DNA of 57,635 bases from Candidatus Phoenicimicrobium oleiphilum (GTDB taxonomy: Bacteria; Atribacterota; Phoenicimicrobiia; Phoenicimicrobiales; Phoenicimicrobiaceae), in contig JBDIWJ010000006.1 in NCBI GenBank assembly GCA_039638295.1, positions 1 through 57,635 on the forward strand. Direction: 5' to 3'. This document shows, one piece after another, positions 1-57,635 of this stretch. Position 1 is the first letter of the stretch. The number at the start of each line of letters is the position of its first letter. Under the pieces are notes generated by a model. It ran no database searches. It was not told the origin of the DNA and was given only the letters and a program-made list of their open reading frames with translations. The position numbers were made by a program, and so were the translations under genes.

Positions 1-763
1 TGGCGATACCTCTCTTTCAGCAGGCATTAAAATACTTGCCCAAAAGGAGAAGGCGAGAGTCTTTGATATTAAAGGACGTTACTGGATTGATGTGGATGAC
101 GAAAAGGCCTTTAAGAAAGCAGAAAATGTCCTTTTGAATAATTTAAAAAAAATTTCTGATGGTCCTATATCTCGATATATAAATCGTCCTATTTCTACCT
201 GGATTTCTAAATATATCTTAATAAGTAAAAATATTACCCCCAACCAGATTTCTTTCTTTTCTTTTATCCTTTCTATGATCGGAGCCTTTTTTTTCTTTTT
301 AGGGGGGTATGTCAATTTATTAACTGGTGGAATATTAGTCCAACTATCTTCCATCATTGATGGTTGCGATGGAGAGATTGCCCGCTTAAAGTTTCAAACA
401 TCTGATTTTGGCAGATGGTTTGATGCAGTCTTAGACCGCTATGCTGATGGCTTCCTTCTTTTTGGGTTAACTTATAATGTATATTTTTTAAGAGGAAATT
501 TATTATATCTATTTATCGGATTTTTGGCTATTATTGGAACTTTTATGAACAGTTATACAGCTGACAAATATGATGGATTAATGAAGAGAAAAACTGCTTC
601 AGGAAAGCACTATTTTAGAGTAGGTCGTGATATCCGGATATTTATTATATTTTTGGGAGCTATGGCTAATCAATCTCTTTTAGTTCTACTAGTAATTGCT
701 CTTTTATGCAATATAGAAAATATTAGACGGATAGTAGTTTTTTATAAAAGTGAAAATAGATGA
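1..763 (+). CDS. Bifunctional inositol-1-phosphate cytidylyltransferase / CDP-alcohol phosphotransferase (IPCT/DIPPS-like), 5'-partial
   Basis: The frame of ORF 92..763 is open back to the window edge (GDTSLSAGIK...YWIDVDDEK). WIDVD is a nucleotidyltransferase C-terminal motif. It is followed by the CDP-alcohol phosphotransferase motif DGCDGEIAR...G...D...DRYAD and hydrophobic helices. Confidence 0.75.
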   Translation, partial: GDTSLSAGIKILAQKEKARVFDIKGRYWIDVDDEKAFKKAENVLLNNLKKISDGPISRYINRPISTWISKYILISKNITPNQISFFSFILSMIGAFFFFLGGYVNLLTGGILVQLSSIIDGCDGEIARLKFQTSDFGRWFDAVLDRYADGFLLFGLTYNVYFLRGNLLYLFIGFLAIIGTFMNSYTADKYDGLMKRKTASGKHYFRVGRDIRIFIIFLGAMANQSLLVLLVIALLCNIENIRRIVVFYKSENR

Positions 764-819
764 GATAATCTTTTCCTTCATTTAATAAATTAACGAGTAA
801 GAAAATCGCGAAAACAGTA

Positions 820-1410
820 TCAAAGATTAACTATGGTTCGCTTAAGGGTTTTTATATCTTTCCAGGTTAGCTCTTTAGGGCTGCCTGGGAAAGTTCCTTC
901 ATTTCTTAATAAATAACTAGGATGAAACATAGGAAATATCTTTATTTCTCCTAACCAATCAAACCATCGCCCTCGAAGTTTACTAATTCCTTCAGTAGTA
1001 GTATCTAAAAGATATTGTGTGGGAACGTTACCCAGAGTAACAATAATTTTGGGGTTAATTATGGCAATTTGAGTTTCCAAATAAGGAAAGCAGGTTTCTA
1101 TCTCGCTTTTAGAAGGATTACGGTTACCTGGTGGTCTGCATTTTACCATATTAGTGATAAATACTTCTTCTCTTTTTATATCTACTGATTGTAGAATTTT
1201 CGTCAAAAGCTGTCCTGCTTTTCCTACAAATGGTCTACCTTTAAGGTCCTCTTCCTCACCAGGAGCTTCTCCTATAAGCATTACTTTGAGTTTTGCTTTG
1301 CCTTCACCAGGAACAACCTTGGTACGCGTAAGATATAAAGGACATTTTTTGCAACTTCTACATTCTTTGGCTACTTCTTCCAGGGTAATTGGTTGTATAT
1401 ATTCGGACAT
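820..1410 (-). CDS. udg: Uracil-DNA glycosylase, family 4 (4Fe-4S)
   Basis: CxxC at the N-terminus, GEAPG, KCRPPGNR and HPSYLLR motifs. Confidence 0.92.
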   Translation of the reverse strand: MSEYIQPITLEEVAKECRSCKKCPLYLTRTKVVPGEGKAKLKVMLIGEAPGEEEDLKGRPFVGKAGQLLTKILQSVDIKREEVFITNMVKCRPPGNRNPSKSEIETCFPYLETQIAIINPKIIVTLGNVPTQYLLDTTTEGISKLRGRWFDWLGEIKIFPMFHPSYLLRNEGTFPGSPKELTWKDIKTLKRTIVNL

Positions 1411-1584
1411 CGTTTCAAGCCTCTTTTTTATGGAAATAAATAACTACAAAAAAGTTATTAATCAATTTATAAAATTAAATATAATGGTTAATTCACAAAA
1501 AGCCAAAATATTTTCAACAGATTATATATAGGATACCATGCAGATAATTTCATAGTAAATTATAATTTTAGTCATAATTAAGTT

Positions 1585-1661
1585 GTAGGGGCACAATGAA
1601 TTGTGCCCTCTTAATATTATTACCTAATTTCTCCTGTGGACACGATGCATCGTGCCTTTAC
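1585..1661. repeat. Inverted pair of GTAG-type REP-like hairpins (REPIN-like doublet)
   Basis: GTAGGGGCACAAT-GA-ATTGTGCCC at 1585-1608 (+) and GTAAAGGCACGATGCATCGTGTCC at 1638-1661 (-). Confidence 0.65.
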
Positions 1662-1854
1662 CTTACTATTTTGTCAACTTTTTGGGTCACAATCATATAA
1701 TTGAATTTATATAATTTTACCATTTTTTTATATTTTTTAGCAAGAAATTAAAGATAAAGCCAGATAAAATTCCAGGGAGAACAAATTGTATTTCATTAAA
1801 TAAAAGAGATTAATAAATTATATAAGTTATAAAAAATTTAAAAGATGGCTTGAC

Positions 1855-1874
1855 AACTGTAAATATTTATAGTT
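1855..1874. promoter_or_regulatory. Candidate LexA operator (CTGT-N8-ATAG palindrome) next to TTGACA
   Basis: AACTGTAAAT/ATTTATAGTT near-perfect palindrome abutting TTGACA (1850-1855), ~40 bp upstream of lexA. Confidence 0.55.
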
Positions 1875-1910
1875 TTTTTAAATAAATAATTAAAGGCTAA
1901 ATACAAGCAT

Positions 1911-2546
1911 ATGAAAAATTTAATTCTCACCCAGCGTCAAAGTGAAATATTGAATTTCATAATATCAAGTAAGGAAAAGTTTGGGTATCCTCCTTCTATT
2001 ACTGAAATTCAAAAGAAATTTTCTTTTAAGTCTCCTAATGCTGTTCAAGATCATCTTGAGGCTCTGGAACGAAAAGGTTTTATTTCTCGACGTTCACACA
2101 AAGCAAGGAGTATTGAGATTTTAGTTCATACCCTATCAGGTGAAAACGGTAAGAATAATGCTTTCGAGATACCTATAGTTGGAGAGATTTCCGCAGGCAG
2201 ACCAATTCTTGCTCAGGAAAATATAGAGGGGACTCTCGTAATTGATAGATCATTCATAAAAAATTCTAACGGAATTTTTGCTTTGAGAGTTAAAGGAGAT
2301 AGTATGATTAATGCTGGTATTTTGAATGGAGATTATGTAATAGTTTCTCAACAACAATCTGCTGAACAAGGTGATATAGTCGTGGCACTTATTGAAGATG
2401 AAGCGACAGTGAAAAGATTCTATAAAGAAACAAACAAAATAAGACTACAACCTGAAAATGATACAATGGAACCAATAATTGTTAAATCCAATGAAAATGA
2501 TGTTAGAATAGTTGGTAAAGTAAGAGGTGTAATAAGAAAAATTTAA
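1911..2546 (+). CDS. lexA: SOS repressor LexA
   Basis: wHTH (LTQRQ...PPSITE...SPNAVQDHL), Ala-Gly cleavage site (ISAG), catalytic Ser (GDSM) and Lys (TVKR). Confidence 0.95.
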   Translation: MKNLILTQRQSEILNFIISSKEKFGYPPSITEIQKKFSFKSPNAVQDHLEALERKGFISRRSHKARSIEILVHTLSGENGKNNAFEIPIVGEISAGRPILAQENIEGTLVIDRSFIKNSNGIFALRVKGDSMINAGILNGDYVIVSQQQSAEQGDIVVALIEDEATVKRFYKETNKIRLQPENDTMEPIIVKSNENDVRIVGKVRGVIRKI

Positions 2547-2723
2547 ACAAGGATATATATTAGTATCAGAATTTCAAAAATATCGATACTAAAATGAATT
2601 CTTTAATGTATTAGAAGATATAAAAAAGTTTATAAGAAGTTGATTTTTGAAGTTACGGATCTATAGCAAACTAAATATTGTAATAAATTATTAACAAAAT
2701 ATAGATGAAATGGTGATTTTAAA

Positions 2724-3869
2724 ATGAAAAAAGTAATTAAAAATAATGACAAACAACTAGCATTTGAAAATTTAGAAGCAAAATCGCTTACTTATGGATC
2801 AGTTATTTTAAATAAAGAAAAATTTACTCAAGTTTTACAGGAGACTAAAAGTCTAAGTAATTTAAACTCTCTTAAGAATAGAATATTTACTTTAAAAAAC
2901 ATTATAACTTATCCCAAGAATGACCAAGAAGGTATATTAAATATTGATGCTAATGGAGACACAGTTTCTTTACGTAAAGATGTTCTGATTTCCGATTTAA
3001 ATCAGATTTTAGAATCACGTACACTTCAAAGAGCAAATTATTATCTTGGAAGATTAAAAAATGGGGTTCAAAAGATTAAAACTAATAAAACTAATGATAT
3101 AAATCTTTTAAGATGGAAAGAATATGATAATATTATTACAGATAGCCTTTGGGTGTTGGCAAAAAGAGATAATTCTGGTGCTCATTTGGGTTGGTATTGG
3201 GGAAATTTCATTCCACAAATTCCACATCAAATGATGTTAAGATATACCAAAAAGAATGATTGGGTTCTAGACCCCTTTGTGGGAAGTGGTACAACTTTGA
3301 TTGAATGTCGACGGCTGGGGAGAAATGGCATTGGGATAGAATTGAATCCTGAGACAGCGCAAAAAGCAAAAGAATTAATTGAAAGAGAGCAAAACAAGGA
3401 CGATGTTGTTACCCAAGTAATGGTTGGTGACAGTAGGACAATAGATATAAAAACAATTTTGGATAAATATAAAATAAATTGTGTGCAACTTCTTATTATG
3501 CACCCTCCCTACCACGACATAATTAAATTTTCAAGAGATGATAAAGATCTTTCAAATGCAAGAAATACAGAAGATTTTTTAAAAATGTTTGGTAGAGTAG
3601 TAGATAATGTGACTCCATATTTAGAAAAAGGACGATATTTTGCTTTAGTTATTGGTGATAAATATTCTAAAGGTGAATGGATACCCTTAGGTTTTTACTG
3701 TATGAATGAGGTTTTAAAGAGGAATTTCTTATTAAAAAGCATTATTGTAAAAAATTTTGAGGAAACAAGAGGAAAGAGAAACCAAAAAGAACTCTGGCGA
3801 TACCGAGCATTGGTTGGTGGATTTTATATTTTTAAGCATGAATATATAATGCTTTTTAAGAAAAAATAA
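2724..3869 (+). CDS. Site-specific DNA amino-methyltransferase (N4-C/N6-A)
   Basis: GNFIPQIP, motif I DPFVGSGTT, GIELN and motif IV-like HPPY; lies directly upstream of a nuclease-like gene. Confidence 0.85.
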   Translation: MKKVIKNNDKQLAFENLEAKSLTYGSVILNKEKFTQVLQETKSLSNLNSLKNRIFTLKNIITYPKNDQEGILNIDANGDTVSLRKDVLISDLNQILESRTLQRANYYLGRLKNGVQKIKTNKTNDINLLRWKEYDNIITDSLWVLAKRDNSGAHLGWYWGNFIPQIPHQMMLRYTKKNDWVLDPFVGSGTTLIECRRLGRNGIGIELNPETAQKAKELIEREQNKDDVVTQVMVGDSRTIDIKTILDKYKINCVQLLIMHPPYHDIIKFSRDDKDLSNARNTEDFLKMFGRVVDNVTPYLEKGRYFALVIGDKYSKGEWIPLGFYCMNEVLKRNFLLKSIIVKNFEETRGKRNQKELWRYRALVGGFYIFKHEYIMLFKKK

Positions 3870-3881
3870 AGGGAGGGATTT

Positions 3882-4714
3882 ATGCCATTATTGAGCCAAA
3901 GGGAAGTATTAAATTTAAAACTTAGTTGTATTCCATTACCACAATTAAGAATGCTTGCACTGGATTTATGTGTTTCTAATAAGGGTAAAGCCACAGATAT
4001 TATTAAGAGAATATGGGAAAGCCAACCAGATGAGCAAATAATTAATGAATTTATTAAAAAAAGATATGCTGAAAAAATTCAAGAACGAAGGGAAAATATT
4101 TCTGATGAAGATTTAAAAAAGAGTTAACTAATGTAAAGGATTTTTCTTGGGGTGTAGTTCAAGGTCAACTAGATCAAAAGATACAGACTGAGTATGTAAG
4201 AAAAATTGTTAGATATAAAGATTTATTAGATAGTGTTAAAATAAAACTTCATAATGATGTGACAAATTATGTAATTTGTACTTGGTTTAACCATTGGACA
4301 ACTGTATTAATTGAAGAACACATAAGTACTCATAAAAAGGTAATTCCAACTATTAAGAACATAAAGGGTATTGATATTTTCTTTGATGGTCAACCATTTG
4401 ACTTAAAGGTAACTTATTTACCAAATAGATATAATCCAGTAAGGGCTATAGAAAATCCTTCCGACTTAGCAATCTGGTTGTATGAAAATCAAGGGGCTCA
4501 GAGATTTGGGGCAGATAATAGATTATTCGTTATATTATTAGATAGAGATAAACCGGAAAGAAGTTGGGAACTAAAAAGAGACTTTGACCTTGTCTTCCGG
4601 AATATTGATGATTTTTTTTCAGCAGAAACAGTTTCTAAGAAAGACGAAATTGTTTTTAGTTTTGGTAGAAAAACATTTACGGCAATTACAAAAGTATTAA
4701 TTATTACGAAATAG
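3882..4714 (+). pseudogene. Type II restriction endonuclease-like gene split by a -1 frameshift at 4115-4121
   Basis: ORFs 3882..4127 and 4259..4714 join into one ~277-aa frame if one base is regained in AAAAAAG (4115-4121): ...EDLKK-ELTNVKDFSWGVVQGQLDQKIQ...VTNYVICTWFNHW. PD-(D/E)xK-like IDIF...PFDLKVT is present. Confidence 0.7.
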
Positions 4715-4782
4715 GAAATTATAATTAATTGGATTTCTTAATAAAAAATATAAAAATACTGACAGGTACCTATTTTCAAGAA

Positions 4783-4884
4783 ATGGAGAGAACAAAACAT
4801 ATTCATAGATTGCATCCATACAAAGGTAAATTTATCTCTCAGTTAGTAGAATATTTTCTTGATTCTCATACTAATGAATTTTAG
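4783..4884 (+). pseudogene. 33-aa remnant of a second DNA methyltransferase
   Basis: MERTKHIHRLHPYKGKFISQLVEYFLDSHTNEF* resembles the HPYKGKFIPQLVEYF N-terminal block of amino-MTases, then stops. Confidence 0.55.
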
Positions 4885-5107
4885 ATGGGAGTATGTTATA
4901 AAAACATTTGAGGTTATTTTAACCAAATCATATATTATGAGAATAAAAGCAGAAGATAAAGATAAAGCAAAAATATATTCAGAGTTATTTCCAGGCGATA
5001 TACAGGATATTTCATCAATTGATTATAGAAGAAAATTTAACCTTGAAATAGAAGATATTGTTTGCAAGATAAATGAAGTTTTTGAGGTTCAAGAAGAATC
5101 ACCGTAA
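4859..5107 (+). CDS. Small hypothetical protein, possibly decayed (start codon may be mutated to ATA at 4898)
   Basis: ORF track call; SD-like GGGAG at ~4887 precedes ATA-AAA-ACA-TTT-GAG. Confidence 0.35.
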   Translation: MILILMNFRWEYVIKTFEVILTKSYIMRIKAEDKDKAKIYSELFPGDIQDISSIDYRRKFNLEIEDIVCKINEVFEVQEESP

Positions 5108-5627
5108 GCAAATTAAGGAAAAAGAGATAATTATATGTAAAATTTGATAATTCCCAGTTTTTATAAGAAAAAATAGTAAGGCTTTAAAACGTAGAAAATA
5201 TAAGGGTTTCTGCGTTTTTTTGTTATATGGGATGGTGGTAGTGCTTCTAAAATAGGGAGAAAATAAGGTAAAAATGCGCAAAAAATTGTATTTTGGAGAG
5301 GCTGAAACCGTTGCAAAATAAGGGTTTTAGACAAATATTGCAATAGAGACGTTTTTTTCAAGTGGGTAAGGTGATTGTCTATGATTTTTAAAATAGACGC
5401 TTAAAATGGCTTATTTTAGATATAGGTGAAAATCCTTATTTTGTAAGGGATTTAGTGAGTTTTGACTAAAGAAGAAAATTGAGACTATTATAAAAAAAAG
5501 AGGAATTTTAAAAGTTTTATAGAATATATATAGCAAACAGTATTATAATTAGAAAAAGTGTTTACGATTGTAGATGCTATATATAGCAGAAAAAAAATAA
5601 TCGGATCTTTTATTAGTAGTAAGTGGG

Positions 5628-7358
5628 GTGAGAAAATTGAAAAATTTAGAATTATCCCGTATATTTGAGCAGATTGCCAAAATATTAAAAATTAAAGATG
5701 AAAACCCTTTTAAGATTAGAGCTTATGAAAAGGTTGCTTTGGTTTTGGAAAATTTACCTATTGATGTAGAGACAATTTACCGACAGGGAGGATTAAATAA
5801 TATTCCGGGAGTTGGTGAAGGTATTGCCAAAAAGATTGAAGAATTTTTAACTACTGGTAAGCTGGAGTATTATGAAACATTAAAAGAGAGTGTGCCTGCT
5901 GGAGTGATAGAGCTTTTGGATATTCCTGAAGTCGGACCCAAGACAGCTAAGCTTCTATATGAACAATTAAATGTAGATAACATAGAGAAATTAGAAAAAG
6001 CAGTTAAAGAGCACCTGATTAAAGATTTACCTGGAATGGGGGAGAAATCAGAAACAAATATCTTGAGAGGAATAGAATTATATAAAAGGCGAAAAGAGAG
6101 ATTTCTTTTAGGCCTGGCTCTCCCTTTAGCAGAAGAGATTGTAGAGAGATTAAGCAAATTAGAAGAGACCAATAAAATAAACTTTGCCGGGAGCTTAAGA
6201 CGAAAAAAAGAGACTATCGGGGATATTGATATTTTGGTGACTTCCCAGAAGCCTGAGAAGATAATGAAGACTTTCGTTTCTCTGCCTCAGGTTAGAGAAA
6301 TTTTAGCAGAAGGACCGACCAAATCGAGTGTTATTACCAGAGATGATATTCATGTAGATGTGCGAGTGGTAGAGCCAATAAGTTTTGGGGCAGCTCTACA
6401 ATATTTTACCGGCTCCAAAGCCCACAATATTAAACTAAGAGAATTAGCAGTAAAGAGAGGTTTAAAGATAAATGAATATGGAGTATTTGATTCTAAAACT
6501 GGTAAGAGGATAACCGGGGAAGAAGAAGAGGAAGTCTATCGAATTTTAGAATTACCTTTTATTCCCCCAGAATTAAGAGAAGATAGAGGAGAAATTGAAG
6601 CAGCCCAAGAGAATGAATTGCCTCAACTAATAGAATATCCCCAAATTAAAGGTGATTTGCATCTTCATACTAAATGGAGCGATGGGGCTCATACCATTAG
6701 ACAGATGGCAGAAGAAGCCAAGAAAAGGGGTTATAATTATATAGCTATTACTGACCATTCACAATCACTTAAATTTGCTGGGGGGTTAACCGAAGAGAGA
6801 CTTGTAGAACAAATAGAAGAAATTCAAAAATTAAACCTGGAATTGGACGATTTTACAGTTTTGACCGGGATTGAGGTAGATATAAAATCAGATGGTAGTT
6901 TAGATTTCTCTGATGAAATATTAAGTAAATTAGATGTGGTAGTGGCAGCAATTCATTCTGGTTTTAAACAAGAAAGTAAAATTATTACCGAAAGAATTAT
7001 TAAAGCTATGCAAAATAAATTTGTACATATTATTGCTCATCCTACTGGACGTTTAATTGGCTATCGTGAAGCATACCAGATGGATATGGACAAGATAATT
7101 CAAGTTGCTGCAGATACTGGGACTATTTTAGAAATAAATGCTCATCCAGAAAGGCTTGACCTAAATGATGTCTATTGTCGGATGGCTAAAGAAAGGGGGG
7201 TTCAGCTGGCTATCGAGACCGATGCCCATAGTGCTGAAGGATTAGCCACCATGGATTTTGGAATAGCCGTTGCCCGCCGAGGTTGGTTAGAAGAAAAAGA
7301 TATCATAAATACCCTCTCTTTGGATAAGTTAGTGAAAAGATTGAAAAGAAAATTGTAA
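5628..7358 (+). CDS. polX: DNA polymerase X / PHP 3'-5' exonuclease
   Basis: HhH motifs, GSLRR...GDIDIL, YFTGSK, and a PHP domain (HLHTKWSDG, TDHS, AHPTGR, TDAH). Confidence 0.95.
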   Translation: MRKLKNLELSRIFEQIAKILKIKDENPFKIRAYEKVALVLENLPIDVETIYRQGGLNNIPGVGEGIAKKIEEFLTTGKLEYYETLKESVPAGVIELLDIPEVGPKTAKLLYEQLNVDNIEKLEKAVKEHLIKDLPGMGEKSETNILRGIELYKRRKERFLLGLALPLAEEIVERLSKLEETNKINFAGSLRRKKETIGDIDILVTSQKPEKIMKTFVSLPQVREILAEGPTKSSVITRDDIHVDVRVVEPISFGAALQYFTGSKAHNIKLRELAVKRGLKINEYGVFDSKTGKRITGEEEEEVYRILELPFIPPELREDRGEIEAAQENELPQLIEYPQIKGDLHLHTKWSDGAHTIRQMAEEAKKRGYNYIAITDHSQSLKFAGGLTEERLVEQIEEIQKLNLELDDFTVLTGIEVDIKSDGSLDFSDEILSKLDVVVAAIHSGFKQESKIITERIIKAMQNKFVHIIAHPTGRLIGYREAYQMDMDKIIQVAADTGTILEINAHPERLDLNDVYCRMAKERGVQLAIETDAHSAEGLATMDFGIAVARRGWLEEKDIINTLSLDKLVKRLKRKL

Positions 7359-7407
7359 ATTCTTTTATTGGTAGGTTATTTTTTAAATAAAAAGATTCAC
7401 CGGACTG

Positions 7408-7436
7408 TTGACAAAATGTTTTTTATTGTGTAGACT
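7408..7436 (+). promoter_or_regulatory. Sigma70-type promoter for the T-box-proBA transcript
   Basis: TTGACA (7408-7413), 17 bp, TAGACT (7431-7436). Confidence 0.65.
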
Positions 7437-7459
7437 TTTAGAAAATTTAAATAGTAAAA

Positions 7460-7746
7460 AGTTTTGAAAGGGACTAGTAAAAATATAATATTGTGCCCAG
7501 AGAGTAGAACTTAAAAGCTGGAAAGTTCTACCAAAGAAATATATTTTGAACCCACCCTAAAAAACTGAAAACGATAAGTTTTAGCCGGTTTTCCCAGCCG
7601 TTACCTAAGGGAAGGTATAAACTCAGAAAGTTTTTTGAGATGTACCTTTTTGAGTGGATCCGTATTATTATTTGGGTTAAATAGGGTGGTACCGCGGAAG
7701 ATAGATATGCTCTTTCGTCCATATATGTGGATGAAAGAGCTTTTTG
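7460..7746 (+). ncRNA. T-box riboswitch (proline)
   Basis: Stem I with AGTA, AGAGAG bulge and GCTG; specifier GAA-CCC (Pro, 7551-7553); GCCGTTA F-box; T-box AGGGTGGTACCGCG (7683-7696); terminator GCTCTTTCGTCC/GGATGAAAGAGC plus U-tract. Confidence 0.92.
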
Positions 7747-7783
7747 TTTATATATATTCTTTATTTTAAAGGGGGTAGTACTA

Positions 7784-8605
7784 TTGGAAAAATTTATTAC
7801 ATTTAAGAAAATTAATCGAATTGTAATCAAAATAGGAACTTCTACTATAATGAAAAACATTAATGAAGTGAATATTTCTAATTTAGAAAGAATTGTTAGG
7901 GTTATTTCATATTTACATAATCAGGGGAGAGAAGTTGTGGTTGTTTCTTCAGGAGCAATTGGTATGGGAGTAAGTAAAATTGGACTAAAACGGAAGCCCA
8001 AGAAATTGGAAGATAAACAAGCTATGGCAGCAATTGGTCAAGGACTTTTAATGCATATATATGAAGATATTTTTGCAAAATATGGAATAACTGTTGCCCA
8101 GATGTTGTTAACTCGTAGTGATTTTGAGGATAACAATCGTAAGCATAATACCGACAATACTTTTAGTGCCCTTTTCAAATATAAAGTAATACCTATCGTG
8201 AATGAGAATGATACAGTTGCAGTAGAAGAGATAGTTTATGGAGATAATGATACTCTTTCTGCTGTAGTATCAACATTAATTAAGTCAGAACTATTAGTAA
8301 TGCTTTCTGATACCGACGGTCTTTATACTGGGGATCCTCGGACAAATAAAAAAGTGAAAAAATTGTCTTTAGTTGAAAATATAGATAGAGATATAGAAAA
8401 TTTTTGTTGGGGTGCTGGCAGTGCTTTTGGAACGGGTGGAATGAAGACAAAGATATTTGCAGCTAAAATAGCTACATCTCAAGGGATATGTGTGGCAATT
8501 ATAAAAGGAGATGAGCCTGAACAGATTATAAATCTCGTTTTTGGGGAAATTAAAGGGACAGTCTTTTTGCCAAAGATTGAGAAGGGGGCAGTATTAAATG
8601 AGTAA
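7784..8605 (+). CDS. proB: Glutamate 5-kinase (short form, no PUA domain)
   Basis: VIKIGTS, SSGA, NEND, GDNDTLS and GTGGMKTK motifs. Start moved to TTG 7784 (SD AGGGGGT) because the track start at 7727 lies inside the T-box terminator. Confidence 0.93.
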   Translation: MEKFITFKKINRIVIKIGTSTIMKNINEVNISNLERIVRVISYLHNQGREVVVVSSGAIGMGVSKIGLKRKPKKLEDKQAMAAIGQGLLMHIYEDIFAKYGITVAQMLLTRSDFEDNNRKHNTDNTFSALFKYKVIPIVNENDTVAVEEIVYGDNDTLSAVVSTLIKSELLVMLSDTDGLYTGDPRTNKKVKKLSLVENIDRDIENFCWGAGSAFGTGGMKTKIFAAKIATSQGICVAIIKGDEPEQIINLVFGEIKGTVFLPKIEKGAVLNE

Positions 8606-9842
8606 TCTAAAAACGATTGGTCAAAAGTCAAGATTAGCCTCTTATGAAATGGCTCGTTGTTTTACTAACAAGAAGAATTCTGCATTGAAGTTTATGGCTG
8701 AGAACTTGAAAAAAGCAGAAAGATTTATTTTGGAAAATAATAATAAAGATATTGAAATGGCACGACGGAAAGGAATGTCAGGAGCTATTTTAGATAGATT
8801 GAAATTAGATAAAAAAAGGATTAAGGCAATGTCTGACGGGTTGTTGTCCATTGCTGCATTGCCAGACCCTGTAGGGGAAATAGAAACAATGATAAAGAGA
8901 CCAAATGGGCTTTATATAGGCAAAAAAAGAGTGCCGTTGGGAGTGATTGGTATAATTTATGAAGCCAGACCTAATGTTACTGTCGATGCTTCAGCTTTAT
9001 GTCTTAAATCAGGAAACGCAGTTATATTACGAGGTGGTTCTGAAGCGATAAATTCAAATAGGGCGCTAGTAAAGATCTTAAAGGAGGGATTAAAAGAGAG
9101 CGATATTCCTTCTGAGGTCATTCAACTTATTACTGATACCAAAAGAGAAAAAGTTAAAGAAATGATTAAAATGAGAGAGTATATTGATGTGTTGATCCCT
9201 CGAGGTGGTGCATCACTTATTAAAATGGTAGCAGAAAATTCTTTAGTTCCGGTTATTGAGACTGGGGTAGGTAATTGTCATATTTATGTAGATGATGAAG
9301 TTGATTTGGAAATGGCGGAAAAAATAGTAATTAATGCTAAGACTAGTAGGCCTGCTGTCTGTAATGCTGCCGAAACTCTTTTAGTTGCGGAGAAAGTTGC
9401 TTCCTTGTTTCTTCCTAAATTGTTGTCGGAATTTGAAAAAATGGGGGTCGAAATAAGAGGGTGTAGCAAAGTTAAGAAAATATTTCCTGTATGCAAAGAC
9501 GCGATAGAAGAAGACTGGTATACAGAGTATCTCGATTACATAATTTCTGTAAAAGTAGTGAAAGATATAGATATGGCCATTGAACATATAAATAAATATG
9601 GGACCAAGCATTCAGAAACAATAGTTACTAGTAGTTATCAGAAAGCTCAAAAATTTTTAGAGGAAGTTGATGCTGCAGCAGTTTATGTAAATGCTTCAAC
9701 TCGTTTTACTGATGGATTTGAATTTGGGTTGGGGGCAGAGATTGGTATAAGTACCCAAAAGCTGCATGCGCGAGGACCAATGGGTTTAAAGGAACTTACT
9801 ACTTACAAATATATAATATATGGGAATGGACAAATTCGTTAA
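8598..9842 (+). CDS. proA: Gamma-glutamyl phosphate reductase
   Basis: VPLGVIGIIYEARPNV, CNAAET and NASTRFTDGFEFGLGAEIGISTQKLHARGP. Confidence 0.97.
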   Translation: MSNLKTIGQKSRLASYEMARCFTNKKNSALKFMAENLKKAERFILENNNKDIEMARRKGMSGAILDRLKLDKKRIKAMSDGLLSIAALPDPVGEIETMIKRPNGLYIGKKRVPLGVIGIIYEARPNVTVDASALCLKSGNAVILRGGSEAINSNRALVKILKEGLKESDIPSEVIQLITDTKREKVKEMIKMREYIDVLIPRGGASLIKMVAENSLVPVIETGVGNCHIYVDDEVDLEMAEKIVINAKTSRPAVCNAAETLLVAEKVASLFLPKLLSEFEKMGVEIRGCSKVKKIFPVCKDAIEEDWYTEYLDYIISVKVVKDIDMAIEHINKYGTKHSETIVTSSYQKAQKFLEEVDAAAVYVNASTRFTDGFEFGLGAEIGISTQKLHARGPMGLKELTTYKYIIYGNGQIR

Positions 9843-9901
9843 GAAAAGGCATTTATTTTTAAAAATTGTATAGTATGTCCTGAACAACGCCCAAAGAAAG
9901 T

Positions 9902-9930
9902 TTGACATTATATCATATTAATGTTATATT
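9902..9930 (+). promoter_or_regulatory. Sigma70-type promoter for the pur operon
   Basis: TTGACA (9902-9907), 17 bp, TG-n-TATATT (9925-9930). Confidence 0.7.
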
Positions 9931-9965
9931 TTAGTCAGAAAAAATATTAAAATTAAATATTAGAT

Positions 9966-10036
9966 GCTCGTATAAACTCTTGGATATGGCAAGGGTGTTT
10001 CTACCAGGTGACCGTAAATCACGACAGGCTACGAGT
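9966..10036 (+). ncRNA. Purine (guanine-sensing) riboswitch aptamer
   Basis: P1 GCTCGTA/TACGAGT, L2 GATATGG, J2/3 GTTTCTACC, L3 CCGTAAA, discriminator C at 10029. P3 is imperfect. Confidence 0.88.
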
Positions 10037-10225
10037 GGAAGTGCACCTTAGGGAATCGCTTATTTAAGCTGATTTATATTTGTAAATAATTATATTGTGC
10101 TTAGATAAGATTAGAACCAAGTGGTGCAAAGTATATTTATTTTATACTACACCGGAGGGTTAAAAGCCCAGGCGGAGAGGTTCCACTCTGATGGATGGAA
10201 TTTCTGCTGTCTAGGCTTTTTTATT
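10033..10225 (+). ncRNA. ykkC-family (PRPP-type, subtype 2b) aptamer plus terminator, in tandem with the guanine aptamer
   Basis: GGAAGTGCACCTTAGGG...ACCAAGTGGTGCA...TACACCGGAGGGTTAAAAGCCCAGGCGG; P0 GAGTGGAA/TTCCACTC; terminator AAAAGCC...GGCTTTT plus U-tract. Confidence 0.85.
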
Positions 10226-10271
10226 TTTTATGAAATAAGTTATTGGTTAAATAGATAAAAATTTAAGGAGA

Positions 10272-10760
10272 TTGGGGGAGAAGAATGTGAATGATAAGGT
10301 AGCGATAATAATGGGAAGCATATCAGATAATGAAGATATGAAAAAAGCAGCTGAAGTATTAGATGAATTAGGTATTTCTTATGAGGTAAGGGTGCTCTCG
10401 GCTCATCGTACTCCCGATTTGTTATTTGAATATGTTGCCCAAATAGAAGAGAAAGGATTTAGAGTAATAATTGCTGGGGCTGGCGGGGCAGCTCATCTAC
10501 CGGGAGTGGTAGCCTCTAAGACATTGTTGCCAGTAATTGGAGTACCTATAGAGACAAAAGCTTTAGGAGGTCTTGATTCTTTATTATCTATAGTTCAAAT
10601 GCCTGGCGGTATTCCAGTTGCTACAGTAGGAATAGGAAATGCCAAAAATGCTGGGCTACTGGCAGCGCATATATTGGCTATTGAAAATTCTAAAATTAGA
10701 GAAAGACTTAAAGATTATAGAGAAGCTATGGCTCAGAAGATAAAGGATATTAAGATATAG
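10272..10760 (+). CDS. purE: N5-CAIR mutase
   Basis: [22 protein letters not shown] and [11 protein letters not shown]. Confidence 0.96.
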
Positions 10761-10925
10761 CGTATAGCGGATAGGATATTAGTTATCCAGTTACCCTGTT
10801 ATCCAGTTTACCAGTTAAAATACAGGTTACGAGTTGCAAGTTACAAGTTATAAAATTTCTCCATTTTGTCATTGCGAAACGAAGCGACGAAGCAATCCCA
10901 AGAAGTACGAAATTGCCGCGCTCCG
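10761..10925. repeat. Degenerate 7-8 bp tandem repeats plus a TGTCATTGCG...GCAATC palindromic element
   Basis: GTTATCCA GTTACCCT GTTATCCA GTTTACCA; GTTACGA GTTGCAA GTTACAA GTTATAA; TGTCATTGCGAAACGAAGCGACGAAGCAATC at 10867-10897. Confidence 0.55.
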
Positions 10926-11107
10926 ATAATCTAAACAATGATAGAGAGCATAATAAAGTGATGATTAGGGATTGGCAGTAAAAACCTTTATTCAAAACTA
11001 ACGACTATTTTAATCAGCCAATCGGTAAATTAGTTAATTAATCTTTAATCTTAATAGGATAATCGGCCAATTGAATAATTGGTGAATTGATAGAAAGGAG
11101 CAAATAG

Positions 11108-12136
11108 ATGGGGAGCGTAAAAGATTTGGAAGTGTTAGAACACCCGAGTTCGAACAAAACTGGCAGAGGAAGATTCATCTTTTCAGACCGTTATTCAGTA
11201 TTTGATTGGGGGGAGATGCCAGACCATATTCCTAATAAAGGGAAATCTTTATGTATTTCAGCTGCTTATTTCTTTGAAAAACTTAAATCTTTGGGGTTAA
11301 AAAGCCATTATTTAGGATTAGTCGAGGATGGTAATAAATTGGGAAGATTATCAGATATTGAAATTCCAGTTAATATTATGGAAGTAAAATTACTCAGAGT
11401 ATTGACTCCCCTACACAAGAGTGGTCGTTATGATTATTCTATCTATCAAACTGAAAAAAATAATTTTTTAATCCCCTTGGAGATTATTTATCGAAAATCT
11501 CTTCCCAAGGGTTCCAGTGTATTTAAAAGATTGGAAGAAGGAAGCTTGAAACTGGAAGATTTGGGCTTGAAAGAAATGCCTCTTCCTGGCCAAACTTTAC
11601 GCAAACCATTTTTAGATGTTTCTACTAAACTTGAAGAGACTGACCGATATCTAAACTGGCCGGAAGCAAAAGATATAGCTCATCTTGACGATAGTGAGAT
11701 TGAAGATATAAAAAAGATAACTTTAATGATTAACGAATTGATAGACAAGGAAGCAGAAAAGGTGGGCTTAAAGTACGAAGATGGGAAAATAGAGATTGGA
11801 TTTGATGAAGAAAGGAACCTGATAGTTATAGATGTGTTAGGGACTTTAGATGAATGTCGTTTTACCTTTAAGGGAATGCCAGTAAGTAAAGAGATTGCTA
11901 GATTATATTATCGAAAAACTGATTGGTTTAAAGAATTGGTTGAAGCCAAAAAAAGAGATAGTATAAACTGGAAAGAAAAAGTGAACCTCTCTCCACCATC
12001 CTTACCGCCAAGATTAAAAGAACTTATTTCAATGGCTTATTGTGCCTTTGCCAACGAAATTACCGGGAGAATATGGTTCCCTAAAGTTCCAGCAATGAAA
12101 GCGATATTAGAAGAAATTATTTCATATATTATATAG
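11108..12136 (+). CDS. purC: SAICAR synthetase, long (archaeal-like) form
   Basis: MGSVKDL, FSDRYSVFDWG, PNKG, STKLE, DGKIE and GTLDECRF. Confidence 0.88.
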   Translation: MGSVKDLEVLEHPSSNKTGRGRFIFSDRYSVFDWGEMPDHIPNKGKSLCISAAYFFEKLKSLGLKSHYLGLVEDGNKLGRLSDIEIPVNIMEVKLLRVLTPLHKSGRYDYSIYQTEKNNFLIPLEIIYRKSLPKGSSVFKRLEEGSLKLEDLGLKEMPLPGQTLRKPFLDVSTKLEETDRYLNWPEAKDIAHLDDSEIEDIKKITLMINELIDKEAEKVGLKYEDGKIEIGFDEERNLIVIDVLGTLDECRFTFKGMPVSKEIARLYYRKTDWFKELVEAKKRDSINWKEKVNLSPPSLPPRLKELISMAYCAFANEITGRIWFPKVPAMKAILEEIISYII

Positions 12137-12189
12137 ATATATAAAACAAAAATTAAAAATTAGGGTGATTTTAATTTTGAAAGGAGTTA

Positions 12190-14397
12190 TTGATGAATAA
12201 TAATAACCAAGAAGAAAGAGATTTAAAAAAAATATTAGAAGAAAATGATCTTACCGAAAGCGAATATAAAAAAATTGTAGAAACTTTGAAAAGAGAGCCA
12301 AACGATGTGGAGTTAGGGCTCTATTCGGCAATGTGGTCAGAACACTGTAGTTATAAAAGTTCAAAACCGCTATTGAATATATTTCCTACTCAAGCAGAAT
12401 GGGTTCTTTTTGGTCCGGGAGAGAATGCTGGAGCTATCAATATTGGAGAAGGTCTGGCTATGATGATGAAAATTGAAAGTCATAATCATCCTTCAGCAGT
12501 TGAACCTTTTCATGGAGCTGCCACTGGTTTAGGGGGGGTGGTAAGAGATATTCTGGCAATGGGCGCCCGTCCTGTTGCACTATTAGGTTCTATGCGTTTT
12601 GGGAGTTTAGAGGATTCTCATGTAAAATATTTGGTTAAGGAAGCAGCGAAGGGTTTAGCTTTTTACGGAAATGGCATTGAAGTTCCAACTATTGGTGGAG
12701 AAACTTACTTTTTAGATAGCTATCAGGGTAATCCTTTAGTAAACGCTATGTGCGTTGGTTTGGCAAAGAAGAAAGAGATTGTAGTTGCTGTAGCCAAAGG
12801 GGCAGATAGCATAGTGATTTTAGCAGGAGAGAAAACTGGTAGAGATGGAGTGGGAAGTGCAAGTTTTGCTTCGCGTGAGTTAGAGGGGGAAGAAAAGGAG
12901 ATTGAACATCCTTCTATCCCTCAGGGTAATCCCTTTTTAGAAAAAAAATTAATAGAGGCCTGTTTAGAAATAGTAAAAAGAGGACTTATTTTGGGAATGC
13001 AGGATTTAGGGGCAGCTGGATTGGTAAGTTCTACCTGTGAAATGGCCAGTAAAGGAAATTGTGGAATAGAATTAGATCTATCCTTAGTACCTCAAAAAGA
13101 AAAAAATATGACTCCTCGAGAAATTATGCTTTCGGAAACTCAGGAAAGGATGTTGTTGATTGCTAAAAAAGATAAGGAAGATGAGATAGGAAAAATATTT
13201 AATAAATGGGGGATAGAGTATACAGTAATAGGCAAGGTGACTTCCGATGGTCTTTTGCGTCTAAAAGAAGGAGAAAGAATTGTAGGGGAAGTACCAGCAA
13301 AATCCTTGGCCGAAGGTGTTCCTATCCGTTACTATCAAAGTAGAATTCCGGCTAAACTAAAAGAAATACAAGAATTAAACTTAGAAAATATTTCCCAACC
13401 AGAAGATTATAATCAGGTATTGTTAAAGATATTAGCATCTCCAAATATTTGTAGTAAGGAATGGGTTTTTAAAGACCATAAAAAGATAAGTGCCGAAGGT
13501 ACTGAGGCTATATTATTTCCGGGGGATGATGCAGGTGTATTAAAAATTAATGGGAGCAAAAGAGGGATTGCTTTTACTACTGATGGAAACGGAAGATACT
13601 GTTATCTTGATCCTTTTGTGGGAGGGGAGATTGCGGTTGCTGAAGCAGCACGTAATCTTTCCTGTAAAGGAGCTTTACCAATGGCGGTTACCGATAATCT
13701 CAATTTTGGAAATCCCGAAAAAGAAGAGGTATTCTGGCAGCTGGAAGAATCGGTCAAAGGAATTAGCGAAGCTTGTGAGGCATTAGGGGTTCCGGTTATT
13801 AGCGGTAATGTTAGCTTGAATAATGAAAGCAACGGAGAAGCCATTTATCCCACCCCTATAATTGGTATGGCTGGAATAATTGAAGATTGTAATCAGCTTT
13901 GCCCTATGTCATTTAAGAATGATAGTGACTTAATTGTTCTAATAGGAGAAAACAAAGAAGAAATAGGCGGAAGTGAGTATTTAAAGGTTTTTCATAATAT
14001 GGAAAAGGGTTTACCTCCTCAAATTGATTTGAATTTAGAGAAATCAGTACAGGATGCCTGCAGAGAGAGTATTCAAGCTGGGATAATATCTTCAGCCCAT
14101 GATTGTTCTGATGGCGGGTTAGCTATTGCCTTAGCTGAGTGTTGTATAACAGGGGAAAAGGGGGCAAAAGTTGAAATCAATAATACCAATATTAGAAATG
14201 ATGCTCTACTTTTTGGCGAGACCCAATCTCGAATTGTAGTTTCCCTTCCTGAAAGGAATTTGGATTCCTTAAAAGAGATTGCAAATAAATTTGAAGCTCC
14301 AATTCAGATATTGGGGAAAGTTGAAGGAAATAGTTTAAAGATTAATAATCTGATTGATATAGAAGTGGTGCAACTTAAAAAAGCTTGGAAGAGGTAA
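12190..14397 (+). CDS. purL: FGAM synthase large subunit (small-type PurL)
   Basis: MWSEHCSYKSS, ESHNHPS, QDLGAAGL, SETQERM, NLNFGNPE and HDCSDGG. Confidence 0.96.
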   Translation: MMNNNNQEERDLKKILEENDLTESEYKKIVETLKREPNDVELGLYSAMWSEHCSYKSSKPLLNIFPTQAEWVLFGPGENAGAINIGEGLAMMMKIESHNHPSAVEPFHGAATGLGGVVRDILAMGARPVALLGSMRFGSLEDSHVKYLVKEAAKGLAFYGNGIEVPTIGGETYFLDSYQGNPLVNAMCVGLAKKKEIVVAVAKGADSIVILAGEKTGRDGVGSASFASRELEGEEKEIEHPSIPQGNPFLEKKLIEACLEIVKRGLILGMQDLGAAGLVSSTCEMASKGNCGIELDLSLVPQKEKNMTPREIMLSETQERMLLIAKKDKEDEIGKIFNKWGIEYTVIGKVTSDGLLRLKEGERIVGEVPAKSLAEGVPIRYYQSRIPAKLKEIQELNLENISQPEDYNQVLLKILASPNICSKEWVFKDHKKISAEGTEAILFPGDDAGVLKINGSKRGIAFTTDGNGRYCYLDPFVGGEIAVAEAARNLSCKGALPMAVTDNLNFGNPEKEEVFWQLEESVKGISEACEALGVPVISGNVSLNNESNGEAIYPTPIIGMAGIIEDCNQLCPMSFKNDSDLIVLIGENKEEIGGSEYLKVFHNMEKGLPPQIDLNLEKSVQDACRESIQAGIISSAHDCSDGGLAIALAECCITGEKGAKVEINNTNIRNDALLFGETQSRIVVSLPERNLDSLKEIANKFEAPIQILGKVEGNSLKINNLIDIEVVQLKKAWKR

Positions 14398-14404
14398 TAG
14401 ATTA

Positions 14405-15775
14405 ATGCGTGAAGAGTGTGGAATTTTTGGAATCTTTAATAACGGTAATGGAAGTAAAAAGGATACATCTATAGATGTGGCTAAATTGACTTATTTTGGT
14501 CTTTATGCCCTTCAGCATCGGGGGCAGGAGAGCGCAGGGATTGCTGTATCTGACGGAGAAAATATTTTAGTCTATAAGGATTTGGGACTGGTTTCCGAGG
14601 TGTTTAATGAAGAAAAATTGAGTATCTTGCAAGGTAATTGTGCTGTAGGCCATGTTCGTTATTCAGCTAAAGGTAAAGACCTTTGGAAAAGTAGCCAGCC
14701 TTTAATAAATGAACACAAGGGGAAGACTTTTGTTTTAGCTCACAATGGTAGTTTAATGAATTCTGATGAACTGAAAGCAAAAATAACCCAGGAAACAAAT
14801 TTATCTCGCTCTACTACCAACACTGAGATAATGGGCAGTTTAATTGCTGAAAGAGCTGAAGAGGATATTGAAGATGCAATTAAGTCAGTTGCAGCCCAGC
14901 TAAAAGGAGCTTTTTCCCTAATTATTATGACCAATAAGAAATTAATTGGTCTTCGTGATCGTTGTGGATTTCGGCCTCTTTCGTTAGGAAAATTAAAAGA
15001 TTCTTATCTTTTTGCTTCTGAAACCTCTGCTTTTAACCTTATTGGCGCAGAATTTATAAGAGAAGTAGAACCGGGTGAGATGATTGTAATTGACAGAAAT
15101 GGTTTAAAATCTTTTCGAATATTACCTTCTAGAAAAGGGGCTTTTTGTGTTTTTGAATTTGTGTATCTTGCTCGTCCAGATAGTGATATTTATGGAGAAA
15201 ATGTTGCTTTCAGCAGACAAAAAATGGGTCAAAGATTGGCTCAAGAACATCCCGTTGAAGCGGATTTGGTAATGCCAGTCCCTGATTCGGGAAGATATAC
15301 TGCTATAGGCTATGCTTACCAATCTGGAATTCCTTATGGAGAAGGATTATTAAGAAATCATTATATCGGGAGAACTTTTATTCAACCGGTACAATCAATA
15401 AGAGAAGGCTCAGTAAAAATAAAACTTTCTCCCATTAAAAAGATTTTAGAGGGGAAAAGAGTGATATTAGTCGATGATTCGATTGTCCGTGGAACTACCA
15501 GTAAAAAACTTATTAAACTTCTAAAAGAGGCGGGAGCGAGAGAAGTTCATTTACGAATAAGCTCACCACCAGTTATGTGGCCCTGTTTTTATGGAATAGA
15601 TACTCCCAACAAGAAAGATTTATGGGCTGCTAATCACAGTTTAGAAGAAACCAGAAAGTGGTTGGGAGCTGATAGTTTAGGTCATGTAAGCATAAAAGGG
15701 CTATGCAGTATTTTTGATAAAATTCCTGCTGATAATTTTTGTTTAGCCTGTTTCGATGGGAAGTATCCAATATAG
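14405..15775 (+). CDS. purF: Amidophosphoribosyltransferase (Fe-S type)
   Basis: EECG, LQHRGQE, VPDSG, VDDSIVRGTT, CFYGID and CLAC. Confidence 0.95.
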   Translation: MREECGIFGIFNNGNGSKKDTSIDVAKLTYFGLYALQHRGQESAGIAVSDGENILVYKDLGLVSEVFNEEKLSILQGNCAVGHVRYSAKGKDLWKSSQPLINEHKGKTFVLAHNGSLMNSDELKAKITQETNLSRSTTNTEIMGSLIAERAEEDIEDAIKSVAAQLKGAFSLIIMTNKKLIGLRDRCGFRPLSLGKLKDSYLFASETSAFNLIGAEFIREVEPGEMIVIDRNGLKSFRILPSRKGAFCVFEFVYLARPDSDIYGENVAFSRQKMGQRLAQEHPVEADLVMPVPDSGRYTAIGYAYQSGIPYGEGLLRNHYIGRTFIQPVQSIREGSVKIKLSPIKKILEGKRVILVDDSIVRGTTSKKLIKLLKEAGAREVHLRISSPPVMWPCFYGIDTPNKKDLWAANHSLEETRKWLGADSLGHVSIKGLCSIFDKIPADNFCLACFDGKYPI

Positions 15776-15920
15776 ATTTCGTATCTCTATCTCGTGAATC
15801 GTATCTCGTATATAGTTAATTGGTTATCTGGTTGTTAGCTAGTTAAGGTAGTAAAAAACGAAAAGTATAAAGCACAAAATTAAATTTGTATCTCGCACAG
15901 GAATAATTAATGTGTTAAAT

Positions 15921-15944
15921 GTAGGGGCTCGATTCATCGAGCCC
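15921..15944 (+). repeat. GTAG-type REP-like hairpin
   Basis: GTAGGGGCTCGAT-TC-ATCGAGCCC. Confidence 0.65.
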
Positions 15945-15980
15945 GAGAGTATGCTAATTAAAGGAAGGAAAATTAAACTG

Positions 15981-16988
15981 ATGACAAGATCTTATAAAGA
16001 AGCTGGGGTGGATATCGATCTGGCTAACCAGGTAGTAAAAGGAGTAAAGCCATTAATTAGAAAAACATTTATCTCGGGAGTATTGGGTGATATAGGAGGA
16101 TTTGGCGGATTATTTTCATTAACTGGCCAAAATTATAAGGAGCCGGTATTAGTTTCTGGTACTGACGGAGTGGGGACTAAATTAAAAATTGCTTTTGCCT
16201 TAAATAAACATAACACTGTAGGGATAGATTTAGTGGCAATGTCGGTTAATGATATCATTACTTGTGGAGCGAAGCCTTTATTTTTTCTGGATTATATTTC
16301 TATTGGTAAACTGTCAAAAAAAGTAGTTGTTGAGCTTATAAGAGGAATTACCGAAGGGTGTAAAATGGCGAATTGTGCTTTGTTAGGTGGAGAGACTGCT
16401 GAAATGCCTGATTTCTATGCTGAAGGAGAATATGATTTAGCTGGATTTGCAGTAGGTATTGTAGAAAAGAGTAAAATAATTGATGGCCGAGAGATTAGAG
16501 AAGGAGATTCAATTATAGGCGTTACTTCTTGTGGGTTGCACAGTAATGGCTTTTCTTTGGTTAGGAAAGTTTTATTGGAAGAGAAGAGATATACTTTAGA
16601 AGAATTTATACCTTCTTTAGGGAAAACTTTAGGGGAGGAGTTACTTACTCCCACCCGAATCTATGTAAAACCAATTTTACATTTATTGGAAAAGTATAAA
16701 CTCTTAGGAATAGCTCACATTACTGGTGGGGGGATGGTGGAAAACATTTACAGGGTTTTGCCTGAGGGAGTTTCAATTCGGATTAATAGAGAAAGCTGGC
16801 CTAAACCCCCTATCTTTTCTTTAATTCAAAAAGAAGGAAGAATTTCTGATGAAGAAATGTATCGTACCTTTAATGTGGGAATTGGGATGGCACTAATTGT
16901 AAGGTCAAATGATGCTGAAGAAATAATTAAAGAACTCAATGAGATGAATTTTCTTTCTTATCTTATTGGCCAAGTAGTAAAAATGTAA
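15981..16988 (+). CDS. purM: AIR synthetase
   Basis: YKEAGVD, GTDGVGTK, GGETAEMP, HSNGFSL, HITGGG and TFNVG. Start set at ATG 15981 after SD AAGGAAGG. Confidence 0.96.
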   Translation: MTRSYKEAGVDIDLANQVVKGVKPLIRKTFISGVLGDIGGFGGLFSLTGQNYKEPVLVSGTDGVGTKLKIAFALNKHNTVGIDLVAMSVNDIITCGAKPLFFLDYISIGKLSKKVVVELIRGITEGCKMANCALLGGETAEMPDFYAEGEYDLAGFAVGIVEKSKIIDGREIREGDSIIGVTSCGLHSNGFSLVRKVLLEEKRYTLEEFIPSLGKTLGEELLTPTRIYVKPILHLLEKYKLLGIAHITGGGMVENIYRVLPEGVSIRINRESWPKPPIFSLIQKEGRISDEEMYRTFNVGIGMALIVRSNDAEEIIKELNEMNFLSYLIGQVVKM

Positions 16989-17020
16989 ACAAAAGTGCCT
17001 GGCACTTTTGTTTACATTTT
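16980..17020. repeat. Perfect 41-bp palindrome at the purM 3' end
   Basis: AAAATGTAAACAAAAGTGCC-T-GGCACTTTTGTTTACATTTT (20-bp arms, 1-nt centre); it contains the purM stop codon. Confidence 0.9.
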
Positions 17021-17036
17021 GAAGGAGAAAGAGCTA

Positions 17037-17639
17037 ATGATTAATATTGGAGTGTTGGTTTCAGGCAGAGGAACTAATTTGCAGGCTATAATTGAGGCTA
17101 TCAAAGAAGGTAAAATTGAGGGAAAGATTAGTATTGTTATTAGTGATAATCGCGATGCCTTTGCTCTAAAGAGAGCTGAGCAAAACAATATCGAAACTCG
17201 ATATATTAATTTTAAAAGTTTTGAAAATAGGGAAGATTATGATAAAAAAATTGTGGAATATTTGAAGGAGAAGGATGTTGATCTGGTAGTTTTGGCTGGT
17301 TATATGAGAATTTTGAGTCCCTATTTTATTAAAATGTATAAAAATAAGATAATGAATATTCATCCTGCATTACTTCCTTCTTTTCCAGGTTTACATGCCC
17401 AGAGACAAGCTATAGAATATGGAGTGAAGATTTCTGGCTGTACAGTTCATTTCGTTGATGAAGGAGTAGATTCTGGCCCTATCATTTTACAGAAGGAGGT
17501 AGAGGTAAAGGATGATGATACCGAGGAATCATTAGCGGAAAAAATTTTAAAAGAAGAACACCAAATCTATCCTCAGGCAATACAATTATTTTGTCAGGGT
17601 AGATTAATTGTCAAAGGGAGAAAAGTTTTTATTAAATAA
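17037..17639 (+). CDS. purN: GAR transformylase
   Basis: SGRGTNL, LAGYMRIL, NIHPALLP and GCTVHFV..VDSGPII. Start set at ATG 17037 after SD GAAGGAG. Confidence 0.96.
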   Translation: MINIGVLVSGRGTNLQAIIEAIKEGKIEGKISIVISDNRDAFALKRAEQNNIETRYINFKSFENREDYDKKIVEYLKEKDVDLVVLAGYMRILSPYFIKMYKNKIMNIHPALLPSFPGLHAQRQAIEYGVKISGCTVHFVDEGVDSGPIILQKEVEVKDDDTEESLAEKILKEEHQIYPQAIQLFCQGRLIVKGRKVFIK

Positions 17640-17659
17640 TCATTTATAAAAAAAATTAA

Positions 17660-17684
17660 GTTGGAGCTCGATTTATTGAGCCCG
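17660..17684 (+). repeat. Degenerate REP-like hairpin
   Basis: GTTGGAGCTCGATTTATTGAGCCCG, a variant of the copy at 15921. Confidence 0.55.
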
Positions 17685-17728
17685 CAATAAGGACTGATTA
17701 GGATTTTTAGAAGAGAGGTAAACTTGAG

Positions 17729-18997
17729 ATGAAAGTACTGGTAATAGGCAGTGGAGGAAGAGAACATACCCTGGTGTGGAAAATTGCTCAAAGTCCGAAA
17801 GTTTCTAAAATTTATTGTGCCCCGGGTAATGCAGGAATTTCTCAATTAGCCCGGTGTATAGATATTGATGCAGAAAACATAGATAAGTTAGCTAATTTTG
17901 TCCAAAAAGAAGAGATTGATTTGACTGTAGTGGGACCAGAATTGCCTTTATCCAAAGGAATAGTAAATGAGTTTAACAGGAAGGGTTTGCGGATATTTGG
18001 TCCAAGCAAAGAGGCCACAGAGATCGAGTCAAGCAAGGTTTTCTCCAAGCACTTAATGAAAAAGTATAATATACCTACCGCTAATTATCAGGTCTTTCAG
18101 GATAGTGAAAAGGCGTTCGATTATATAAAACAACAGACTTTCCCTTTAGCAATAAAAGCAGATGGATTGGCAGCTGGTAAAGGAGTATTTATTGTAAAAG
18201 ATCTGGTTCAAGCTAGAGATGCTTTAGATGCCTTAATGGAGGAAAAAAAATTTGGAGAAGCAGGTAAGCAGGTAGTAATAGAGGAATTTTTAGAAGGGGA
18301 AGAGGTATCCATTTTAGCATTTTGTGATGGGAGAACTGTTGTGCCTATGGTTTCCTCTCAGGACCACAAAAAGATATTTGACGATGACCAGGGACCTAAT
18401 ACTGGTGGAATGGGAGCTTATTCTCCAGTCCCCTTTTATCCTGATGAGTTTGAAAGGAGAGTTTTAGAAGAGATTTTAAAACCTACTATAAAGGGATTAC
18501 GGAGTGAAGGAAGAGAGTATAAAGGAGTACTTTATGCTGGGTTGATATTAACTAAAGAAGGCCCTAAAGTTTTAGAATTTAATGCTCGCTTTGGTGACCC
18601 GGAAACTCAAGTAATATTACCAAGATTAAAAACAGATTTAGTAGATATATTAATTGCAGTAATTGAGAAGAATCTGGATAAAATCAACATCGAATGGGAA
18701 GATAATGCCACAGTATGTGTAGTAGTGGCGTCAGGGGGATATCCAGATAAATATCAGAAAGGAAAGGTTATTAGTGGTTTAGAAAGATTAGAAAAAATGA
18801 GAAATATAATGGTCTTTCATGCTGGTACCAAACTCGAAGATAATAAGATTATTACATCAGGAGGAAGAGTTCTAGGAATAACTGCCTGGGATGAGACTAT
18901 ATCTAAAGCAAGAGAGAAGGCATATAAGGAAGTAAAAGAAATTTATTTTGAGGAAATGTATTATCGAAAAGATATTGCTTCAAAAGCCCTAAAATAA
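17729..18997 (+). CDS. purD: GAR synthetase
   Basis: GSGGREH, KADGLAAGKGV, QDHK, GPNTGGMG and EFNARFGDPE. Confidence 0.97.
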   Translation: MKVLVIGSGGREHTLVWKIAQSPKVSKIYCAPGNAGISQLARCIDIDAENIDKLANFVQKEEIDLTVVGPELPLSKGIVNEFNRKGLRIFGPSKEATEIESSKVFSKHLMKKYNIPTANYQVFQDSEKAFDYIKQQTFPLAIKADGLAAGKGVFIVKDLVQARDALDALMEEKKFGEAGKQVVIEEFLEGEEVSILAFCDGRTVVPMVSSQDHKKIFDDDQGPNTGGMGAYSPVPFYPDEFERRVLEEILKPTIKGLRSEGREYKGVLYAGLILTKEGPKVLEFNARFGDPETQVILPRLKTDLVDILIAVIEKNLDKINIEWEDNATVCVVVASGGYPDKYQKGKVISGLERLEKMRNIMVFHAGTKLEDNKIITSGGRVLGITAWDETISKAREKAYKEVKEIYFEEMYYRKDIASKALK

Positions 18998-19007
18998 AAA
19001 TATTCCC

Positions 19008-19030
19008 ATAGGACAGGCATCTCGCCTGTC
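19008..19030 (+). repeat. REP-like hairpin
   Basis: ATAG-GACAGGC-ATCTC-GCCTGTC. Confidence 0.45.
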
Positions 19031-19059
19031 TTTTAAAGATAGATAAAGGAGAAGAAAAA

Positions 19060-20619
19060 ATGACTAAAATAAAACGTGCTTTAATAAGCGTTTCTGATAA
19101 AGAAGGCATTGTTGATTTTGCCAAAGGATTGGAAGAGTTAGGTATTGAAATAATATCTACCGGTGGGACTGCTCGATTACTCCAGGAAGCAAAGGTTAAG
19201 GTAAAATTAATTTCTGAAGTAACCAATTTTCCGGAGATATTGGATGGAAGAGTAAAGACTCTCCATCCTTTGATTTTTGGAGGAATATTAGCCAGGAGCG
19301 ATAACCCTCTTCATCAAGAGCAATTAGCCACCCAACAGATAGAACCAATTAGTCTGGTAGTGGTAAATTTATATCCTTTTCAAAAAACAGTTTCTAAAGA
19401 AGGGGTAAAATTAGAAGAAGCTATCGAGAATATAGATATTGGCGGACCTTCTCTTTTGAGGGCTGCAGCCAAGAACTATCAAGATGTAGCTGTGGTAATA
19501 AATCCCCAAGATTATTCAGTAATTTTAGAAGAATTAAAGAAAAATAATAGGGAAATATCCTTGGATACCAAAAAGAAATTAGCAGTCAAAGTATTTGAAC
19601 ACACCTCCTTTTATGATGGAATAATTGCTCAATATCTAAGAAAAAATTTGACCAGAGACTTAATCTCTTCCCCCCGAACTTTAAATTTATTGGGCGAAAA
19701 AGTTTTAGACCTGCGCTATGGAGAAAACCCCCATCAATCTGCTTCTTTCTACAAAGAAATATTTGTAGAAGAGGCAAATTTGGGAGATGCAATACAATTA
19801 AGTGGCAAAGAATTATCTTTTAATAATTTAGTAGATTTAGGAGCAGTTCTGGAGATAGTAAAAGATTTTCAAGAACCTACAGTAGTTTTTGTAAAACACA
19901 CTAATCCTTGCGGTTTAGCCAGTGCATCGACCATAGAGGAGGCCTATCAAAAAGCTTACCAGGGTGACCCTCTTTCTTCCTATGGGAGTATTATTGGTTT
20001 AAATAGGAGGGTGGGGACAAAATTGGCTGATTTAATTAATGAAACACCTTTTGTGGAGGCAGTTCTGGCTCCTGATTTTGAAGATGAGGCTCTAAATATC
20101 TTAAGGCTGAAAAAGAATCGCCGATTAATAAAAGTGGGAGATTTAGAAAATAGAGATGCTCAGATAAAAGATATTAAAAAAATACCAGGTGGATTTCTGG
20201 TTCAAGATAAGGATATAAAGAAAATCTCAGTAGAAGATTTAAAGGTAATGACTAAAAGAAAGCCAAATAAAGATGAATTAGAAGAGCTCTTGTTTGCCTG
20301 GAAAGTGGTCAAACAAGTAAAATCTAATGCTATTGTTTTGACCAAAAATAAGCAGACGGTAGGAATTGGTGCTGGGCAGATGAGTCGAGTAGATGCAGTA
20401 AAAATTGCTGTTATAAAATCAGAAGGTCGTTCTAAGGGTTCATATCTTGCTTCTGATGCCTTCTTCCCTTTTAGAGATGGTGTAGATGAAGCAGCTAAAG
20501 CAGGGATAACTGCTATTATTCAACCCGGAGGTTCCAAGCGGGATAAAGAAGTTATAGAAGCCGCCAATGAACATAATCTGGCAATGGTCTTTACTGGAGT
20601 AAGATGTTTTAAACATTGA
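19060..20619 (+). CDS. purH: Bifunctional AICAR transformylase / IMP cyclohydrolase
   Basis: ALISVSDK, GRVKTLHP, IDIGGP, RYGENPHQ, KSNAI and SDAFFPF. Confidence 0.97.
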   Translation: MTKIKRALISVSDKEGIVDFAKGLEELGIEIISTGGTARLLQEAKVKVKLISEVTNFPEILDGRVKTLHPLIFGGILARSDNPLHQEQLATQQIEPISLVVVNLYPFQKTVSKEGVKLEEAIENIDIGGPSLLRAAAKNYQDVAVVINPQDYSVILEELKKNNREISLDTKKKLAVKVFEHTSFYDGIIAQYLRKNLTRDLISSPRTLNLLGEKVLDLRYGENPHQSASFYKEIFVEEANLGDAIQLSGKELSFNNLVDLGAVLEIVKDFQEPTVVFVKHTNPCGLASASTIEEAYQKAYQGDPLSSYGSIIGLNRRVGTKLADLINETPFVEAVLAPDFEDEALNILRLKKNRRLIKVGDLENRDAQIKDIKKIPGGFLVQDKDIKKISVEDLKVMTKRKPNKDELEELLFAWKVVKQVKSNAIVLTKNKQTVGIGAGQMSRVDAVKIAVIKSEGRSKGSYLASDAFFPFRDGVDEAAKAGITAIIQPGGSKRDKEVIEAANEHNLAMVFTGVRCFKH

Positions 20620-20654
20620 TTTGTAGCTAATTAATTGATCAATTGAATTCATTG

Positions 20655-20679
20655 GTAAGGGCAGACACAGCGTCTGCCT
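20655..20679 (+). repeat. REP-like hairpin after purH (may act as terminator)
   Basis: GTAA-GGGCAGAC-ACAGC-GTCTGCCT followed by TTTT. Confidence 0.5.
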
Positions 20680-20800
20680 TTTTATCGTATTTATGAATTT
20701 TTTGGGAAAAATGGTTTTTCAGAAGTATAGTCATACGCCACAATCTCCTATGATTCCTGAATTCTTTTTTCTTTGCGCAATACACAATACTAACTTGCCC

Positions 20801-20860
20801 TTGACATCTTTTATAAAATAGTATACTATTTTTATAGTAATAAATGTAACCGCTTACATT
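20801..20860 (+). promoter_or_regulatory. Promoter and LacI-family operator of the maltodextrin operon
   Basis: TTGACA (20801-20806), 17 bp, TACTAT; palindrome AATGTAACCGCTTACATT (20843-20860) with the central CG typical of LacI-family sites. Confidence 0.75.
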
Positions 20861-20896
20861 ATCCAAATTTTCTACATTGTCTTATCGAGGCAAAAA

Positions 20897-21919
20897 ATGA
20901 AAAAGACTATTGAACATATAGCTCAATTAGCTAATGTGTCTAAAGCTACTGTATCAAGAGTTATAAATAATAGCCCCAAAGTTACCTCGAAAACTCGAGA
21001 AAGAGTAATAAAAGCCATTAAAGAAACTGGTTATTATCCTAATGTAACAGCCAGAAGGCTTACTACCAATAAAGCCGAAACAATCGGTCTAATTATCCCT
21101 TCTCCTCAAGATAAAACCTTTGGCAATCCTTTTTACACTGAGATTCTCCGTGGGTTTACTCATCAAGCTAAAATCGAAGGGTACGATCTTTTATTATTCA
21201 TAAACGAACATCAATTCAACTACTCTCAGCTATTCCACGACCGACGTGTAGATGGCCTCTTGTTGGTAGGAGTAAACAGGGGTGATAAGGGAATAATTCA
21301 ATTAAGTGAGAACAAATTTCCTTATATACTTACAGGGAAAATAGATTATGAAAAAGCAAATTATGTCGATGCTGAAAACAGGAAGGGAGCTTACCAGGCA
21401 GTAACTTATTTGGTAAATTCGGGGCATAAAAGAATTGGCTATCTCGGTGGTTCATTTGATTTTGTTTTTAATCAAGAAAGATTCGAAGGTTACCTTCAGG
21501 CATTAAAAGAACATAATCTTGAGTATGGCAAAGAATTAACTATGGAAAGTATTAATACTGAGGAAAGTGGTTATGAAGCAATGCGTAAACTTTTAGAAGC
21601 CTCATCTATCCCCACCGCAGTCTTTGTGGCTAATGATTTAGATGCGATTGGGGCGATGAAGGCGATAAAGGAAAAGGGTTTAAAAATTCCGGAAGATATC
21701 GCCGTTATTGGTTTTGATGATATTCAGTTAGCTTCCTATACAGAACCAACTTTAACTACAGTTCGACAACCTATCTATGAAATGGGAACTACCGCTATAA
21801 GTCTATTAGTTCAATTAATAAAGGGGAAGAAGGAAGGGCCACTAAAGATAGAGTTACCTACTCAGTTGATAATAAGAGAATCCTCAGGGAAAGTGAAGAC
21901 AAAAAAGAAAAATATTTGA
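20897..21919 (+). CDS. LacI-family transcriptional regulator (MalR-like)
   Basis: TIEHIAQLANVSKATVSRVIN HTH plus periplasmic-binding-like effector domain (ANDLDAIG, VIGFDD, LTTVRQP). Confidence 0.93.
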   Translation: MKKTIEHIAQLANVSKATVSRVINNSPKVTSKTRERVIKAIKETGYYPNVTARRLTTNKAETIGLIIPSPQDKTFGNPFYTEILRGFTHQAKIEGYDLLLFINEHQFNYSQLFHDRRVDGLLLVGVNRGDKGIIQLSENKFPYILTGKIDYEKANYVDAENRKGAYQAVTYLVNSGHKRIGYLGGSFDFVFNQERFEGYLQALKEHNLEYGKELTMESINTEESGYEAMRKLLEASSIPTAVFVANDLDAIGAMKAIKEKGLKIPEDIAVIGFDDIQLASYTEPTLTTVRQPIYEMGTTAISLLVQLIKGKKEGPLKIELPTQLIIRESSGKVKTKKKNI

Positions 21920-21947
21920 AAAAAATCAAATACAGAGGAGGCAAAAA

Positions 21948-24089
21948 ATGTTAAGTTCTATTCTTAAATTTGTATTGTGTGGGATGATTATACTTATGGT
22001 AGGAATAGTTAGTATTGCCGCAGAGTTTACTTTTACTTATATTCCTCTTGAAGATGAGGAAGTAGTCTCAGTAAGTTTACGCGGTTCTTTTAATAGTTGG
22101 GGAGAGTGGCCTATGGAAAAACAGTCAGATGGCACCTGGAGTATCACTGTGGATTTAGAACCAGGAGAGTATCAGTATAAATTTTATATTAATGGAAAAT
22201 GGCCTCAAGATATGTCGACTGCCCGTGAGGGAGGGCCGGTAGACCCAAATGCTGTGGGATATATTAATGATGGCTTTGGTGGTCAGAATGCAATATGTAG
22301 AATTAAAGAAGAGGTCACAGAAGGAGTAGTTCTCGTGCATAATCCTGATGACCCGGCTTACTTATGCATTGCTGATGAACTTTTAGTAATAAGGTTAAAA
22401 ACCTCACCCCATAAGGTTGCAAAAGTATTTTTGGTTACCGATGAAGGCAAAATGCCTATGGAAAGACAATTACAATGGGAATACGGAGAAGTCTTTCGCC
22501 TTTCACTGGAATTTCCAGATTCCCTGAAATACCGTTTTGTAGGATATACTATTGAAGGCACCGAGTTTTCTCTTCCGGAAGACCCTTACCAGTCTTTCTT
22601 CTTTGATGGTATTGACCATTTTTCTCAACTTAAATGGGTAAGCCAGGGCATAATCTACCAAATTTTCCCCGACCGTTTTTATAATGGCAATCCTGCAAAT
22701 GACTCACTCGCTCTTGAAAATGATGAATTCCATTTTAACCAGCAGTGGAGTCAGAACAAGCTATGGGCCAAAGAAGGTCCTTCCTTGGCCAATTGGAATG
22801 ACCCCATTTCTACTCAACATTGTTGTCATCAATATTTTGGTGGGGACCTGGCTGGTATTATAGAGAAACTCGATTATTTAAAAGAGTTGGGAGTAACTGC
22901 TTTATATCTCAATCCTATCTTTGATTCAGGAAGTTCCCATGGATATGATACCCATGACTATCTGAAAGTGAGTCCCAAATTCGGCACTGAGGAAGATTTG
23001 CAACAACTTTTAGATGAAGTTCACAAGAGAGGTATGCGAATAATTCTGGATTTTGTTCCTAATCATACTGGCTTAGGTTTTTGGGCCTTTCAGGATGTGG
23101 TAAAAAAAGGAAAGGACAGCCCCTATTGGGATTGGTATTTTATTCATCAATGGCCCTTTACTCCAGGCGACTCCACTGCCTATGATGCTTGGTGGGGGGT
23201 AGGGAGTTTGCCCAAATTAAATACTGGTAACTCCCAAGTAAAAGAATATCTCTTTAAAGTAGTGCGCCATTGGTTAAACTTTGGTGCAGATGGCTGGCGA
23301 GTAGATGTACCCAATGAATTAGTCGAGGCACAGGCCTTCTTTAAGGAGATGCGACAGATTGTCAAAATGGAGAAACCAGATGCTTATCTGATTGCGGAGA
23401 TTTGGCAACTTGATTCATCCTGGGTGAAAGGTGATCAATTTGATTCTTTGATGAACTATGCCTTGGGTCGAGATATTTTACTTAATTTTGCCAAAGGGAG
23501 CATTAATGGAGAGAGTACTCTGGCCAATTTAAGTCGTTATTATGCCACTTACGGAGAAAATGTTACTGCTATGGGCTTTAACTTAGTGAGTTCTCATGAT
23601 ACAGGACGTATCCTGACTGACTTAGGAGGAGGAAATTTTGGAGACTCACCTGATCCTAAGGCAGTAGAGAGATTAAAACTGCTTTCTACTTTACTTTACA
23701 CTCTACCGGGAGCACCGGTGATCTTTCAAGGTGATGAGCGGGGTATATTAGGAGAAAAAGAATTCTATGATGCCCATCGTTATCCTATTCAATGGGATGT
23801 TGCAGATGAAGATCTTATATCTCATTATAAAAAACTGGCTCAACTACGCTACGAAATACCCGCGCTTACCAGTAGTGTAATTCGCGTTTATTATGGGACG
23901 GGTCATTTACTTTCCTTCTTTAGGGGAGAGCAAGGCAAGGGTGAAGCATTGATTGTGGCCAATAATGGTACCGAAACAGAAAAGTTTAAATTACCTTTGG
24001 GAAATTGGCGGTCATTGACGGAGAGAGAAATATTCCAGGGCACCATAGACATACCTTCGCTTCAGATTAAAATTTTCGAACGTTTATAG
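21948..24089 (+). CDS. Exported GH13 alpha-amylase / cyclomaltodextrinase-like enzyme with N-terminal CBM48-like domain
   Basis: Signal-peptide-like N-terminus; GSFNSW...YQYKFYING; YQIFPDRF, HGYD, DFVPNH, DGWRVDV, AEIW and SSHD. Confidence 0.88.
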   Translation: MLSSILKFVLCGMIILMVGIVSIAAEFTFTYIPLEDEEVVSVSLRGSFNSWGEWPMEKQSDGTWSITVDLEPGEYQYKFYINGKWPQDMSTAREGGPVDPNAVGYINDGFGGQNAICRIKEEVTEGVVLVHNPDDPAYLCIADELLVIRLKTSPHKVAKVFLVTDEGKMPMERQLQWEYGEVFRLSLEFPDSLKYRFVGYTIEGTEFSLPEDPYQSFFFDGIDHFSQLKWVSQGIIYQIFPDRFYNGNPANDSLALENDEFHFNQQWSQNKLWAKEGPSLANWNDPISTQHCCHQYFGGDLAGIIEKLDYLKELGVTALYLNPIFDSGSSHGYDTHDYLKVSPKFGTEEDLQQLLDEVHKRGMRIILDFVPNHTGLGFWAFQDVVKKGKDSPYWDWYFIHQWPFTPGDSTAYDAWWGVGSLPKLNTGNSQVKEYLFKVVRHWLNFGADGWRVDVPNELVEAQAFFKEMRQIVKMEKPDAYLIAEIWQLDSSWVKGDQFDSLMNYALGRDILLNFAKGSINGESTLANLSRYYATYGENVTAMGFNLVSSHDTGRILTDLGGGNFGDSPDPKAVERLKLLSTLLYTLPGAPVIFQGDERGILGEKEFYDAHRYPIQWDVADEDLISHYKKLAQLRYEIPALTSSVIRVYYGTGHLLSFFRGEQGKGEALIVANNGTETEKFKLPLGNWRSLTEREIFQGTIDIPSLQIKIFERL

Positions 24090-24144
24090 CTAATTTATAT
24101 TTAAATAAAATGATTATAACTCAAAAAGCAAACAAAATGGTAAG

Positions 24145-24169
24145 GTAGAGGCACGATGCGTCGTGCACC
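24145..24169 (+). repeat. GTAG-type REP-like hairpin
   Basis: GTAGAG-GCACGAT-GC-GTCGTGC. Confidence 0.6.
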
Positions 24170-24285
24170 AAGAAAAGTGGAGACTTTAAAAAAAGAATAA
24201 AGGGGGTGGTAAAAAGAGAATTTAGAGAGTAATTCAATCGGGTGTTTCACTAAAATTAATTTTATATTTTAAGGAGGAAAATAAA

Positions 24286-25494
24286 ATGAAAAAATTTTTA
24301 ACTGTTTTATTAGTGTTAGTAATGTTGATGGGCTTAGTTAATATGGCAAGTGCTAAAGTAAATCTAATTATGTGGACTAAAGAAGGAGAAGATGCCTTAG
24401 ATTGGAATAAGTCTTTGGTGGAAGAATTTATGAAAGCCAATCCAGAAGTTAATATCGAACTAGTTCACAAAATCAATGTAGAGGTTCTACGTGAAGATTT
24501 CTTAACTGCCAGCTTAGCTGGTGCCCCGCCAGATTTACTATGGACAGTCAACGACCACGCCGGACCCTTTGTCGCCGCTGATGTTATCGAGCCAGTTGAC
24601 AATCTCTTTGATCTGGGCATATTTGTAGAATCAGCCCTGGCTGCTGTAGAGCTGGAAGGCAAGTACTGGGGTGTGCCTATTTCTAATGGCAACCACTTAA
24701 TGCTTCTGTTTAATAAAAAACTAATCGCTGAAGCGCCCAAGGATACTGATGAGTTATTTGTCAAGGGCAAAGAATTAACTAAAGAAGGAAAATACGCATT
24801 AGTATGGAACCAGACAGAACCATTCTGGTTAGTACCCTGGTTGGGTGGCTTTAAAGGTAAGGTTTTTGCAGAAGATGGAGTTACCCCTACTCTCAATACT
24901 CCAGAGATGGTTGCTACCTTAAAATTCTTACATGAGATGAAGTTTGATGCCAAGATTATACCTCCAGAATGTGATTATGATGCTGCTGATACCCTTTTCA
25001 AGGAAGGGAAGGCGGCTATGATTATTAATGGTGACTGGTCATTAAGTGGTTATATTGCTGCCTTAGGTAATGATTTAGGAGTAGCTCGCATTCCTAAAGT
25101 TTCTGCTACCGGTGAGTGGCCTAAACCTTATACCAGCGGAGTATACTTTATGTTAACCAAGGGTATTTCCGGAGACAAACTGAAAGCCGCCCAAGATTTT
25201 ATCGCCTTTGTATCCTCTAAAGAAAAACAGTTAGAGATGGTCAAATTATTGAATCGTTTACCTGCTGTAAAAGCAGCTTTAGAAGATCCATTGATTGCTG
25301 AGGATCCTATCCTTAAGGGTTCTTCTGATCAGATGGTAGTTGGTACTCCGATGCCTACAGTGTTAGAGATGCGCTGTAATTGGGACTCTATGAAACCAGA
25401 AATGTTGGCAGTATTAGCTGACACCAAATCTCCCGAAGATGCAGCCAAAGATATGCAAACTAGCGCAGAATCCTGCATTAAAAGTTTAGAATAA
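24286..25494 (+). CDS. malE: Maltodextrin ABC transporter substrate-binding protein (MalE-like)
   Basis: Signal peptide; PPDL..VNDH, FKEGKAAMIINGDW and PMP; operon context. Confidence 0.8.
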   Translation: MKKFLTVLLVLVMLMGLVNMASAKVNLIMWTKEGEDALDWNKSLVEEFMKANPEVNIELVHKINVEVLREDFLTASLAGAPPDLLWTVNDHAGPFVAADVIEPVDNLFDLGIFVESALAAVELEGKYWGVPISNGNHLMLLFNKKLIAEAPKDTDELFVKGKELTKEGKYALVWNQTEPFWLVPWLGGFKGKVFAEDGVTPTLNTPEMVATLKFLHEMKFDAKIIPPECDYDAADTLFKEGKAAMIINGDWSLSGYIAALGNDLGVARIPKVSATGEWPKPYTSGVYFMLTKGISGDKLKAAQDFIAFVSSKEKQLEMVKLLNRLPAVKAALEDPLIAEDPILKGSSDQMVVGTPMPTVLEMRCNWDSMKPEMLAVLADTKSPEDAAKDMQTSAESCIKSLE

Positions 25495-25504
25495 ATTCAA
25501 GTGT

Positions 25505-25544
25505 AAAAAATAGACGAGGGGTATTTTCCCTTCGTCTATTTTTT
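25505..25544 (+). terminator. Stem-loop after the binding-protein gene (terminator or mRNA stabiliser)
   Basis: AAAAAATAGACGAGGG / CCTTCGTCTATTTTTT. Confidence 0.75.
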
Positions 25545-25580
25545 CAAGTAAAGTAATTAGAATAGAGCAGGAGAGGAAAA

Positions 25581-26600
25581 ATGGGATTTTTAACTGCTGA
25601 AGTTGTTATTAATACCTTAAGAGAGTTAGGGAGTATGGTGCTTTATATAATTTTAGGCACTATAATTCTTGAGATTTTAGTTTATGTGGTATTAGGTAAA
25701 ATTTTTAAGAGCAAATATACTTTACCTTATATGTTAATGATAGCAGCAATTTTTGGTATAACTATATTAATTATTTATCCCATTAGCTATGAAGTGAGAT
25801 TAGCTTTCACCAATATGAGTTTGCGACATTTTCGAAGTTATACTTTAAGCTGGACTCAGGGACTAAAAAATTTTGGATTAGTTTTTTCCGAACCAGTATT
25901 AAAACAGGTTAAGTTCTTCCCTTTGCTTTTTCGTACCCTCTTATGGACAGCTATCAATGTAGTTTTTCATGTAAGTGGAGGATTTGGATTAGCTATACTT
26001 CTCAATCGCCAAATGCGGGGACGAGGGCTTTACCGTACCTTATTGGTCTTCCCCTGGGCAATCCCTCAGATTATTGCTGTGTTAGCCTGGAAAGGTGAAT
26101 TTCATTATGAATATGGTTTTATCAATGTAATATTAACTAATGTGGGAATGCAGCCCATTCAGTGGATGGCCAGTCCCTTCTGGAATTTTGTGGCAGCCTG
26201 CATTACCAATATTTGGTTGGGTATACCTTTTATGATGATTATTATTCTGGGAGGATTACAGAGTATCCCTTTAGAGTTCTATGATGCTGCCGAGATTGAC
26301 GGTGCTTCCCGATGGCAACAGTTTCGGAATATTACTCTACCCTTGCTAAAACCTGTACTTACTCCAGCAGTTGTTTTGGGTATTATCTGGACTTTTAATA
26401 ATTTTAATGTTCCTTATATGATTAATGCTAATGAACTGGAAACTACCGATATTTTGGTCACTGCTTTATTTAGAGCAGCTTTTGAATATCATCGTTACGG
26501 TTTTTCTGCAGCTTTTGCTATGGTAATCTTTATCATCCTTTTTGTCATAGCTTCGATTTATATCCGAATAACCCAGGGATTAAAGGGGGTATATGAATGA
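25581..26600 (+). CDS. malF: Sugar ABC transporter permease (MalF-like)
   Basis: EAA-like loop YDAAEIDGASRWQQF and multiple TM helices. Confidence 0.85.
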   Translation: MGFLTAEVVINTLRELGSMVLYIILGTIILEILVYVVLGKIFKSKYTLPYMLMIAAIFGITILIIYPISYEVRLAFTNMSLRHFRSYTLSWTQGLKNFGLVFSEPVLKQVKFFPLLFRTLLWTAINVVFHVSGGFGLAILLNRQMRGRGLYRTLLVFPWAIPQIIAVLAWKGEFHYEYGFINVILTNVGMQPIQWMASPFWNFVAACITNIWLGIPFMMIIILGGLQSIPLEFYDAAEIDGASRWQQFRNITLPLLKPVLTPAVVLGIIWTFNNFNVPYMINANELETTDILVTALFRAAFEYHRYGFSAAFAMVIFIILFVIASIYIRITQGLKGVYE

Positions 26601-27487
26601 ATACAAAAAATAAAACTAAGCAAACCAATATTTCCCAGTTTTTTAAATCACCCAGCCGTGGAGATAGTCCTTTTAAGAGGTTAATCATTCACTTAATTTT
26701 GATAGTTGCATGTGTTATTGCAATCTATCCTGTATTGCGTATTATTAGTGTATCTCTTCGTCCTGGTGACCGTTTGCTTTCTACATCTTTAGCTATTATC
26801 CCGAAAGATGCTTCACTTTATAGTTATTACAGAATTATTTTTGAAAAACCTTTTTTGTTATGGCTTTGGAATAGCTTAGCCATTACTATAACTACAGCTT
26901 TTATTGGCCTTATTTTAGCTTCTACCTCAGCTTATGCCTTTTCCCGCTGGAATTTTCCTGGTCGGAAACCTGGTTTATTTTTCTTACTTACTACGCAAAT
27001 GATTCCAGCTGCTATGTTAGTTGTACCCATCTATATTCTGGCAGTGAAATTTCAACTTATTAATTCCTATAGAGGTTTGGCCCTTGCTTATTCGGTTAGT
27101 TCAGTCCCTTTTAGTATCTGGATATTAAAAGGGTATTATGACACTATCCCCCGAGAGTTAGAGGAGGCAGCCAAGATAGATGGTGCCTCTGAGATGGCGG
27201 CATTTTTTCGTATCATCTTACCCCTCTCTACTCCAGCTTTAGCTATTGTTTTTTTATTTAATTTTATGATGGCCTGGAATGATTGGTTAATGGCACGCAT
27301 TATGTTGCAAAGAGAGAATATGTTTACCTGGCCCTTAGGAATATGGACCTTTTCCGGTCAGTTTAGAGTAGAATGGGGCTCCTTTGCTGCTGCCTCTATT
27401 TTAGTGGCAGTTCCGGTTATGGTCCTCTTTCTTTATTCATCTAAATGGCTTATTTCTGGTTTGACTCTGGGTTCAGTGAAGGGATAA
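26597..27487 (+). CDS. malG: Sugar ABC transporter permease (MalG-like)
   Basis: IPRELEEAAKIDGA and C-terminal GLTLGSVKG. Confidence 0.87.
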   Translation: MNTKNKTKQTNISQFFKSPSRGDSPFKRLIIHLILIVACVIAIYPVLRIISVSLRPGDRLLSTSLAIIPKDASLYSYYRIIFEKPFLLWLWNSLAITITTAFIGLILASTSAYAFSRWNFPGRKPGLFFLLTTQMIPAAMLVVPIYILAVKFQLINSYRGLALAYSVSSVPFSIWILKGYYDTIPRELEEAAKIDGASEMAAFFRIILPLSTPALAIVFLFNFMMAWNDWLMARIMLQRENMFTWPLGIWTFSGQFRVEWGSFAAASILVAVPVMVLFLYSSKWLISGLTLGSVKG

Positions 27488-27518
27488 TATTTTTATTTAT
27501 ATAAGGAGAAAAAAATAA

Positions 27519-29129
27519 ATGAAAGACCAGTTACCCAAAGTTGCCTATTTTTGCATGGAGTACGGATTAGATAACAGCTTTAAGATATATTCAGGAGGGT
27601 TAGGGATTTTAGCAGGAGATTATTTAAAAGGGGCAAAAGATAATAATTTACCGGTAGTGGGGATAGGAATAAAGTGGAAACAGGGATATGTTGAACAGCG
27701 AATAGATGAAGAAGGAAATATATACGACTGTTTCCGGGATTATAATTATAATTTTTTAAAGGATACAGGAATAAAAGTAAAAGTAAAAATTAGACAAAAT
27801 GATATCTATTGCAAGGTCTGGAAAGTTGACTGTTTCGGAAATGCGGATTTATATCTATTAGATACTGATATAGAAGAAAATAGTGATCGCTGGATTACTG
27901 GAAGATTATATGGTGGCGGTCCAGAAGAGAGAATAGCCCAGGAAATGGTATTGGGTATAGGTGGCGTTAGAGCTTTAAGAGCTCTTAATATTCCAGCAGA
28001 CATCTATCATTTTAATGAAGGGCATGCAGTTTTGGCAGGATTAGAACTGATAAATGAAAAGATGAAAGCAGGTAAGTCATTTGAAAAAGCCTGGGAATCA
28101 ACCCGTAAAGAAGTAGTTTTTACTACCCATACTCCTATTAAGGCAGGAAATGAAAGTTATAGTATAGAGTCGCTTATCTATATGGGAGCAAATTTAGGTT
28201 TTTCAATAGAACAGATGAGTCGTATTGGTGAGGTTCCCTTTAATATGACTGTAGCAGCACTAAGATTATCTAAAATATCAAATGCGGTATCTAAATTACA
28301 TATGGAGACAGCAAACAAAATGTGGGCAGAAATAGAAAATAGAGCTGAGATAATTGGGATAACCAATGCTATTCATAAAGGAACATGGGTTGATGAGAGA
28401 ATGAGAAAGAAGTTTTTAAATTTAGGGGAAATGTGGAATAATCATCAGGCACTAAAAAAAGAATTAATCGATTTTGTGGAGAAAAGATGTGGAGTTAGAT
28501 TGAACCTTAATGCATTATTAATTGGATTTTCCAGAAGGGCTGCTTCTTACAAAAGAAGTGATTTGATATTTAAAGACGAAAAGCGAATAGAAAAATATTT
28601 AAGAGAAAGGAAAATCCAAATTATTTTTTCGGGTAAGGCCCACCCATTAGACACAATGGGCAAAGAAATCGTGTTAAACTTGGTTGAAATGTCCAGGAAA
28701 TATTCTAATAGCGTAGTTTTTATTGAAAATTATGATATGGAGATTGGACGAATGCTTACCAGGGGCTGTGATGTTTGGCTGAATAACCCTAGAAGGCCGA
28801 ATGAGGCAAGTGGGACCTCTGGCATGAAAGCAGCGATGAATGGCGTGCTAAATTGTTCGATTTTAGACGGATGGTGGGCAGAAGCCTGTAAAGATGGTAT
28901 TAATGGTTGGGCGATTGGGGATGAAAATGTACCCCAAACAGTTGAAGAACAAGATGAAAGAGATGCAAAGGCTCTTTATGATACCTTACTAAAAAAGGTT
29001 ATCCCTACCTATTATGACCATCATCGAAAATGGCTGGAAATGATGAAAGAAAGTATAAAATCGACTGAAAGATTTTTTTCCATAGACAGAATGATAAACG
29101 ATTATTATGAGTTATTGTATAAAAAATAA
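27519..29129 (+). CDS. glgP: Alpha-glucan phosphorylase (short form)
   Basis: YSGGLGILAGD, HFNEGH, FTTHTP and the PLP motif EASGTSGMKA. Confidence 0.93.
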   Translation: MKDQLPKVAYFCMEYGLDNSFKIYSGGLGILAGDYLKGAKDNNLPVVGIGIKWKQGYVEQRIDEEGNIYDCFRDYNYNFLKDTGIKVKVKIRQNDIYCKVWKVDCFGNADLYLLDTDIEENSDRWITGRLYGGGPEERIAQEMVLGIGGVRALRALNIPADIYHFNEGHAVLAGLELINEKMKAGKSFEKAWESTRKEVVFTTHTPIKAGNESYSIESLIYMGANLGFSIEQMSRIGEVPFNMTVAALRLSKISNAVSKLHMETANKMWAEIENRAEIIGITNAIHKGTWVDERMRKKFLNLGEMWNNHQALKKELIDFVEKRCGVRLNLNALLIGFSRRAASYKRSDLIFKDEKRIEKYLRERKIQIIFSGKAHPLDTMGKEIVLNLVEMSRKYSNSVVFIENYDMEIGRMLTRGCDVWLNNPRRPNEASGTSGMKAAMNGVLNCSILDGWWAEACKDGINGWAIGDENVPQTVEEQDERDAKALYDTLLKKVIPTYYDHHRKWLEMMKESIKSTERFFSIDRMINDYYELLYKK

Positions 29130-29157
29130 GAAATTTCCTAGTGATTAGAAAAAGACG

Positions 29158-30672
29158 GTGAACAGGATGCAATTTGATAGAGCAAGTGGCGTACTTTTAC
29201 ACCTTACCTCATTACCTTCCCTGTATGGAATCGGCGACTTCGGCAAAGAAGCATATAATTTTGTAGATTTTTTAAAAAGATCGAATCAAAAATTGTGGCA
29301 AATACTGCCACTTAATCCGCCAGATCAGGGAGGTTCACCCTATAAATGTCTTTCTGCTTTTGCGGGGAACACTTTACTAATTAGTATAGACAAGTTAATT
29401 GAAGATGGTTTATTAAGAGCAGAAGAAGTAACTAATGTTCCCAAATTTTCAGAAACTAAAGTTGAGTTTCCCCGGGTAATCAAATTTAAAAACGAGCTGT
29501 TTCTAAAAGCATTTAATCGATTTAATTTATTAGCAGAAAGTGATGAGCATGCAAAGTTTAAAGAAGATAATGAATATTGGCTTCTAGATTTTTGTCTTTA
29601 TATGGCTCTCAAAGAATACTTCGACAATAGAGTGTGGAATCAATGGCATTTAGATATTGCCTTCAGAGAAAAACAGGCTATAGAAAAATATCAAAGCGAG
29701 TTAGCAGATAAGATACACTACCAGGAGTTCCTGCAATATATTTTTTCCAAGCAGTGGAGCGAATTAAAAAATTATGCGAATCATAATGGTATAAAAATTA
29801 TAGGGGATTTGCCTATTTTTGTAGCACATGATAGTAGTGATGTATGGGTTCATCCTGAATTATTCGATTTAGATGATAAAGGCAATCCTCGAAAAGTGGC
29901 AGGAGTGCCACCAGATTATTTTAGCAAAACAGGGCAACTTTGGGGGAATCCTCACTACAATTGGAAATGTATGCAGGAAGATAATTTCTTGTGGTGGAGA
30001 AAACGTTTTGAAAAAATATTTAAACAGGTAGATATTGCTAGAATAGACCACTTCAGGGGATTTGAAGCCTACTGGGAGGTCGATGCCTCAGAAAAGACAG
30101 CAGAGAGAGGCAAGTGGGTGAAAGCACCTGGATACCAACTGTTTTCCTCGATAAAACAGTACTTGGGGGAACTGCCCATTATAGTTGAAGACTTAGGATT
30201 TATAACTTCCGAAGTCAATAAGCTGAAGGTAAACTTTGGATTTCCCGGAATGAAGATTTTACAATTTTCCTTTGACGAAAAAACTCCTATAAAATTAGGA
30301 TTGGACGATTATGAAAAACATTGCGTGGTATACACCGGAACACATGATAATGACACCTTGCTGGCCTGGTACAGGGGATTAAGACAATCAAAAAATATGA
30401 GGGTATTAAAAATATTAGAGAAATACTATGGTATAAACAGTGGGATGAGTGAAAAACAGGTTTGTTGGACCCTGATTGAAGCTGTTTACAGGTCAAAGGC
30501 AAATTTTGTAATAACCCCCCTTCAGGATATTTTAGGTCTTGGTAATGAAGCAAGGATGAATTACCCGGGAACTGTAGGAGGCAATAATTGGTTATGGCGA
30601 TACAAAAAGGGGGACATTACCCAAGAAATGGAAGAAAAGTTAGCTACTTTTGTAGAAAAATATAACCGTTAA
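29158..30672 (+). CDS. malQ: 4-alpha-glucanotransferase (amylomaltase, GH77)
   Basis: GVLLHLTSLP, GVPPDYFSKTGQLWGNP, RIDHFRGF, EDLG and YTGTHDNDT. Confidence 0.96.
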   Translation: MNRMQFDRASGVLLHLTSLPSLYGIGDFGKEAYNFVDFLKRSNQKLWQILPLNPPDQGGSPYKCLSAFAGNTLLISIDKLIEDGLLRAEEVTNVPKFSETKVEFPRVIKFKNELFLKAFNRFNLLAESDEHAKFKEDNEYWLLDFCLYMALKEYFDNRVWNQWHLDIAFREKQAIEKYQSELADKIHYQEFLQYIFSKQWSELKNYANHNGIKIIGDLPIFVAHDSSDVWVHPELFDLDDKGNPRKVAGVPPDYFSKTGQLWGNPHYNWKCMQEDNFLWWRKRFEKIFKQVDIARIDHFRGFEAYWEVDASEKTAERGKWVKAPGYQLFSSIKQYLGELPIIVEDLGFITSEVNKLKVNFGFPGMKILQFSFDEKTPIKLGLDDYEKHCVVYTGTHDNDTLLAWYRGLRQSKNMRVLKILEKYYGINSGMSEKQVCWTLIEAVYRSKANFVITPLQDILGLGNEARMNYPGTVGGNNWLWRYKKGDITQEMEEKLATFVEKYNR

Positions 30673-30756
30673 AATTTTATTTTACCAAAATAGACATTCT
30701 TCTTTAAAGATTTCTTCTAAAGCCACATATATATGCATTCAATCTACAAAAATCCC

Positions 30757-30827
30757 TTGACAGAACCTAAAAACAATGTTAAACTTTTTCCAAGTTTCAT
30801 TATTTAATTCTTTAATCTATTAAAGAA
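30757..30827 (+). promoter_or_regulatory. his operon promoter and candidate HisR (YerC) operator
   Basis: TTGACA (30757-30762), 17 bp, TG-n-TAAACT; perfect inverted repeat TTCTTTAAT-CT-ATTAAAGAA (30808-30827). Confidence 0.7.
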
Positions 30828-30889
30828 CGAAAGTTAAATTTACCCTTTGTATTAAGTAAAGACGAGAGTTAACAGAGAGGTTATAGTCG

Positions 30890-32134
30890 ATGAATATTCC
30901 TAAAGGCTTAAATGATTTATTGCCAGGAGAAGTTTTAAAGAGAAGATTTTTAGAAAATAAAATAAGCAAATTATTTACCCAATGGGGCTATCAAGAGATA
31001 GTTACTCCCACTTTTGAATTTTACGAAACATTAGCCAAAGGCGCAGGAACAACCATGAAAAAGGAGATGATTAAGTTTTTAGATCGCGAAGGAAATATTA
31101 TTGCCCTTAGACCCGAGATGACCACTCCTATTGCCAGAGTGGCTTCTACTAAAATGCAACAGGAGCCTAAACCTTTAAGATTTTATTATATAGGGAATGT
31201 ATTTAGATATAATGATTTTAAAATGGGGAGTCAAAGGGAGTTTTGCCAGGCAGGAATAGAATTAATAGGACTAAATAGCGAAGTGGCAGATGCAGAAGTT
31301 ATTGCTTTAGCGGTAGAGTGTTTGAAAAATTGCGGGCTTAAGAAATTTTTTATAGATATAGGACACATCAATTTTTTTAATGGGATTATGCAATCAATAA
31401 AAATTGAAGAGAAAAGGAAACTACAGACAAAAGAAGCAATTTTAAATAAAGATTTTGTATTATTGGAAAAGATATTATCTTCTGAAGACATAGAAGATAA
31501 GGAAAAAGAATTTATTTTAAAGATGCCTACTTTAAGAGGGAGAGAGGAAGTATTAGAAGAAGCAGAAAAGATGATAAGCAATAAATTATCGCTATCTGCT
31601 TTGAAAGAAATAAAAAAAGTTTATACTCTTTTGAGAAATTACGGATTAGAAGAACATATTTTGATAGATTTAGGGATTGTACGTGATTTTGATTATTATA
31701 CCGGTATTATATTCGAGGGCTATACTGACTATCTGGGATTTCCGATTTGTGGCGGGGGGAGATATGATAACCTGTGTTCAAAATTCGGAGAGAATCTACC
31801 TTCTACTGGTTTTGCCATCGGATTAGAAAGATTAATAATGTCCTTAGAGAGAGAGGATATAAATTCACTAAATTTAGAAAGACCTGAACAGTATGTATTG
31901 TATTACCAAAATAATGAAGACAATTTTAGAAAAGCCCTGGCGGTAGCTAAAGATTTGAGAAAAAAGGGGCTGATTGTTGAGCTCGAGGTAGGGAAGAGAG
32001 AGTTTGCCGAGGTGTTAAAATATGCTCGCTCTAAAGGAATAAAATTTATATTGATATTAGATGATAATCAGTCAAATAAAATCAAAAAAGTTGGAGTAGT
32101 ATCAGGAAAAGAGGAAATCATAAATTATGAATAG
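30890..32134 (+). CDS. hisZ: ATP phosphoribosyltransferase regulatory subunit
   Basis: HisRS-like fold (LRPEMTTPIAR, REFCQAGIE, YYTG, GGGRYD); directly precedes a short hisG. Confidence 0.92.
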   Translation: MNIPKGLNDLLPGEVLKRRFLENKISKLFTQWGYQEIVTPTFEFYETLAKGAGTTMKKEMIKFLDREGNIIALRPEMTTPIARVASTKMQQEPKPLRFYYIGNVFRYNDFKMGSQREFCQAGIELIGLNSEVADAEVIALAVECLKNCGLKKFFIDIGHINFFNGIMQSIKIEEKRKLQTKEAILNKDFVLLEKILSSEDIEDKEKEFILKMPTLRGREEVLEEAEKMISNKLSLSALKEIKKVYTLLRNYGLEEHILIDLGIVRDFDYYTGIIFEGYTDYLGFPICGGGRYDNLCSKFGENLPSTGFAIGLERLIMSLEREDINSLNLERPEQYVLYYQNNEDNFRKALAVAKDLRKKGLIVELEVGKREFAEVLKYARSKGIKFILILDDNQSNKIKKVGVVSGKEEIINYE

Positions 32135-32813
32135 AGAAAATAATAGTAATTATTTAGTTATTGCTTTATCCAGTGGGAAATTATTCAAACCTTCTATACA
32201 ATTATTTGAGAGGATAGGAATAAATTTGAGAGGGGGTAGGGAGATAAACAGAAAACTAACTTTTTTTGACCAGAAAGAAGAAATCAAATTTATTATTACC
32301 AGACCGAAAGATAATCCCACTTATGTGGAATGCGGAGCAGCAGACATCGGAATAGTGGGGGAAGATATATTATTAGAAGAAAAAAAGGATGTCTATAGAC
32401 TATTAGACTTAAAGTTCGGAAGGTGTAAGCTAGTAGTAGCTGCTTTAGAAGGAGAGGGACGAGAAAAATATTACAAAAATAACGGACATCGTTTGAGAAT
32501 AGCTACTAAATATCCCCGTATTGCTGGAGGCTATTTTAAAGAAAAGGGGATATATGTAGAATTAATCAAACTCTATGGGTCAGTAGAATTAGCTCCTCAA
32601 GTAGGTTTAGCTGATATGATTGTTGATATAGTTTCTACCGGACGTACCTTAAATGAAAATAAGCTGAAAATAATTGATGAAATAATTCCTCTTAGCGCCC
32701 AACTCATTGTTAATCGAATTAGTTATAAGACTAAACATAAAAGAATTACCAGACTTTTACAGGAAATTAAAAAATTATTATCCTTAGAATCAGATAAAAT
32801 TGCAGAATGGTAG
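32127..32813 (+). CDS. hisG: ATP phosphoribosyltransferase, short form
   Basis: ADIGIVG, ATKYP and GSVELAP..GLAD.IVDIVSTG.TL. Confidence 0.95.
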   Translation: MNRENNSNYLVIALSSGKLFKPSIQLFERIGINLRGGREINRKLTFFDQKEEIKFIITRPKDNPTYVECGAADIGIVGEDILLEEKKDVYRLLDLKFGRCKLVVAALEGEGREKYYKNNGHRLRIATKYPRIAGGYFKEKGIYVELIKLYGSVELAPQVGLADMIVDIVSTGRTLNENKLKIIDEIIPLSAQLIVNRISYKTKHKRITRLLQEIKKLLSLESDKIAEW

Positions 32814-32908
32814 AAAATCTTAAGCTGAAAAATACCGAAAAGATCTTAGTTAAAAATAAAATTTTTTAAAACATTTGAAATATTGTAAAAGAAGGGATTG
32901 CTTTAAAG

Positions 32909-34213
32909 TTGATAAAGACCATTTTTTTAAATAAAAAAAATAAGAAAAAGATAGAAGAGATCTGCAGGCAGAGGTATTCTGAAGATAACTTAATTAGTGA
33001 TATTGAAGAGAAGGTTAGAGAAATTATATTAAGGGTGAGAAAGGAAGGAGATAAAGCTCTCCTTAAGTTTACTGAAAAGTTTGATGGGGTAAAATTAAGC
33101 CCCTCGGGAATATTGGTCGATCCAGAAGAATGGGATAGAGCTAATCAGGAAGTGAGTGAAGATTTATTAGAAGTAATAAAAGAGGCGATAGAGAGAATTA
33201 AAAAATATCATTTAAATCAGAAAGAAAATTCCTGGTTTACCACTAAAGAGAGGGGTATTATTTTAGGGCAGATAGTAAATCCGATAGAGAGAGTAGGTCT
33301 GTACGTCCCAGGAGGGAAGGCTGTTTATCCCTCTTCTCTTATTATGGCAACAGTACCGGCAATTATTGCAGGAGTTAAAGATATTGTTGTGGTAACTCCG
33401 CCTTCTTTTAATGGTAAAGTAAATCCTTATTTATTATCTACTGCTAAAGAATTAGGTATATCAGTGATTTATAAGGTGGGAGGTGCTCAGGCCATAGCTG
33501 CTCTAGCTTATGGAACAGAAACAGTGAAAAAAGTAGATAAAATTGTAGGTCCAGGAAATATCTTTGTAACTTTGGCTAAAAAGAACGTCTTTGGAGAAGT
33601 GGATATAGATATGCTTGCTGGGCCAAGTGAAATTCTTATTTGGGCTGATGAAAAAGCTAACCCTCAATATTTGGCCTGCGATTTACTATCTCAAGCTGAA
33701 CATGATGTAGAAGCTTCAGCAATCTTAATAACTACTTCTTCCTCTTTAGTTGATAAAGTGAGGAAGGAAATTGAGAACGAATTGAAGAGTTTAAACAGAA
33801 AAGAAATTATCCAAGAGGCTTTAGAAAAGAAGGGTAAGTTAATTATTGCCGAAGATCGAGAACTAATTTTAGACTTTATAAATTGTTTTGCCCCTGAGCA
33901 CTTAGAATTGCAGGTGGAAGAACCGTGGCAGATGTTAGGAGCGATAAGAAATGCGGGAGCAATATTTATAGGATCTTATGCCCCGGAACCTTTAGGGGAT
34001 TACTGGGCAGGACCCAACCATATCCTTCCAACTTCTGGGGGAGCAAGATGTTTTTCGCCTTTGTCAGTAAGCGACTTTACTAAAAAGAGTAGCTTAATTT
34101 TTTATGACCAAGAGAACTTAAGAAAAGACGAGTATAAGATAGCAAACTTAGCAAGGTTGGAAGGGCTGGAGGCTCATGCCCGTTCTATAGAGATAAGATA
34201 TTCAAACGAATAA
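32909..34213 (+). CDS. hisD: Histidinol dehydrogenase
   Basis: [31 protein letters not shown] and GPNHILPT. Confidence 0.97.
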
Positions 34214-34239
34214 TTAAATTAAATGTTGTCTCGTGAGTG

Positions 34240-34316
34240 GTTAGGGGTACAAGACATCGTGCTCATAGACTGCAGGTAATAAAGAAAGATAGATCTCTGT
34301 TCCCACGGGAATGACA
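34240..34316. repeat. Degenerate REP-like hairpin and TTCCC...GGGAATGACA element half
   Basis: GTTAGGGGTACAAGACATCGTGCTC and TTCCCACGGGAATGACA in the hisD-HAD gap. Confidence 0.4.
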
Positions 34317-34364
34317 GAGGGGGTAATAAAGGCGGTTCGAATAAATTAAGAAAGAGGGGTTGAA

Positions 34365-35396
34365 TTGTTACAAATTTCGGGAAAATTAAATTCAGATTAT
34401 TTATTTCAAAAAAATATTATTTTGAACAAAAAGATTTTAGAGAGAATTTCTCAAGTAGATACATTGGTCTTTGATATCGATGGTGTCTTGATTGATGTGC
34501 GTAATTCTTATAGAGAAGCCATATGCCAGACAGCTCAATTTTATTTTAAAGAAATACTGCATTTCCAAGGTTCTCGGAATTTGATCAACGCGGAAGAGGT
34601 TGAATATTTTAAAATGGCTGGTGGATTTAATAATGATTGGGATTTAACTTCTGCTGTAGTTTTATTTTATTTGATGAAGGCCAGAAAAAATAATTTAAGG
34701 GACATAGATGTGCTTAGATCTATGGAGCCAGATATAAGAAAATTTACTACTGAAATGCTTCCTTTAGGAGGAGGTTTGGCTAAAGTAATAGATCTGATCG
34801 AGAGAGATGGAGATATCAAAGAAGAGGTATTAGTTTTGTGGGATAGGAGTTTAATAACTAAAATATTTCAGGAGATTTATGCGGGGGAAGAATACTGTTA
34901 TGATCTTTATGGGTTTTATCCCTCCATGACTAAAGTAGAAGGTTTAATAAAACAGGAAAGAATCATTATAGATAAAAATAAAAAAGATTTCTTGCAAAAT
35001 TTTTTTCTCGGTATCATAACGGGCAGAACCGAAAAAGAAGCCAAGATAGCCTTAGAAAGATTGGAATGGAGTGATCTTATTTCTAAAGAAAAGATATTCA
35101 CTGCTGATGATGGGGTAGAAAAGCCTCATCCTCAAGGATTAAAAAAAATAGCTAACAGTTTGAAAACTAAATTGGGTATCTATGTGGGGGATATTTGGGA
35201 TGATATGATTACTGTGAAGAATTTTAACAAGGAAGTAAAGAAAACAAAGTTTTTATCAGCAATAGTTTTGGCGGAAGGAATAAATTTGCAAAACAATATG
35301 GTAAAGTATTACCTGAATGAAGGTGTGGATTTATTAGCACAAGATGTTAATCATGTTTTGGAATGGTTAGAAAGAGTGAAAAATAGAAAATCATAA
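34365..35396 (+). CDS. HAD-superfamily hydrolase, probable histidinol-phosphate phosphatase
   Basis: FDIDGVLID, GGFNNDWD, TGR, KPHP and YVGD..DD motifs; position inside the his operon. Confidence 0.72.
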   Translation: MLQISGKLNSDYLFQKNIILNKKILERISQVDTLVFDIDGVLIDVRNSYREAICQTAQFYFKEILHFQGSRNLINAEEVEYFKMAGGFNNDWDLTSAVVLFYLMKARKNNLRDIDVLRSMEPDIRKFTTEMLPLGGGLAKVIDLIERDGDIKEEVLVLWDRSLITKIFQEIYAGEEYCYDLYGFYPSMTKVEGLIKQERIIIDKNKKDFLQNFFLGIITGRTEKEAKIALERLEWSDLISKEKIFTADDGVEKPHPQGLKKIANSLKTKLGIYVGDIWDDMITVKNFNKEVKKTKFLSAIVLAEGINLQNNMVKYYLNEGVDLLAQDVNHVLEWLERVKNRKS

Positions 35397-35406
35397 AGAA
35401 AAAAAG

Positions 35407-36015
35407 GTGGTGTTGATAATTTTGAAAGAGAGAAAGGGTGAATATAGACGAAAAACTTTAGAAACTGAAATAGAAGTGAAGATAAATTTAGATGGTAAAG
35501 GGATGAGTAATTTACAGACAGAAGTATATTTCTTAAATCATATGCTTACCTTATTTACCCGATACGGTTTTTTTGATCTAGAAGTAAAGGCCCAGGGAGA
35601 TCTTGAAGTAGATTACCATCATACGGTAGAAGATATAGGAATATGTTTGGGGGAGGCTATTAAGGATGCCTTGCAAGATAAGAAAGGAATAAGAAGATAT
35701 GGGTTTACTATCTTACCAATGGATGAATCCTTGGTACAGGTAGCCATAGATTTAAGTGGGAGAGGACAATTAATCTATAAAGTTCAATTTGAACAGGAAA
35801 GGGTGGGTACTTTTGAAGTTAGTTTGGTAGAGGATTTTTTTAAGGCATTATCTTATCATTCCGGAATGACTCTACATATAAATCTGCTTTACGGGAAAAA
35901 TTCCCATCACATTATTGAGGCAATATTTAAAGCCTTCGGTCGCTCTTTAGATGAGGCAACCAGGGAAGATAATCGGTTAGATAATATTCCTTCCACCAAA
36001 GGGGTTATTGATTAA
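35407..36015 (+). CDS. hisB: Imidazoleglycerol-phosphate dehydratase
   Basis: FLNHML, HHTVED, PMDES, NSHHIIEAIFKA and PSTKG. Confidence 0.96.
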   Translation: MVLIILKERKGEYRRKTLETEIEVKINLDGKGMSNLQTEVYFLNHMLTLFTRYGFFDLEVKAQGDLEVDYHHTVEDIGICLGEAIKDALQDKKGIRRYGFTILPMDESLVQVAIDLSGRGQLIYKVQFEQERVGTFEVSLVEDFFKALSYHSGMTLHINLLYGKNSHHIIEAIFKAFGRSLDEATREDNRLDNIPSTKGVID

Positions 36016-36037
36016 TAAGTTTGAGGAAGTAGAGAAG

Positions 36038-36661
36038 ATGATTGTGATAATAGATTATGGGATGGGGAATTTGAAGAGTGTAGAAAATGCCTTTACTAAA
36101 GTTGGATATAAAACAATGATAACTGATGACCCAAACCAGATTAAAAAAGCCAGTGCCTTAGTGCTTCCTGGAGTAGGGGCTTTTAGGGATGCTATAAAAT
36201 CCTTAAGAGTTAAGAAAATAGATGAAGAATTAATTGCAGCTATAGAAAAGGGTAAACCTTTTTTGGGGATTTGTTTGGGGATGCAGTTATTGTTTTCTTT
36301 TAGCGAAGAAGGTGGTCTTTTTAAGGGGTTGGACATTATACCGGGTAGAGTGAGGAGATTTCCCTCTTTGGTGAAATGTCCTCATTTGGGGTGGAATAAA
36401 ATAAAATTTACTTATAATTTTAATAGTAATACGAACCCCTTCTTTCAGGATATTCCAGATGAATCTTATTTTTATTTTGTTCATTCTTATTATTGTGAAC
36501 CAAATAATCGGGAGGTAATATGTTCAACAACTGATTATGATCTGACCTTCCCCTCTTCTATCTGGAAAGAGAATTTGTTTGGAGTACAATTTCATCCTGA
36601 AAAGAGCAGTACTTTAGGGTTAAAAATATTAAAGAATTTTGGAGATTTGAGCAAATGTTAA
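36038..36661 (+). CDS. hisH: IGP synthase glutaminase subunit
   Basis: IDYGMGNL, PGVG, GICLGMQ, YFVHSY and QFHPEKS. Start set at ATG 36038. Confidence 0.96.
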   Translation: MIVIIDYGMGNLKSVENAFTKVGYKTMITDDPNQIKKASALVLPGVGAFRDAIKSLRVKKIDEELIAAIEKGKPFLGICLGMQLLFSFSEEGGLFKGLDIIPGRVRRFPSLVKCPHLGWNKIKFTYNFNSNTNPFFQDIPDESYFYFVHSYYCEPNNREVICSTTDYDLTFPSSIWKENLFGVQFHPEKSSTLGLKILKNFGDLSKC

Positions 36662-37395
36662 TTATCCCTGCTATAGATATTAGAGAAGGTAGATGTGTTC
36701 GCCTTACTGAGGGTAAATTTGAGAATGTGGAGATATTTTCTGATGACCCAGTAGCGGTGGCAGTGAAGTGGGTTAATAAAGGGGCGATGATGCTTCATAT
36801 AGTAGATTTAGATGGAGCCAAATATGGAGAATTAATTAATATTTCTCTGGTGGAGCAGATTGTAAAAAAGGTTAATGTTCCTGTGCAGGTTGGAGGAGGA
36901 ATCAGGAGTTACGAAGAAGCAGAAAGATTAATCTGCTTGGGAGTTAGCCGGGTAATCTTAGGTACAATTCTCTGGAAAAATAAAATTTTGGCTAAGAAAT
37001 TATTTGAGGATTTTTCAGAAAAGATAATAGCGGGTATTGATGCCCGAGATGGGAAGGTAGCTATAGAGGGGTGGCAGAATGTCCTTTCTATTGATGCCCT
37101 GAATTTTGCAGATGAGATGGAGAGATTGGGTGCCAGGCGAATAATTTATACTGATATTAAAAGAGATGGGACCCTTATAGGCCCCAATGTAAGCAATATA
37201 GAAAAAATGTTAAAAAATATTAATATCCCCCTTATTTGCTCTGGAGGAATTACTTCCCTGGATGATATCAAAAAGTTAATGAGACTTAAGGCCTTAGGTT
37301 TGGAAGGGGTTATTGTTGGCAAGGCCCTTTACAAAGGGAGGATTTTATTGGAAGAGGCACTCAAATTAGTCGATAACATTAATATAAGTTATTAG
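36655..37395 (+). CDS. hisA: ProFAR isomerase
   Basis: IIPAIDI..G.CVRL, HIVDLDGA, QVGGGIR and YTDIKRDG. Confidence 0.96.
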   Translation: MLIIPAIDIREGRCVRLTEGKFENVEIFSDDPVAVAVKWVNKGAMMLHIVDLDGAKYGELINISLVEQIVKKVNVPVQVGGGIRSYEEAERLICLGVSRVILGTILWKNKILAKKLFEDFSEKIIAGIDARDGKVAIEGWQNVLSIDALNFADEMERLGARRIIYTDIKRDGTLIGPNVSNIEKMLKNINIPLICSGGITSLDDIKKLMRLKALGLEGVIVGKALYKGRILLEEALKLVDNINISY

Positions 37396-37606
37396 TTTAT
37401 AGTTTTTAGATAAGAAAAATCAGTTTACAGTTGTAATATGATTTAGTTGCCCAGTTAACCGGTTTACCAGCAAGTATTGTAATGTGTAATCTGTAATAAG
37501 TATCGGTTCTTATAATTTTAGAAGTTTACTCTTATTACTTATTTACATATTACTTGTTACCGTATTTTAACTAAATAACTAACTAACCAGGTAACCAACT
37601 AACTAA
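37396..37606. repeat. Low-complexity degenerate 7-8 bp repeat tract with inverted arrangement
   Basis: AGTTGCCC AGTTAACC GGTTTACC near the left end; AACT/TAAC units (AACTAACTAAACCAGGTAACCAACTAACT) near the right end. Confidence 0.4.
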
Positions 37607-37626
37607 AAATGAGAAAGGAATTGATA

Positions 37627-38418
37627 ATGCTTACCAAGAGAATTATACCCTGTTTGGATGTAAATAGAGGTCGGGTGGTAAAAGGGATTAAGTTTATTAA
37701 TTTAGTAGATGAAGGAGACCCCATTGAAATGGCCTCTTTTTATGAGAAAGAAGAGGCAGATGAGTTGGTTTTTCTTGACATCACTGCTTCCTGGGAAAAA
37801 AGGAATATCATAATTGATTTAGTGGAAAAGACTGCTGAAAAGGTTTTCATCCCCTTTACAGTAGGTGGAGGGGTTAAGAATTTGGAAGATATATATTATT
37901 TGTTAAGGGCGGGTGCCGATAAAGTTTCTATTAATACAGCAGCTGTTTTAAATCCCTTCTTAATTCGAGAGGCTTCTTTGAAATTTGGTAGTTCCACTAT
38001 TGTGGTGGCTATTGATGCCGTGAAGGTAGATTCTGATTGGGAAGTAGTGATTAATGGAGGAAGGACCGGGACTAAATTGCAAGTAGTAGACTGGGCTAAA
38101 GAAGTGGAAAGGTTAGGAGCGGGGGAAATACTACTTACTAGTATGGATAAAGATGGAACTAAAGATGGTTATGATATTGAGTTAACTAAAACAGTTTCTG
38201 AAAAGGTGAATATTCCGGTTATTGCTTCTGGTGGCGCTGGTGAGCCAGAACACTTATATGAGGTGTTGGTGAATGGGAAGGCTGATGCCGCTTTAGCTGC
38301 TTCTATATTTCATAGAAGAGAATATTCTATACCAAGAGTAAAAGAATTTTTAAGGCAAAGAGGAGTAGAAGTAAGATTAGCGAAGGAGAAAGCGAAGGGT
38401 GAGAAAAATAGAGGATAA
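37627..38418 (+). CDS. hisF: IGP synthase cyclase subunit
   Basis: [37 protein letters not shown] and IASGGAG. Start set at ATG 37627. Confidence 0.97.
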
Positions 38419-39133
38419 AAACGAAATTTTAAATCAAATAAAATTTAATCAAGAAGGTTTGATACCTGTTATAGTTCAGGACGAAGAAAGCAAACAAGTA
38501 CTAATGTTGGCTTATATGAATACGGAATCTTTGGAAAAGACTTTAGAAGAAGGGAGAACCTGTTTTTACAGCAGGAGCAGAAGAGAGTTATGGTTTAAAG
38601 GGAATACTTCCGGAAATACTCAGTTGGTAAAAAAAATCGTTTTAGATTGCGACAATGATGCCCTGTTAATTTTAGTAAAGCAAAAAGGAGTTGCCTGTCA
38701 TACTGGAAATTATTCCTGCTTTTTTAAAGAGATTAAAGGTGACAAAATAGAAAAAATTAGTATCGAATCTTCTCGTCTTTTACGAAAAGAAAAAGCAGGT
38801 GAAGCAAAATCCCTCCAGGAGGAGAGTAAGAGTGAGAAATCAGAAAAAGATGATGGTGAAATTATTAATGAATTATATCAAGTAATTCAAGATAGAAAAT
38901 TAAGTTATAAAGACGGTTCCTATGTTTGTAAATTGTTAGCTAATTCTAAGGATTTATTACCTAAAAAGATAGGTGAAGAGGCAGCAGAAGTCATTATTGC
39001 CTTTAAAGACAAAGATAAGGGAGCAATAATATACGAAGTGGCTGATCTATGGTTTCATACTTTAGTAGCTTTGGGCAATTATAATATTGCTCCTCAGGAG
39101 ATATTTAAAGAATTAAAAAGAAGAAGAAAATGA
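38399..39133 (+). CDS. hisIE: Bifunctional PR-AMP cyclohydrolase / PR-ATP pyrophosphatase
   Basis: [30 protein letters not shown] and EVADLWFH. Confidence 0.95.
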
Positions 39134-39144
39134 ATTGCAATAAA

Positions 39145-39168
39145 GGGCACAATTTATTGTGCCTCTAT
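39145..39168 (-). repeat. REP-like hairpin
   Basis: Minus strand ATAGAGGCACAATAAATTGTGCCC, nearly identical to the copy at 1585. Confidence 0.6.
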
Positions 39169-39267
39169 AAGCGAAAAAAGACAGTGTATGTATAAAATTA
39201 ATATTTTATCTTTACTAAATACTATTCACTATCAACTAATGACTAATTAAAAAAATGAGGTGATAAA

Positions 39268-39570
39268 ATGAAAGATTATCCTCGTTGGAGAGATGAGCTA
39301 ACTGATCAATTATTTAAGGCAATATTACTCCTTAAAAGCGAAAAGGAATGTTATAGTTTTTTTGAAGATTTAGCTACTATTAATGAAATTAAAGAATTTA
39401 GTCAGAGGCTGGAAGTGGCCAGAATGTTAAGTAAAGGCTCTACCTATGAAGAGATTGCCCATAAAACAGGGGCAAGTTCCGCAACTATTAGCAGGGTAAA
39501 GAAATATTTAAATTATGGAGCTGATGGTTATAAACTAATTCTGGGAAGATTATCGAAAAAAAAGAAATAA
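39268..39570 (+). CDS. TrpR-like YerC/YecD repressor (probable HisR)
   Basis: ECYSFFEDLAT..E...SQRLEVA.ML and TGASSATISRV..L.YG; ends the his operon. Confidence 0.88.
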   Translation: MKDYPRWRDELTDQLFKAILLLKSEKECYSFFEDLATINEIKEFSQRLEVARMLSKGSTYEEIAHKTGASSATISRVKKYLNYGADGYKLILGRLSKKKK

Positions 39571-39586
39571 TTTTTTCCCCCATCTA

Positions 39587-39615
39587 TTGACAAAAAAAAT
39601 TGTTTGTGCTAAATT
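39587..39615 (+). promoter_or_regulatory. Sigma70-type promoter for the ser operon
   Basis: TTGACA (39587-39592), 17 bp, TG-n-TAAATT. Confidence 0.7.
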
Positions 39616-39656
39616 ATGTACACACGATTAAAATTACAGAAATAATAAAAATTGTT

Positions 39657-39893
39657 TACTGGAATAGTAAGTGATTTATTTATTGTAAGGCAAATTCACT
39701 GAAATCCTTCCAGTATTAGCTTAAGCGAAAGAACTGTTCAAGTAACTTAAGACGTATAAAGGATGGCGTTAACATCTTATCTAGAAGTAAGAGTGAGAAA
39801 AATTCTCACTGAATTGGGGTGGCACCACGGAATTTGTATTCGTCCCCATTAACCATCGGTAAAATAACTTTTGATGGTTAATGGGGATTTTTT
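39657..39893 (+). ncRNA. T-box riboswitch (serine) with truncated Stem I
   Basis: TACTGGAA/TTCCAGTA Stem I base; AGTA...GAAA-TCC (Ser specifier 39705-39707); Stem II with GAA/AGTA; GGCGTTA; T-box GGGGTGGCACCACGG; terminator TCCCCATTAACCATC/GATGGTTAATGGGGA plus U-tract. Confidence 0.88.
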
Positions 39894-39953
39894 GTATTTA
39901 AGATAATTAAAATAGACGAACAAATAGATCTAAAATTGAAAGGAGAGAAGAAA

Positions 39954-41024
39954 ATGTATAAAAAATTATTTATCCCCGGGCCTACTCACGTTACTGATGA
40001 TGTTCTACAAAAAATGGCTACTCCAATGATTGGTCATCGAACTGAGGAAGCTTCAACTCTACAGCGGAATATCAGTGATAAATTAAGAAAACTGATGTAT
40101 ACTCAAAAGGAGATTTTATTATCTACTTCTTCAGGTAGTGGTCTGATGGAAGGAGCTATCCGTTCTTGCACCCAAAAGAGGGCAGCTGTCTTCTCCTGTG
40201 GTAATTTTGGTAATCGCTGGTTTAAAATGGCAGAAGAGAATAATGTTCCTGCTGATAAATTCGAAGTAGAATGGGGTACCCCTAATCTTCCTGAGCAAGT
40301 AGAAGAGGTTTTAGCTACTGGCAAATATGACCTTATCACTGTAACTCACAATGAAACTTCAACAGGAGTAATGAATCCAATTGAAGAGATAGCCCAGGTG
40401 ATGAAGAAATATCCAGAAGTAATATTTTGTGTTGATGCAGTAAGTTCTTTGGGTGGAACTAAGATAGAAGTGGATAAATTAGGTATTGATATTTGTATAA
40501 CTTCCAGTCAGAAGTGTTTGGGGTTACCTCCTGGTCTTTCTCTTTGCTCTATTTCGGAAAAGGCCTTAGAGGCAGCCAGGAAAGTTAAATTTAGAGGAAC
40601 TTACTTTGATCTTTTACAAATTTATGAGTATATCCAAAAGAAAGATTATCAATACCCTTCTACTCCCTCGCTTTCTCATATGTTTGCCTTAGATTATCAA
40701 TTAGATAAAATATTAAAAGAAGGATTAGATAATCGTTTTGCCCGTCATTTAGAGATGGCAGAGTATGTAAGAAATTGGGCTAAAGATAGATTTGCCCTCT
40801 TTGCTCAAGAAGATTTTGCTTCCAATACAGTAACTTGTGTAAAAAATACCAGAGAGATCAAGGTGAGTGATTTAAACAAGGCCTTAGGTAAAAGAGGGTA
40901 TATGATTTCTAATGGTTATGGCAAGCTAAAAGAAAAGACTTTTAGAATAGCCCATATGGCAGAACTTACCCTTAACGATATTAAAGAACTTCTTGCCAAT
41001 ATTGATGAGATTTTAGAATTATAA
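39954..41024 (+). CDS. Class V PLP aminotransferase (probable phosphoserine aminotransferase)
   Basis: LFIPGP, HNETSTG, VDAVSS and SSQKCLGLPPG; first gene under a Ser T-box, next to a serA-like gene. Confidence 0.8.
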   Translation: MYKKLFIPGPTHVTDDVLQKMATPMIGHRTEEASTLQRNISDKLRKLMYTQKEILLSTSSGSGLMEGAIRSCTQKRAAVFSCGNFGNRWFKMAEENNVPADKFEVEWGTPNLPEQVEEVLATGKYDLITVTHNETSTGVMNPIEEIAQVMKKYPEVIFCVDAVSSLGGTKIEVDKLGIDICITSSQKCLGLPPGLSLCSISEKALEAARKVKFRGTYFDLLQIYEYIQKKDYQYPSTPSLSHMFALDYQLDKILKEGLDNRFARHLEMAEYVRNWAKDRFALFAQEDFASNTVTCVKNTREIKVSDLNKALGKRGYMISNGYGKLKEKTFRIAHMAELTLNDIKELLANIDEILEL

Positions 41025-41041
41025 TATAAGAGGTGATAAAT

Positions 41042-41950
41042 ATGGTAAAGATATTAGTAACTGATGGAATGGATAAAAAAGCTATTCAGACCTTAAAGAA
41101 TATGGGGTATGAAGTAGTAGAGCAATTTTTCGAACCTGAAGAATTGAAAGAACAAGTTAAGAATTTTAATGTAATGGTGGTACGTTCGGCTACTAAAGTA
41201 AGGAAAGAGATAATAGATTCTGCAGTTGAGACTGGAAATTTGAAATTAATTATTCGGGGTGGAGTAGGGCTAGACAATATAGATGTCTCTTATGCCGAAT
41301 CAAAAGGGATAAAGGTTAGAAATACACCTAAGGCCAGCAGCCTAGCGGTAGCAGAATTGGCCTTGGGGCATATGTTCTCTCTGGCTAGATTCATTGGACT
41401 ATCCAATGTTACTATGAGAGAAGGAAAGTGGAATAAAAAGAAATATGAAGGAATCGAACTTTATGGCAAGACCTTAGGGATTGTTGGTTTTGGTAGAATT
41501 GGTCAGGAATTAGCTAAAAAAGCTTATGTCTTGGGAATGAGAATTCTCTATAATGATGTGTTAGGTCCGAATAGAGAATTCCCTGAATATATTTTTGTTC
41601 CTTTTGATGAACTCTTAGCTAAATCTGATTTTATTTCCTTGCACGTGCCTGGGCACAAAGAACAATCTCCTTTGATTGGTAGGACAGAATTTTCTAAAAT
41701 GAAAGAGGGTGCATATCTCATCAATTGTGCCCGAGGTAGTGTATTAGATGAGAAAGCTCTATTAGAGGCGCTAAATTCCGGAAAACTTGCCGGGGCGGGG
41801 TTAGATGTTTTTATTGAGGAGCCAACTAGCAATTTCGATTTAATAAAACATGAAAGAGTATCAGTAACTCCCCATTTAGGGGCTTCTACCAAGGAAGCAC
41901 AAAAAAGAATCGGGACTGAGATTGTTTCTATTATCAAAGAAAATATTTGA
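41042..41950 (+). CDS. serA: D-3-phosphoglycerate dehydrogenase (short form, no ACT domain)
   Basis: VRSATKV, GVGLDNID, GFGRIG, NCARG and TPHLGAST.EAQ. Confidence 0.85.
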   Translation: MVKILVTDGMDKKAIQTLKNMGYEVVEQFFEPEELKEQVKNFNVMVVRSATKVRKEIIDSAVETGNLKLIIRGGVGLDNIDVSYAESKGIKVRNTPKASSLAVAELALGHMFSLARFIGLSNVTMREGKWNKKKYEGIELYGKTLGIVGFGRIGQELAKKAYVLGMRILYNDVLGPNREFPEYIFVPFDELLAKSDFISLHVPGHKEQSPLIGRTEFSKMKEGAYLINCARGSVLDEKALLEALNSGKLAGAGLDVFIEEPTSNFDLIKHERVSVTPHLGASTKEAQKRIGTEIVSIIKENI

Positions 41951-42105
41951 ATTAGTCGTTAGTGAATAGTGAATAGTCGTTAGTATATGGTATAGCGCAT
42001 TGCCTATCAAGTATCGCGTATATAGTTACCCAGTTATCCCGTTTGCCAGTTAAACAGTTAATTTTAATTCTTAAAACCGGTAAACCAGTTAACTGGCTAA
42101 CTACC
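41951..42105. repeat. Degenerate short tandem repeat tract
   Basis: TAGTCGT TAGTGAA TAGTGAA TAGTCGT TAGT; GTTACCCA GTTATCCC GTTTGCCA GTTAAACA GTTAA; a reverse-oriented AAACCGGTAAACCAGTTAACTGGCTAACT tract. Confidence 0.55.
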
Positions 42106-42178
42106 TTAAAGAGATACGAATCATAGTTTACAGGAAAGGAAATTTCTATATATTTAAAATAAATGAAAAGAGAAAAAA

Positions 42179-43429
42179 ATGCCAGTAATTAAACCATTCA
42201 AAGCTTTAAGACCACAACCAAATTTAATAGCTAAAGTAGCATCACCTCCCTATGATGTTATAAGTACAGAAGGAGCACGAAAATTAGCAAAAGATAATCC
42301 TGTTTCTTTTTTACATATTAATAAAGCTGAGATAGATTTAGAACCCTCTTTAGACCATTATGATCGGAGGGTCTACGAAAAAGCCAGAGAGAATCTTAAT
42401 AGAATGATAAAGGAAAAGATTTTTCTGCAAGATAAACAGGAGAGTATTTATATCTACCGACAAGTAATGAAAGGAAGAGCACAGACTGGGTTAGTTGTTT
42501 GTACTTCTATAGATGATTATCTTAAAGGTAGAATTAAAAAACATGAGGACACTCGGGCAGACAAAGAAGAGGACCGAGTAAATCATATTGATTTTACTGA
42601 TGCTAATACTGGCCCTGTCTTCCTTACTTATAAAGCAAAAGATAAAATAAAGCAGATTATAAGAAGTTGGGCTAAAGAAAAAGATTCAGTATATGACTTT
42701 ACCTCAGATGATAGAATTACTCACACTTGCTGGGTAATCGATGACCAACAAGTAATTAAAAGCTTGATAGAAGCCTTTACTGAAATTGATTATCTTTATA
42801 TCGCTGATGGTCATCATCGAGCAGCGGCAGCTGCTAAGGTAGGATTAAAAAGAAGAGAACAACTGAAAAATTATACCGGAAAAGAAGAGTTTAATTATTT
42901 TCTATCAGTTATATTTCCTAATGATGAGCTATATATTATGGACTATAATCGGGTAGTAGCTGATTTAGCAGGAAATTCTGAAGAAGAATTTATCCAGAAA
43001 ATATCTGAAAAATTTATAGTAGAAAAGTATAGCGGAGGAGACCCTTACCGACCATTAGCAAGCCATACCTTTGGTATGTACTTAAATAACTGCTGGTTTA
43101 AACTGACTGCAAAACTGGGGTCTTTTGACGAAGATGATGTAGTAGAAAGCCTCGATGTATCGATATTACAAAATAATCTGCTTGACCCTATTTTAGGAAT
43201 TAAAGATCCTCGGACAGACCAGAGAATAGAATTTGTAGGAGGAATCAGAGGTCTGGAGGAATTAGAGAAAAAAGTGAAGGCAGGGATGAAAGTAGCCTTT
43301 TCACTCTACCCTACTTCCATAAAAGAATTAATGGCAGTTGCCGATGCAGGAAGATTAATGCCTCCCAAGTCGACCTGGTTTGAACCGAAATTACGCAGTG
43401 GTATCTTTGTTCATAAACTATCTGAATAG
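42179..43429 (+). CDS. DUF1015 family protein (ParB/Srx-like fold)
   Basis: ASPPYDV, IKKHE.TR, YIADGHHR and MPPKSTWFEPKLRSG. Confidence 0.88.
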   Translation: MPVIKPFKALRPQPNLIAKVASPPYDVISTEGARKLAKDNPVSFLHINKAEIDLEPSLDHYDRRVYEKARENLNRMIKEKIFLQDKQESIYIYRQVMKGRAQTGLVVCTSIDDYLKGRIKKHEDTRADKEEDRVNHIDFTDANTGPVFLTYKAKDKIKQIIRSWAKEKDSVYDFTSDDRITHTCWVIDDQQVIKSLIEAFTEIDYLYIADGHHRAAAAAKVGLKRREQLKNYTGKEEFNYFLSVIFPNDELYIMDYNRVVADLAGNSEEEFIQKISEKFIVEKYSGGDPYRPLASHTFGMYLNNCWFKLTAKLGSFDEDDVVESLDVSILQNNLLDPILGIKDPRTDQRIEFVGGIRGLEELEKKVKAGMKVAFSLYPTSIKELMAVADAGRLMPPKSTWFEPKLRSGIFVHKLSE

Positions 43430-43791
43430 AATAAACAACAAATCCTATAAAAAGAAAACAATTTACAACTAAGAATCTTATGCAGGATAGGAATAAAAAG
43501 AATATCCTTGACTGCCATAAAACCTTCAAAAACCATTCTATGTTCTTCTGTGTTTTACATTCTTTATTTCCCCAAAAAACATTTCTTTATTTTTATTATA
43601 TAGATAAAAAAAGCAAACACTATAACAATGGTTTAAAAAAAAGTAAGATAAGTTCAACCATTCCCGTAAAGTTATATCATTTATTTTTATAATAGCATAC
43701 TCTACTACAAAATTACGAAAGGCGATTAAAATAAGGTTTTACAGGGTTTTATCAAAAAATAAGAAAAAATTAAAAATTTTTCAAAAAAAGA

Positions 43792-43847
43792 TTGATTTTT
43801 TAAATAAATGTAGTATATAATATATAAAAATGTGAACAGCGTTCTTA
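43792..43847 (+). promoter_or_regulatory. Promoter and operator copy 1 (TGTGAAC-AGC-GTTCTTA)
   Basis: TTGATT (43792-43797), 18 bp, TATAAT (43816-43821); palindrome at 43831-43847, also found at 50563 and 51511. Confidence 0.7.
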
Positions 43848-43904
43848 TTAAAGTTTCAAAATTTGAAAATCGCAAGAAATAAGTAATAACAGGGAGGATA
43901 AGAA

Positions 43905-45878
43905 ATGAAGTTACTTTCACCAATTAAAATTGGTAATTTAGAAATTAAAAATAGAGTAGTTATGGCACCAATGACTTGCAATTTTGCTAAAGATGGGTTT
44001 ATTACTGAGCAGATGATTGATTTTTATGCAGAGCGAGCAAGAGGAGGAGTAGGTGTAATTACAGTCGAAGATGGTATAATTGATTTTCCCTTAGGAAATA
44101 ATGCCAAAAACCCTGTAGCCATTGATGATGATAAATATATACCTATGCTTAAAAAACTTAGTTCAGCTATAAAAAAACATGGTGCTAAAGCAGCGATTCA
44201 ACTGTCTCATGCGGGGAGAAGAGCAGGTCGTGTAACTTTAGAAAATGGCTATTTAGAAGTAACTCGTGGTCAAATACCAGTTGCACCTTCAATGATCGCC
44301 CATCCCTTCCCCGGACAAGTTACCCCCAGAGAGCTAAGCGAAGAAGAGATTGAAGAGATTATAGAAAAATTTGGCCAGGCGGCGAGGAGGGCAGTTGAGG
44401 CTGGATTTGATATTATAAGTATACATTGTGCCCATATGTATTTATGTGGTGAATTTTTATCCCCTTGGGCTAATAAACGAAAGGATAAGTATGGGGGGAG
44501 TTTAGAAAATCGTATGCGGTTTGTTTTAGAAATTATTAGAAAAGTAAAAAGTTTAGTAGGTTCAGACTTTCCTTTAGTTGCTCGTATGAATGGCCAGGAA
44601 CCTGAGGGTGGAAATTCACCTTTAGAGATTCGGGAAATTGCAAGAAGACTGCAATTAGCAGGAATTAAAGCTATTAGTGTTTCTACTGGGTTTGGGGCTG
44701 TTCTCCACGAAAAAAATTTTATTTCAGCAGAAGCACCGATAGGTACTCCCGAGGGATGCATTGTTAATTTAGCAGAAAATATTAAAATAGGAGTAACAAT
44801 ACCAGTAGCAGTAGGAAATAAAATTCGCCATCCAGAGTTTGCAGAAAATGTCTTGCAAAAAAATCAAGCAGATATGATTACTTTGGGTAGGCCTTTAATT
44901 ACTGACCCTTATTGGGTTCAAAAAGTTGCCGAAGGTAGATATCAGGATATTCGACCTTGTGTTTCCTGTTGTTATGGTTGTGTAGGAAATGTGCTTAAAG
45001 GTACACCAATTACCTGTATTTTAAACCCGTTAGCAGGAAAGGAAGGTAAAAAAGAATTTAGGTATGTACCCGTAAATAAGAGGGATGGAAAGAAAGTTTT
45101 AGTAATTGGTGGTGGTCCTGCAGGGCTACAAGCAGCTATTACCGCGGCGACTAGAGGACATAAAGTTACTCTATGGGAAAAGGAAAGAAAATTAGGTGGA
45201 ACAATTGTATTAGCTGCTAAGCCTCCCCGCAAACAAGAGTTAAATGAAATTGTTGATTATTTTAAAAATAGGATTAATCAATTAAATATACAGGTAGAAT
45301 TAGGAAAAGAAGTAAACGAAAAAATGATTAAAGAATTTAAAGCAGATGTGATTATTTTAGCCTCGGGTGGCAATAGGATTATACCAGATATTAAAGGAAT
45401 TAAGGGAAATAAGAATGTTTATTGGGCACTTGATTTACTCAAAAATGATTATACAGATATTGGGCAAGAAATAGTTATTGTTGGGGGAGGAGAAGTAGGA
45501 TTAGAAACTGCTGAATGGTTGGCGGAAAAAGGGAAAACGGTGACTGTTATTGAAATACTTCCTGAAGTGGCAAGAGATATGGTACACGCTGTTAAAGTTC
45601 CGCTAATGATAAGTTTAAAAGATTATGGGGTAAAGATATATACCAATACTCGTGTAAAGCAAATAAAGTCCGATGGTGTGATAATGGAAAGAAATGGGAT
45701 AGAAGAAACGATCAAGGCAGATGCAGTTGTTATTGCTGTGGGAGTGAAGGCTGAAGATAAATTGGAGAATAGATTAAGGGGTGCTGTATCAAAATTGTTC
45801 TGTGTGGGGGATTGCCAAAAACCTGGCAATATTATGGATGCGGTACATGAGGGATTTAAAATAGGATTACAAGTTTAA
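43905..45878 (+). CDS. NADH:flavin oxidoreductase, OYE family with 4Fe-4S and FAD domains (enoate/dienoyl-CoA reductase-like)
   Basis: NRVVMAPM, QLSHAGR, HCAHMYL, NKRKDKYGGS, CVSCCYGC...C, GGGPAG and GGGEVG. Confidence 0.9.
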   Translation: MKLLSPIKIGNLEIKNRVVMAPMTCNFAKDGFITEQMIDFYAERARGGVGVITVEDGIIDFPLGNNAKNPVAIDDDKYIPMLKKLSSAIKKHGAKAAIQLSHAGRRAGRVTLENGYLEVTRGQIPVAPSMIAHPFPGQVTPRELSEEEIEEIIEKFGQAARRAVEAGFDIISIHCAHMYLCGEFLSPWANKRKDKYGGSLENRMRFVLEIIRKVKSLVGSDFPLVARMNGQEPEGGNSPLEIREIARRLQLAGIKAISVSTGFGAVLHEKNFISAEAPIGTPEGCIVNLAENIKIGVTIPVAVGNKIRHPEFAENVLQKNQADMITLGRPLITDPYWVQKVAEGRYQDIRPCVSCCYGCVGNVLKGTPITCILNPLAGKEGKKEFRYVPVNKRDGKKVLVIGGGPAGLQAAITAATRGHKVTLWEKERKLGGTIVLAAKPPRKQELNEIVDYFKNRINQLNIQVELGKEVNEKMIKEFKADVIILASGGNRIIPDIKGIKGNKNVYWALDLLKNDYTDIGQEIVIVGGGEVGLETAEWLAEKGKTVTVIEILPEVARDMVHAVKVPLMISLKDYGVKIYTNTRVKQIKSDGVIMERNGIEETIKADAVVIAVGVKAEDKLENRLRGAVSKLFCVGDCQKPGNIMDAVHEGFKIGLQV

Positions 45879-45906
45879 ATTTTAATAAGATGGCGGTGAA
45901 AATAAT

Positions 45907-47895
45907 TTGAATATATTTAAAAAGAAGAAAAAAAATATTGATTTGCAAAGTGAAGAGGTAATCAAGAGGCCGCTTGCAGGCAACCTTAAGAAATTAGTAA
46001 CAGTTTTGGCTATCAGTCTTTCTTTATTTCAATTATATACGGCTGCTTTTGGTATTTATAAGACTGCCATTATTCATCGGGCGGCACATTTAATTTTTAT
46101 TTTAGTTTTGTTCTTCATAATTTATCCAATAAGCAAGAAAAATCATCAAAATAAAATAGGAGATATAATTGACTATCTTCTTGTCTTTATCTCCTTGTTT
46201 TCTGTTGGGTATATAGTATTTTTTTATGAAGCAGTAGCTAATAGAGTAATGAACCTGGAAAATTTAACAAAATTAGATAATTTTGTGGGGATTATTGTTA
46301 TATTATTAGTATTAGAGGCAAACAGGCGTTCAAATCGTACTTTCTTTTTTCTTATGCTCCTTGGTTTAGCGTATATGTTGTTTGGTCCATATTTTCCAGG
46401 ACTTTTTGCCCATCCAGGGATTTCTTGGGAACGATTAATCTATTTAATATCATATTCTTCAGAGGGAATTTTTGGTATTGGTTTAGCAGTATCTTCAACT
46501 TACCTATATATTTTTATATTGTTTGGCGTATTTTTGGGAAAGACTGGGGTAATAGATTTCTTTATCGATTTAGCCCTTTCATTAGTGGGTAAGTACTCAG
46601 GTGGGATGGCAAAGTCTTGCGTGATTAGTAGTTCTTTGATGGGGACTATAACAGGTAGTTCTCTTGGTAGCGCAGCAGCCGTAGGTTCCTTTACAATTCC
46701 GATGATGAAAAAAGAAGGATTTAAAAGCCATGTGGCTGCTGCAATAGAGGCAATTTCAGCCTGCGGGGGGCAATTAATGCCACCAGTTATGGGAGCAGCA
46801 GCTTTTATTATGGCTGAGATAATTGGGGTCCCATATGGGAAGATAGCTTTAGCTGGATTGATCCCGGCAGTTATATATTACATAAATGTCTTTTCAATAA
46901 TTCATTTTGAGTCACTTAGTAGTGGTATAAAAGGTCTAAATAAGAATAAATTACCAAAATTTAAAGATGTAGTTTTATCTTCAGGGTATTTATTATTACC
47001 TCTATTGGTATTAATTTATACATTGATGATCGCAGGTTATAGTGCTACAAAATCTGGTTTTATAGCCATAATTTGTTGTATTATAGTTACTTACTTTCGA
47101 AAGGAAAATCACTTTGGCTGGAAAAATTTCTTGCAAAGTTGTGAAGAAGGCGCTTATTCTGTTCTGAAAATTGCTATATTATGTGCAGGGATTGGCTTAA
47201 TTATTAGCTCGGTTACCTTAACTGGATTAGGTATGCGTTTTTCAAGTATTGCGATAGCCTTAGCTGGGGGGAATCTATTTTTACTATTATTTATTACGAT
47301 GATTATGAGTTTGATTTTAGGTATGGGTATGCCTACTCCTATTGTGTATTTATTAACAGCTATTTTTATTGCTCCTTCAATGATGCAATTGGGCGTTTCA
47401 GCATTTGCTGCACACTTTTTTGTCTTTTATTACGCTATATTATCGGGGTTAACGCCACCAGTTTGTTTGGTTGCGATTACAACTGCTGCCATAGCAAAAG
47501 CAGATTGGTTTAAGACAGGTTTAACAGCAACTCGTTTTGCTTTGGCTGTTTTTATTGCTCCGTATATATGGATTTTTAACCCTCAATTATTAATGGTGGG
47601 CAGTTGGTATGAAATATTATTGGTTTTCATGCTTGCAACAATGGGAGTTATTGCAATTGCAAGTAGCTTACAAGGGTGGTTTATAAACAAAACAAGCTGG
47701 ATAGAAAGAATAATTCTATTTATAGCCGGTCTTTTGGTAATGAATCTAAAAGGGGGGTGGTTAATGGTTATAAGCGGATTATTATTAGTATTCATTGTGG
47801 TGATTTACCAGTTAAAGAATATTAAATTTAAAATGAATGTTAGGGGGGATAAGAATAGGGAGTATAGTACACAAAATATAGAAGATTGTAATTAA
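45907..47895 (+). CDS. TAXI-TRAP transporter fused permease (4TM/12TM)
   Basis: GGQLMPPVMGAAAFIMA, LILGMGMPT and TPPV motifs; about 16 hydrophobic helices. Confidence 0.9.
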   Translation: MNIFKKKKKNIDLQSEEVIKRPLAGNLKKLVTVLAISLSLFQLYTAAFGIYKTAIIHRAAHLIFILVLFFIIYPISKKNHQNKIGDIIDYLLVFISLFSVGYIVFFYEAVANRVMNLENLTKLDNFVGIIVILLVLEANRRSNRTFFFLMLLGLAYMLFGPYFPGLFAHPGISWERLIYLISYSSEGIFGIGLAVSSTYLYIFILFGVFLGKTGVIDFFIDLALSLVGKYSGGMAKSCVISSSLMGTITGSSLGSAAAVGSFTIPMMKKEGFKSHVAAAIEAISACGGQLMPPVMGAAAFIMAEIIGVPYGKIALAGLIPAVIYYINVFSIIHFESLSSGIKGLNKNKLPKFKDVVLSSGYLLLPLLVLIYTLMIAGYSATKSGFIAIICCIIVTYFRKENHFGWKNFLQSCEEGAYSVLKIAILCAGIGLIISSVTLTGLGMRFSSIAIALAGGNLFLLLFITMIMSLILGMGMPTPIVYLLTAIFIAPSMMQLGVSAFAAHFFVFYYAILSGLTPPVCLVAITTAAIAKADWFKTGLTATRFALAVFIAPYIWIFNPQLLMVGSWYEILLVFMLATMGVIAIASSLQGWFINKTSWIERIILFIAGLLVMNLKGGWLMVISGLLLVFIVVIYQLKNIKFKMNVRGDKNREYSTQNIEDCN

Positions 47896-47981
47896 GTATT
47901 AAAATAAAAAAATGTTTAAATTGATAATATTTATTAAGTTTAACTACAGCAATTAATATTAATAAAAAAGAGGTATAAAAA

Positions 47982-48944
47982 ATGAAAATTAAAGTAAAAA
48001 TCTTAAAACCGTTTTTGATAGGCTTACTTTTTTTTACTATAGTAGCTTGTAGTTTTAATATTCAGGTAAAAGCTGAAGGTATTATGTGGACGTTAGGTAC
48101 ATCTGGTTCCGGATCTTCTCCTTATATTATGGGGGGGGTTTTTTCTGACGTAGCAAATAAACATTTAGACGGCTTGAAAATTTTCCCTCAAGTTACAGAA
48201 GGTTTTGAGGCGAATATAGGTTTAATCGCTAACCAAACAATACCTATTGCTGAAGCAAGTAATAATGTTGTAATTAAAGGTTATGCTAAATATCCTGATA
48301 TTCGGGGTTTATTCAACTTTCTAATGTGTCCCATACACATTTTAGTAAATGCTAAAGATAATTTTAATAGCATTGAAGATTTAAGGGGAAAGAGAATAAA
48401 TATAGGAGCTCCAGGCCAGTCTACCAGAGGGATTGCCACAGCTATGTTAGAAGCCTATGGGTTAGAATCTGGTGACTATAAAATATCATCTTTGAGTACC
48501 AAAGAATCTGCTGATGCTTTAAAAGATGGGCAAATCGATGCAGCTGTTATTATTGCCAATACACCAATGCCGAGCATTGCTTCGGTTGCGGTTACTAAAA
48601 GTATAGATTTATTGCCATTAGATGGACCAAATGCCGATAAGTTTAATGAGGCTATGGGATTCATAATGGCGCCTACCTCAATTCCTGCCGGCACTTATAA
48701 AGGTGTAGATAAAACTGTAAAAACATTAGCTTTCCCAATTATGATTATTGCCCATAAAGATTTAGACGTTGAACTTGTTTACCAATTTACTAAATCTGTT
48801 TGGGATAACTTAAATGAGCTAAAAGCGGCACACAATGGTTTTAATTCATTAGAGTTAGCCGGAAGTGCTATTGCGGGATGGGGAAATGTTCCTATACATC
48901 CCGGCGCAGAGAAATATTTCAAAGAAGTTGGAGTAATAAAATAA
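47982..48944 (+). CDS. TAXI-family TRAP substrate-binding protein
   Basis: Signal peptide; GTSGSGSS, DLRGKRINIG, ALKDGQIDA, IPAGTY and PIHPGAEKYFKE. Confidence 0.9.
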   Translation: MKIKVKILKPFLIGLLFFTIVACSFNIQVKAEGIMWTLGTSGSGSSPYIMGGVFSDVANKHLDGLKIFPQVTEGFEANIGLIANQTIPIAEASNNVVIKGYAKYPDIRGLFNFLMCPIHILVNAKDNFNSIEDLRGKRINIGAPGQSTRGIATAMLEAYGLESGDYKISSLSTKESADALKDGQIDAAVIIANTPMPSIASVAVTKSIDLLPLDGPNADKFNEAMGFIMAPTSIPAGTYKGVDKTVKTLAFPIMIIAHKDLDVELVYQFTKSVWDNLNELKAAHNGFNSLELAGSAIAGWGNVPIHPGAEKYFKEVGVIK

Positions 48945-48992
48945 AAATTAAAATTAATAGTTTGAAATTTAATTAAAGGGAAGATTTTTTTT

Positions 48993-49046
48993 TGGGAGAA
49001 AAAGGGGTATTAATGAGGTATTAATCTATAATCCCCTTTTCTCCCA
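48993..49046 (+). terminator. Stem-loop after the TAXI binding-protein gene
   Basis: TGGGAGAAAAAGGGG ... CCCCTTTTCTCCCA. Confidence 0.6.
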
Positions 49047-49118
49047 GAGATACATATTTGTTAGCAAAAATGTTTTTTTATTATAAAAAGGTTTAATGAA
49101 AAAAAGGGGGTAATTACA

Positions 49119-49748
49119 ATGAAAATTGTAGGCATAGTATGCACACCGAGAGTCGGTGGAAATTCAGAGGTTTTAGTAAAACAAATTTTGGATGGGGCAA
49201 CAAAAGCCGGAGCAGAGAGCGAAGTTATCTTCGTTAGAGATAAAAAAATACAACTTTGCGATGGGTGCATGAAGTGTATAAAATCTGGAAAATGTCACTT
49301 AACTGATGATATGGAAGAGATTGGCGAAAAATTGGTAACTTCTGATGGCATAGTTATCGGAGTTCCTACTTATTGGACCATTGGTGGTATGGGGGTTGCT
49401 TTTTTGGATAGGTTGTTACCTTATACTGCTTCTGGAATACTATCTAACAAGGTAGGAGCAGGAATTGCAGTAGGTGCAAGAGTGGCGGTGGATACAGCAG
49501 TTGGGGTTTTGCGGCGCTTTTTCATATATTCTCATATGTTATGTGTCGAATGTGTTGCTCACTATGGTACTATACCCGGTGATGTAATTAAAAATGAATA
49601 TGCAATGAAATCTGTATGGGAAATAGGTCGTTTAATGGTATTATTTAAGGAGAATGGTAACAGATATCCGGAAGAATATTCAATTCCTCTATCTAATTAT
49701 GTTAAGAAAAAATACAGTGATGACATTTATCCTTATCATTCTTCCTAA
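49119..49748 (+). CDS. Iron-sulfur flavoprotein (Isf)-like flavodoxin-fold protein 1
   Basis: TPR..GNS, CxxCxxC-x5-C (CDGCMKCIKSGKC), DGIVIGVPTY and NKVGAGIAV. Confidence 0.82.
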   Translation: MKIVGIVCTPRVGGNSEVLVKQILDGATKAGAESEVIFVRDKKIQLCDGCMKCIKSGKCHLTDDMEEIGEKLVTSDGIVIGVPTYWTIGGMGVAFLDRLLPYTASGILSNKVGAGIAVGARVAVDTAVGVLRRFFIYSHMLCVECVAHYGTIPGDVIKNEYAMKSVWEIGRLMVLFKENGNRYPEEYSIPLSNYVKKKYSDDIYPYHSS

Positions 49749-49783
49749 ATTATTATCTTTTTTATAGAAACAGAGGAGGGAAT

Positions 49784-50416
49784 ATGTCTATTAATGTTAT
49801 AGCTATTGCAGGTAGTCATCGTAAGAATAGTAACACAGAGTTAGCTTTACAGATTATGTCTAAAAGATTATCCAAGATTGATATTGAGACTGAAATAATA
49901 ACTCTGGCTAACAAAAAGATTGAACATTGTCGGGCCTGTGATAATTGTAAAAGAACAAGGAAATGTCCTATTAATGATAACCTTGTGGAAATTATGGAGA
50001 AGATGATAACTGCTCAGGGAATTATCTTGGCCTGCCCCATATATAGTTTTAATATCACCCCCTTAATGCAAGACTTAATAACCCGGGGTAACCGATATTT
50101 TCATATCCTAGCTAAATCTGTCATTAAAGATGATTTTAATAATCCCGGTTTTACCTATAAAAATATCCCATATTCAGCTTTAAAAGGTAAAGTAGGAGCA
50201 GCCATAACTGTTGCACGTCGGGCAGGAGGTGGTATGGCTTTGTGGAATTTGAATAATTTTATGTTGGTTAATGAGATGCAAGTTGTGGGCTCTTGTTATG
50301 AGAATACAATTTTTGGAAACGAAAGAGGAGCAATAATAAAAGATATTGAGGGGATGAATAATCTTTATAGATTAACTGATAACTTTGGAATACTTTTGAA
50401 AAGATTATTTAGTTAA
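49784..50416 (+). CDS. Iron-sulfur flavoprotein (Isf)-like flavodoxin-fold protein 2
   Basis: GSHRKNSNT, CRACDNCKRTRKC, GIILACPIY and GKVGAAITVARRAGG. Confidence 0.82.
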   Translation: MSINVIAIAGSHRKNSNTELALQIMSKRLSKIDIETEIITLANKKIEHCRACDNCKRTRKCPINDNLVEIMEKMITAQGIILACPIYSFNITPLMQDLITRGNRYFHILAKSVIKDDFNNPGFTYKNIPYSALKGKVGAAITVARRAGGGMALWNLNNFMLVNEMQVVGSCYENTIFGNERGAIIKDIEGMNNLYRLTDNFGILLKRLFS

Positions 50417-50529
50417 AATTTGCATGAATAATGAATAATAACAATTTTAAAATGGAAAGGATTTAGGATGTAATTATTTTTGTTCAGTGAAAAAATATTT
50501 TACCCAAGTAAAAAAAATAAAAATGTTAT

Positions 50530-50579
50530 TTGACAAATAAAATTGTTTTTGTTAAAATATAATGTGAAAGGTGTTCACA
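50530..50579 (+). promoter_or_regulatory. IclR gene promoter and operator copy 2 (TGTGAAA-GGT-GTTCACA)
   Basis: TTGACA (50530-50535), 17 bp, TG-n-TAAAAT (50553-50558); palindrome 50563-50579 covers the expected +1. Confidence 0.78.
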
Positions 50580-50596
50580 AATAAAGGATTTAAAAA

Positions 50597-51358
50597 ATGA
50601 CTGAAAAAAGGAAAAATATTAATATAAGGCGAGTAGCGCAAGTATTAAAATGTTTTACTCAAAAACCAAATGGCTGGGGGATAACTGAACTTGCCTCTCA
50701 TTTAGGATTAGCAAAAAGTGTAATTTTTGAAATTTTAAATACCTTATGTGAAGAAGGTTTACTAGAAAAAGACAAAGATAAAAAAATATATCTTTGTGGA
50801 GATGAACTATTAAAACTTGCCTTAGCCCATTATGGTAATGTAGATTTAGTCAAAGTTAGTAGGCCAGTATTAAAAAACTTAGCTAAAGAAGTAGGAGAAA
50901 CAGTAATATTATCTCAAATAATTGATAATAGAAATATAATTATAGAAAAAGTTGATGGACCACAACCCCTCCGTTTTACCTTAGATATTGGGACAGAATT
51001 GCCGTTAGATAAAGGATCTTCAGCAAGGATATTTTTAGCTTTTTTACCAGATGAGAAGAAAAAAGAGGTAATAGATAAATATAAAATAGATATGAGCAAA
51101 TTAAAAGAGGAGTTGGAAATAGTAAGAAAGAGAGGATTTGCCATCAGCAAAGAAGAAGTGTATCCTGGGGTAAATGCTATATCTGTTCCAATCTTAAATA
51201 ATTATAATGAATTAGTAGCAGTCCTGGGTGTAGGTGGGCCGAACATTCGTTATAATAAAGAAAATGAACAAGGTAAATATAAATTAATATCAAAAATATT
51301 AGCTGCTGGTGAAAAAATTTCTGCCCAAATAGGGTTTTTAAAGTGGGAATGGTCGTAA
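50597..51358 (+). CDS. IclR-family transcriptional regulator
   Basis: GITELASHLGLAKS..F.IL.TL HTH, GETV, and RKRGFAIS.EE...G..AISVPI effector domain. Confidence 0.92.
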   Translation: MTEKRKNINIRRVAQVLKCFTQKPNGWGITELASHLGLAKSVIFEILNTLCEEGLLEKDKDKKIYLCGDELLKLALAHYGNVDLVKVSRPVLKNLAKEVGETVILSQIIDNRNIIIEKVDGPQPLRFTLDIGTELPLDKGSSARIFLAFLPDEKKKEVIDKYKIDMSKLKEELEIVRKRGFAISKEEVYPGVNAISVPILNNYNELVAVLGVGGPNIRYNKENEQGKYKLISKILAAGEKISAQIGFLKWEWS

Positions 51359-51380
51359 TGGATTATTATGCCAAATTAAT

Positions 51381-51428
51381 GAAACTCCTCGCAGCAGAGC
51401 TGCGGGGAATGAACCCTAAGAGATTCAA
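51381..51428. repeat. GC-rich hairpin resembling an IS200/IS605-type end or MITE scar
   Basis: GAAAC-TCCTCGCAGC-AGA-GCTGCGGGGA-AT in an otherwise AT-rich spacer. Confidence 0.45.
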
Positions 51429-51510
51429 TAGATAAATGACTAAATGACTAATTGTGCAACAAATTAATATAAAAAAGTTAAAAAGTTTGTTATTTTTTTT
51501 AAGATGACGA

Positions 51511-51527
51511 TGTGAACGTTGTTTACA
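51511..51527 (+). promoter_or_regulatory. Operator copy 3 (TGTGAAC-GTT-GTTTACA) upstream of the glycyl-radical operon
   Basis: Matches the palindromes at 43831 and 50563; ~50 bp upstream of the activase ATG. Confidence 0.72.
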
Positions 51528-51576
51528 AAAATGATATTTGCAATATTTGATAAATAAATGTAATGAGGAGTAACAA

Positions 51577-52515
51577 ATGCTTAAAATTCCTTTAATTACT
51601 GAAATACAGAGGTACTGTGCTAATGATGGTCCCGGAATAAGAACCGTAATATTTTTTAAAGGTTGTAGTCTAAATTGCCCCTGGTGTCATAATCCTGAAT
51701 GCAAATCCCCAAAAGTAGATATTTACTACCATGAAGATAAGTGCCAACATTGTGGAAGGTGTATTGAAAATTGTCCTCAAGGAGCAATAAGTTGGAGGTC
51801 CCCCAAAAAAGAAGCTATTTTAATAGATAAAGAAAAATGTAATAAATGTCTAAAGTGTGTCGAAGGCTGTCCGTTTAAAGCCTTAGAAAAAGTAGGACAA
51901 GCTTTGGCTTTTGAGCAAATTGTTGATGAAGCACTAAGAGACAAACCTTTTTATGAAACCTCAAATGGCGGAGTCACCCTAAGCGGGGGCGATCCTTTAT
52001 TCTTCCCGGAATTTAGCCTTAAATTATTAAAGAAATTCAAAGCCGAAATGATCCATACCGCAGTAGAAACTTCTGGGTATAGTAAATGGGAAATTTTAAA
52101 GGAAATAACGAAATATACAGATTTATTCTTGTATGACCTAAAGTGTATGGATTCAATTAAACATAAAGATGTTATCGGGGTAGATAACAGACTGATTTTA
52201 GATAATCTAAAAAGATTGTCCGCTCTAAAAGCAAATATCAGGATTAGAGTCCCGGTTATTCCCAGATTTAATGATAATAAAGAAAATTTTAGTCTGATGG
52301 TTGATTATCTTCAAGCCCTTCAAAATCCGACAATAGCAGTCGATCTTTTGCCTTTCCACAATTCTGCAGAGAAGAAATACACCCAATTAGGTTTAAATTA
52401 TATCTATAGAGGTGAACCATTTATGGAAAAGGAACAGGTAGAGTGGATTGAGAATTTTTTGGAAAAGAATAATATTACCACTACTATTGGTGGGCTTATT
52501 GGCGTCGAAAAGTAA
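51577..52515 (+). CDS. Glycyl-radical enzyme activating enzyme (BssD-like radical SAM protein with ferredoxin insert)
   Basis: KIPLITEIQRY..NDGPGIRT, CxxxCxxC (CSLNCPWC), two CxxCxxCxxxC motifs, GVTLSGGDP and a BssD-like C-terminus TTIGGLIG. Confidence 0.93.
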   Translation: MLKIPLITEIQRYCANDGPGIRTVIFFKGCSLNCPWCHNPECKSPKVDIYYHEDKCQHCGRCIENCPQGAISWRSPKKEAILIDKEKCNKCLKCVEGCPFKALEKVGQALAFEQIVDEALRDKPFYETSNGGVTLSGGDPLFFPEFSLKLLKKFKAEMIHTAVETSGYSKWEILKEITKYTDLFLYDLKCMDSIKHKDVIGVDNRLILDNLKRLSALKANIRIRVPVIPRFNDNKENFSLMVDYLQALQNPTIAVDLLPFHNSAEKKYTQLGLNYIYRGEPFMEKEQVEWIENFLEKNNITTTIGGLIGVEK

Positions 52516-52551
52516 AGAAAAAAGAGTAATAAAAAGTAAGGAGGTGGGGAG

Positions 52552-52725
52552 ATGGCTGTTTGCAAAGAATGTAAAAATTTTAAACCATTAAAACAGAGTG
52601 ATTTGGATTATGCGAAAGGTAAAGGTGATTGTTTTTTACCTCAACAGGATGAAAAATGCAAATATTGGACAGCAAAACCAGTTAAGGAAGATATGACAGC
52701 ATGTGATAGATTTGAGAAAAAGTGA
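52552..52725 (+). CDS. Fumarate-adding enzyme gamma subunit (BssC-like, 57 aa; not in the ORF track)
   Basis: Strong SD AAGGAGGTG. MAVCKECKNFKPLKQSDLDYAKGKGDCFLPQQDEKCKYWTAKPVKEDMTACDRFEKK matches the BssC pattern CxxC..F.P....DY..GK.DC....DEK.KYW..KP.......C..F. Confidence 0.88.
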   Translation: MAVCKECKNFKPLKQSDLDYAKGKGDCFLPQQDEKCKYWTAKPVKEDMTACDRFEKK

Positions 52726-52777
52726 TTTAGTTCTATAAAATGTTTATTAACAAAAAATAGGAGGTTAAGAGGTTAAA

Positions 52778-55249
52778 ATGAAAAATATCACAGAAAAAGA
52801 TAAACAAGATGAATTGATTAAACCGATGACTGAGCGAGCAAGAAAATTAAAAGATACTCTCTGGTGGAAGCATACCAGAGGAGGAGAATACGTCGAAAAG
52901 GGAGTTAAGGCAGGAATAGAAAGAGCCAGATATATGACCCAATCTTTTAAAGAGACCGATGGTGAAGAGTGGGTAATAAGAAGAGCGAAAGCCCTGGCTA
53001 ATGTGTTAGATAATATGACTATCTTTATAAAGGACCACGAGCTGTTAGTGGGTGATCATGCTGAGAAGCCCAACCTTATGCCCATCTATCAGGAAAGTAA
53101 CTATTTTTTAAATATTGATTTATTAAATAGTCCATATTGTCCTGATGAAAAAGAAGAATTTAGAGAAATTGCAGAATGGTGGAAGCCCCATACTATTCAA
53201 ACTAAAGCGGAAAAATATATCGACGAAGAGGAAAAAGAACTTCAGAGCGCTAATGCATCAATGGAATCCCCGGGCTATTTGACTGGTTATTCAAGTCCTA
53301 CTCCTTCTTACGAAAGTGTATTCGAAGATGGTTTAGAAGGTAGAATTGAGCGTATAGAGAAAAAACTAAAAGAAGCCCAAGATGAATTTCTACACCAAAA
53401 TCCCTGGAATGGACCGGAAGCTATGACTTTGCCCAAAAAGATGGATGAGTGGAAGGCAATGTTAATTGCCGATAAAGCCGTAATAAGATGGGCAAAAAGG
53501 TATGCCAGGTTAGCAAGATATATGGCTGAAGAAGAGAAAAATCCCAAAAGAAAAGAAGAACTTTTGATGATTGCTGATATATGTGACCATGTACCGGCAA
53601 AACCCTGTCGGGGTTTTAGAGATGCAGTGCAAGCCCAATGGTTTACCTATCTGATTGTTCAATCTTTAGAGCGTTATGGAAGTGGGATGTCCTGCAAGAT
53701 GGATACAATGTGGTGGCCCTATTATAAGAGAAGTGTTATAGATAAGGCAGAACAACCTATGACCAGAGAAGAAGCAGTAGAGCTGGTAGTTTTGCATAGA
53801 TTAAAAGTTTCAGAACATGGAGTTATAAAGAGTAGATTGTATAGGGAAATTCATGCTGGGGCAAACGACCTCTTTATTATTACTATCGGAGGCGTAGAAC
53901 CAGATGGCAGTAATGGTTGCAACGAGTTAACTAATGTTATATTAGAAGCAGCAGCAACTGCGATGACTACTGAGCCATCATTAGGACTTAGATGGCACGA
54001 AAATATGCCTGAGCTAACTGCTCGTTATGCCTATGAATGTATAAAAAGAGGACTGGGTTTCCCCTCAATTAAAAATGATGAAGTTGCAATCAATTCACTA
54101 GTACAGGGTTTTGGAAGTGGCACGCTTTCCATACAAGATGCCAGGAGATGGGCTTTGTGTTTATGTATGTCTCCGGGACCAACAGGAAGACATGGTGGTT
54201 TGAGAACGAGGTGGGCTTGTTCCTCTTATACTGGAAAGTGTCTAGAATTAGCTCTAAGTGATGGTTATGATTATTCTTACACCGATATGCAATTAGGACC
54301 AAAGACCGGAGATCCTACTAAGTTTAAAACCTTTGATGATTTACTGCAGGCTTACAAAATTCAATACCAATATGTTCATTCGGCAATTACCAGGTCCAGA
54401 GATCTAACCAGATATTTAGAAGCAAAGTTCTACCAATCTCCATTTTTATCCAGTCTTGATGATGAGTGTGTGGAGAGAGGTCTCGATGGTATTGAATGGG
54501 ACGAATTCTGTAATCCTTGGTTTAACGTAATGGATGATGTGGTAGTAGCAGACTCCTTAGCTGCGGTAAAAAAATTGGTCTTTGAAGAGAAGAAATATAC
54601 TATGGAACAGTTAGTAAAGGCTCTTCGGGCAAATTGGGAAGGTTATGAAGAGATGAGATTGGACTTTTGGAATGCGCCAAAATGGGGGAATGATGATGAT
54701 TACGTAGACGATGTAACAAAAAATTTATTTAGATATCATTCCCTTGAACTTCAACAGAATACCAATCTTTTTGGAGCTCATCCCAAACCACTTCCCCAAC
54801 ATGTAGCAATATATTGGACTTTAGGACCAAGGATTGGAGCAACTCCTAATGGAAGGAGACATGGAGAGGTATTAGATGATGGAGGAAGCTCACCATATAT
54901 TGGTTGTGACAAAAAGGGACCAACCGCGGTTTTAAATTCCTGCGCAAAGATCGACTATAGCTTGCAAAAGGGTTGTCTACTTAATCAAAAGTTAGATCAT
55001 AATGTGATGAACAGCGATAAAGGTTTTCCATTATGGTTTGCCTATATGAAAACCTGGCACAAGCTGGGTATAGATCATGTACAGTTTAACGTATGTGACC
55101 ATGAACAATTGAGAGATGCTCAAAAGCATCCGGAGAAATATCCGGATTTGATTGTTAGAGTTGCCGGTTATAGTGCAAGATTTATAGACCTTTCAGTATA
55201 TGCTCAAGATACTATCATTGCTCGGACAGAACAAGAATTAGCCGGATAA
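52778..55249 (+). CDS. Fumarate-adding glycyl-radical enzyme alpha subunit (BssA-like, divergent)
   Basis: Cys loop LCMSPG (Cys463), Gly loop RVAGYSA (Gly797), YREI..G.NDLF, IDHVQFN and IIARTEQ; flanked by an activase and small Cys-rich subunits. Confidence 0.9.
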   Translation: MKNITEKDKQDELIKPMTERARKLKDTLWWKHTRGGEYVEKGVKAGIERARYMTQSFKETDGEEWVIRRAKALANVLDNMTIFIKDHELLVGDHAEKPNLMPIYQESNYFLNIDLLNSPYCPDEKEEFREIAEWWKPHTIQTKAEKYIDEEEKELQSANASMESPGYLTGYSSPTPSYESVFEDGLEGRIERIEKKLKEAQDEFLHQNPWNGPEAMTLPKKMDEWKAMLIADKAVIRWAKRYARLARYMAEEEKNPKRKEELLMIADICDHVPAKPCRGFRDAVQAQWFTYLIVQSLERYGSGMSCKMDTMWWPYYKRSVIDKAEQPMTREEAVELVVLHRLKVSEHGVIKSRLYREIHAGANDLFIITIGGVEPDGSNGCNELTNVILEAAATAMTTEPSLGLRWHENMPELTARYAYECIKRGLGFPSIKNDEVAINSLVQGFGSGTLSIQDARRWALCLCMSPGPTGRHGGLRTRWACSSYTGKCLELALSDGYDYSYTDMQLGPKTGDPTKFKTFDDLLQAYKIQYQYVHSAITRSRDLTRYLEAKFYQSPFLSSLDDECVERGLDGIEWDEFCNPWFNVMDDVVVADSLAAVKKLVFEEKKYTMEQLVKALRANWEGYEEMRLDFWNAPKWGNDDDYVDDVTKNLFRYHSLELQQNTNLFGAHPKPLPQHVAIYWTLGPRIGATPNGRRHGEVLDDGGSSPYIGCDKKGPTAVLNSCAKIDYSLQKGCLLNQKLDHNVMNSDKGFPLWFAYMKTWHKLGIDHVQFNVCDHEQLRDAQKHPEKYPDLIVRVAGYSARFIDLSVYAQDTIIARTEQELAG

Positions 55250-55265
55250 CAAGAAAAGTTAAATA

Positions 55266-55310
55266 GTGAGATGATGGTTTTATTATAAAAATTAATAACC
55301 ATCATCTCAC
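55266..55310 (+). other. Strong intra-operon hairpin between the alpha and beta genes
   Basis: GTGAGATGATGGTT / AACCATCATCTCAC 14-bp perfect stem with no following U-tract. Confidence 0.7.
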
Positions 55311-55366
55311 ATGTGGAATTCAATTAAAATATGTAAAACTATAAAAAATTATTTACGGAGGAAAAT

Positions 55367-55585
55367 ATGGAAAATAAAGAGAAAACTTGTAAAGATTGTA
55401 AATATTTTATGGTTGCACCTACGAATCCTTTTAAAGGAACTTGCACAGTAAATAGAAAGAAATTACCAGATACCCAAGCTACCTCAACATTTATTCCTGG
55501 CAAGTTAATCAAAGGAGATAATCCGAAATGTGATAAGTTTGAGCCATCTAGCGGCTGGGAAGATAATATTACACAGACACTTTAA
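55367..55585 (+). CDS. Fumarate-adding enzyme beta subunit (BssB-like, 72 aa)
   Basis: SD GGAGG. CKDCKY...PTNP.KG.CT.NR...C..F matches the BssB pattern CxxCK....PT.P..G.CT.NR. Confidence 0.82.
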   Translation: MENKEKTCKDCKYFMVAPTNPFKGTCTVNRKKLPDTQATSTFIPGKLIKGDNPKCDKFEPSSGWEDNITQTL

Positions 55586-55625
55586 TTTGATGGGTTAAAT
55601 TAAAAAATAAGGAAAGGGGTAAAAA

Positions 55626-55805
55626 ATGGAAAATATATTTGATAAAATGGTTTGTAAAGATTGTGATTTATTTCAACCAGACGTTGAAGATAAGGAGAAG
55701 GGATATTGTTGGAAAATAATGTCTGTGAAGGATAAGAAAGTTGTTTCTGCAAATGATGGATGCCCATCATTCCGTCCCAAAATAGATTTTTTTGCTAAAA
55801 AATGA
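55626..55805 (+). CDS. Third small 4-Cys protein of the BssB/BssC type (59 aa; not in the ORF track)
   Basis: SD-like AAGGAAAGGGG. MENIFDKMVCKDCDLFQPDVEDKEKGYCWKIMSVKDKKVVSANDGCPSFRPKIDFFAKK shares CxxC..F...(K)G.C...C..F spacing with the two neighbouring subunits. Confidence 0.75.
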   Translation: MENIFDKMVCKDCDLFQPDVEDKEKGYCWKIMSVKDKKVVSANDGCPSFRPKIDFFAKK

Positions 55806-55809
55806 ACTA

Positions 55810-56038
55810 TAATTTTGTAGATGGTGCTCAGGGGGACTGCTCGAATTCTAGCGGTGCTGCCGTAATTAGCCGAATACTCAAATATACTTAAGACGTTCTT
55901 TATATATCTGTATAGTTTTTAGGTACTTATCTAATAAATCACTTGAAAATGGGTATATAAAAAATAAAAAAAGGGGGTGGTAAATTAGTTAATTATCAAA
56001 TATTGTTAATTTGTTAAGTAAAACAACATAGTGATTAA
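55810..56038 (+). repeat. Direct repeat copy 1: cyclase 3'-end remnant plus downstream leader
   Basis: 55810-55867 is almost identical to 57081-57137 (one extra G, one substitution); 55934-56038 is similar to 57226-57337. Confidence 0.88.
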
Positions 56039-56232
56039 TTGATTTAAAAAAATATTAAGGGAACTATACAAAATTATTGAAAATACTCAAAACATAATTA
56101 AAAGATCAGGTGCTTAGATAATATCTATAAATGAGCTAATAAATCAAACTAAATGCTAATTCGAGAAAAGAAATAAGAATGATATAGTGTTTGAAAAAGC
56201 TCAAAGTATTTTAATAGGGAAGGAGGTAAAAA

Positions 56233-57135
56233 ATGAGAATGAGGAAGATAATAACAAGCGGTTTGATATGCATGCTAATATGCCTTCTTATAATAGGCGT
56301 AGCTTTATGTACCTCTTCAGAAGCAAATTGGACGATAAAGTTAGGGGCTACGAATGTTATTGATTTGAGCTATCCACTTTACAAAAATAATGAAGGTATG
56401 AGCATGTCCGATGTTTATATTCCTCTCGATATTCGTGATGAGATTACATTGGGTAGTAAGACCATCCCTTTCCCCGCAACTGTAGATGACAATGGTTATC
56501 CAGTAAATGGTTTCTATGCTAGGGAGATATATGGAATGCTTGAAGGGCATGGTACGCATGTTGAGGCTTCTTCTCATGGTTTTGGAGAGCTTGGTCGTAA
56601 TATTGACGACTATCCTTTATCACGTTTTATCGGTCCTGCCGTGGTTATAAATATTGAAGCTAAAGCAGTAAAAAACCCAGATTATGAGATAACGGTTGAA
56701 GATCTTCGTGTGTGGGAGAAGAAATATGGGAAGATACCTGATGGTGCTTGCGTTATACTTTTCTCTGGAAGGGGTAAATATTGGGGAGACAAAGAAACTT
56801 ATTTTGGTATGGATGCAGAAGGGAAGGCCCATTACCCTGGTTTTTCAATAGAGGCGGCTAAATTTCTTGTGAAGGATCGACACATTAGTATGATGGCTAC
56901 AGATTGCCCGACAGCTGAAAGCGCTCTTCAAAAGAGGACTATCAAGACAGAGCGTGCGTTTGGATCAGCTCCTGTACGTGATATAGTGCAGTGTCCCCCC
57001 AATGATGTGATCATAATTGAGTATTTAGCTAATGTTGAGAAGCTTCCTGAAAGCGGGGCACTTATTATCGCCGCTCCAATTAATTTTGTAGATGGTGCTC
57101 AGGGGACTGCTCGAATTCTAGCGGTGCTGCCTTAA
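56233..57135 (+). CDS. Exported cyclase-family metal-dependent hydrolase (kynurenine formamidase / isatin hydrolase-like)
   Basis: Hydrophobic signal peptide; IDLSYP, variant motif EGHGTHVEASSH, IGPAVVI, HYPGFS.EAA.FL, IIEYLAN and ARILA. Confidence 0.82.
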   Translation: MRMRKIITSGLICMLICLLIIGVALCTSSEANWTIKLGATNVIDLSYPLYKNNEGMSMSDVYIPLDIRDEITLGSKTIPFPATVDDNGYPVNGFYAREIYGMLEGHGTHVEASSHGFGELGRNIDDYPLSRFIGPAVVINIEAKAVKNPDYEITVEDLRVWEKKYGKIPDGACVILFSGRGKYWGDKETYFGMDAEGKAHYPGFSIEAAKFLVKDRHISMMATDCPTAESALQKRTIKTERAFGSAPVRDIVQCPPNDVIIIEYLANVEKLPESGALIIAAPINFVDGAQGTARILAVLP

Positions 57136-57337
57136 TTTCCTAACAACCGCCAAGACCACTAAATAATAATTTAATATAATTAGGAGTTTATTTATATACC
57201 TACATAATTGTTAGATATTTTGGTGATAAATTACTTGATAGTGGGTGTATAAAAAAATAAAAGAAAAAAAGGGGGTTGGTAAATTGGTCAATTATCAAAT
57301 ATTGTTAATTTGTTAAGTAAAACAGCATAGTGATTAA
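57081..57337 (+). repeat. Direct repeat copy 2
   Basis: Pairs with 55810-56038. Confidence 0.88.
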
Positions 57338-57392
57338 CTAATTGCAAGTTTATAGTAAAATGGAAGAAAATGTTTAAGGAGGTTTAAAAAAA

Positions 57393-57635
57393 ATGATAAA
57401 AGTAAAAAAAATTAGTATTGTTTCTGTTTTAGTATTAGCTATTTGTCTTTTAGTTGGATCGGCTTTTGCTTTTGCTGCTGACAAGGTATATACCATAAGA
57501 TTTGCTCATGGTTTACCTGGTACTCATCATGTAGCTATAGAATATGCTAATTGGGCGAAGATGATAAAAGAAGAATCCAACGGGCGATTAAATGTGAAAA
57601 TATACCCAGGAGGACAGCTTTATACTGATACAAAC
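57393..57635 (+). CDS. TRAP transporter DctP substrate-binding protein, 3'-partial (not in the ORF track)
   Basis: SD AAGGAGG; signal peptide followed by IRFAH...H....WAKMIKEESNGRLNVKIYPGGQL, a typical DctP N-terminus; open to the window edge. Confidence 0.85.
   Translation, partial: MIKVKKISIVSVLVLAICLLVGSAFAFAADKVYTIRFAHGLPGTHHVAIEYANWAKMIKEESNGRLNVKIYPGGQLYTDTN

Follow-up and report, generated by a model that had tools for sequence, protein, structure and literature searches.

The genes at 51.6-55.6 kb of the window (the whole stretch of DNA that was analysed, 57,635 nucleotides and a complete contig) form the core of the fae island known from oil-field Atribacterota of the JS1 class (Phoenicimicrobiia). 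As judged from its sequence, the catalytic subunit FaeA is a genuine fumarate-adding enzyme, an X-succinate synthase of the benzylsuccinate synthase (BSS) type. We consider it probable that this enzyme acts on a small methyl-aromatic substrate with fumarate supplied via DctPQM and/or malic enzyme-fumarase, and its active-site residues point to a methyl-aromatic such as toluene, xylene or cresol, not an n-alkane, as the most likely substrate. The original prediction presented the region as a candidate new catabolic system. The system is not new: papers of 2019 (PMC6776118) and 2024 (PMC11227167) had already described the gene cluster, where it falls in the phylogeny and the inserted DctPQM genes.

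Core genes and earlier descriptions of the island

The core comprises the following genes:

51577..52515, + strand: FaeD, glycyl-radical activase containing a ferredoxin-like insert (Radical_SAM; two Fer4-type domains, Fer4 and Fer4_12)
52552..52725, + strand: FaeC, gamma subunit, 57 aa, four Cys (BssC_TutF, E 3.6e-17, full profile covered)
52778..55249, + strand: FaeA, catalytic alpha subunit, 823 aa (PFL-like, E 5.7e-156; Gly_radical, E 3.7e-31)
55367..55585, + strand: FaeB, beta subunit, 72 aa, four Cys (BssB_TutG, 31.6 bits, cut-off 25.6)
55626..55805, + strand: conserved Cys4 protein following faeB, 59 aa, possible third HiPIP-like small subunit

The predicted order of activase, gamma, alpha and beta genes, which is that of bssDCAB, was recovered together with every flanking gene listed for the region, all on the + strand. 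FaeD has the make-up of an activase dedicated to an X-succinate synthase, Radical_SAM plus Fer4 domains with a two-cluster, ferredoxin-like insert; it scores 356 bits against TIGR02494, above the cut-off, and 319.5 bits against the BssD equivalog TIGR04003, under the cut-off of 496. Small Cys4 beta and gamma subunits, a further mark of these enzymes, lie beside the alpha subunit as FaeB and FaeC, and FaeB is kept in 7 of the 7 loci covering it. The conserved Gly and Cys loops are also present, Gly797 and Cys463 of FaeA aligning with BSS Gly829 and Cys493; the third key residue is Arg478.

The 59-aa protein is likewise found in 7/7 loci covering it, with all four Cys invariant, and is represented by 14 database clusters, each at a minimum of 69% identity. 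By hhalign it resembles FaeB and FaeC at an E value of about 5e-4, the level at which FaeB resembles FaeC, while its match to Pfam HIPIP (E 0.002) falls under the cut-off. These similarities suggest that it may be a third HiPIP-like small subunit.

The three closest genome loci to FaeA (89-92% identity) all belong to Candidatus Atribacteria MAGs, and FaeA is 88-92% identical to its counterparts in UBA4082, UBA6794 and UBA6251. The faeDCAB clade was described by Liu et al. (2019, PMC6776118) and in a Microbiome paper of 2024 (PMC11227167), along with its deep branching as a monophyletic group and the insertion of DctPQM, which is present in each published fae operon. The island shares with these descriptions the faeDCAB order, the DctPQM insertion, the faeE-G genes and the deep monophyly; the essentials are identical, and an intact cyclase gene is added in the window's genome. 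The 59-aa protein, the fumAB neighbours and the pocket residues are absent from the main texts of both papers, in which the words fumarase, malate and malic do not occur. In situ expression of FAE genes was reported in PMC11227167, which also states that the function of the Atribacterial FAE had not yet been investigated by experiment. A crude-oil RNA-seq run contains 0.99 of the words sampled from window positions 47900-57635, and two further RNA runs contain 0.61 and 0.48 of them.

Phylogeny and active site of FaeA

In an IQ-TREE analysis (LG+C20), the Atribacterial clade received a support of 100 and was placed, with a support of 99, as sister to a 36-row aryl-type group that includes HbsA of Desulfobacula toluolica, a BssA-annotated row from 'uncultured Desulfobacterium sp.' and a TutD-like row. 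FaeA therefore lies outside the BssA clade, as sister to the whole aryl-type group, and the expectation that the 823-aa protein would not nest within a characterised toluene or alkane clade was borne out.

The benzylsuccinate synthase of Thauera aromatica, BssDCAB(EFG)/TutEFDG (PDB 4pkc, 5bwe), shares with the fae system the subunit set, the gene order, the Gly and Cys loops and a BssE-like ATPase. The fumarate site of BSS (Arg508, Tyr197, Ser199, Trp613, Asn615 and Gln707; PMC4848970) is matched at 6 of 6 positions in FaeA by Arg478, Tyr171, Ser173, Trp581, Asn583 and Gln674. All 9/9 clade members retain these ligands together with the Cys and Gly, except that Tyr197 is replaced by His in 3/9 and that one row is gapped; the fumarate-site Arg is found in 9/9 clade members and in 102/102 other homologues. 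In the toluene pocket, five of seven residues (Glu189, Ile384, Leu391, Leu492 and Val709) are identical, whereas Phe385 is replaced by His and Ile617 by Met. The two enzymes also differ in overall identity (49% between FaeA and the TutD-like P0087), in the extra Cys4 protein, in the DctPQM within the operon, in the IclR regulator and in the absence of bbs genes from fae. Two features set the clade itself apart: His at position 385 (BSS numbering; 9/9 members versus 1/102 others) and a loop after Arg478 (BSS Arg508) that is shorter by two residues (9/9 versus 0/102).

The most similar named protein is HbsA of D. toluolica (P0124; 55.6% identity), which has the same aryl-type fumarate site. At positions 189, 197 and 384, however, Hbs carries Gln, Phe and Phe, whereas FaeA carries Glu, Tyr and Ile, and Hbs falls within the aryl-type group of the tree while the Atribacterial clade falls outside it.

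Flanking genes, contig end and metabolic neighbours

The core is surrounded by the following features:

43905..45878, + strand: OYE-family Fe-S flavoenzyme (FadH / 2-enoate reductase / BaiCD-like), 657 aa (Oxidored_FMN, E 2e-72; Pyr_redox_2, E 7.3e-37)
45907..47895, + strand: TAXI-type TRAP membrane protein, fused DctQM, 662 aa (DctM, E 1.8e-81)
47982..48944, + strand: TAXI-family TRAP solute-binding protein, 320 aa (NMT1_3, E 2e-56; TIGR02122, 213 bits, cut-off 84)
49119..49748, + strand: Isf-like iron-sulfur flavoprotein 1 (FMN_red, E 3.1e-20; CxxCxxCx5C motif)
49784..50416, + strand: Isf-like iron-sulfur flavoprotein 2 (FMN_red, E 1.8e-23; CxxCxxCx5C motif)
50597..51358, + strand: IclR-family regulator (IclR_C, E 4.6e-32; HTH_IclR, E 4.3e-13)
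55811..55862, + strand: remnant of a cyclase gene 3' end (tblastn, cyclase residues 284-300, two frames)
56233..57135, + strand: cyclase-family (PF04199) hydrolase, exported or membrane-anchored (Cyclase, E 4.3e-30; hydrophobic N-terminus)
57393..57635, + strand: 5' part of DctP, first 81 codons (DctP, E 1.5e-06), continuing on contig C50

The OYE and TAXI genes are a co-travelling accessory module of the fae island. The OYE protein scores 511 bits against the NCBIfam BaiCD model and 503 bits against that for bilirubin reductase, both under the cut-offs. Its close orthologues (at least 87% identity) occur only in genomes G000, G063 and G074, that is, in 3/4 fae-positive versus 0/82 fae-negative Atribacterota genomes, remaining Atribacterota matches reaching at most 45%; the OYE-TAXI module as a whole has the same distribution (3/4 versus 0/82). 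In L003/L020 and L021, orthologues of the TAXI DctQM protein (86-90% identity) adjoin the OYE gene. The best solved relatives of the TAXI binding protein, 8s4j and 9ibo (118 bits, residues 102-320 only), are entries cited in papers on the glutamate-specific TAXI protein of Vibrio cholerae. G035 (98% complete) is without the module and has a transposase at that position, and in G074 the module carries its own IclR copy, which suggests a separate unit.

Each Isf-like flavoprotein occurs in 4/4 loci reaching it, the first being truncated to 60 aa in L009, and the IclR gene lies upstream of faeD in 6 of the 6 loci reaching it. The top promoter-like site of the region is at 50530-50558 (11/12 matches). 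The cyclase is a lineage-specific, decaying passenger gene: it is intact in 1/7 loci, is bounded on both sides by a direct repeat of ~165 nt (about 55880-56045 and 57172-57345), and has left remnants comparable to that of the window in L010 (26 aa, 96% identical, one stop) and L007 (16 aa).

The 3' end of the window overlaps contig C50 of the same genome exactly over 99 nt (reverse complement). C50 carries the remainder of DctP, DctQM, a BssE-like MoxR AAA ATPase (AAA_5/CbbQ_C domains), BssF/G-like genes, a PNPOx-like gene, fumAB and malic enzyme; its products include a 667-aa protein that matches VWA weakly and a protein of the DUF4125 family. The statement that the window holds no bssE is thus literally correct, but only because the window is one complete contig: BssE-, BssF- and BssG-like genes lie just outside it on C50. 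The expected co-occurrence of transporter and OYE genes with this clade was borne out. The island DctP type (at least 70% identity; next best 33%) is present in 4/4 fae-positive versus 0/82 fae-negative Atribacterota species genomes, with OYE counts as given above, but OYE-TAXI is directly upstream in 2/4 loci reaching that far, and the cyclase is mostly not intact.

The fae island abuts fumAB and the malic enzyme gene. In G063, dctM-PNPOx and bssE enclose fumAB; L016 and L017 have acetate kinase, too, in one gene string with the island, fumAB and malic enzyme. FumA occurs twice in G074, once linked to the island (88% identity) and once as a second copy (75%), as in other genomes of its family. 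The fumAB-malic enzyme trio is also a housekeeping set of fae-negative relatives (7/10 such loci), and its adjacency to fae may be partly an accident of the insertion site. No linked beta-oxidation genes of the bbs type, such as those for the family III CoA-transferase BbsEF, were found. A bbs-type CoA-transferase (CoA_transf_3, PF02515) gave 0 matches in G000, G035 and G063, and a crotonase (ECH, PF00378) gave none above the cut-off in 4/4 genomes; the noted lack of bbs-type genes thus extends, for these two families, to a 91%-complete genome (G000). As no bbs-type pathway was seen, an aromatic succinate adduct is left without a visible fate; this counts against a toluene-like substrate, as may the clade-specific His 385 and the shortened loop.

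Substrate and direction of the reaction

The original prediction held that fumarate is added to a polar, actively imported (hetero)aromatic compound bearing a methyl or methylene group. On this reading the compound would be charged, would enter through the TRAP systems (DctPQM and/or TAXI) and would be sensed by IclR. Import of a polar substrate, though possible, is unlikely in our view. It would fit a DctP type that is exclusive to fae-positive genomes, the distribution of OYE-TAXI and a clade-specific His that could hydrogen-bond a heteroatom. The bss operons are known to have two-component regulators, in place of which fae has IclR; the missing bbs genes agree with this as well. Moreover, the best solved relative of DctP reaches only 107 bits, so that its C4-dicarboxylate specificity is a family name only. 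Against the proposal stands the pocket, whose other residues are the hydrophobic toluene-BSS set (Ile384, Leu391, Leu492, Val709) plus Glu189: with a pocket nearly that of the toluene-specific enzyme, a charged substrate is not required. A TRAP ligand needs a carboxylate, which the co-substrate fumarate already has. The TRAP system is explained equally well as a fumarate importer, which is its published reading. The absence of OYE-TAXI from G035, its own IclR in G074 and the decay of the cyclase also argue against this proposal.

We regard as quite unlikely the published reading of the enzyme as an alkylsuccinate synthase ('Atribacterial AssA', as the clade is labelled in a figure legend of PMC10766756) that activates n-alkanes with fumarate from DctPQM. 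PMC11227167 interprets the cluster as serving n-alkane degradation, which counts against a toluene-like substrate. Liu 2019 (PMC6776118) found genes like assK, mcm and pcc in fae-positive MAGs but no downstream route for aromatics; beta-oxidation genes, however, are largely absent. PMC11227167 bases its interpretation on fae transcripts from enrichments to which hexadecane, eicosane or triacontane had been added, but oily sludge was the inoculum of all these cultures. The alkane enzyme used for comparison is (1-methylalkyl)succinate synthase (MASS), MasCDEB (PDB 9o8u; PMC12358834). It and the fae enzyme are both fumarate-adding glycyl radical enzymes with more than two accessory subunits, and the Arg and oxyanion-hole contacts to fumarate are common to them. 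FaeA, however, scores 898 bits against TutD (4pkc) versus 574 against MasD, and grouping its clade with the MasD-type row was rejected by the AU test (p 0.003), with a single, long-branched MasD-type sequence and a group named after tree inspection. At the positions that discriminate BSS from MASS (189, 199, 615, 617 and 707; PMC12358834), FaeA has E, S, N, M and Q, the TutD-like P0087 E, S, N, V and Q, and the MasD-type P0119 W, Y, T, F and E; FaeA thus carries the BSS residue at 4/5 positions, with Met at 617, and the MASS residue at none. Directly aligned with MasD, it has Glu163 for Trp, Asn583 for Thr and Gln674 for Glu, and the MASS-type Trp185, Phe600 and Glu690 are missing from it, as are the Tyr that replaces Ser199 and the Thr that replaces Asn615. 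In addition, 9/9 clade members keep Ile384, the residue that closes off the toluene pocket at its bottom. FaeB matches the BssB Pfam family, whereas MasB and MasE are without similarity to BSS subunits (PMC12358834); MasE is rubredoxin-like, while the Cys residues of the 59-aa protein are spaced CxxC...C...C, as in the HiPIP-like beta and gamma subunits. By its residues, the active site of FaeA looks like that of the toluene enzyme, not the alkane enzyme.

Reverse use, in which DctPQM would import aryl- or alkylsuccinates that primary hydrocarbon degraders excrete and the enzyme would cleave them to hydrocarbon and fumarate for fermentation via fumarase, malic enzyme and acetate kinase, would account for an island-exclusive dicarboxylate importer in one string with those genes (acetate kinase in L016 and L017) and for an adduct without a visible pathway, but is highly improbable: the forward BSS reaction is about -7.7 kcal/mol by modelling (PMC4848970), so that cleavage would be uphill where hydrocarbons saturate the habitat, fumAB-malic enzyme serves as a housekeeping set in relatives lacking fae, and the analysis found no known lyase use of the fumarate-adding family.

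The reading that we favour is the BSS-type one with a small methyl-aromatic substrate. FaeD would install the glycyl radical, with the two conserved Isf flavoproteins perhaps acting as electron donors. Cys463 would then take a hydrogen atom from the methyl group of a toluene-sized substrate, held in a pocket that differs from that of BSS only by His in place of Phe385 and Met in place of Ile617, and the resulting carbon radical would add to fumarate held by the six conserved ligands. The fumarate itself may be imported by DctPQM and/or be made from pyruvate via malic enzyme and fumarase.

Gene content of the island and its continuation

The island built around faeDCAB (activase FaeD, gamma subunit FaeC, 823-aa alpha subunit FaeA, and beta subunit FaeB) is real and well delimited. 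All of the open reading frames between 43.9 and 57.6 kb are on the + strand, where every gene family named in the original prediction was recovered, and the divergent fumarate-adding enzyme had been correctly read. Among solved glycyl radical enzymes, the alpha subunit matched TutD (4pkc) with 898 bits and MasD (9o8u) with 574, the others scoring at most 374.

Genes of the island in the window and on C50, the adjoining contig of the same genome
Window island, + strand: OYE/Pyr_redox Fe-S flavoenzyme (family match)
Window island, + strand: TAXI-type TRAP pair (family match)
Window island, + strand: two FMN_red proteins (the Isf pair), both with the Isf-type CxxCxxCx5C motif
Window island, + strand: IclR regulator (family match)
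Window island, + strand: radical-SAM activase with ferredoxin domains, FaeD (domain matches)
Window island, + strand: BssC/TutF protein, FaeC, 57 aa (family match)
Window island, + strand: glycyl radical enzyme (alpha), FaeA, 823 aa (family match)
Window island, + strand: BssB/TutG protein, FaeB, 72 aa (family match)
55626-55805, + strand: conserved 59-aa Cys4 open reading frame, directly after faeB
Window island, + strand: cyclase-family protein with a hydrophobic N terminus
Window 3' end, + strand: DctP, first 81 codons (family match)
C50, first in order: remainder of DctP, DctQ, and DctM (family matches)
C50, after DctM: BssE-like AAA_5/CbbQ_C ATPase, 287 aa (domain match)
C50, after the BssE-like ATPase: 667-aa protein (weak VWA match, E 0.011)
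C50, after the 667-aa protein: DUF4125 protein (domain match)
C50, after the DUF4125 protein: PNPOx-like protein (domain match)
C50, after the PNPOx-like protein: FumA, FumB, and malic enzyme, in this order (family matches)

The window covers contig C6 in full; the genome totals 1.65 Mb in 83 contigs and is 91% complete. The reverse complement of C50 starts with an exact match to the last 99 nt of the window. The order of genes on C50 is kept in loci L004, L005, L006, and L007 (5/5 loci extending that far). The claim that bssE is missing holds for the window itself but not beyond it, as bssE-G lies one contig further on; a bssE gene just outside the window was a finding that the original prediction had itself counted against its reading. 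Within the window, faeA is followed by faeB, the 59-aa open reading frame, and DctP in all seven loci covering the region; IclR lies upstream of faeD in 6/6 loci, and the Isf pair upstream of IclR in 4/4. In L004 (790-966) and L005 (6048-6224), an additional 59-aa fragment separates faeD from the complete IclR gene. It resembles the IclR N-terminal helix-turn-helix (64 to 68% identical) and may be a remnant of a duplicated IclR gene.

Neither promoter-like sites (51 found versus 61 expected from shuffles) nor terminator-like sites (11 versus 8 expected) were enriched in the island. A comparison of six intergenic regions revealed no palindromic operator common to them, and an Rfam search of window positions 42000-57635 yielded nothing with an E value of 0.1 or lower. 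Upstream of dctP, a conserved G-run (AAAAGGGGGTGGTAA) was observed in an alignment (A6) of window 57255-57345 with L003-L007 and L010, followed in most of eight sequences by a TTGTTA...TATAGT-like pair. Such conservation is suggestive of a promoter or operator inside the island that serves dctPQM.

Active site and phylogenetic position of FaeA

Active-site residues were compared in benzylsuccinate synthase (BSS) numbering, assigned via the TutD-like row P0087, whose positions run one below the BSS numbers, using the residue lists of PMC4848970, PMC12358834, and PMC12583861. FaeA keeps Cys463 and Gly797 together with all six fumarate ligands (Arg478, Tyr171, Ser173, Trp581, Asn583, and Gln674). 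In the pocket, Glu163, Ile358, Leu365, Leu462, and Val676 are kept, while Phe385 is replaced by His359 and Ile617 by Met585. A histidine at position 385 is present in 9/9 clade members versus 1/102 other homologues. Ile384, reported to block the para position of toluene, is likewise found in every clade member (9/9), versus 26/102 others. Moreover, the loop following the Arg is two residues shorter in 9/9 clade members versus 0/102 others, reading R-W-A-(C/L/S) in the clade versus R-(S/T)-E-G-G elsewhere. At the five positions contrasting (1-methylalkyl)succinate synthase (MASS) with BSS, taken from the MASS structure paper (PMC12358834), FaeA has E, S, N, M, and Q, whereas the MasD-type row P0119 has W, Y, T, F, and E; direct alignment to MasD agrees with this reading.

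The predicted active site is thus of the BSS type, not the MASS type, with a clade-specific His. This argues against the published alkane assignment, including the "Atribacterial AssA" label in PMC10766756, and favors a small methyl-aromatic substrate. The clade-specific His could contact a polar substituent and is the one feature supporting the polar substrate proposed in the original prediction; that such a substrate is imported is possible, albeit not required by the data.

The phylogeny does not nest FaeA in a characterised clade; such nesting was the first finding that the original prediction had counted against its reading. Among the matches listed in a large protein search, nine proteins share 81 to 92% identity, after which none exceeds 56%; HbsA of Desulfobacula toluolica falls inside one 90% cluster of the 54-56% group. 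For the main tree (IQ-TREE, LG+C20, 47 rows), the root was set on the second glycyl radical enzyme of this genome. The Atribacterial clade receives support 100 there and is sister (support 99) to a 36-row group (support 100). Members of this group are the Hbs rows, TutD-like rows, a row from Desulfosarcina ovata, and an "uncultured Desulfobacterium sp." row annotated as BssA, presumably the methylnaphthalene-type enzyme. The MasD-type row is outside both, and FastTree with 113 rows gave the same picture. An AU test (p 0.003) rejected a clade uniting the Atribacterial and MasD types; the MasD type was represented by only one row, on a long branch, and the tested group was named after inspection of the tree.

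Neighbours of the fae genes

Our survey of 86 Atribacterota species genomes found the fae clade in four (G000, the window genome; G035; G063; and G074). DctP of the island type (at least 70% identity) occurs in exactly these four, the next best match in the 86 genomes being 33%. Close orthologues of the OYE flavoenzyme (at least 87%) are present in G000, G063, and G074 and in 0/82 others, where the best match is at most 45%. In G074, the OYE gene has a contig of its own apart from the island, with a second IclR gene upstream and the TAXI membrane gene downstream; G035 (98% complete) has no such OYE, its position being taken by a transposase-like gene with weak rve matches. In locus L009, a truncated Isf1 adjoins an IclR fragment. 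Therefore, the OYE and TAXI genes are tied to fae-positive genomes, despite lying directly upstream of the Isf genes in 2/4 loci only, and the finding that DctPQM and OYE-TAXI co-occur only with the fae clade is an addition of this work. Assignment of a TRAP ligand from PDB relatives was dropped because these are too distant; succinate, the reported ligand of 4ovs, was not used as evidence.

A fifth Atribacterota match (L014, G076:C315), 38% identical to FaeA, was not counted as a fumarate-adding enzyme because Asp replaces the fumarate-binding Arg508. It has an apparent stop upstream of an intact 805-aa glycyl radical enzyme frame, and its contig also carries a FumA gene. The window genome itself encodes a second glycyl radical enzyme (L002, contig C12, 34124-38816), PFL2/glycerol-dehydratase-like and 36% identical, which has a separate activase sharing 44% identity with FaeD; a transposase-like gene beside it is 71% identical to the one replacing OYE-TAXI in L005.

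The open reading frame after faeB (59 to 63 aa) is present in 7/7 loci covering this spot. All four Cys of the protein are invariant, their CxxC...C...C spacing resembling that of FaeB and FaeC, and profile comparison with either gave E values of ~5e-4, no weaker than FaeB versus FaeC. Pfam HIPIP matched with E 0.002, below the cut-off, and the database relatives form 14 clusters, all of at least 69% identity, one of them named Atribacteria hypothetical protein. The protein is a candidate for a fourth enzyme subunit of HiPIP-like type. In main-text passages of PMC6776118, PMC11227167, and PMC10766756, no discussion of this protein, of His385, or of the BSS-type signature was found.

The cyclase gene is intact only in the window among the loci compared. 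Remnants of its 3' end persist elsewhere: L010 retains 26 aa (96% identical, interrupted by one stop) and L007 retains 16 aa. The window also has such a remnant (55811-55862), and here a direct repeat of ~165 nt, with the sequence of the dctP upstream region, flanks the intact gene (~55880-56045 and 57172-57345). The cyclase is a decaying passenger gene, the remnant and repeat recording a duplication with later decay; this decay, like the BSS-type active site and the conserved third Cys4 protein, is one of the useful additions here.

The fumAB-malic enzyme genes follow the island in 5/5 loci reaching them. We nevertheless dropped the trio as dedicated island cargo, because 7/10 loci of fae-negative relatives also have it, and there neither PNPOx nor bssE is a neighbour. 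FumA was found in 60/86 Atribacterota genomes, and these are housekeeping genes next to the island that may have been co-opted. A search for an empty insertion site gave no result: in four fae-negative genomes, the 1 to 9 kb upstream of fumA have no gene in common with the window. Some linkage to the island is still supported by two genomes. In G063 (L028, contig C40), the order is rearranged to dctM-PNPOx-fumA-fumB-bssE, placing fumAB inside the island. G074, which belongs to another family, has two FumA copies (contigs C74 and C55), the island-linked one being 88% identical to FumA of the window genome and the other 75%, typical of its family. In addition, island proteins are 91 to 99% identical between L004 and L005, two loci whose genomes are classified in separate families. 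This likeness and the FumA duplication may stem from lateral transfer or from mis-binning, mis-binning of a contig being an equal explanation for the second FumA of G074.

Published status, downstream fate, and significance

The island had been put forward as a candidate new catabolic system, but the cluster has been in print since 2019 and is described in PMC6776118 and PMC11227167. The close-relative genome loci (89 to 92% identity) all belong to Candidatus Atribacteria MAGs (UBA6251, UBA6794, and UBA4082; 3/3), which Liu et al. studied in 2019 (PMC6776118). They report faeDCAB in bssDCAB order, plus faeE-G, ~55% identity to a Desulfobacula protein, and a DctP, DctQ, DctM insertion "in all atribacterial FAE operons," and propose import of exogenous fumarate and n-alkane degradation. 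The 2024 Microbiome paper (PMC11227167) presents the same phylogeny, names the class Phoenicimicrobiia, and records transcription of FAE genes both in an oil reservoir and in enrichments amended with alkanes, FAE function being, by its own statement, without experimental investigation.

Window positions 47900-57635 are partly present in 20 of the 24 listed sequencing runs (10 studies), most of them metagenomes from oil fields, crude oil, or oil facilities. In three RNA libraries, the shares of sampled words recovered are 0.99, 0.61, and 0.48, shares that reflect presence in RNA-library contigs, not level or strand (those below 0.2 being unused). Regarding the fate of the adduct, PF02515, presumably the family of BbsEF, had no match in G000, G035, and G063, and PF00378 had none above the cut-off in the four fae-positive genomes; one acyl-CoA dehydrogenase was found in each of G000 and G035. 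These results agree with PMC6776118.

The missing adduct pathway in these fermenters would be explained if the island, instead of starting hydrocarbon degradation, were a salvage system in which the private DctPQM imported aryl- or alkylsuccinates that hydrocarbon degraders nearby excrete, the glycyl radical enzyme ran in reverse as an X-succinate lyase, and the fumarate set free were fermented via fumarase, malic enzyme, and acetate kinase, a scheme that we regard as very improbable.

In oil reservoirs and subsurface sediments, JS1 Atribacterota rank with the commonest bacteria, and, to our knowledge, the fae cluster alone underlies the view that some of them degrade hydrocarbons. Whereas the literature views the enzyme as an alkane activator, its sequence indicates a pocket similar to the one for toluene, with a single polar substitution. 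Further features are the lack of a downstream pathway, the private dicarboxylate importer, and the possible fourth subunit. If an assay confirmed an aromatic or unexpected substrate, models of carbon flow in these communities would change.

Follow-up and report, generated by a model that had tools for sequence, protein, structure and literature searches.

The window analysed here, a 57,635-nucleotide stretch, carries on its forward strand an operon for a glycyl radical enzyme of the X-succinate synthase (XSS) type. Such an enzyme would be oxygen-sensitive and would join fumarate to an unreactive carbon compound. The genes in and beside the operon, with the evidence on which each was named, are as follows.

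49119..49748 and 49784..50416, + strand: two tandem FMN_red-family genes, Cys-rich and iron-sulfur-flavoprotein-like (Pfam, 3.1e-20 and 1.8e-23)
50597..51358, + strand: IclR-family regulator at the operon head (Pfam IclR_C 4.6e-32, HTH_IclR 4.3e-13)
51577..52515, + strand: glycyl-radical-enzyme activase, radical SAM with a ferredoxin-like di-cluster insert (NCBIfam TIGR02494 1.4e-106, above cut-off)
52552..52725, + strand: gamma subunit, BssC/TutF-like, 57 aa (PF08201 BssC_TutF 3.6e-17, full length, 1-56/56)
52778..55249, + strand: alpha subunit of an XSS, 823 aa (Pfam, PDB matches, tree, model)
55367..55585, + strand: beta subunit, BssB/TutG-like, 72 aa, with Cys8, 11, 26 and 55 (PF18512 1.6e-07)
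55626..55805, + strand: second beta-like small Cys protein, 59 aa, C-x2-C-x14-C...C (synteny, four invariant Cys)
57393..57635, + strand: DctP-type TRAP solute-binding gene, 5' part, cut by the contig end (tblastn)

The FMN_red pair lies upstream of the operon; both genes occupy the same place in two related loci (L001, L002) and one of them does so in L008. Their products may supply electrons to the activase. The IclR gene likewise precedes the activase in five loci (L001, L002, L003, L006, L008). Apart from TIGR02494, the activase matched Pfam Radical_SAM and Fer4, and against TIGR04003 (rSAM_BssD) it scored 319.5 bits, under the cut-off of 496. Gamma was kept in 7/7 other loci covering its place (L001-L003, L006-L009) and beta in 6/6, the latter also matching the beta subunit of benzylsuccinate synthase (BSS; PDB 4pkf_B) with an E value of 0.0058. 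The 59-aa protein, with its four invariant Cys residues, followed beta in all six other loci (7/7 including the window). It showed a weak likeness to HiPIP (Pfam E 0.002, below cut-off; PDB 8z82_a E 0.0041), its complex model with alpha scored 0.74 against 0.00 for the best control, and it is a possible fourth subunit. At the contig end, tblastn with the DctP of L002 found 58% identity over 77 aa at 57399-57629. The operon goes on at another contig of the same genome (C50) with the rest of DctP, then DctQ, DctM, a BssE-like AAA protein, a 669-aa protein, DUF4125, PNPOx and FumA/FumB, so that bssE/F/G-like accessory genes are included. DctPQM, the BssE-like AAA, the 669-aa protein, DUF4125, PNPOx and a class I fumarase come after the small subunits in 5/5 loci reaching so far (L002, L003, L006, L007 and C50 itself). 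Among solved structures, DctP came closest to binders of C4-dicarboxylates and to other members of the DctP family (4ovs_A, 1.5e-32).

To place alpha, we compared it with solved structures by phmmer against the PDB. The best solved relative was BSS alpha (4pkc_A, TutD/BssA; E 3.5e-269) and the second was the alpha subunit of (1-methylalkyl)succinate synthase (MASS; 9o8u_A; E 5.2e-171), with bit scores of 898 for BSS, 574 for MASS and at most 374 for dehydratases. An AF2 model of alpha (pLDDT 92) superposed on BSS alpha with a TM of 0.96 and an rmsd of 1.7 Å at 49% identity, and on MASS alpha with a TM of 0.92 at 36% identity. Since alpha also matched Pfam PFL-like at 5.7e-156 and Gly_radical at 3.7e-31, its likeness to BSS is homology and not a chance match. 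In a FastTree of 112 rows, a 9-row Atribacterota clade (support 100) was sister to all 99 aromatic-type XSS rows, and the ASS-like row fell outside both. Together with the PDB ranking, the tree places alpha within the XSS radiation, apart from PFL and the eliminase glycyl radical enzymes; PMC6776118 and PMC11227167 describe trees with a matching placement.

The clade and its operon are already in print as Atribacteria (JS1) 'faeA' (PMC6776118; PMC11227167). Alpha is 89-92% identical to the alpha genes of the Candidatus Atribacteria MAGs UBA6251, UBA4082 and UBA6794, which are named as faeA carriers in PMC6776118 (where UBA6251 is printed 'UBA625,1'). The window has the same faeDCAB order of activase, gamma, alpha and beta with DctPQM inserted, and in our tree, as in print, the clade is monophyletic and deep-branching. 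This identity and gene order make it a member of the Atribacterota FaeA group, one more genome with no difference in kind. Near-identical sequence turned up in metagenomes from oil fields, crude oil and oil facilities (11 studies), and RNA-library contigs of two studies cover the activase, gamma and alpha genes at ≥99%. These contigs, one of which is 11.8 kb, may include DNA carry-over. As substrates, Liu 2019 (ISME J, PMC6776118) proposed short-chain n-alkanes, and the Microbiome 2024 paper (PMC11227167) proposed C16-C30 n-alkanes. The passages searched in the two papers report neither an assay of a clade enzyme nor a comparison of catalytic-pocket residues (the phrase 'active site' has 0 occurrences in both), and Fig. 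S2 of Liu 2019 may hold an alignment.

We next list the active-site segments of alpha, aligned to 4pkc_A except for the last, which was identified by Pfam Gly_radical (3.7e-31).

53264..53296, + strand: E163-x7-Y171-x-S173 (ESPGYLTGYSS, 163-173), BSS Glu189/Tyr197/Ser199
53852..53854, + strand: His359 (in YREIHAGANDL, 355-365), at BSS Phe385, a toluene contact
54158..54178, + strand: thiyl loop C461-L462-C463-M-S-P-G, with Cys463 the catalytic Cys
54209..54229, + strand: Arg478 (BSS Arg508, fumarate salt bridge), then W479-A480-C481-S-S-Y (WACSSY, 479-484)
54518..54541, + strand: W581-F-N583-V-M585-D586-D587-V588 (in NPWFNVMDDV, 579-588), BSS W613-H-N615-P-I617-T618-T619-I620
54797..54811, + strand: Q674-H675-V676-A677-I678 (PQHV, 673-676), BSS Q707-A708-V709-G710-L711
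55157..55174, + strand: glycyl radical motif R-V-A-G797-Y-S (794-799)

The initial annotation had named motifs within 53230-54830, a span inside the ORF, and all of them are present at the residues it gave. The BssA strings that it quoted (YREIFPGSNDL; LCMSPG...TRSEGGG; W-H-N-P-I-T-T-I; GQAV) all occur in the 4pkc_A phmmer alignment, and the alignment of motifs that it assumed holds, ungapped except for a 2-residue deletion after Arg478. Residue counts below refer to up to 15 clade rows, fewer at some positions, against the 99 other (aromatic-type) XSS rows. The L-C-M-S-P-G thiyl loop is present without the eliminase C-x-E base, and the glycyl radical motif is identical in all 15 clade rows that cover it. 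With Cys463 and Gly797 both kept, the radical machinery is retained, as had been proposed. The extra Cys two residues before the catalytic one does exist here (Cys461), but only 5/15 clade rows share it and the other ten carry Ala, so it is not a conserved feature. Glu163 and Ser173 are kept in 14/14 clade rows, and position 171 is Tyr in eleven of these and His in three.

The claim that alpha keeps the fumarate site stands for the side chains and fails for one backbone contact. Arg478 lies 15 residues after Cys463, aligns to Arg in both 4pkc_A and 9o8u_A (MASS Arg492) and is invariant in a 49-row alignment; Trp581, Asn583, Gln674 and Ser173 are kept as well. The side-chain ligands are of the BSS type, with Gln674 and Asn583 in place of the Glu690/Thr598 signature of MASS (PMC12358834). 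In BSS, fumarate is also bonded by the backbone NH of Gly512/Gly513 (PMC12358834). Alpha lacks this loop: Ala480 and Cys481, preceded by Trp479, belong to a stretch that stands for BSS S-E-G511-G512-G513-S-I-F and is 2 residues shorter. Trp479 and Ala480 occur in 15/15 clade rows, where the other XSS rows have Gly in 99/99 and 98/99. The initial annotation had read this change as one of the co-substrate pocket; the BSS loop, however, contacts fumarate and not toluene. The Trp that replaces Gly511 could reshape either site, and the model has the lowest confidence of its core in this block (471-480, pLDDT 69).

To compare the co-substrate pocket, we took 17 BSS contact positions from PMC4848970 and PMC12358834 and read them off the 4pkc_A and 9o8u_A alignments. 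Alpha was identical to BSS at 12/17 and to MASS at 6/17. At the 8 published hydrocarbon-pocket positions, 5 residues are identical to BSS, 2 are conservative changes and 1 is polar (His359). Ile358, Leu365, Leu462 and Val676 are among the identical residues, and Met585 and Ile678 are the conservative ones. Within the toluene shell (Ile384, Phe385, Leu391, Leu492, Ile617, Val709, Leu711), 4/7 residues are identical, and Phe385 is exchanged for His, Ile617 for Met and Leu711 for Ile, so that the BSS shell is not complete. The replacement of the toluene-pocket Phe by His359, as originally noted, was borne out: His is found in 15/15 clade rows, and the other 99 XSS rows have F69, Q17, L10, A1, T1 and H1. 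A more polar pocket, which the initial annotation had concluded from this and other residues, finds support in His359 and none at the other seven pocket positions. A compact, mostly hydrophobic, BSS-like pocket is, as far as sequence comparison goes, better supported than the polar-substrate idea. Because the pocket appears compact and BSS-like, with His359 for Phe385, the substrate is probably toluene-sized or smaller, either an alkylbenzene-like hydrocarbon or a ring with one hydrogen-bonding atom.

For the enzyme as a whole, we infer a chemistry in which the neighboring radical-SAM activase would activate alpha by placing a radical on Gly797, which would in turn generate the Cys463 thiyl. 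The thiyl would break a C-H bond in the co-substrate by hydrogen abstraction, and the resulting carbon radical would add to the double bond of fumarate, held by Arg478, Gln674, Asn583 and Ser173 together with amides of the Cys loop. The operon's own TRAP transporter and fumarase would be the source of fumarate.

Alpha shares with BSS (TutD/BssA of Thauera aromatica T1; PDB 4PKC, 4PKF, 5BWD, 5BWE) both radical loops, the equivalents of Arg508, Trp613, Asn615, Gln707, Ser199, Glu189 and Tyr197 and those of Ile384, Leu391, Leu492 and Val709, and like BSS it comes with a beta and a gamma subunit and with accessory genes of the bssE/F/G type. It differs in the three shell exchanges above, in Ile620 to Val, Ala708 to His and Thr618/Thr619 to Asp/Asp, and in Trp-Ala-Cys with a 2-residue deletion for Gly511-Gly513. 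Its operon further differs in the extra beta-like protein and in holding DctPQM and fumarase, and its genome gave no match to a bbs-type CoA-transferase. MASS (MasD; 9O8U) has the same fold, a similar R-x-A-S stretch, fumarate bound without the Gly512/Gly513 loop and more than two small subunits. It has Glu690, Thr598 and Phe600 where alpha has Gln674, Asn583 and Met585, and Gly, Leu, Thr and Ala where alpha has Ile358, His359, Leu365 and Leu462; its delta subunit is rubredoxin-like, whereas the extra protein here has beta-type C-x2-C-x14-C spacing. Nearest by identity (54-56%) is a 4-hydroxybenzylsuccinate synthase-like clade of about 808 aa (Desulfobacula and relatives), a tentative label that draws on Gln at position 189 and on a single source name, 'Desulfobacula sp.', rather than on a characterized sequence. 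Both have Ala at the Pro386 and Ser388 positions. That clade, however, has Gln at Glu189, Phe at 385 and the Gly-Gly loop, whereas alpha keeps Glu163, has His359 and lacks the Gly-Gly loop, and the two are not sisters in the tree.

One alternative keeps fumarate addition and proposes a clearly polar or charged co-substrate (cresol, methylpyridine, methylindole or toluate) bound by His359, Asp586, Asp587 and His675. His359 (15/15), Asp586 (15/15) and His675 (13/13) are indeed constant in the clade and hardly ever occur in the other 99 XSS rows, which at the His675 position have S42, A42 and T14. Clade-specific invariants also cluster beside active-site residues, at 6/39 positions within one residue of a published contact as against 35/784 elsewhere (one-sided Fisher p 0.010, post hoc and uncorrected), but at the 17 published contact positions themselves there was no enrichment (2/17, p 0.21). 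An IclR regulator and TRAP transporters would suit a soluble effector or substrate; fumarate supply, however, explains the transporter, since DctP resembles C4-dicarboxylate binders and a fumarase is in the operon. The nearest clade bears Gln at Glu189, the mark of 4-hydroxybenzylsuccinate synthase (PMC12583861, citing Funk 2015), which takes the polar p-cresol (PMC6776118, PMC12583861); alpha has Glu163 here in 14/14 clade rows. The two Asp residues, which the initial annotation had put in the pocket, need not line it: in the model they sit where a strand (581-585) passes into a helix (587-603), by the N-terminal end of the helix. Position 586 is Thr, Gly, Ser or Ala in other clades, and within the clade position 587 varies (D7, E7, N1) beside a nearly constant Met585 (14/15). 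Thr, Gly and Ser are the usual helix-capping residues. His675 would face away in an alternating strand, because the BSS equivalents of its neighbors Gln674 and Val676 both contact ligands. Moreover, polar pocket residues occur in hydrocarbon-specific relatives, a finding that counts against the initial reading: Gln stands at the Phe385 position in 17/99 other rows, including 3/3 with the Asp189 signature of naphthylmethylsuccinate synthase, and limonenylsuccinate synthase has His at the Ile617 position. A hydrogen-bonding or charged co-substrate is thus possible but is argued from one residue, His359, and we consider a clearly polar one rather unlikely.

In print the enzyme is read as an n-alkane-activating alkylsuccinate synthase ('atribacterial AssA'), a view that draws on the origin of the operon-bearing MAGs in oil reservoirs and alkane-degrading enrichments and on fae transcripts in enrichments amended with hexadecane, eicosane or triacontane (PMC6776118, PMC11227167), and the gene is in oil-field metagenomes of several studies. 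The enrichment link to alkanes is nevertheless correlative, because the cultures were started from oily sludge and the MAG showed expression of 'almost all genes' (PMC11227167). Both papers report mcm present and bbs absent, which Liu 2019 (PMC6776118) read as pointing to alkanes rather than aromatics, and the genome studied here agrees: it has one match to methylmalonyl-CoA mutase (PF01642, E 6.8e-239), a common gene that is not pathway-specific, and, at 91% completeness, 0 matches to the BbsEF-type family III CoA-transferase (PF02515, CoA_transf_3), an absence that is no proof. The R-W-A-C-S-S-Y after Arg478 also resembles R-M-A-S-A-T-M of MASS, both without the BSS Gly loop. Against this stand the contact positions (MASS 6/17, BSS 12/17), the BSS-type Gln674 and Asn583, and a tree in which the sister group is the aromatic-type enzymes and not the ASS-like row. 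Alpha further keeps Ile358, Leu365 and Leu462 where MASS aligns the smaller Gly, Thr and Ala, residues that go with its larger, elongated cavity (PMC12358834). A compact BSS-like pocket would fit poorly with long n-alkanes, which makes these an unlikely substrate, although it would have room for short alkanes, propane and butane for example. As a whole, we regard the alkane reading as unlikely. Far less probable is a modified acceptor, in which the radical would add to an alkene other than fumarate, for instance a substituted or mono-carboxylic one. The exchange of two otherwise universal loop Gly residues in 15/15 clade rows would favor it, the more so as this loop bonds fumarate in BSS. For two-subunit homologues of class I fumarase, other C4/C5 dicarboxylates can serve as substrates. 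Yet the solved MASS structure contains fumarate although MASS, too, is without these loop contacts (PMC12358834), and alpha keeps Arg478, Gln674, Asn583, Ser173, Trp581 and the Cys loop, with a fumarase and a DctP-type transporter in the operon of 5/5 loci. The loop also looks like an older state rather than a new adaptation, since more distant XSS-like rows likewise have x-Ala or x-Ser after Arg.

Taken together, the best overall explanation, which we consider probable, is that the ORF encodes the catalytic subunit, alpha, of 'Fae', the X-succinate synthase of Atribacterota (JS1/Phoenicimicrobiia). As a gene it adds one more copy to a clade already in print, and the argument for a polar pocket comes from a single residue. 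A bolder idea is that these enzymes form a separate functional class, a four-protein complex of alpha, beta, gamma and the second beta-like protein in which a shell of His359, Trp479, Asp586 and His675 would select a small heteroatom substrate from crude oil (a methyl-N-heterocycle or a compound of the cresol type, for example) and not any alkane; we hold this to be improbable. If it were true, the literature would be wrong to describe these bacteria, abundant in oil reservoirs, as fermenters of alkanes. JS1-class Atribacterota are among the commonest uncultured bacteria in oil reservoirs, and their proposed role as alkane degraders has the FaeA enzyme as its sole basis. The operon offers a ready test set of alpha, three small proteins and the activase, and if the BSS-like site holds in a structure or an assay, the published substrate assignment and the carbon-flow models would need revisiting.

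All of the active-site motifs named in the initial annotation are found in a single 823-aa open reading frame, at the residues it had assigned to them. Translation of this frame, the alpha subunit of an X-succinate synthase (XSS), gives ESPGYLTGYSS at residues 163-173, YREIHAGANDL at 355-365 with His359 within it, C461-L-C463-MSPG with Arg478 at +15 from Cys463, WACSSY at 479-484, NPWFNVMDDV at 579-588, PQHV at 673-676, and the glycyl motif RVAGYS at 794-799. Upon Pfam analysis, we found PFL-like (5.7e-156) and Gly_radical (3.7e-31) domains in the ORF; no NCBIfam model matched the protein at or above its own cut-off. The genes of the locus are as follows.

Genes of the alpha locus
43905..48944, + strand, OYE/BaiCD-like Fe-S flavoenzyme (657 aa), fused TRAP permease and TAXI solute-binding protein, between the DUF1015 and FMN reductase genes
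51577..52515, glycyl-radical activase (TIGR02494, 1.4e-106)
Near alpha, IclR regulator and two FMN_red genes (Pfam)
Upstream of alpha, BssC/TutF-type protein, 57 aa (Pfam, 3.6e-17)
52778..55249, + strand, alpha ORF, 823 aa, enclosing the whole of the site first described
Downstream of alpha, BssB/TutG-type protein, 72 aa (Pfam, 1.6e-07)
55626..55805, + strand, 59-aa small Cys protein, following the beta gene in 7/7 loci
56233..57135, + strand, PF04199 'cyclase' (kynurenine formamidase / isatin hydrolase family), between the small-subunit genes and DctP
Own genome, contig C50:1431-10272, - strand, remainder of the operon, continuing from the truncated DctP

Alignment of alpha by phmmer to PDB 4pkc_A (TutD/BssA, the alpha subunit of benzylsuccinate synthase, BSS) gave an E-value of 3.5e-269 with one 2-residue deletion after Arg478, and the Thauera BssA strings quoted in the initial annotation are all present in it, aligned as assumed. 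The chain index of 4pkc_A is the literature number minus 1 (Cys 492 and Gly 828, versus Cys493 and Gly829 in passages of PMC13298812). An AlphaFold2 model of alpha built from a 49-row alignment has a mean pLDDT of 92 and a pTM of 0.92. Its top structural match is BSS alpha 4pkf_A (TM 0.96, rmsd 1.7 A, 49% identity), followed by the alpha subunit of the alkane enzyme (1-methylalkyl)succinate synthase (MASS), 9o8u_A (TM 0.92, 36% identity). The match to BSS therefore means that the residue map can be trusted as to sequence position.

Residue map between BSS and alpha, with counts within the clade of Atribacterota (JS1) FaeA alpha sequences (16 distinct rows; denominators are the rows covering the position)
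BSS Glu189 / Tyr197 / Ser199: alpha Glu163 / Tyr171 / Ser173; position 171 is Tyr in 11 and His in 3 of 14 rows
BSS Ile384 / Phe385 / Leu391: alpha Ile358 / His359 / Leu365; His359 in 15/15
BSS Leu492 / Cys493: alpha Leu462 / Cys463; neighboring Cys461 in 5/15
BSS Arg508: alpha Arg478
BSS Gly511 / Gly512 / Gly513: alpha Trp479 / Ala480 / Cys481; Trp479-Ala480 in 15/15
BSS Trp613 / Asn615 / Ile617 / Thr618 / Thr619 / Ile620: alpha Trp581 / Asn583 / Met585 / Asp586 / Asp587 / Val588; Met585 in 14/15, Asp586 in 15/15, position 587 Asp 7, Glu 7, Asn 1
BSS Gln707 / Ala708 / Val709 / Leu711: alpha Gln674 / His675 / Val676 / Ile678; His675 in 13/13

For the comparison of pockets, we used a list of 17 contact positions taken from passages of PMC4848970, PMC12358834, PMC12583861, and PMC13298812, which may be incomplete. 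The passages of PMC4848970 name Glu189, Tyr197, Ser199, Ile384, Leu391, Leu492, Cys493, Arg508, Val709, Trp613, Gln707, Asn615, and Leu711, and those of PMC12358834 name Ile617, Phe385, Gly512, Gly513, Ser199, Asn615, Gln707, and Arg508. In the sequence alignment, alpha is identical to BSS at 12 of the 17 positions and differs at five (Phe385 to His, Gly512 to Ala, Gly513 to Cys, Ile617 to Met, and Leu711 to Ile), while it is identical to the phmmer-aligned MASS chain at only 6/17. Among the eight positions surrounding the hydrocarbon, five are as in BSS, two are conservative changes, and one, His359, is polar. Judged from sequence, the active site of alpha is BSS-like rather than MASS-like, which we consider the most useful new point of this analysis and which would be a poor fit to the long-alkane role proposed in the literature. 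The extra Cys461 was ruled out as a functional feature, since only 5/15 clade rows carry it.

The fumarate site had been described as kept. This holds for Arg478, Trp581, Asn583, and Gln674, all identical to BSS, but not for the Gly loop. The initial annotation had assigned that loop to the toluene pocket; it is part of the fumarate site, since the backbone NH of Gly512/Gly513 bonds fumarate in BSS (PMC12358834), and it is replaced in alpha. No other single change close to the site is as large as that from a universal Gly to Trp479, which falls where the model core has its lowest confidence (block 471-480, pLDDT 69). MASS has R-M-A-S-A-T-M after its Arg, yet its structure was solved with fumarate bound, and x-Ala or x-Ser follows the Arg in more distant XSS-like rows too. 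The Gly loop seems to be a feature of the aromatic-type crown group. Since MASS and the distant rows do without it, its absence in alpha is no strong argument for another acceptor.

The operon content points the same way. The window is an entire contig, which the operon leaves at the contig end within a truncated DctP gene. On C50, another contig of the same genome, we found the rest of DctP, DctQ, DctM, a BssE-like AAA ATPase, a 669-aa protein with no Pfam hit, DUF4125, a PNPOx-like protein, and a two-subunit class I fumarase (alpha, beta). The order from DctP to fumarase is common to 5/5 loci reaching that far (the own genome and the homologous loci L002, L003, L006, and L007). Among solved structures, DctP is closest to binding proteins of its own family, several with an annotation for C4-dicarboxylates (4ovs_A, 1.5e-32). 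A DctP-type transporter and a fumarase inside the operon are consistent with fumarate as the acceptor, and the proposal that fumarate-adding chemistry is retained is well supported by homology together with operon content.

The cyclase gene occurs at this place in the own genome only and is missing from 6/6 other loci spanning the interval from beta to DctP, and was therefore rejected as evidence for an N-heterocyclic substrate. Both flanks of this segment (about 55991-56025 and 57295-57319) coincide with breaks in public contigs, and contig depth is lower within it than around it (44 versus 72 in X2, 40 versus 57 in X1). The segment would appear to be a variable insertion carried by part of the population. 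The OYE-like and TAXI-TRAP genes, present in the window and in locus L001 and not in L002, are so no fixed part of the operon and were set aside as pathway genes. In L002, a 323-aa gene on the opposite strand takes the place of this block.

From His359 and Asp586/587, the initial annotation had argued for a more polar pocket and hence a polar co-substrate. The replacement of Phe385 by His359 is borne out, as His is invariant in the clade; the remainder of the claim comes down to second-shell changes, which may or may not face the pocket. Thr618, Thr619, Ile620, and Ala708 are not named as contacts in the BSS passages, whose lists may be incomplete, so this is no evidence of distance. In the alpha model, a strand spans 581-585 and a helix 587-603, which would put Asp586 and Asp587 at the helix start. 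Thr, Gly, Ser, and Ala form the usual helix-capping set, to which Asp also belongs, and position 586 is Thr in 36, Gly in 33, Ser in 14, and Ala in 5 of the 99 other rows, that is, the aromatic-type XSS outside the clade. Gln707, Val709, and Leu711 are all ligand contacts, and this alternation suggests that residue 708, here His675, would face the other way. It is improbable that His359, Asp586, and His675 make up a 2-His-1-carboxylate metal site, against which the same alternation argues.

A polar residue need not mark a polar substrate in this family. The Phe385 position in the 99 other rows is Phe in 69, Gln in 17, Leu in 10, and Ala, Thr, or His in 1 each, and 3/3 rows with Asp at the Glu189 position have Gln there. 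Passages of PMC12583861 give Asp189 as a mark of naphthylmethylsuccinate synthase (citing Funk 2015), place His606 of limonenylsuccinate synthase at the Ile617 position, and ascribe a His at this position to naphthylmethylsuccinate synthase as well. In our alignment, the rows taken as naphthylmethylsuccinate synthase have no His at the Ile617 position; Desulfosarcina-type rows of the set do. Pure-hydrocarbon enzymes thus carry Gln or His in the pocket. The putative 4-hydroxybenzylsuccinate synthase clade (Gln at 189) shows few polar changes versus BSS; both the Nms-like and Hbs-like labels rest on signature residues, and one Hbs-like row is named Desulfobacula sp. On both comparisons, a single His is therefore compatible with a hydrocarbon or a polar substrate.

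We also looked for residues peculiar to the clade. Of 823 alpha positions, 41 are invariant in nine clade rows and present in at most 2% of the 99 other rows. Neither the literature contacts (2/17, p 0.21) nor the predicted interface with the 59-aa protein (3/31, p 0.20) holds a significant share of them. Six (174, 359, 479, 480, 586, and 675) lie at most one residue from a contact, so that 6/39 positions near contacts are clade-specific versus 35/784 elsewhere (one-sided Fisher p 0.010, post hoc and uncorrected). On this count, the clade seems to have a remodelled shell about its active site, a point with no bearing on polarity.

Clade-specific residues that may be related to subunit contacts
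52862-52864, + strand, Trp29; Arg in 96 of 99 other rows
Within 53789-53797, + strand, Val338; Glu in 97 of 99
Within 53789-53797, + strand, His340; Glu in 99/99
54203-54205, + strand, Arg476; Lys in 99/99
54989-54991, + strand, Lys738; Arg in 99/99

The 59-aa protein may be a fourth subunit. Counterparts of 59-63 aa occur at L001:12798-12983, L002:10427-10615, L003:5172-5360, L006:5106-5294, L007:4092-4283, and L010:689-877, and the protein has four invariant Cys with the beta-type spacing C-x2-C-x14-C. A complex model with alpha scored 0.74 (three runs 0.77, 0.74, and 0.73) versus 0.00 for the best control; in the calibration of the method, 116 of 157 solved complexes attain this mark, as do 2 of 215 mismatched pairs. 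The runs agreed in at least 96% of contacts with a partner pLDDT of at least 82, and the two-chain fold places the predicted interface at alpha 505-536 and 645-660. Solved BSS and MASS complexes contain similar small subunits, so the pass may reflect likeness, and with only two chains in the model, the site occupied by the protein may be that of beta or gamma. It goes unmentioned in the passages of Liu et al. 2019 (PMC6776118).

A protein search with alpha returned 177 proteins at E <=1e-50 among 7999 scored candidates; nine of them cluster closely at 81-92% identity, and the others reach 56% at most. Close relatives in the species-genome collection are confined to the 'Candidatus Atribacteria bacterium' MAGs UBA6251, UBA4082, and UBA6794 (89-92%), the first printed as 'UBA625,1' in Liu et al. 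2019 (PMC6776118), where all three are named as atribacterial 'faeA' carriers. The alpha gene is thus a further member of a published clade. Passages of that paper describe the gene order faeDCAB with DctPQM inserted; a monophyletic, deep faeA branch among assA, bssA, nmsA, and hbsA; about 55% identity to a Desulfobacula gene, remarked on as a hint of different substrate specificity; and short-chain n-alkanes as proposed substrates. Those of PMC11227167 (Microbiome 2024) extend the range to C16-C30 alkanes from transcripts in enrichments, and 'Atribacterial AssA' serves to label a reference in a figure legend of PMC10766756. The phrase 'active site' is absent from the portions of PMC6776118 and PMC11227167 covered here; in the covered literature on the atribacterial fumarate-adding enzyme, it was found only in PMC10766756, in a reference title.

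In a FastTree of 112 rows (all hits of at least 760 aa), the nine-row clade (support 100) is sister to the 99-row group of all aromatic-type enzymes (support 100), with three long-branch rows and one ASS-like row outside. The tree agrees with published trees and adds no more, its weight being limited because FastTree readily joins long branches. Within the phylum, 5/86 species genomes match alpha at E <=1e-150; four of them, own genome included, do so at 89-100% identity and belong to two families. The fifth match is XSS-like, with 39% identity and one in-frame TAA, and lies outside the clade (G076:C315:4903-7320, locus L014). Across the two families, alpha is 89-92% identical to that of the window (genomes G035, G063, and G074, loci L011-L013). 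Neighbors in the window and L002 are less alike: IclR 61%, DUF1015 71%, FMN reductases 75%, and activase 80%. The likeness of alpha across families would reflect either very strong constraint or a lateral move within the phylum later than the 'vertical inheritance' suggested in passages of PMC11227167 implies. The own genome also encodes a second glycyl radical enzyme (C12:34139-37386, locus L005), a 796-aa open frame with 36% identity to alpha and its own activase adjoining.

The own genome, 91% complete, yields no match to family III CoA-transferases, among which BbsEF belongs, and has one methylmalonyl-CoA mutase and one acyl-CoA dehydrogenase, a CoA-transferase and mutase pattern in agreement with the report in passages of Liu et al. 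2019 (PMC6776118). Near-identical sequence occurs in runs of 11 studies, mostly labelled oil field, crude oil, or oil production facility. In RNA libraries of two studies, contigs span the genes for FMN reductase, regulator, activase, gamma, and alpha at >=99%; transcription is hinted at but not proven, as such libraries can contain DNA. For the clade, a BSS-like active site would put the published long-alkane role in question, and this point is directly testable.

Follow-up and report, generated by a model that had tools for sequence, protein, structure and literature searches.

A candidate beta-derived third [4Fe-4S] accessory subunit encoded in the operon of an atribacterial fumarate-adding glycyl radical enzyme

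INTRODUCTION

In the available portions of the literature to September 2026, glycyl radical enzymes (GREs) with small subunits are described for three systems only: HPAD, which carries a gamma subunit; benzylsuccinate synthase (BSS), which carries beta and gamma; and (1-methylalkyl)succinate synthase (MASS), which carries beta, gamma and delta (PMC13450708, PMC13598205, PMC12358834). No further GRE small subunit beyond these sets was found in those portions. The delta subunit, rubredoxin-like and bearing a single Fe, is treated in the same sources as unique to MASS. In BSS, a single beta subunit is described as doing what beta and delta do together in MASS (PMC13450708, PMC13598205). MASS activity in Escherichia coli was abolished by omission of either masB or masE (cited in PMC12358834). 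In Atribacterota, faeDCAB was reported in JS1 metagenome-assembled genomes (MAGs) including UBA6794, UBA4082 and UBA6251 (Liu et al., 2019; PMC6776118). The encoded FAE is in print as a heterotrimeric enzyme, with faeE-G of unknown function (PMC6776118).

The DNA analyzed here, hereafter the window, is a stretch of 57,635 nucleotides (nts) from Candidatus Phoenicimicrobium oleiphilum that contains such an operon. A further short gene, ORF3, directly follows its beta gene. We propose, with slightly better than even confidence, that the ORF3 product is a third accessory subunit of this fumarate-adding GRE, derived from beta and carrying a [4Fe-4S] cluster.

AN ADDITIONAL SMALL GENE AT THE END OF THE OPERON

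The operon is arranged in the order activase-gamma-alpha-beta-ORF3, with ORF3 as the last gene (Table 1). The activase scores 356 bits against NCBIfam TIGR02494, for which the cut-off is 174, and bears two ferredoxin motifs in addition to its Pfam Radical_SAM domain; its rSAM_BssD score of 319.5 lies under that family's cut-off of 496. The gamma gene, which the initial annotation had also singled out, is real, as its Pfam match attests, and its product retrieves TutF (E 1.1e-12) and MasC (E 3.6e-5) from the PDB. The best solved relative of alpha is TutD (E 3.5e-269), with MasD also retrieved from the PDB (E 5.2e-171), and both Cys463 and Gly797 are invariant in an alignment of 71 sequences. 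The BssB_TutG match of the beta subunit is above the cut-off (31.6 vs. 25.6) and spans residues 3-33, in the N-terminal half only; its PDB match to TutG has an E value of 0.0058. Twelve beta homologues share 68-89% identity. NCBIfam returned no family for the gamma, beta or ORF3 proteins.

Table 1. Features of the operon region, in positions of the window
Feature	Position	Strand	Remarks
IclR-type regulator gene	50597-51358	+	Upstream end of the operon region
GRE activase (faeD/bssD-like), 312 aa	51577-52515	+	NCBIfam TIGR02494, Pfam Radical_SAM
Gamma small subunit, 57 aa	52552-52725	+	Pfam BssC_TutF, E 3.6e-17, above cut-off
Catalytic alpha subunit, X-succinate synthase, 823 aa	52778-55249	+	Pfam PFL-like and Gly_radical
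RNA hairpin, alpha/beta spacer	55266-55310	+	MFE -24.7 kcal/mol, z -4.67
Beta small subunit, 72 aa, Cys8/11/26/55	55367-55585	+	Pfam BssB_TutG, E 1.6e-7
Shine-Dalgarno-like AGGAAAGGGG	55610-55619	+	6 nt 5' of the ORF3 ATG, read directly
ORF3, 59-aa Cys4 HiPIP-like protein, ATG start	55626-55805	+	Proposed third accessory subunit

ORF3 had been noted from the sequence as a 59-residue reading frame with a Shine-Dalgarno site of its own, placed 40 bp after the BssB-like gene, and this description is accurate: the ATG follows the end of that gene (55585) by 40 nt, and AGGAAAGGGG precedes it by 6 nt. In three other genomes, a purine-rich GGAG or GGGAG occupies the same place, and across the four genomes the spacer between beta and ORF3 measures 39-54 nt, with a purine-rich ribosome site ahead of ORF3.

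Of 8 distinct loci, all 8 carry the gene, intact and at the corresponding place, so that it withstands the comparison with related clusters that the initial annotation had in mind. Among 86 Atribacterota genomes, ORF3 is present in four, and these are exactly the four whose alpha is 89-100% identical; none of the other 82 carries it. A fifth genome encodes an X-succinate synthase alpha of 39% identity, with one in-frame TAA, and yields no ORF3 match. This more distant alpha is located at G076:C315:4903-7320 (L010; same order), with an activase and an IclR gene beside it. All four of these genomes keep the order activase-gamma-alpha-beta-ORF3, as does every additional locus long enough to show it. 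Seven additional loci were compared, of which L011-L013 evidently correspond to MAGs of three of the four genomes, and L014-L017 are metagenome contigs; L014 and L015 are complete operons, and L016 and L017 carry the beta-ORF3 part. Existence, conservation and a tie to this one alpha clade are thus matters of observation for ORF3.

The pattern of sequence change is that of a protein. Twelve ORF3 protein clusters in public data, sharing 73-100% identity, have 32 invariant columns that include all four cysteines, and their indels are in-frame and two codons long. Variable columns number 16, 19 and 38 at codon positions 1, 2 and 3, respectively, over 64 codons. Five genome pairs with dS of 0.18-0.76 gave ORF3 dN/dS ratios of 0.16-0.31, in keeping with the purifying selection on which the earlier proposal of a genuine gene turned; the nearly identical pair G035-G074 (dS 0.03) gave 0.68 and is uninformative. 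For comparison, the ratios are 0.09-0.18 for beta (0.77 in one pair), 0.04-0.07 for gamma and 0.06-0.12 for alpha. The intact frame, in-frame indels, third-position bias and low dN/dS together establish ORF3 as a protein-coding gene under purifying selection, with a constraint about that of beta. A conserved untranslated stretch, such as a 3' untranslated region of beta, or a gene in decay would be compatible with the shortness of ORF3 and with the fact that no proteomic evidence was seen, yet either is scarcely credible given a frame intact in all eight loci, the 16/19/38 codon bias, dN/dS well below 1 and a conserved Shine-Dalgarno site.

The exact ORF3 protein has entries in NCBI, nr, JGI and Logan, none of which gives it a function; one homologue is labelled "hypothetical protein," and one match is named Candidatus Atribacteria. 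The gene has therefore been called before, but without an assigned function. The original epithet "unannotated" is apt for the function and not for the protein. RNA-library contigs, which may be DNA carry-over, lie over ORF3 in two of three RNA runs, from two studies. Run X2 yielded one 11.8-kb contig spanning 51400-56020, and run X14 a 293-nt contig that matches 55580-55872 with zero mismatches; in run X15 ORF3 had no cover. Since such contigs can originate from carried-over DNA, transcription of ORF3 does not follow from them.

SURROUNDING DNA

Several features of the flanking DNA deserve description in their own right. The hairpin in the alpha/beta spacer is unusually stable for its composition, as 0 of 200 shuffles were as stable. 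A like hairpin occurs in 7 of 7 alpha-beta spacers examined, including those of L011-L016, and changes on both of its arms keep the pairing. Rfam returned zero matches in 51000-57635, the hairpin included. It splits the operon into an activase-gamma-alpha part and a beta-ORF3 part, and could set different levels for the two.

On the 3' side, a stretch of roughly 235 nt (55810-56044) that sets in 5 nt past the stop codon of ORF3 repeats 57081-57343 in direct orientation. The repeated unit comprises the last ~55 nt of a cyclase gene (56233-57135) together with its downstream spacer, in segments of 100%, 97%, 74% and 89% identity. In L015-L017, a remnant of the cyclase C-terminus likewise lies directly 3' of ORF3, and contigs from both DNA and RNA runs branch at 55806-55835. 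With a repeat or remnant and a branch point immediately behind ORF3, the conserved block ends exactly with this gene. The cyclase segment has the look of a scar left by a duplication or a deletion. Farther along, 50-170 nt downstream of ORF3, an A-run is followed by GGGGGTGGTA and ATT (55960-55990 and 57259-57290 in the window, and likewise in G035, G074 and G063). All four genomes conserve this element, which precedes the next gene, one for a DctP-type binding protein (57393 in the window), and may be the ribosome-site or operator region of that transporter gene.

Upstream of the operon, 43905-50416 encodes an Oxidored_FMN/Pyr_redox_2 enzyme (657 aa), a fused DctM-type permease (662 aa), an NMT1_3-type binding protein and two FMN_red proteins. 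Dicarboxylate transporters are described beside atribacterial FAE operons in the available text of PMC6776118, and the upstream gene set fits that description. The genome from which the window comes also holds a second GRE, at G000:C12:35089-37383 (L002), which is 36% identical to alpha and has its own activase upstream.

A SMALL CYS4 PROTEIN RELATED TO THE BETA SUBUNIT

The four cysteines of ORF3 (C10, C13, C28 and C46) are spaced CX2CX14CX17C. A pattern of cysteines, phenylalanines and a Lys-Gly pair common to ORF3, beta and gamma had been pointed out from the sequence, and a three-way alignment substantiates it with ten positions at which all three are identical: C10, K11, C13, F16, K25, G26, C28, K37, C46 and F49 in ORF3 numbering. 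Of the two neighbors, beta is the closer. Aligning the ORF3 family to the local beta family with hhalign gave a probability of 79% (E 1.6e-5) over 50 columns with all four cysteines aligned, from shallow alignments with Neff about 2; the corresponding values are 17.7% for ORF3 against gamma and 38% for beta against gamma. Congruent with this ranking, CX2CX14C is common to ORF3 and beta, while gamma has CX2CX19C. The third and fourth cysteines are separated by 17 residues in ORF3, 28 in beta and 27 in the metagenomic relatives P0013 and P0015. None of the four cysteines varies among 12 close and 4 distant ORF3 homologues. Homology of ORF3 to beta is therefore probable on the strength of profile and spacing, and the simplest history would be that the beta gene was duplicated and the copy then lost part of its long loop and exchanged its tail for another.

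Searches with ORF3 against established families gave no match above a cut-off. At E values up to 1, there was no match to Pfam PF18512 (BssB_TutG) or PF08201 (BssC_TutF), and ORF3 scored below every Pfam gathering score, including HIPIP (PF01355), for which it reached 18.8 bits against a required 22 (E 0.002). In A8, which has 28 members, 12 match PF18512, a number equal to that of the beta sequences it contains, and 14 match Pfam HIPIP at E up to 1. Against the PDB, the best match of the ORF3 sequence is the high-potential iron-sulfur protein (HiPIP) 8z82_a (E 0.004), with whose four cysteines C10, C13, C28 and C46 align; the family profile gave only MasC (E 0.35) and HiPIP 8z82_a (E 1.1), both non-significant. 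Most likely, the four cysteines hold one [4Fe-4S] cluster. A Cys4 motif does not settle the cofactor of ORF3, since the delta subunit of MASS, for which a cluster had been predicted, was found with a single Fe. Another family, DUF6472, was also considered for ORF3, having emerged from an ESM Atlas feature search with clusters at 0.90-0.91. It was dropped because shuffled proteins reach this level in 4-10 of 100 cases and Pfam reports no DUF6472 match for ORF3.

The ORF3 family is very narrow: apart from its own alpha clade, it takes in two small relatives from metagenomes. When 1.84 billion representative proteins were searched with the profile, six matched at E up to 0.001, namely, its own clade, a 30-aa fragment, P0013 (70 aa), P0015 (73 aa) and two long proteins. 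The long ones, P0016 (1213 aa, E 4e-5) and P0017 (2909 aa, E 1e-4), each match over several short stretches and look repetitive. A metagenome scan with the patterns of P0013 and P0015 found no context for them, and a scan of genome collections for the same purpose returned Atribacteria MAGs only. There is a hint, and only that, that P0013 lies together with the alpha protein P0027, which is 81% identical to alpha: the longest contig is 7146 for both.

The close kinship with beta raises the question of whether ORF3 is simply an alternative beta, competing for the beta site and thereby conferring a second gating state or another substrate range. This would account for beta being its closest profile relative, with the same CX2CX14C spacing, and for the location of its gene, adjoining beta downstream of the conserved hairpin. 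However, the 17 residues between the third and fourth cysteines of ORF3 stand against 28 in beta, and the gap falls in beta's long insert; in BSS, this region of beta is a loop reaching toward the helix bundle (PMC12358834). The C-terminal tail of ORF3 also differs from that of beta, which in BSS contacts the glycyl radical domain (PMC13450708). Both genes are, moreover, kept in 8 of 8 loci, and with beta present the complex model described below still places ORF3 confidently on alpha, at a site that takes in neither the loop-1 equivalent nor any of the glycyl radical domain. An alternative beta is therefore unlikely. The interchangeable beta gate that the initial annotation had entertained is unlikely on the same points, namely, the 11 of 28 inter-cysteine residues that are missing, the different tail and the modelled site. 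The other half of that proposal, an extra Fe-S-type subunit, is supported by synteny, co-occurrence, selection, profile comparison and the complex model; it is the interchangeability that is improbable.

PREDICTED DOCKING ON THE CATALYTIC SUBUNIT

On its own, ORF3 is poorly modelled. From 12 sequences AlphaFold2 reached a pLDDT of 49.5, and from 28, beta among them, 52.8; both values are too low for interpretation. A Foldseek search of the PDB with the 28-sequence model had 0 matches at E up to 0.001 and four at E up to 10; two of these four are BSS beta chains, with E values of 8.1 and 9.3 that carry no evidential weight.

A complex was modelled from alpha 15-823 (with a 71-row alignment), beta, gamma and, as the partner, ORF3. 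The complex score was 0.75 (0.74, 0.75 and 0.77 in the individual runs), against 0.08 for the best of three controls, so that the proposed pairing with alpha fares well in a model. The runs share at least 94% of their contacts, and the partner's pLDDT is at least 81. In calibration, 58 of 80 solved complexes attained this mark, as did 2 of 110 mismatched pairs, in a set-up unlike the present one, which used custom shallow alignments and four chains. A pass can also stem from likeness to the solved BSS or MASS complexes. The placement of beta and gamma is assumed in this model, and alpha is treated as a monomer; the ORF3 site could be one that a second alpha covers. Within these bounds, the model supports, by inference, a physical association of ORF3 with alpha.

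In the model, ORF3 makes confident contacts to alpha only, at residues 151, 496, 505-536 and 645-660. The contacting residues on ORF3 are 14-15, 17-18, 20-21, 29, 32-35, 37, 50, 53 and 55-57. The contact pairs with the lowest predicted error involve Q17 and W29, which together with D14 are the non-cysteine contact residues of ORF3 that are invariant even when distant homologues are included. The predicted footprint on alpha includes neither the equivalent of loop 1 nor the glycyl radical domain (Pfam 703-803). Loop 1 of BSS spans 55-65 and, with an offset of 30 (Cys493 vs. Cys463), corresponds to ~25-35 in alpha. As BSS beta touches both loop 1 and the glycyl radical domain (PMC12358834, PMC13450708), the footprint predicted for ORF3 is not the described beta site. 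Nor does it look like the conserved hydrophobic gamma patch, since several of its positions are charged in most other alphas: among 62 other X-succinate synthase alphas, 33 have K at 528, 43 have D or E at 652 and 46 have K or R at 660. The ORF3-linked alpha clade has V or I at 528 and L at 656. Aligned to MasD, alpha 645-660 falls within MASS alpha 602-677, which the MASS paper, in the part available, describes as the C-terminal helix bundle, a region that undergoes a clamshell motion upon exposure of the glycyl radical loop. The same part of that paper places the delta subunit of MASS at this bundle.

Evolutionary signatures of coadaptation were sought at the modelled footprint, with null results. 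Clade-specific substitutions are not significantly enriched there (7 of 31 positions vs. 110 of 792, p 0.14), and neither are hydrophobic gains (2 of 31 vs. 19 of 792, p 0.19) nor the changes in P0027, the alpha that may accompany a divergent ORF3 homologue (10 of 31, p 0.10). On the ORF3 side, contact residues are no more conserved than the others, 10 of 17 being invariant compared to 22 of 42. Relative to the 62 other alphas, the ORF3-linked clade is without ~21 N-terminal alignment columns that most others fill; its alpha also has three extra residues at 446-448 and two missing after R478, with zero indels at the modelled footprint.

The model also bears on whether ORF3 might be a free small metalloprotein, exchanging electrons with the activase or with the small-subunit clusters, or else acting as a radical-quenching or repair factor. 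A HiPIP-like Cys4 motif and a monomer fold that is not confidently predicted would suit such a protein, and electron transfer has been proposed for GRE small-subunit clusters, although without experiment (PMC13450708). ORF3 lacks, however, a signal peptide and a ferredoxin-type motif; the complex model holds up with alpha but drops to a failing 0.08 once another protein takes the place of alpha; and a family limited to this alpha clade and two metagenomic relatives would be unusual for a general carrier. We consider this reading rather unlikely. For the electron carrier once suggested for ORF3, the potentials of the BSS cluster are instructive. The sole HiPIP-like GRE subunit cluster to have been measured, it is reported at +76 mV (3+/2+) and below -450 mV (2+/1+) (PMC13450708); by analogy, the HiPIP-type likeness of ORF3 would not suggest a donor to the activase.

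A further alternative holds that ORF3 acts transiently in assembly or maturation, inserting clusters into beta or gamma or helping alpha to fold, and is absent from the mature enzyme. Its place in the operon, its tie to the alpha clade and the lack of a bssE-like gene among the window ORFs scanned around the operon would agree with such a factor. Against it, ORF3 bears no similarity to known chaperone or scaffold families in Pfam or NCBIfam, and the predicted interface is one with folded alpha, which together make an assembly factor very unlikely. The more specific notion of a replacement for BssE fares badly as well, as BssE is an AAA+ type ATPase and the 59-residue Cys4 protein has no such domain.

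PROPOSED ROLE OF ORF3

A stably bound accessory subunit derived from beta thus remains the reading that we favor. What we infer for this subunit is that it holds a cluster, that it binds alpha, where it does so and to what effect, and the case is assembled from comparative genomics and one structure model. The proposed sequence of events begins with a probable duplication of the beta gene. The resulting ORF3 would be translated from the common beta-ORF3 part of the operon, and its product, a minimal HiPIP-like protein, would dock on alpha at a site of its own. That site would comprise 505-536, which form the helix that follows barrel strand 6, and 645-660, the final helix of the C-terminal bundle. 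Because this bundle is expected to swing out as the glycyl radical domain opens to the activase, a protein seated there would hold or release it. By restraining or freeing the bundle, ORF3 would help to control the installation of the radical and its protection. Such a role would resemble that proposed for the unrelated, rubredoxin-like delta subunit of MASS. More tentatively, and with less than even confidence, one might picture the atribacterial enzyme as a four-subunit GRE composed of alpha, beta, gamma and a beta-derived "beta-prime," which would have converged with the delta of MASS in splitting the two roles of beta.

If true, a BSS-clade enzyme with beta and a second, beta-like subunit would constitute a third GRE architecture and a natural experiment on why stand-alone Fe-S subunits gate the radical domain. 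Separation of substrate gating from radical-domain gating would then be a recurrent solution, and might hint that toluene is easier to hold than the substrate of this deeply branching enzyme. There is also a practical side. In oil reservoirs, the atribacterial enzyme is used as a marker for the degradation of hydrocarbons, and its heterologous expression should include the 59-codon ORF3 gene.

COMPARISON WITH KNOWN SYSTEMS

The operon of Liu et al. (2019) is the same gene cluster as the one described here, with UBA6794, UBA4082 and UBA6251 corresponding to loci L011-L013. Of the known small subunits, BssB/TutG (PF18512) comes closest to ORF3 in sequence: it too is a small HiPIP-like Cys4 protein encoded beside alpha, and it is the best profile relative of ORF3. 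In contrast to BssB/TutG, ORF3 has no PF18512 match, has 11 fewer residues between the third and fourth cysteines and ends in an unrelated tail; a true beta coexists with it in every locus, and the site modelled for ORF3 differs. The gamma subunits BssC/TutF and MasC are likewise small Cys4 HiPIP-like proteins, MasC being the top, non-significant PDB match of the ORF3 profile, but they are set apart by the low hhalign value (17.7%), the CX2CX19C spacing and the presence of a true gamma gene upstream of alpha. HiPIPs proper (PF01355) share with ORF3 four cysteines that align with the cluster ligands of a solved HiPIP. Unlike them, ORF3 falls under the family cut-off, has an N-terminus that, read directly, bears no export signal, and is bound by its operon to a cytoplasmic enzyme.

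A functional parallel would be with MasE, the delta subunit of MASS (PDB 9O8U), a third small subunit that is likewise encoded downstream of alpha; the ORF3 footprint as modelled includes the aligned helix (alpha 645-660) of the alpha bundle at which MasE sits. Structurally, the two are distinct. MasE folds like a rubredoxin and binds a single Fe through two CX2C pairs, whereas ORF3 has one CX2C, two lone cysteines and HiPIP spacing; the tail of MasE makes extensive contacts to the glycyl radical domain, and none are modelled for ORF3. Searches of 9O8U with the ORF3 sequence and profile found no delta chain at E up to 10, and MasC only, at a non-significant E of 0.35. ORF3 is probably, then, a third HiPIP-like subunit in a BSS-clade X-succinate synthase, and the available portions of the literature know of no benzylsuccinate-synthase-type enzyme with one. 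On this reading, it would work somewhat like the delta of MASS while having neither the two CX2C pairs nor the sequence similarity that define delta, and the helix bundle of alpha would be attended by unrelated small proteins in the two enzymes.
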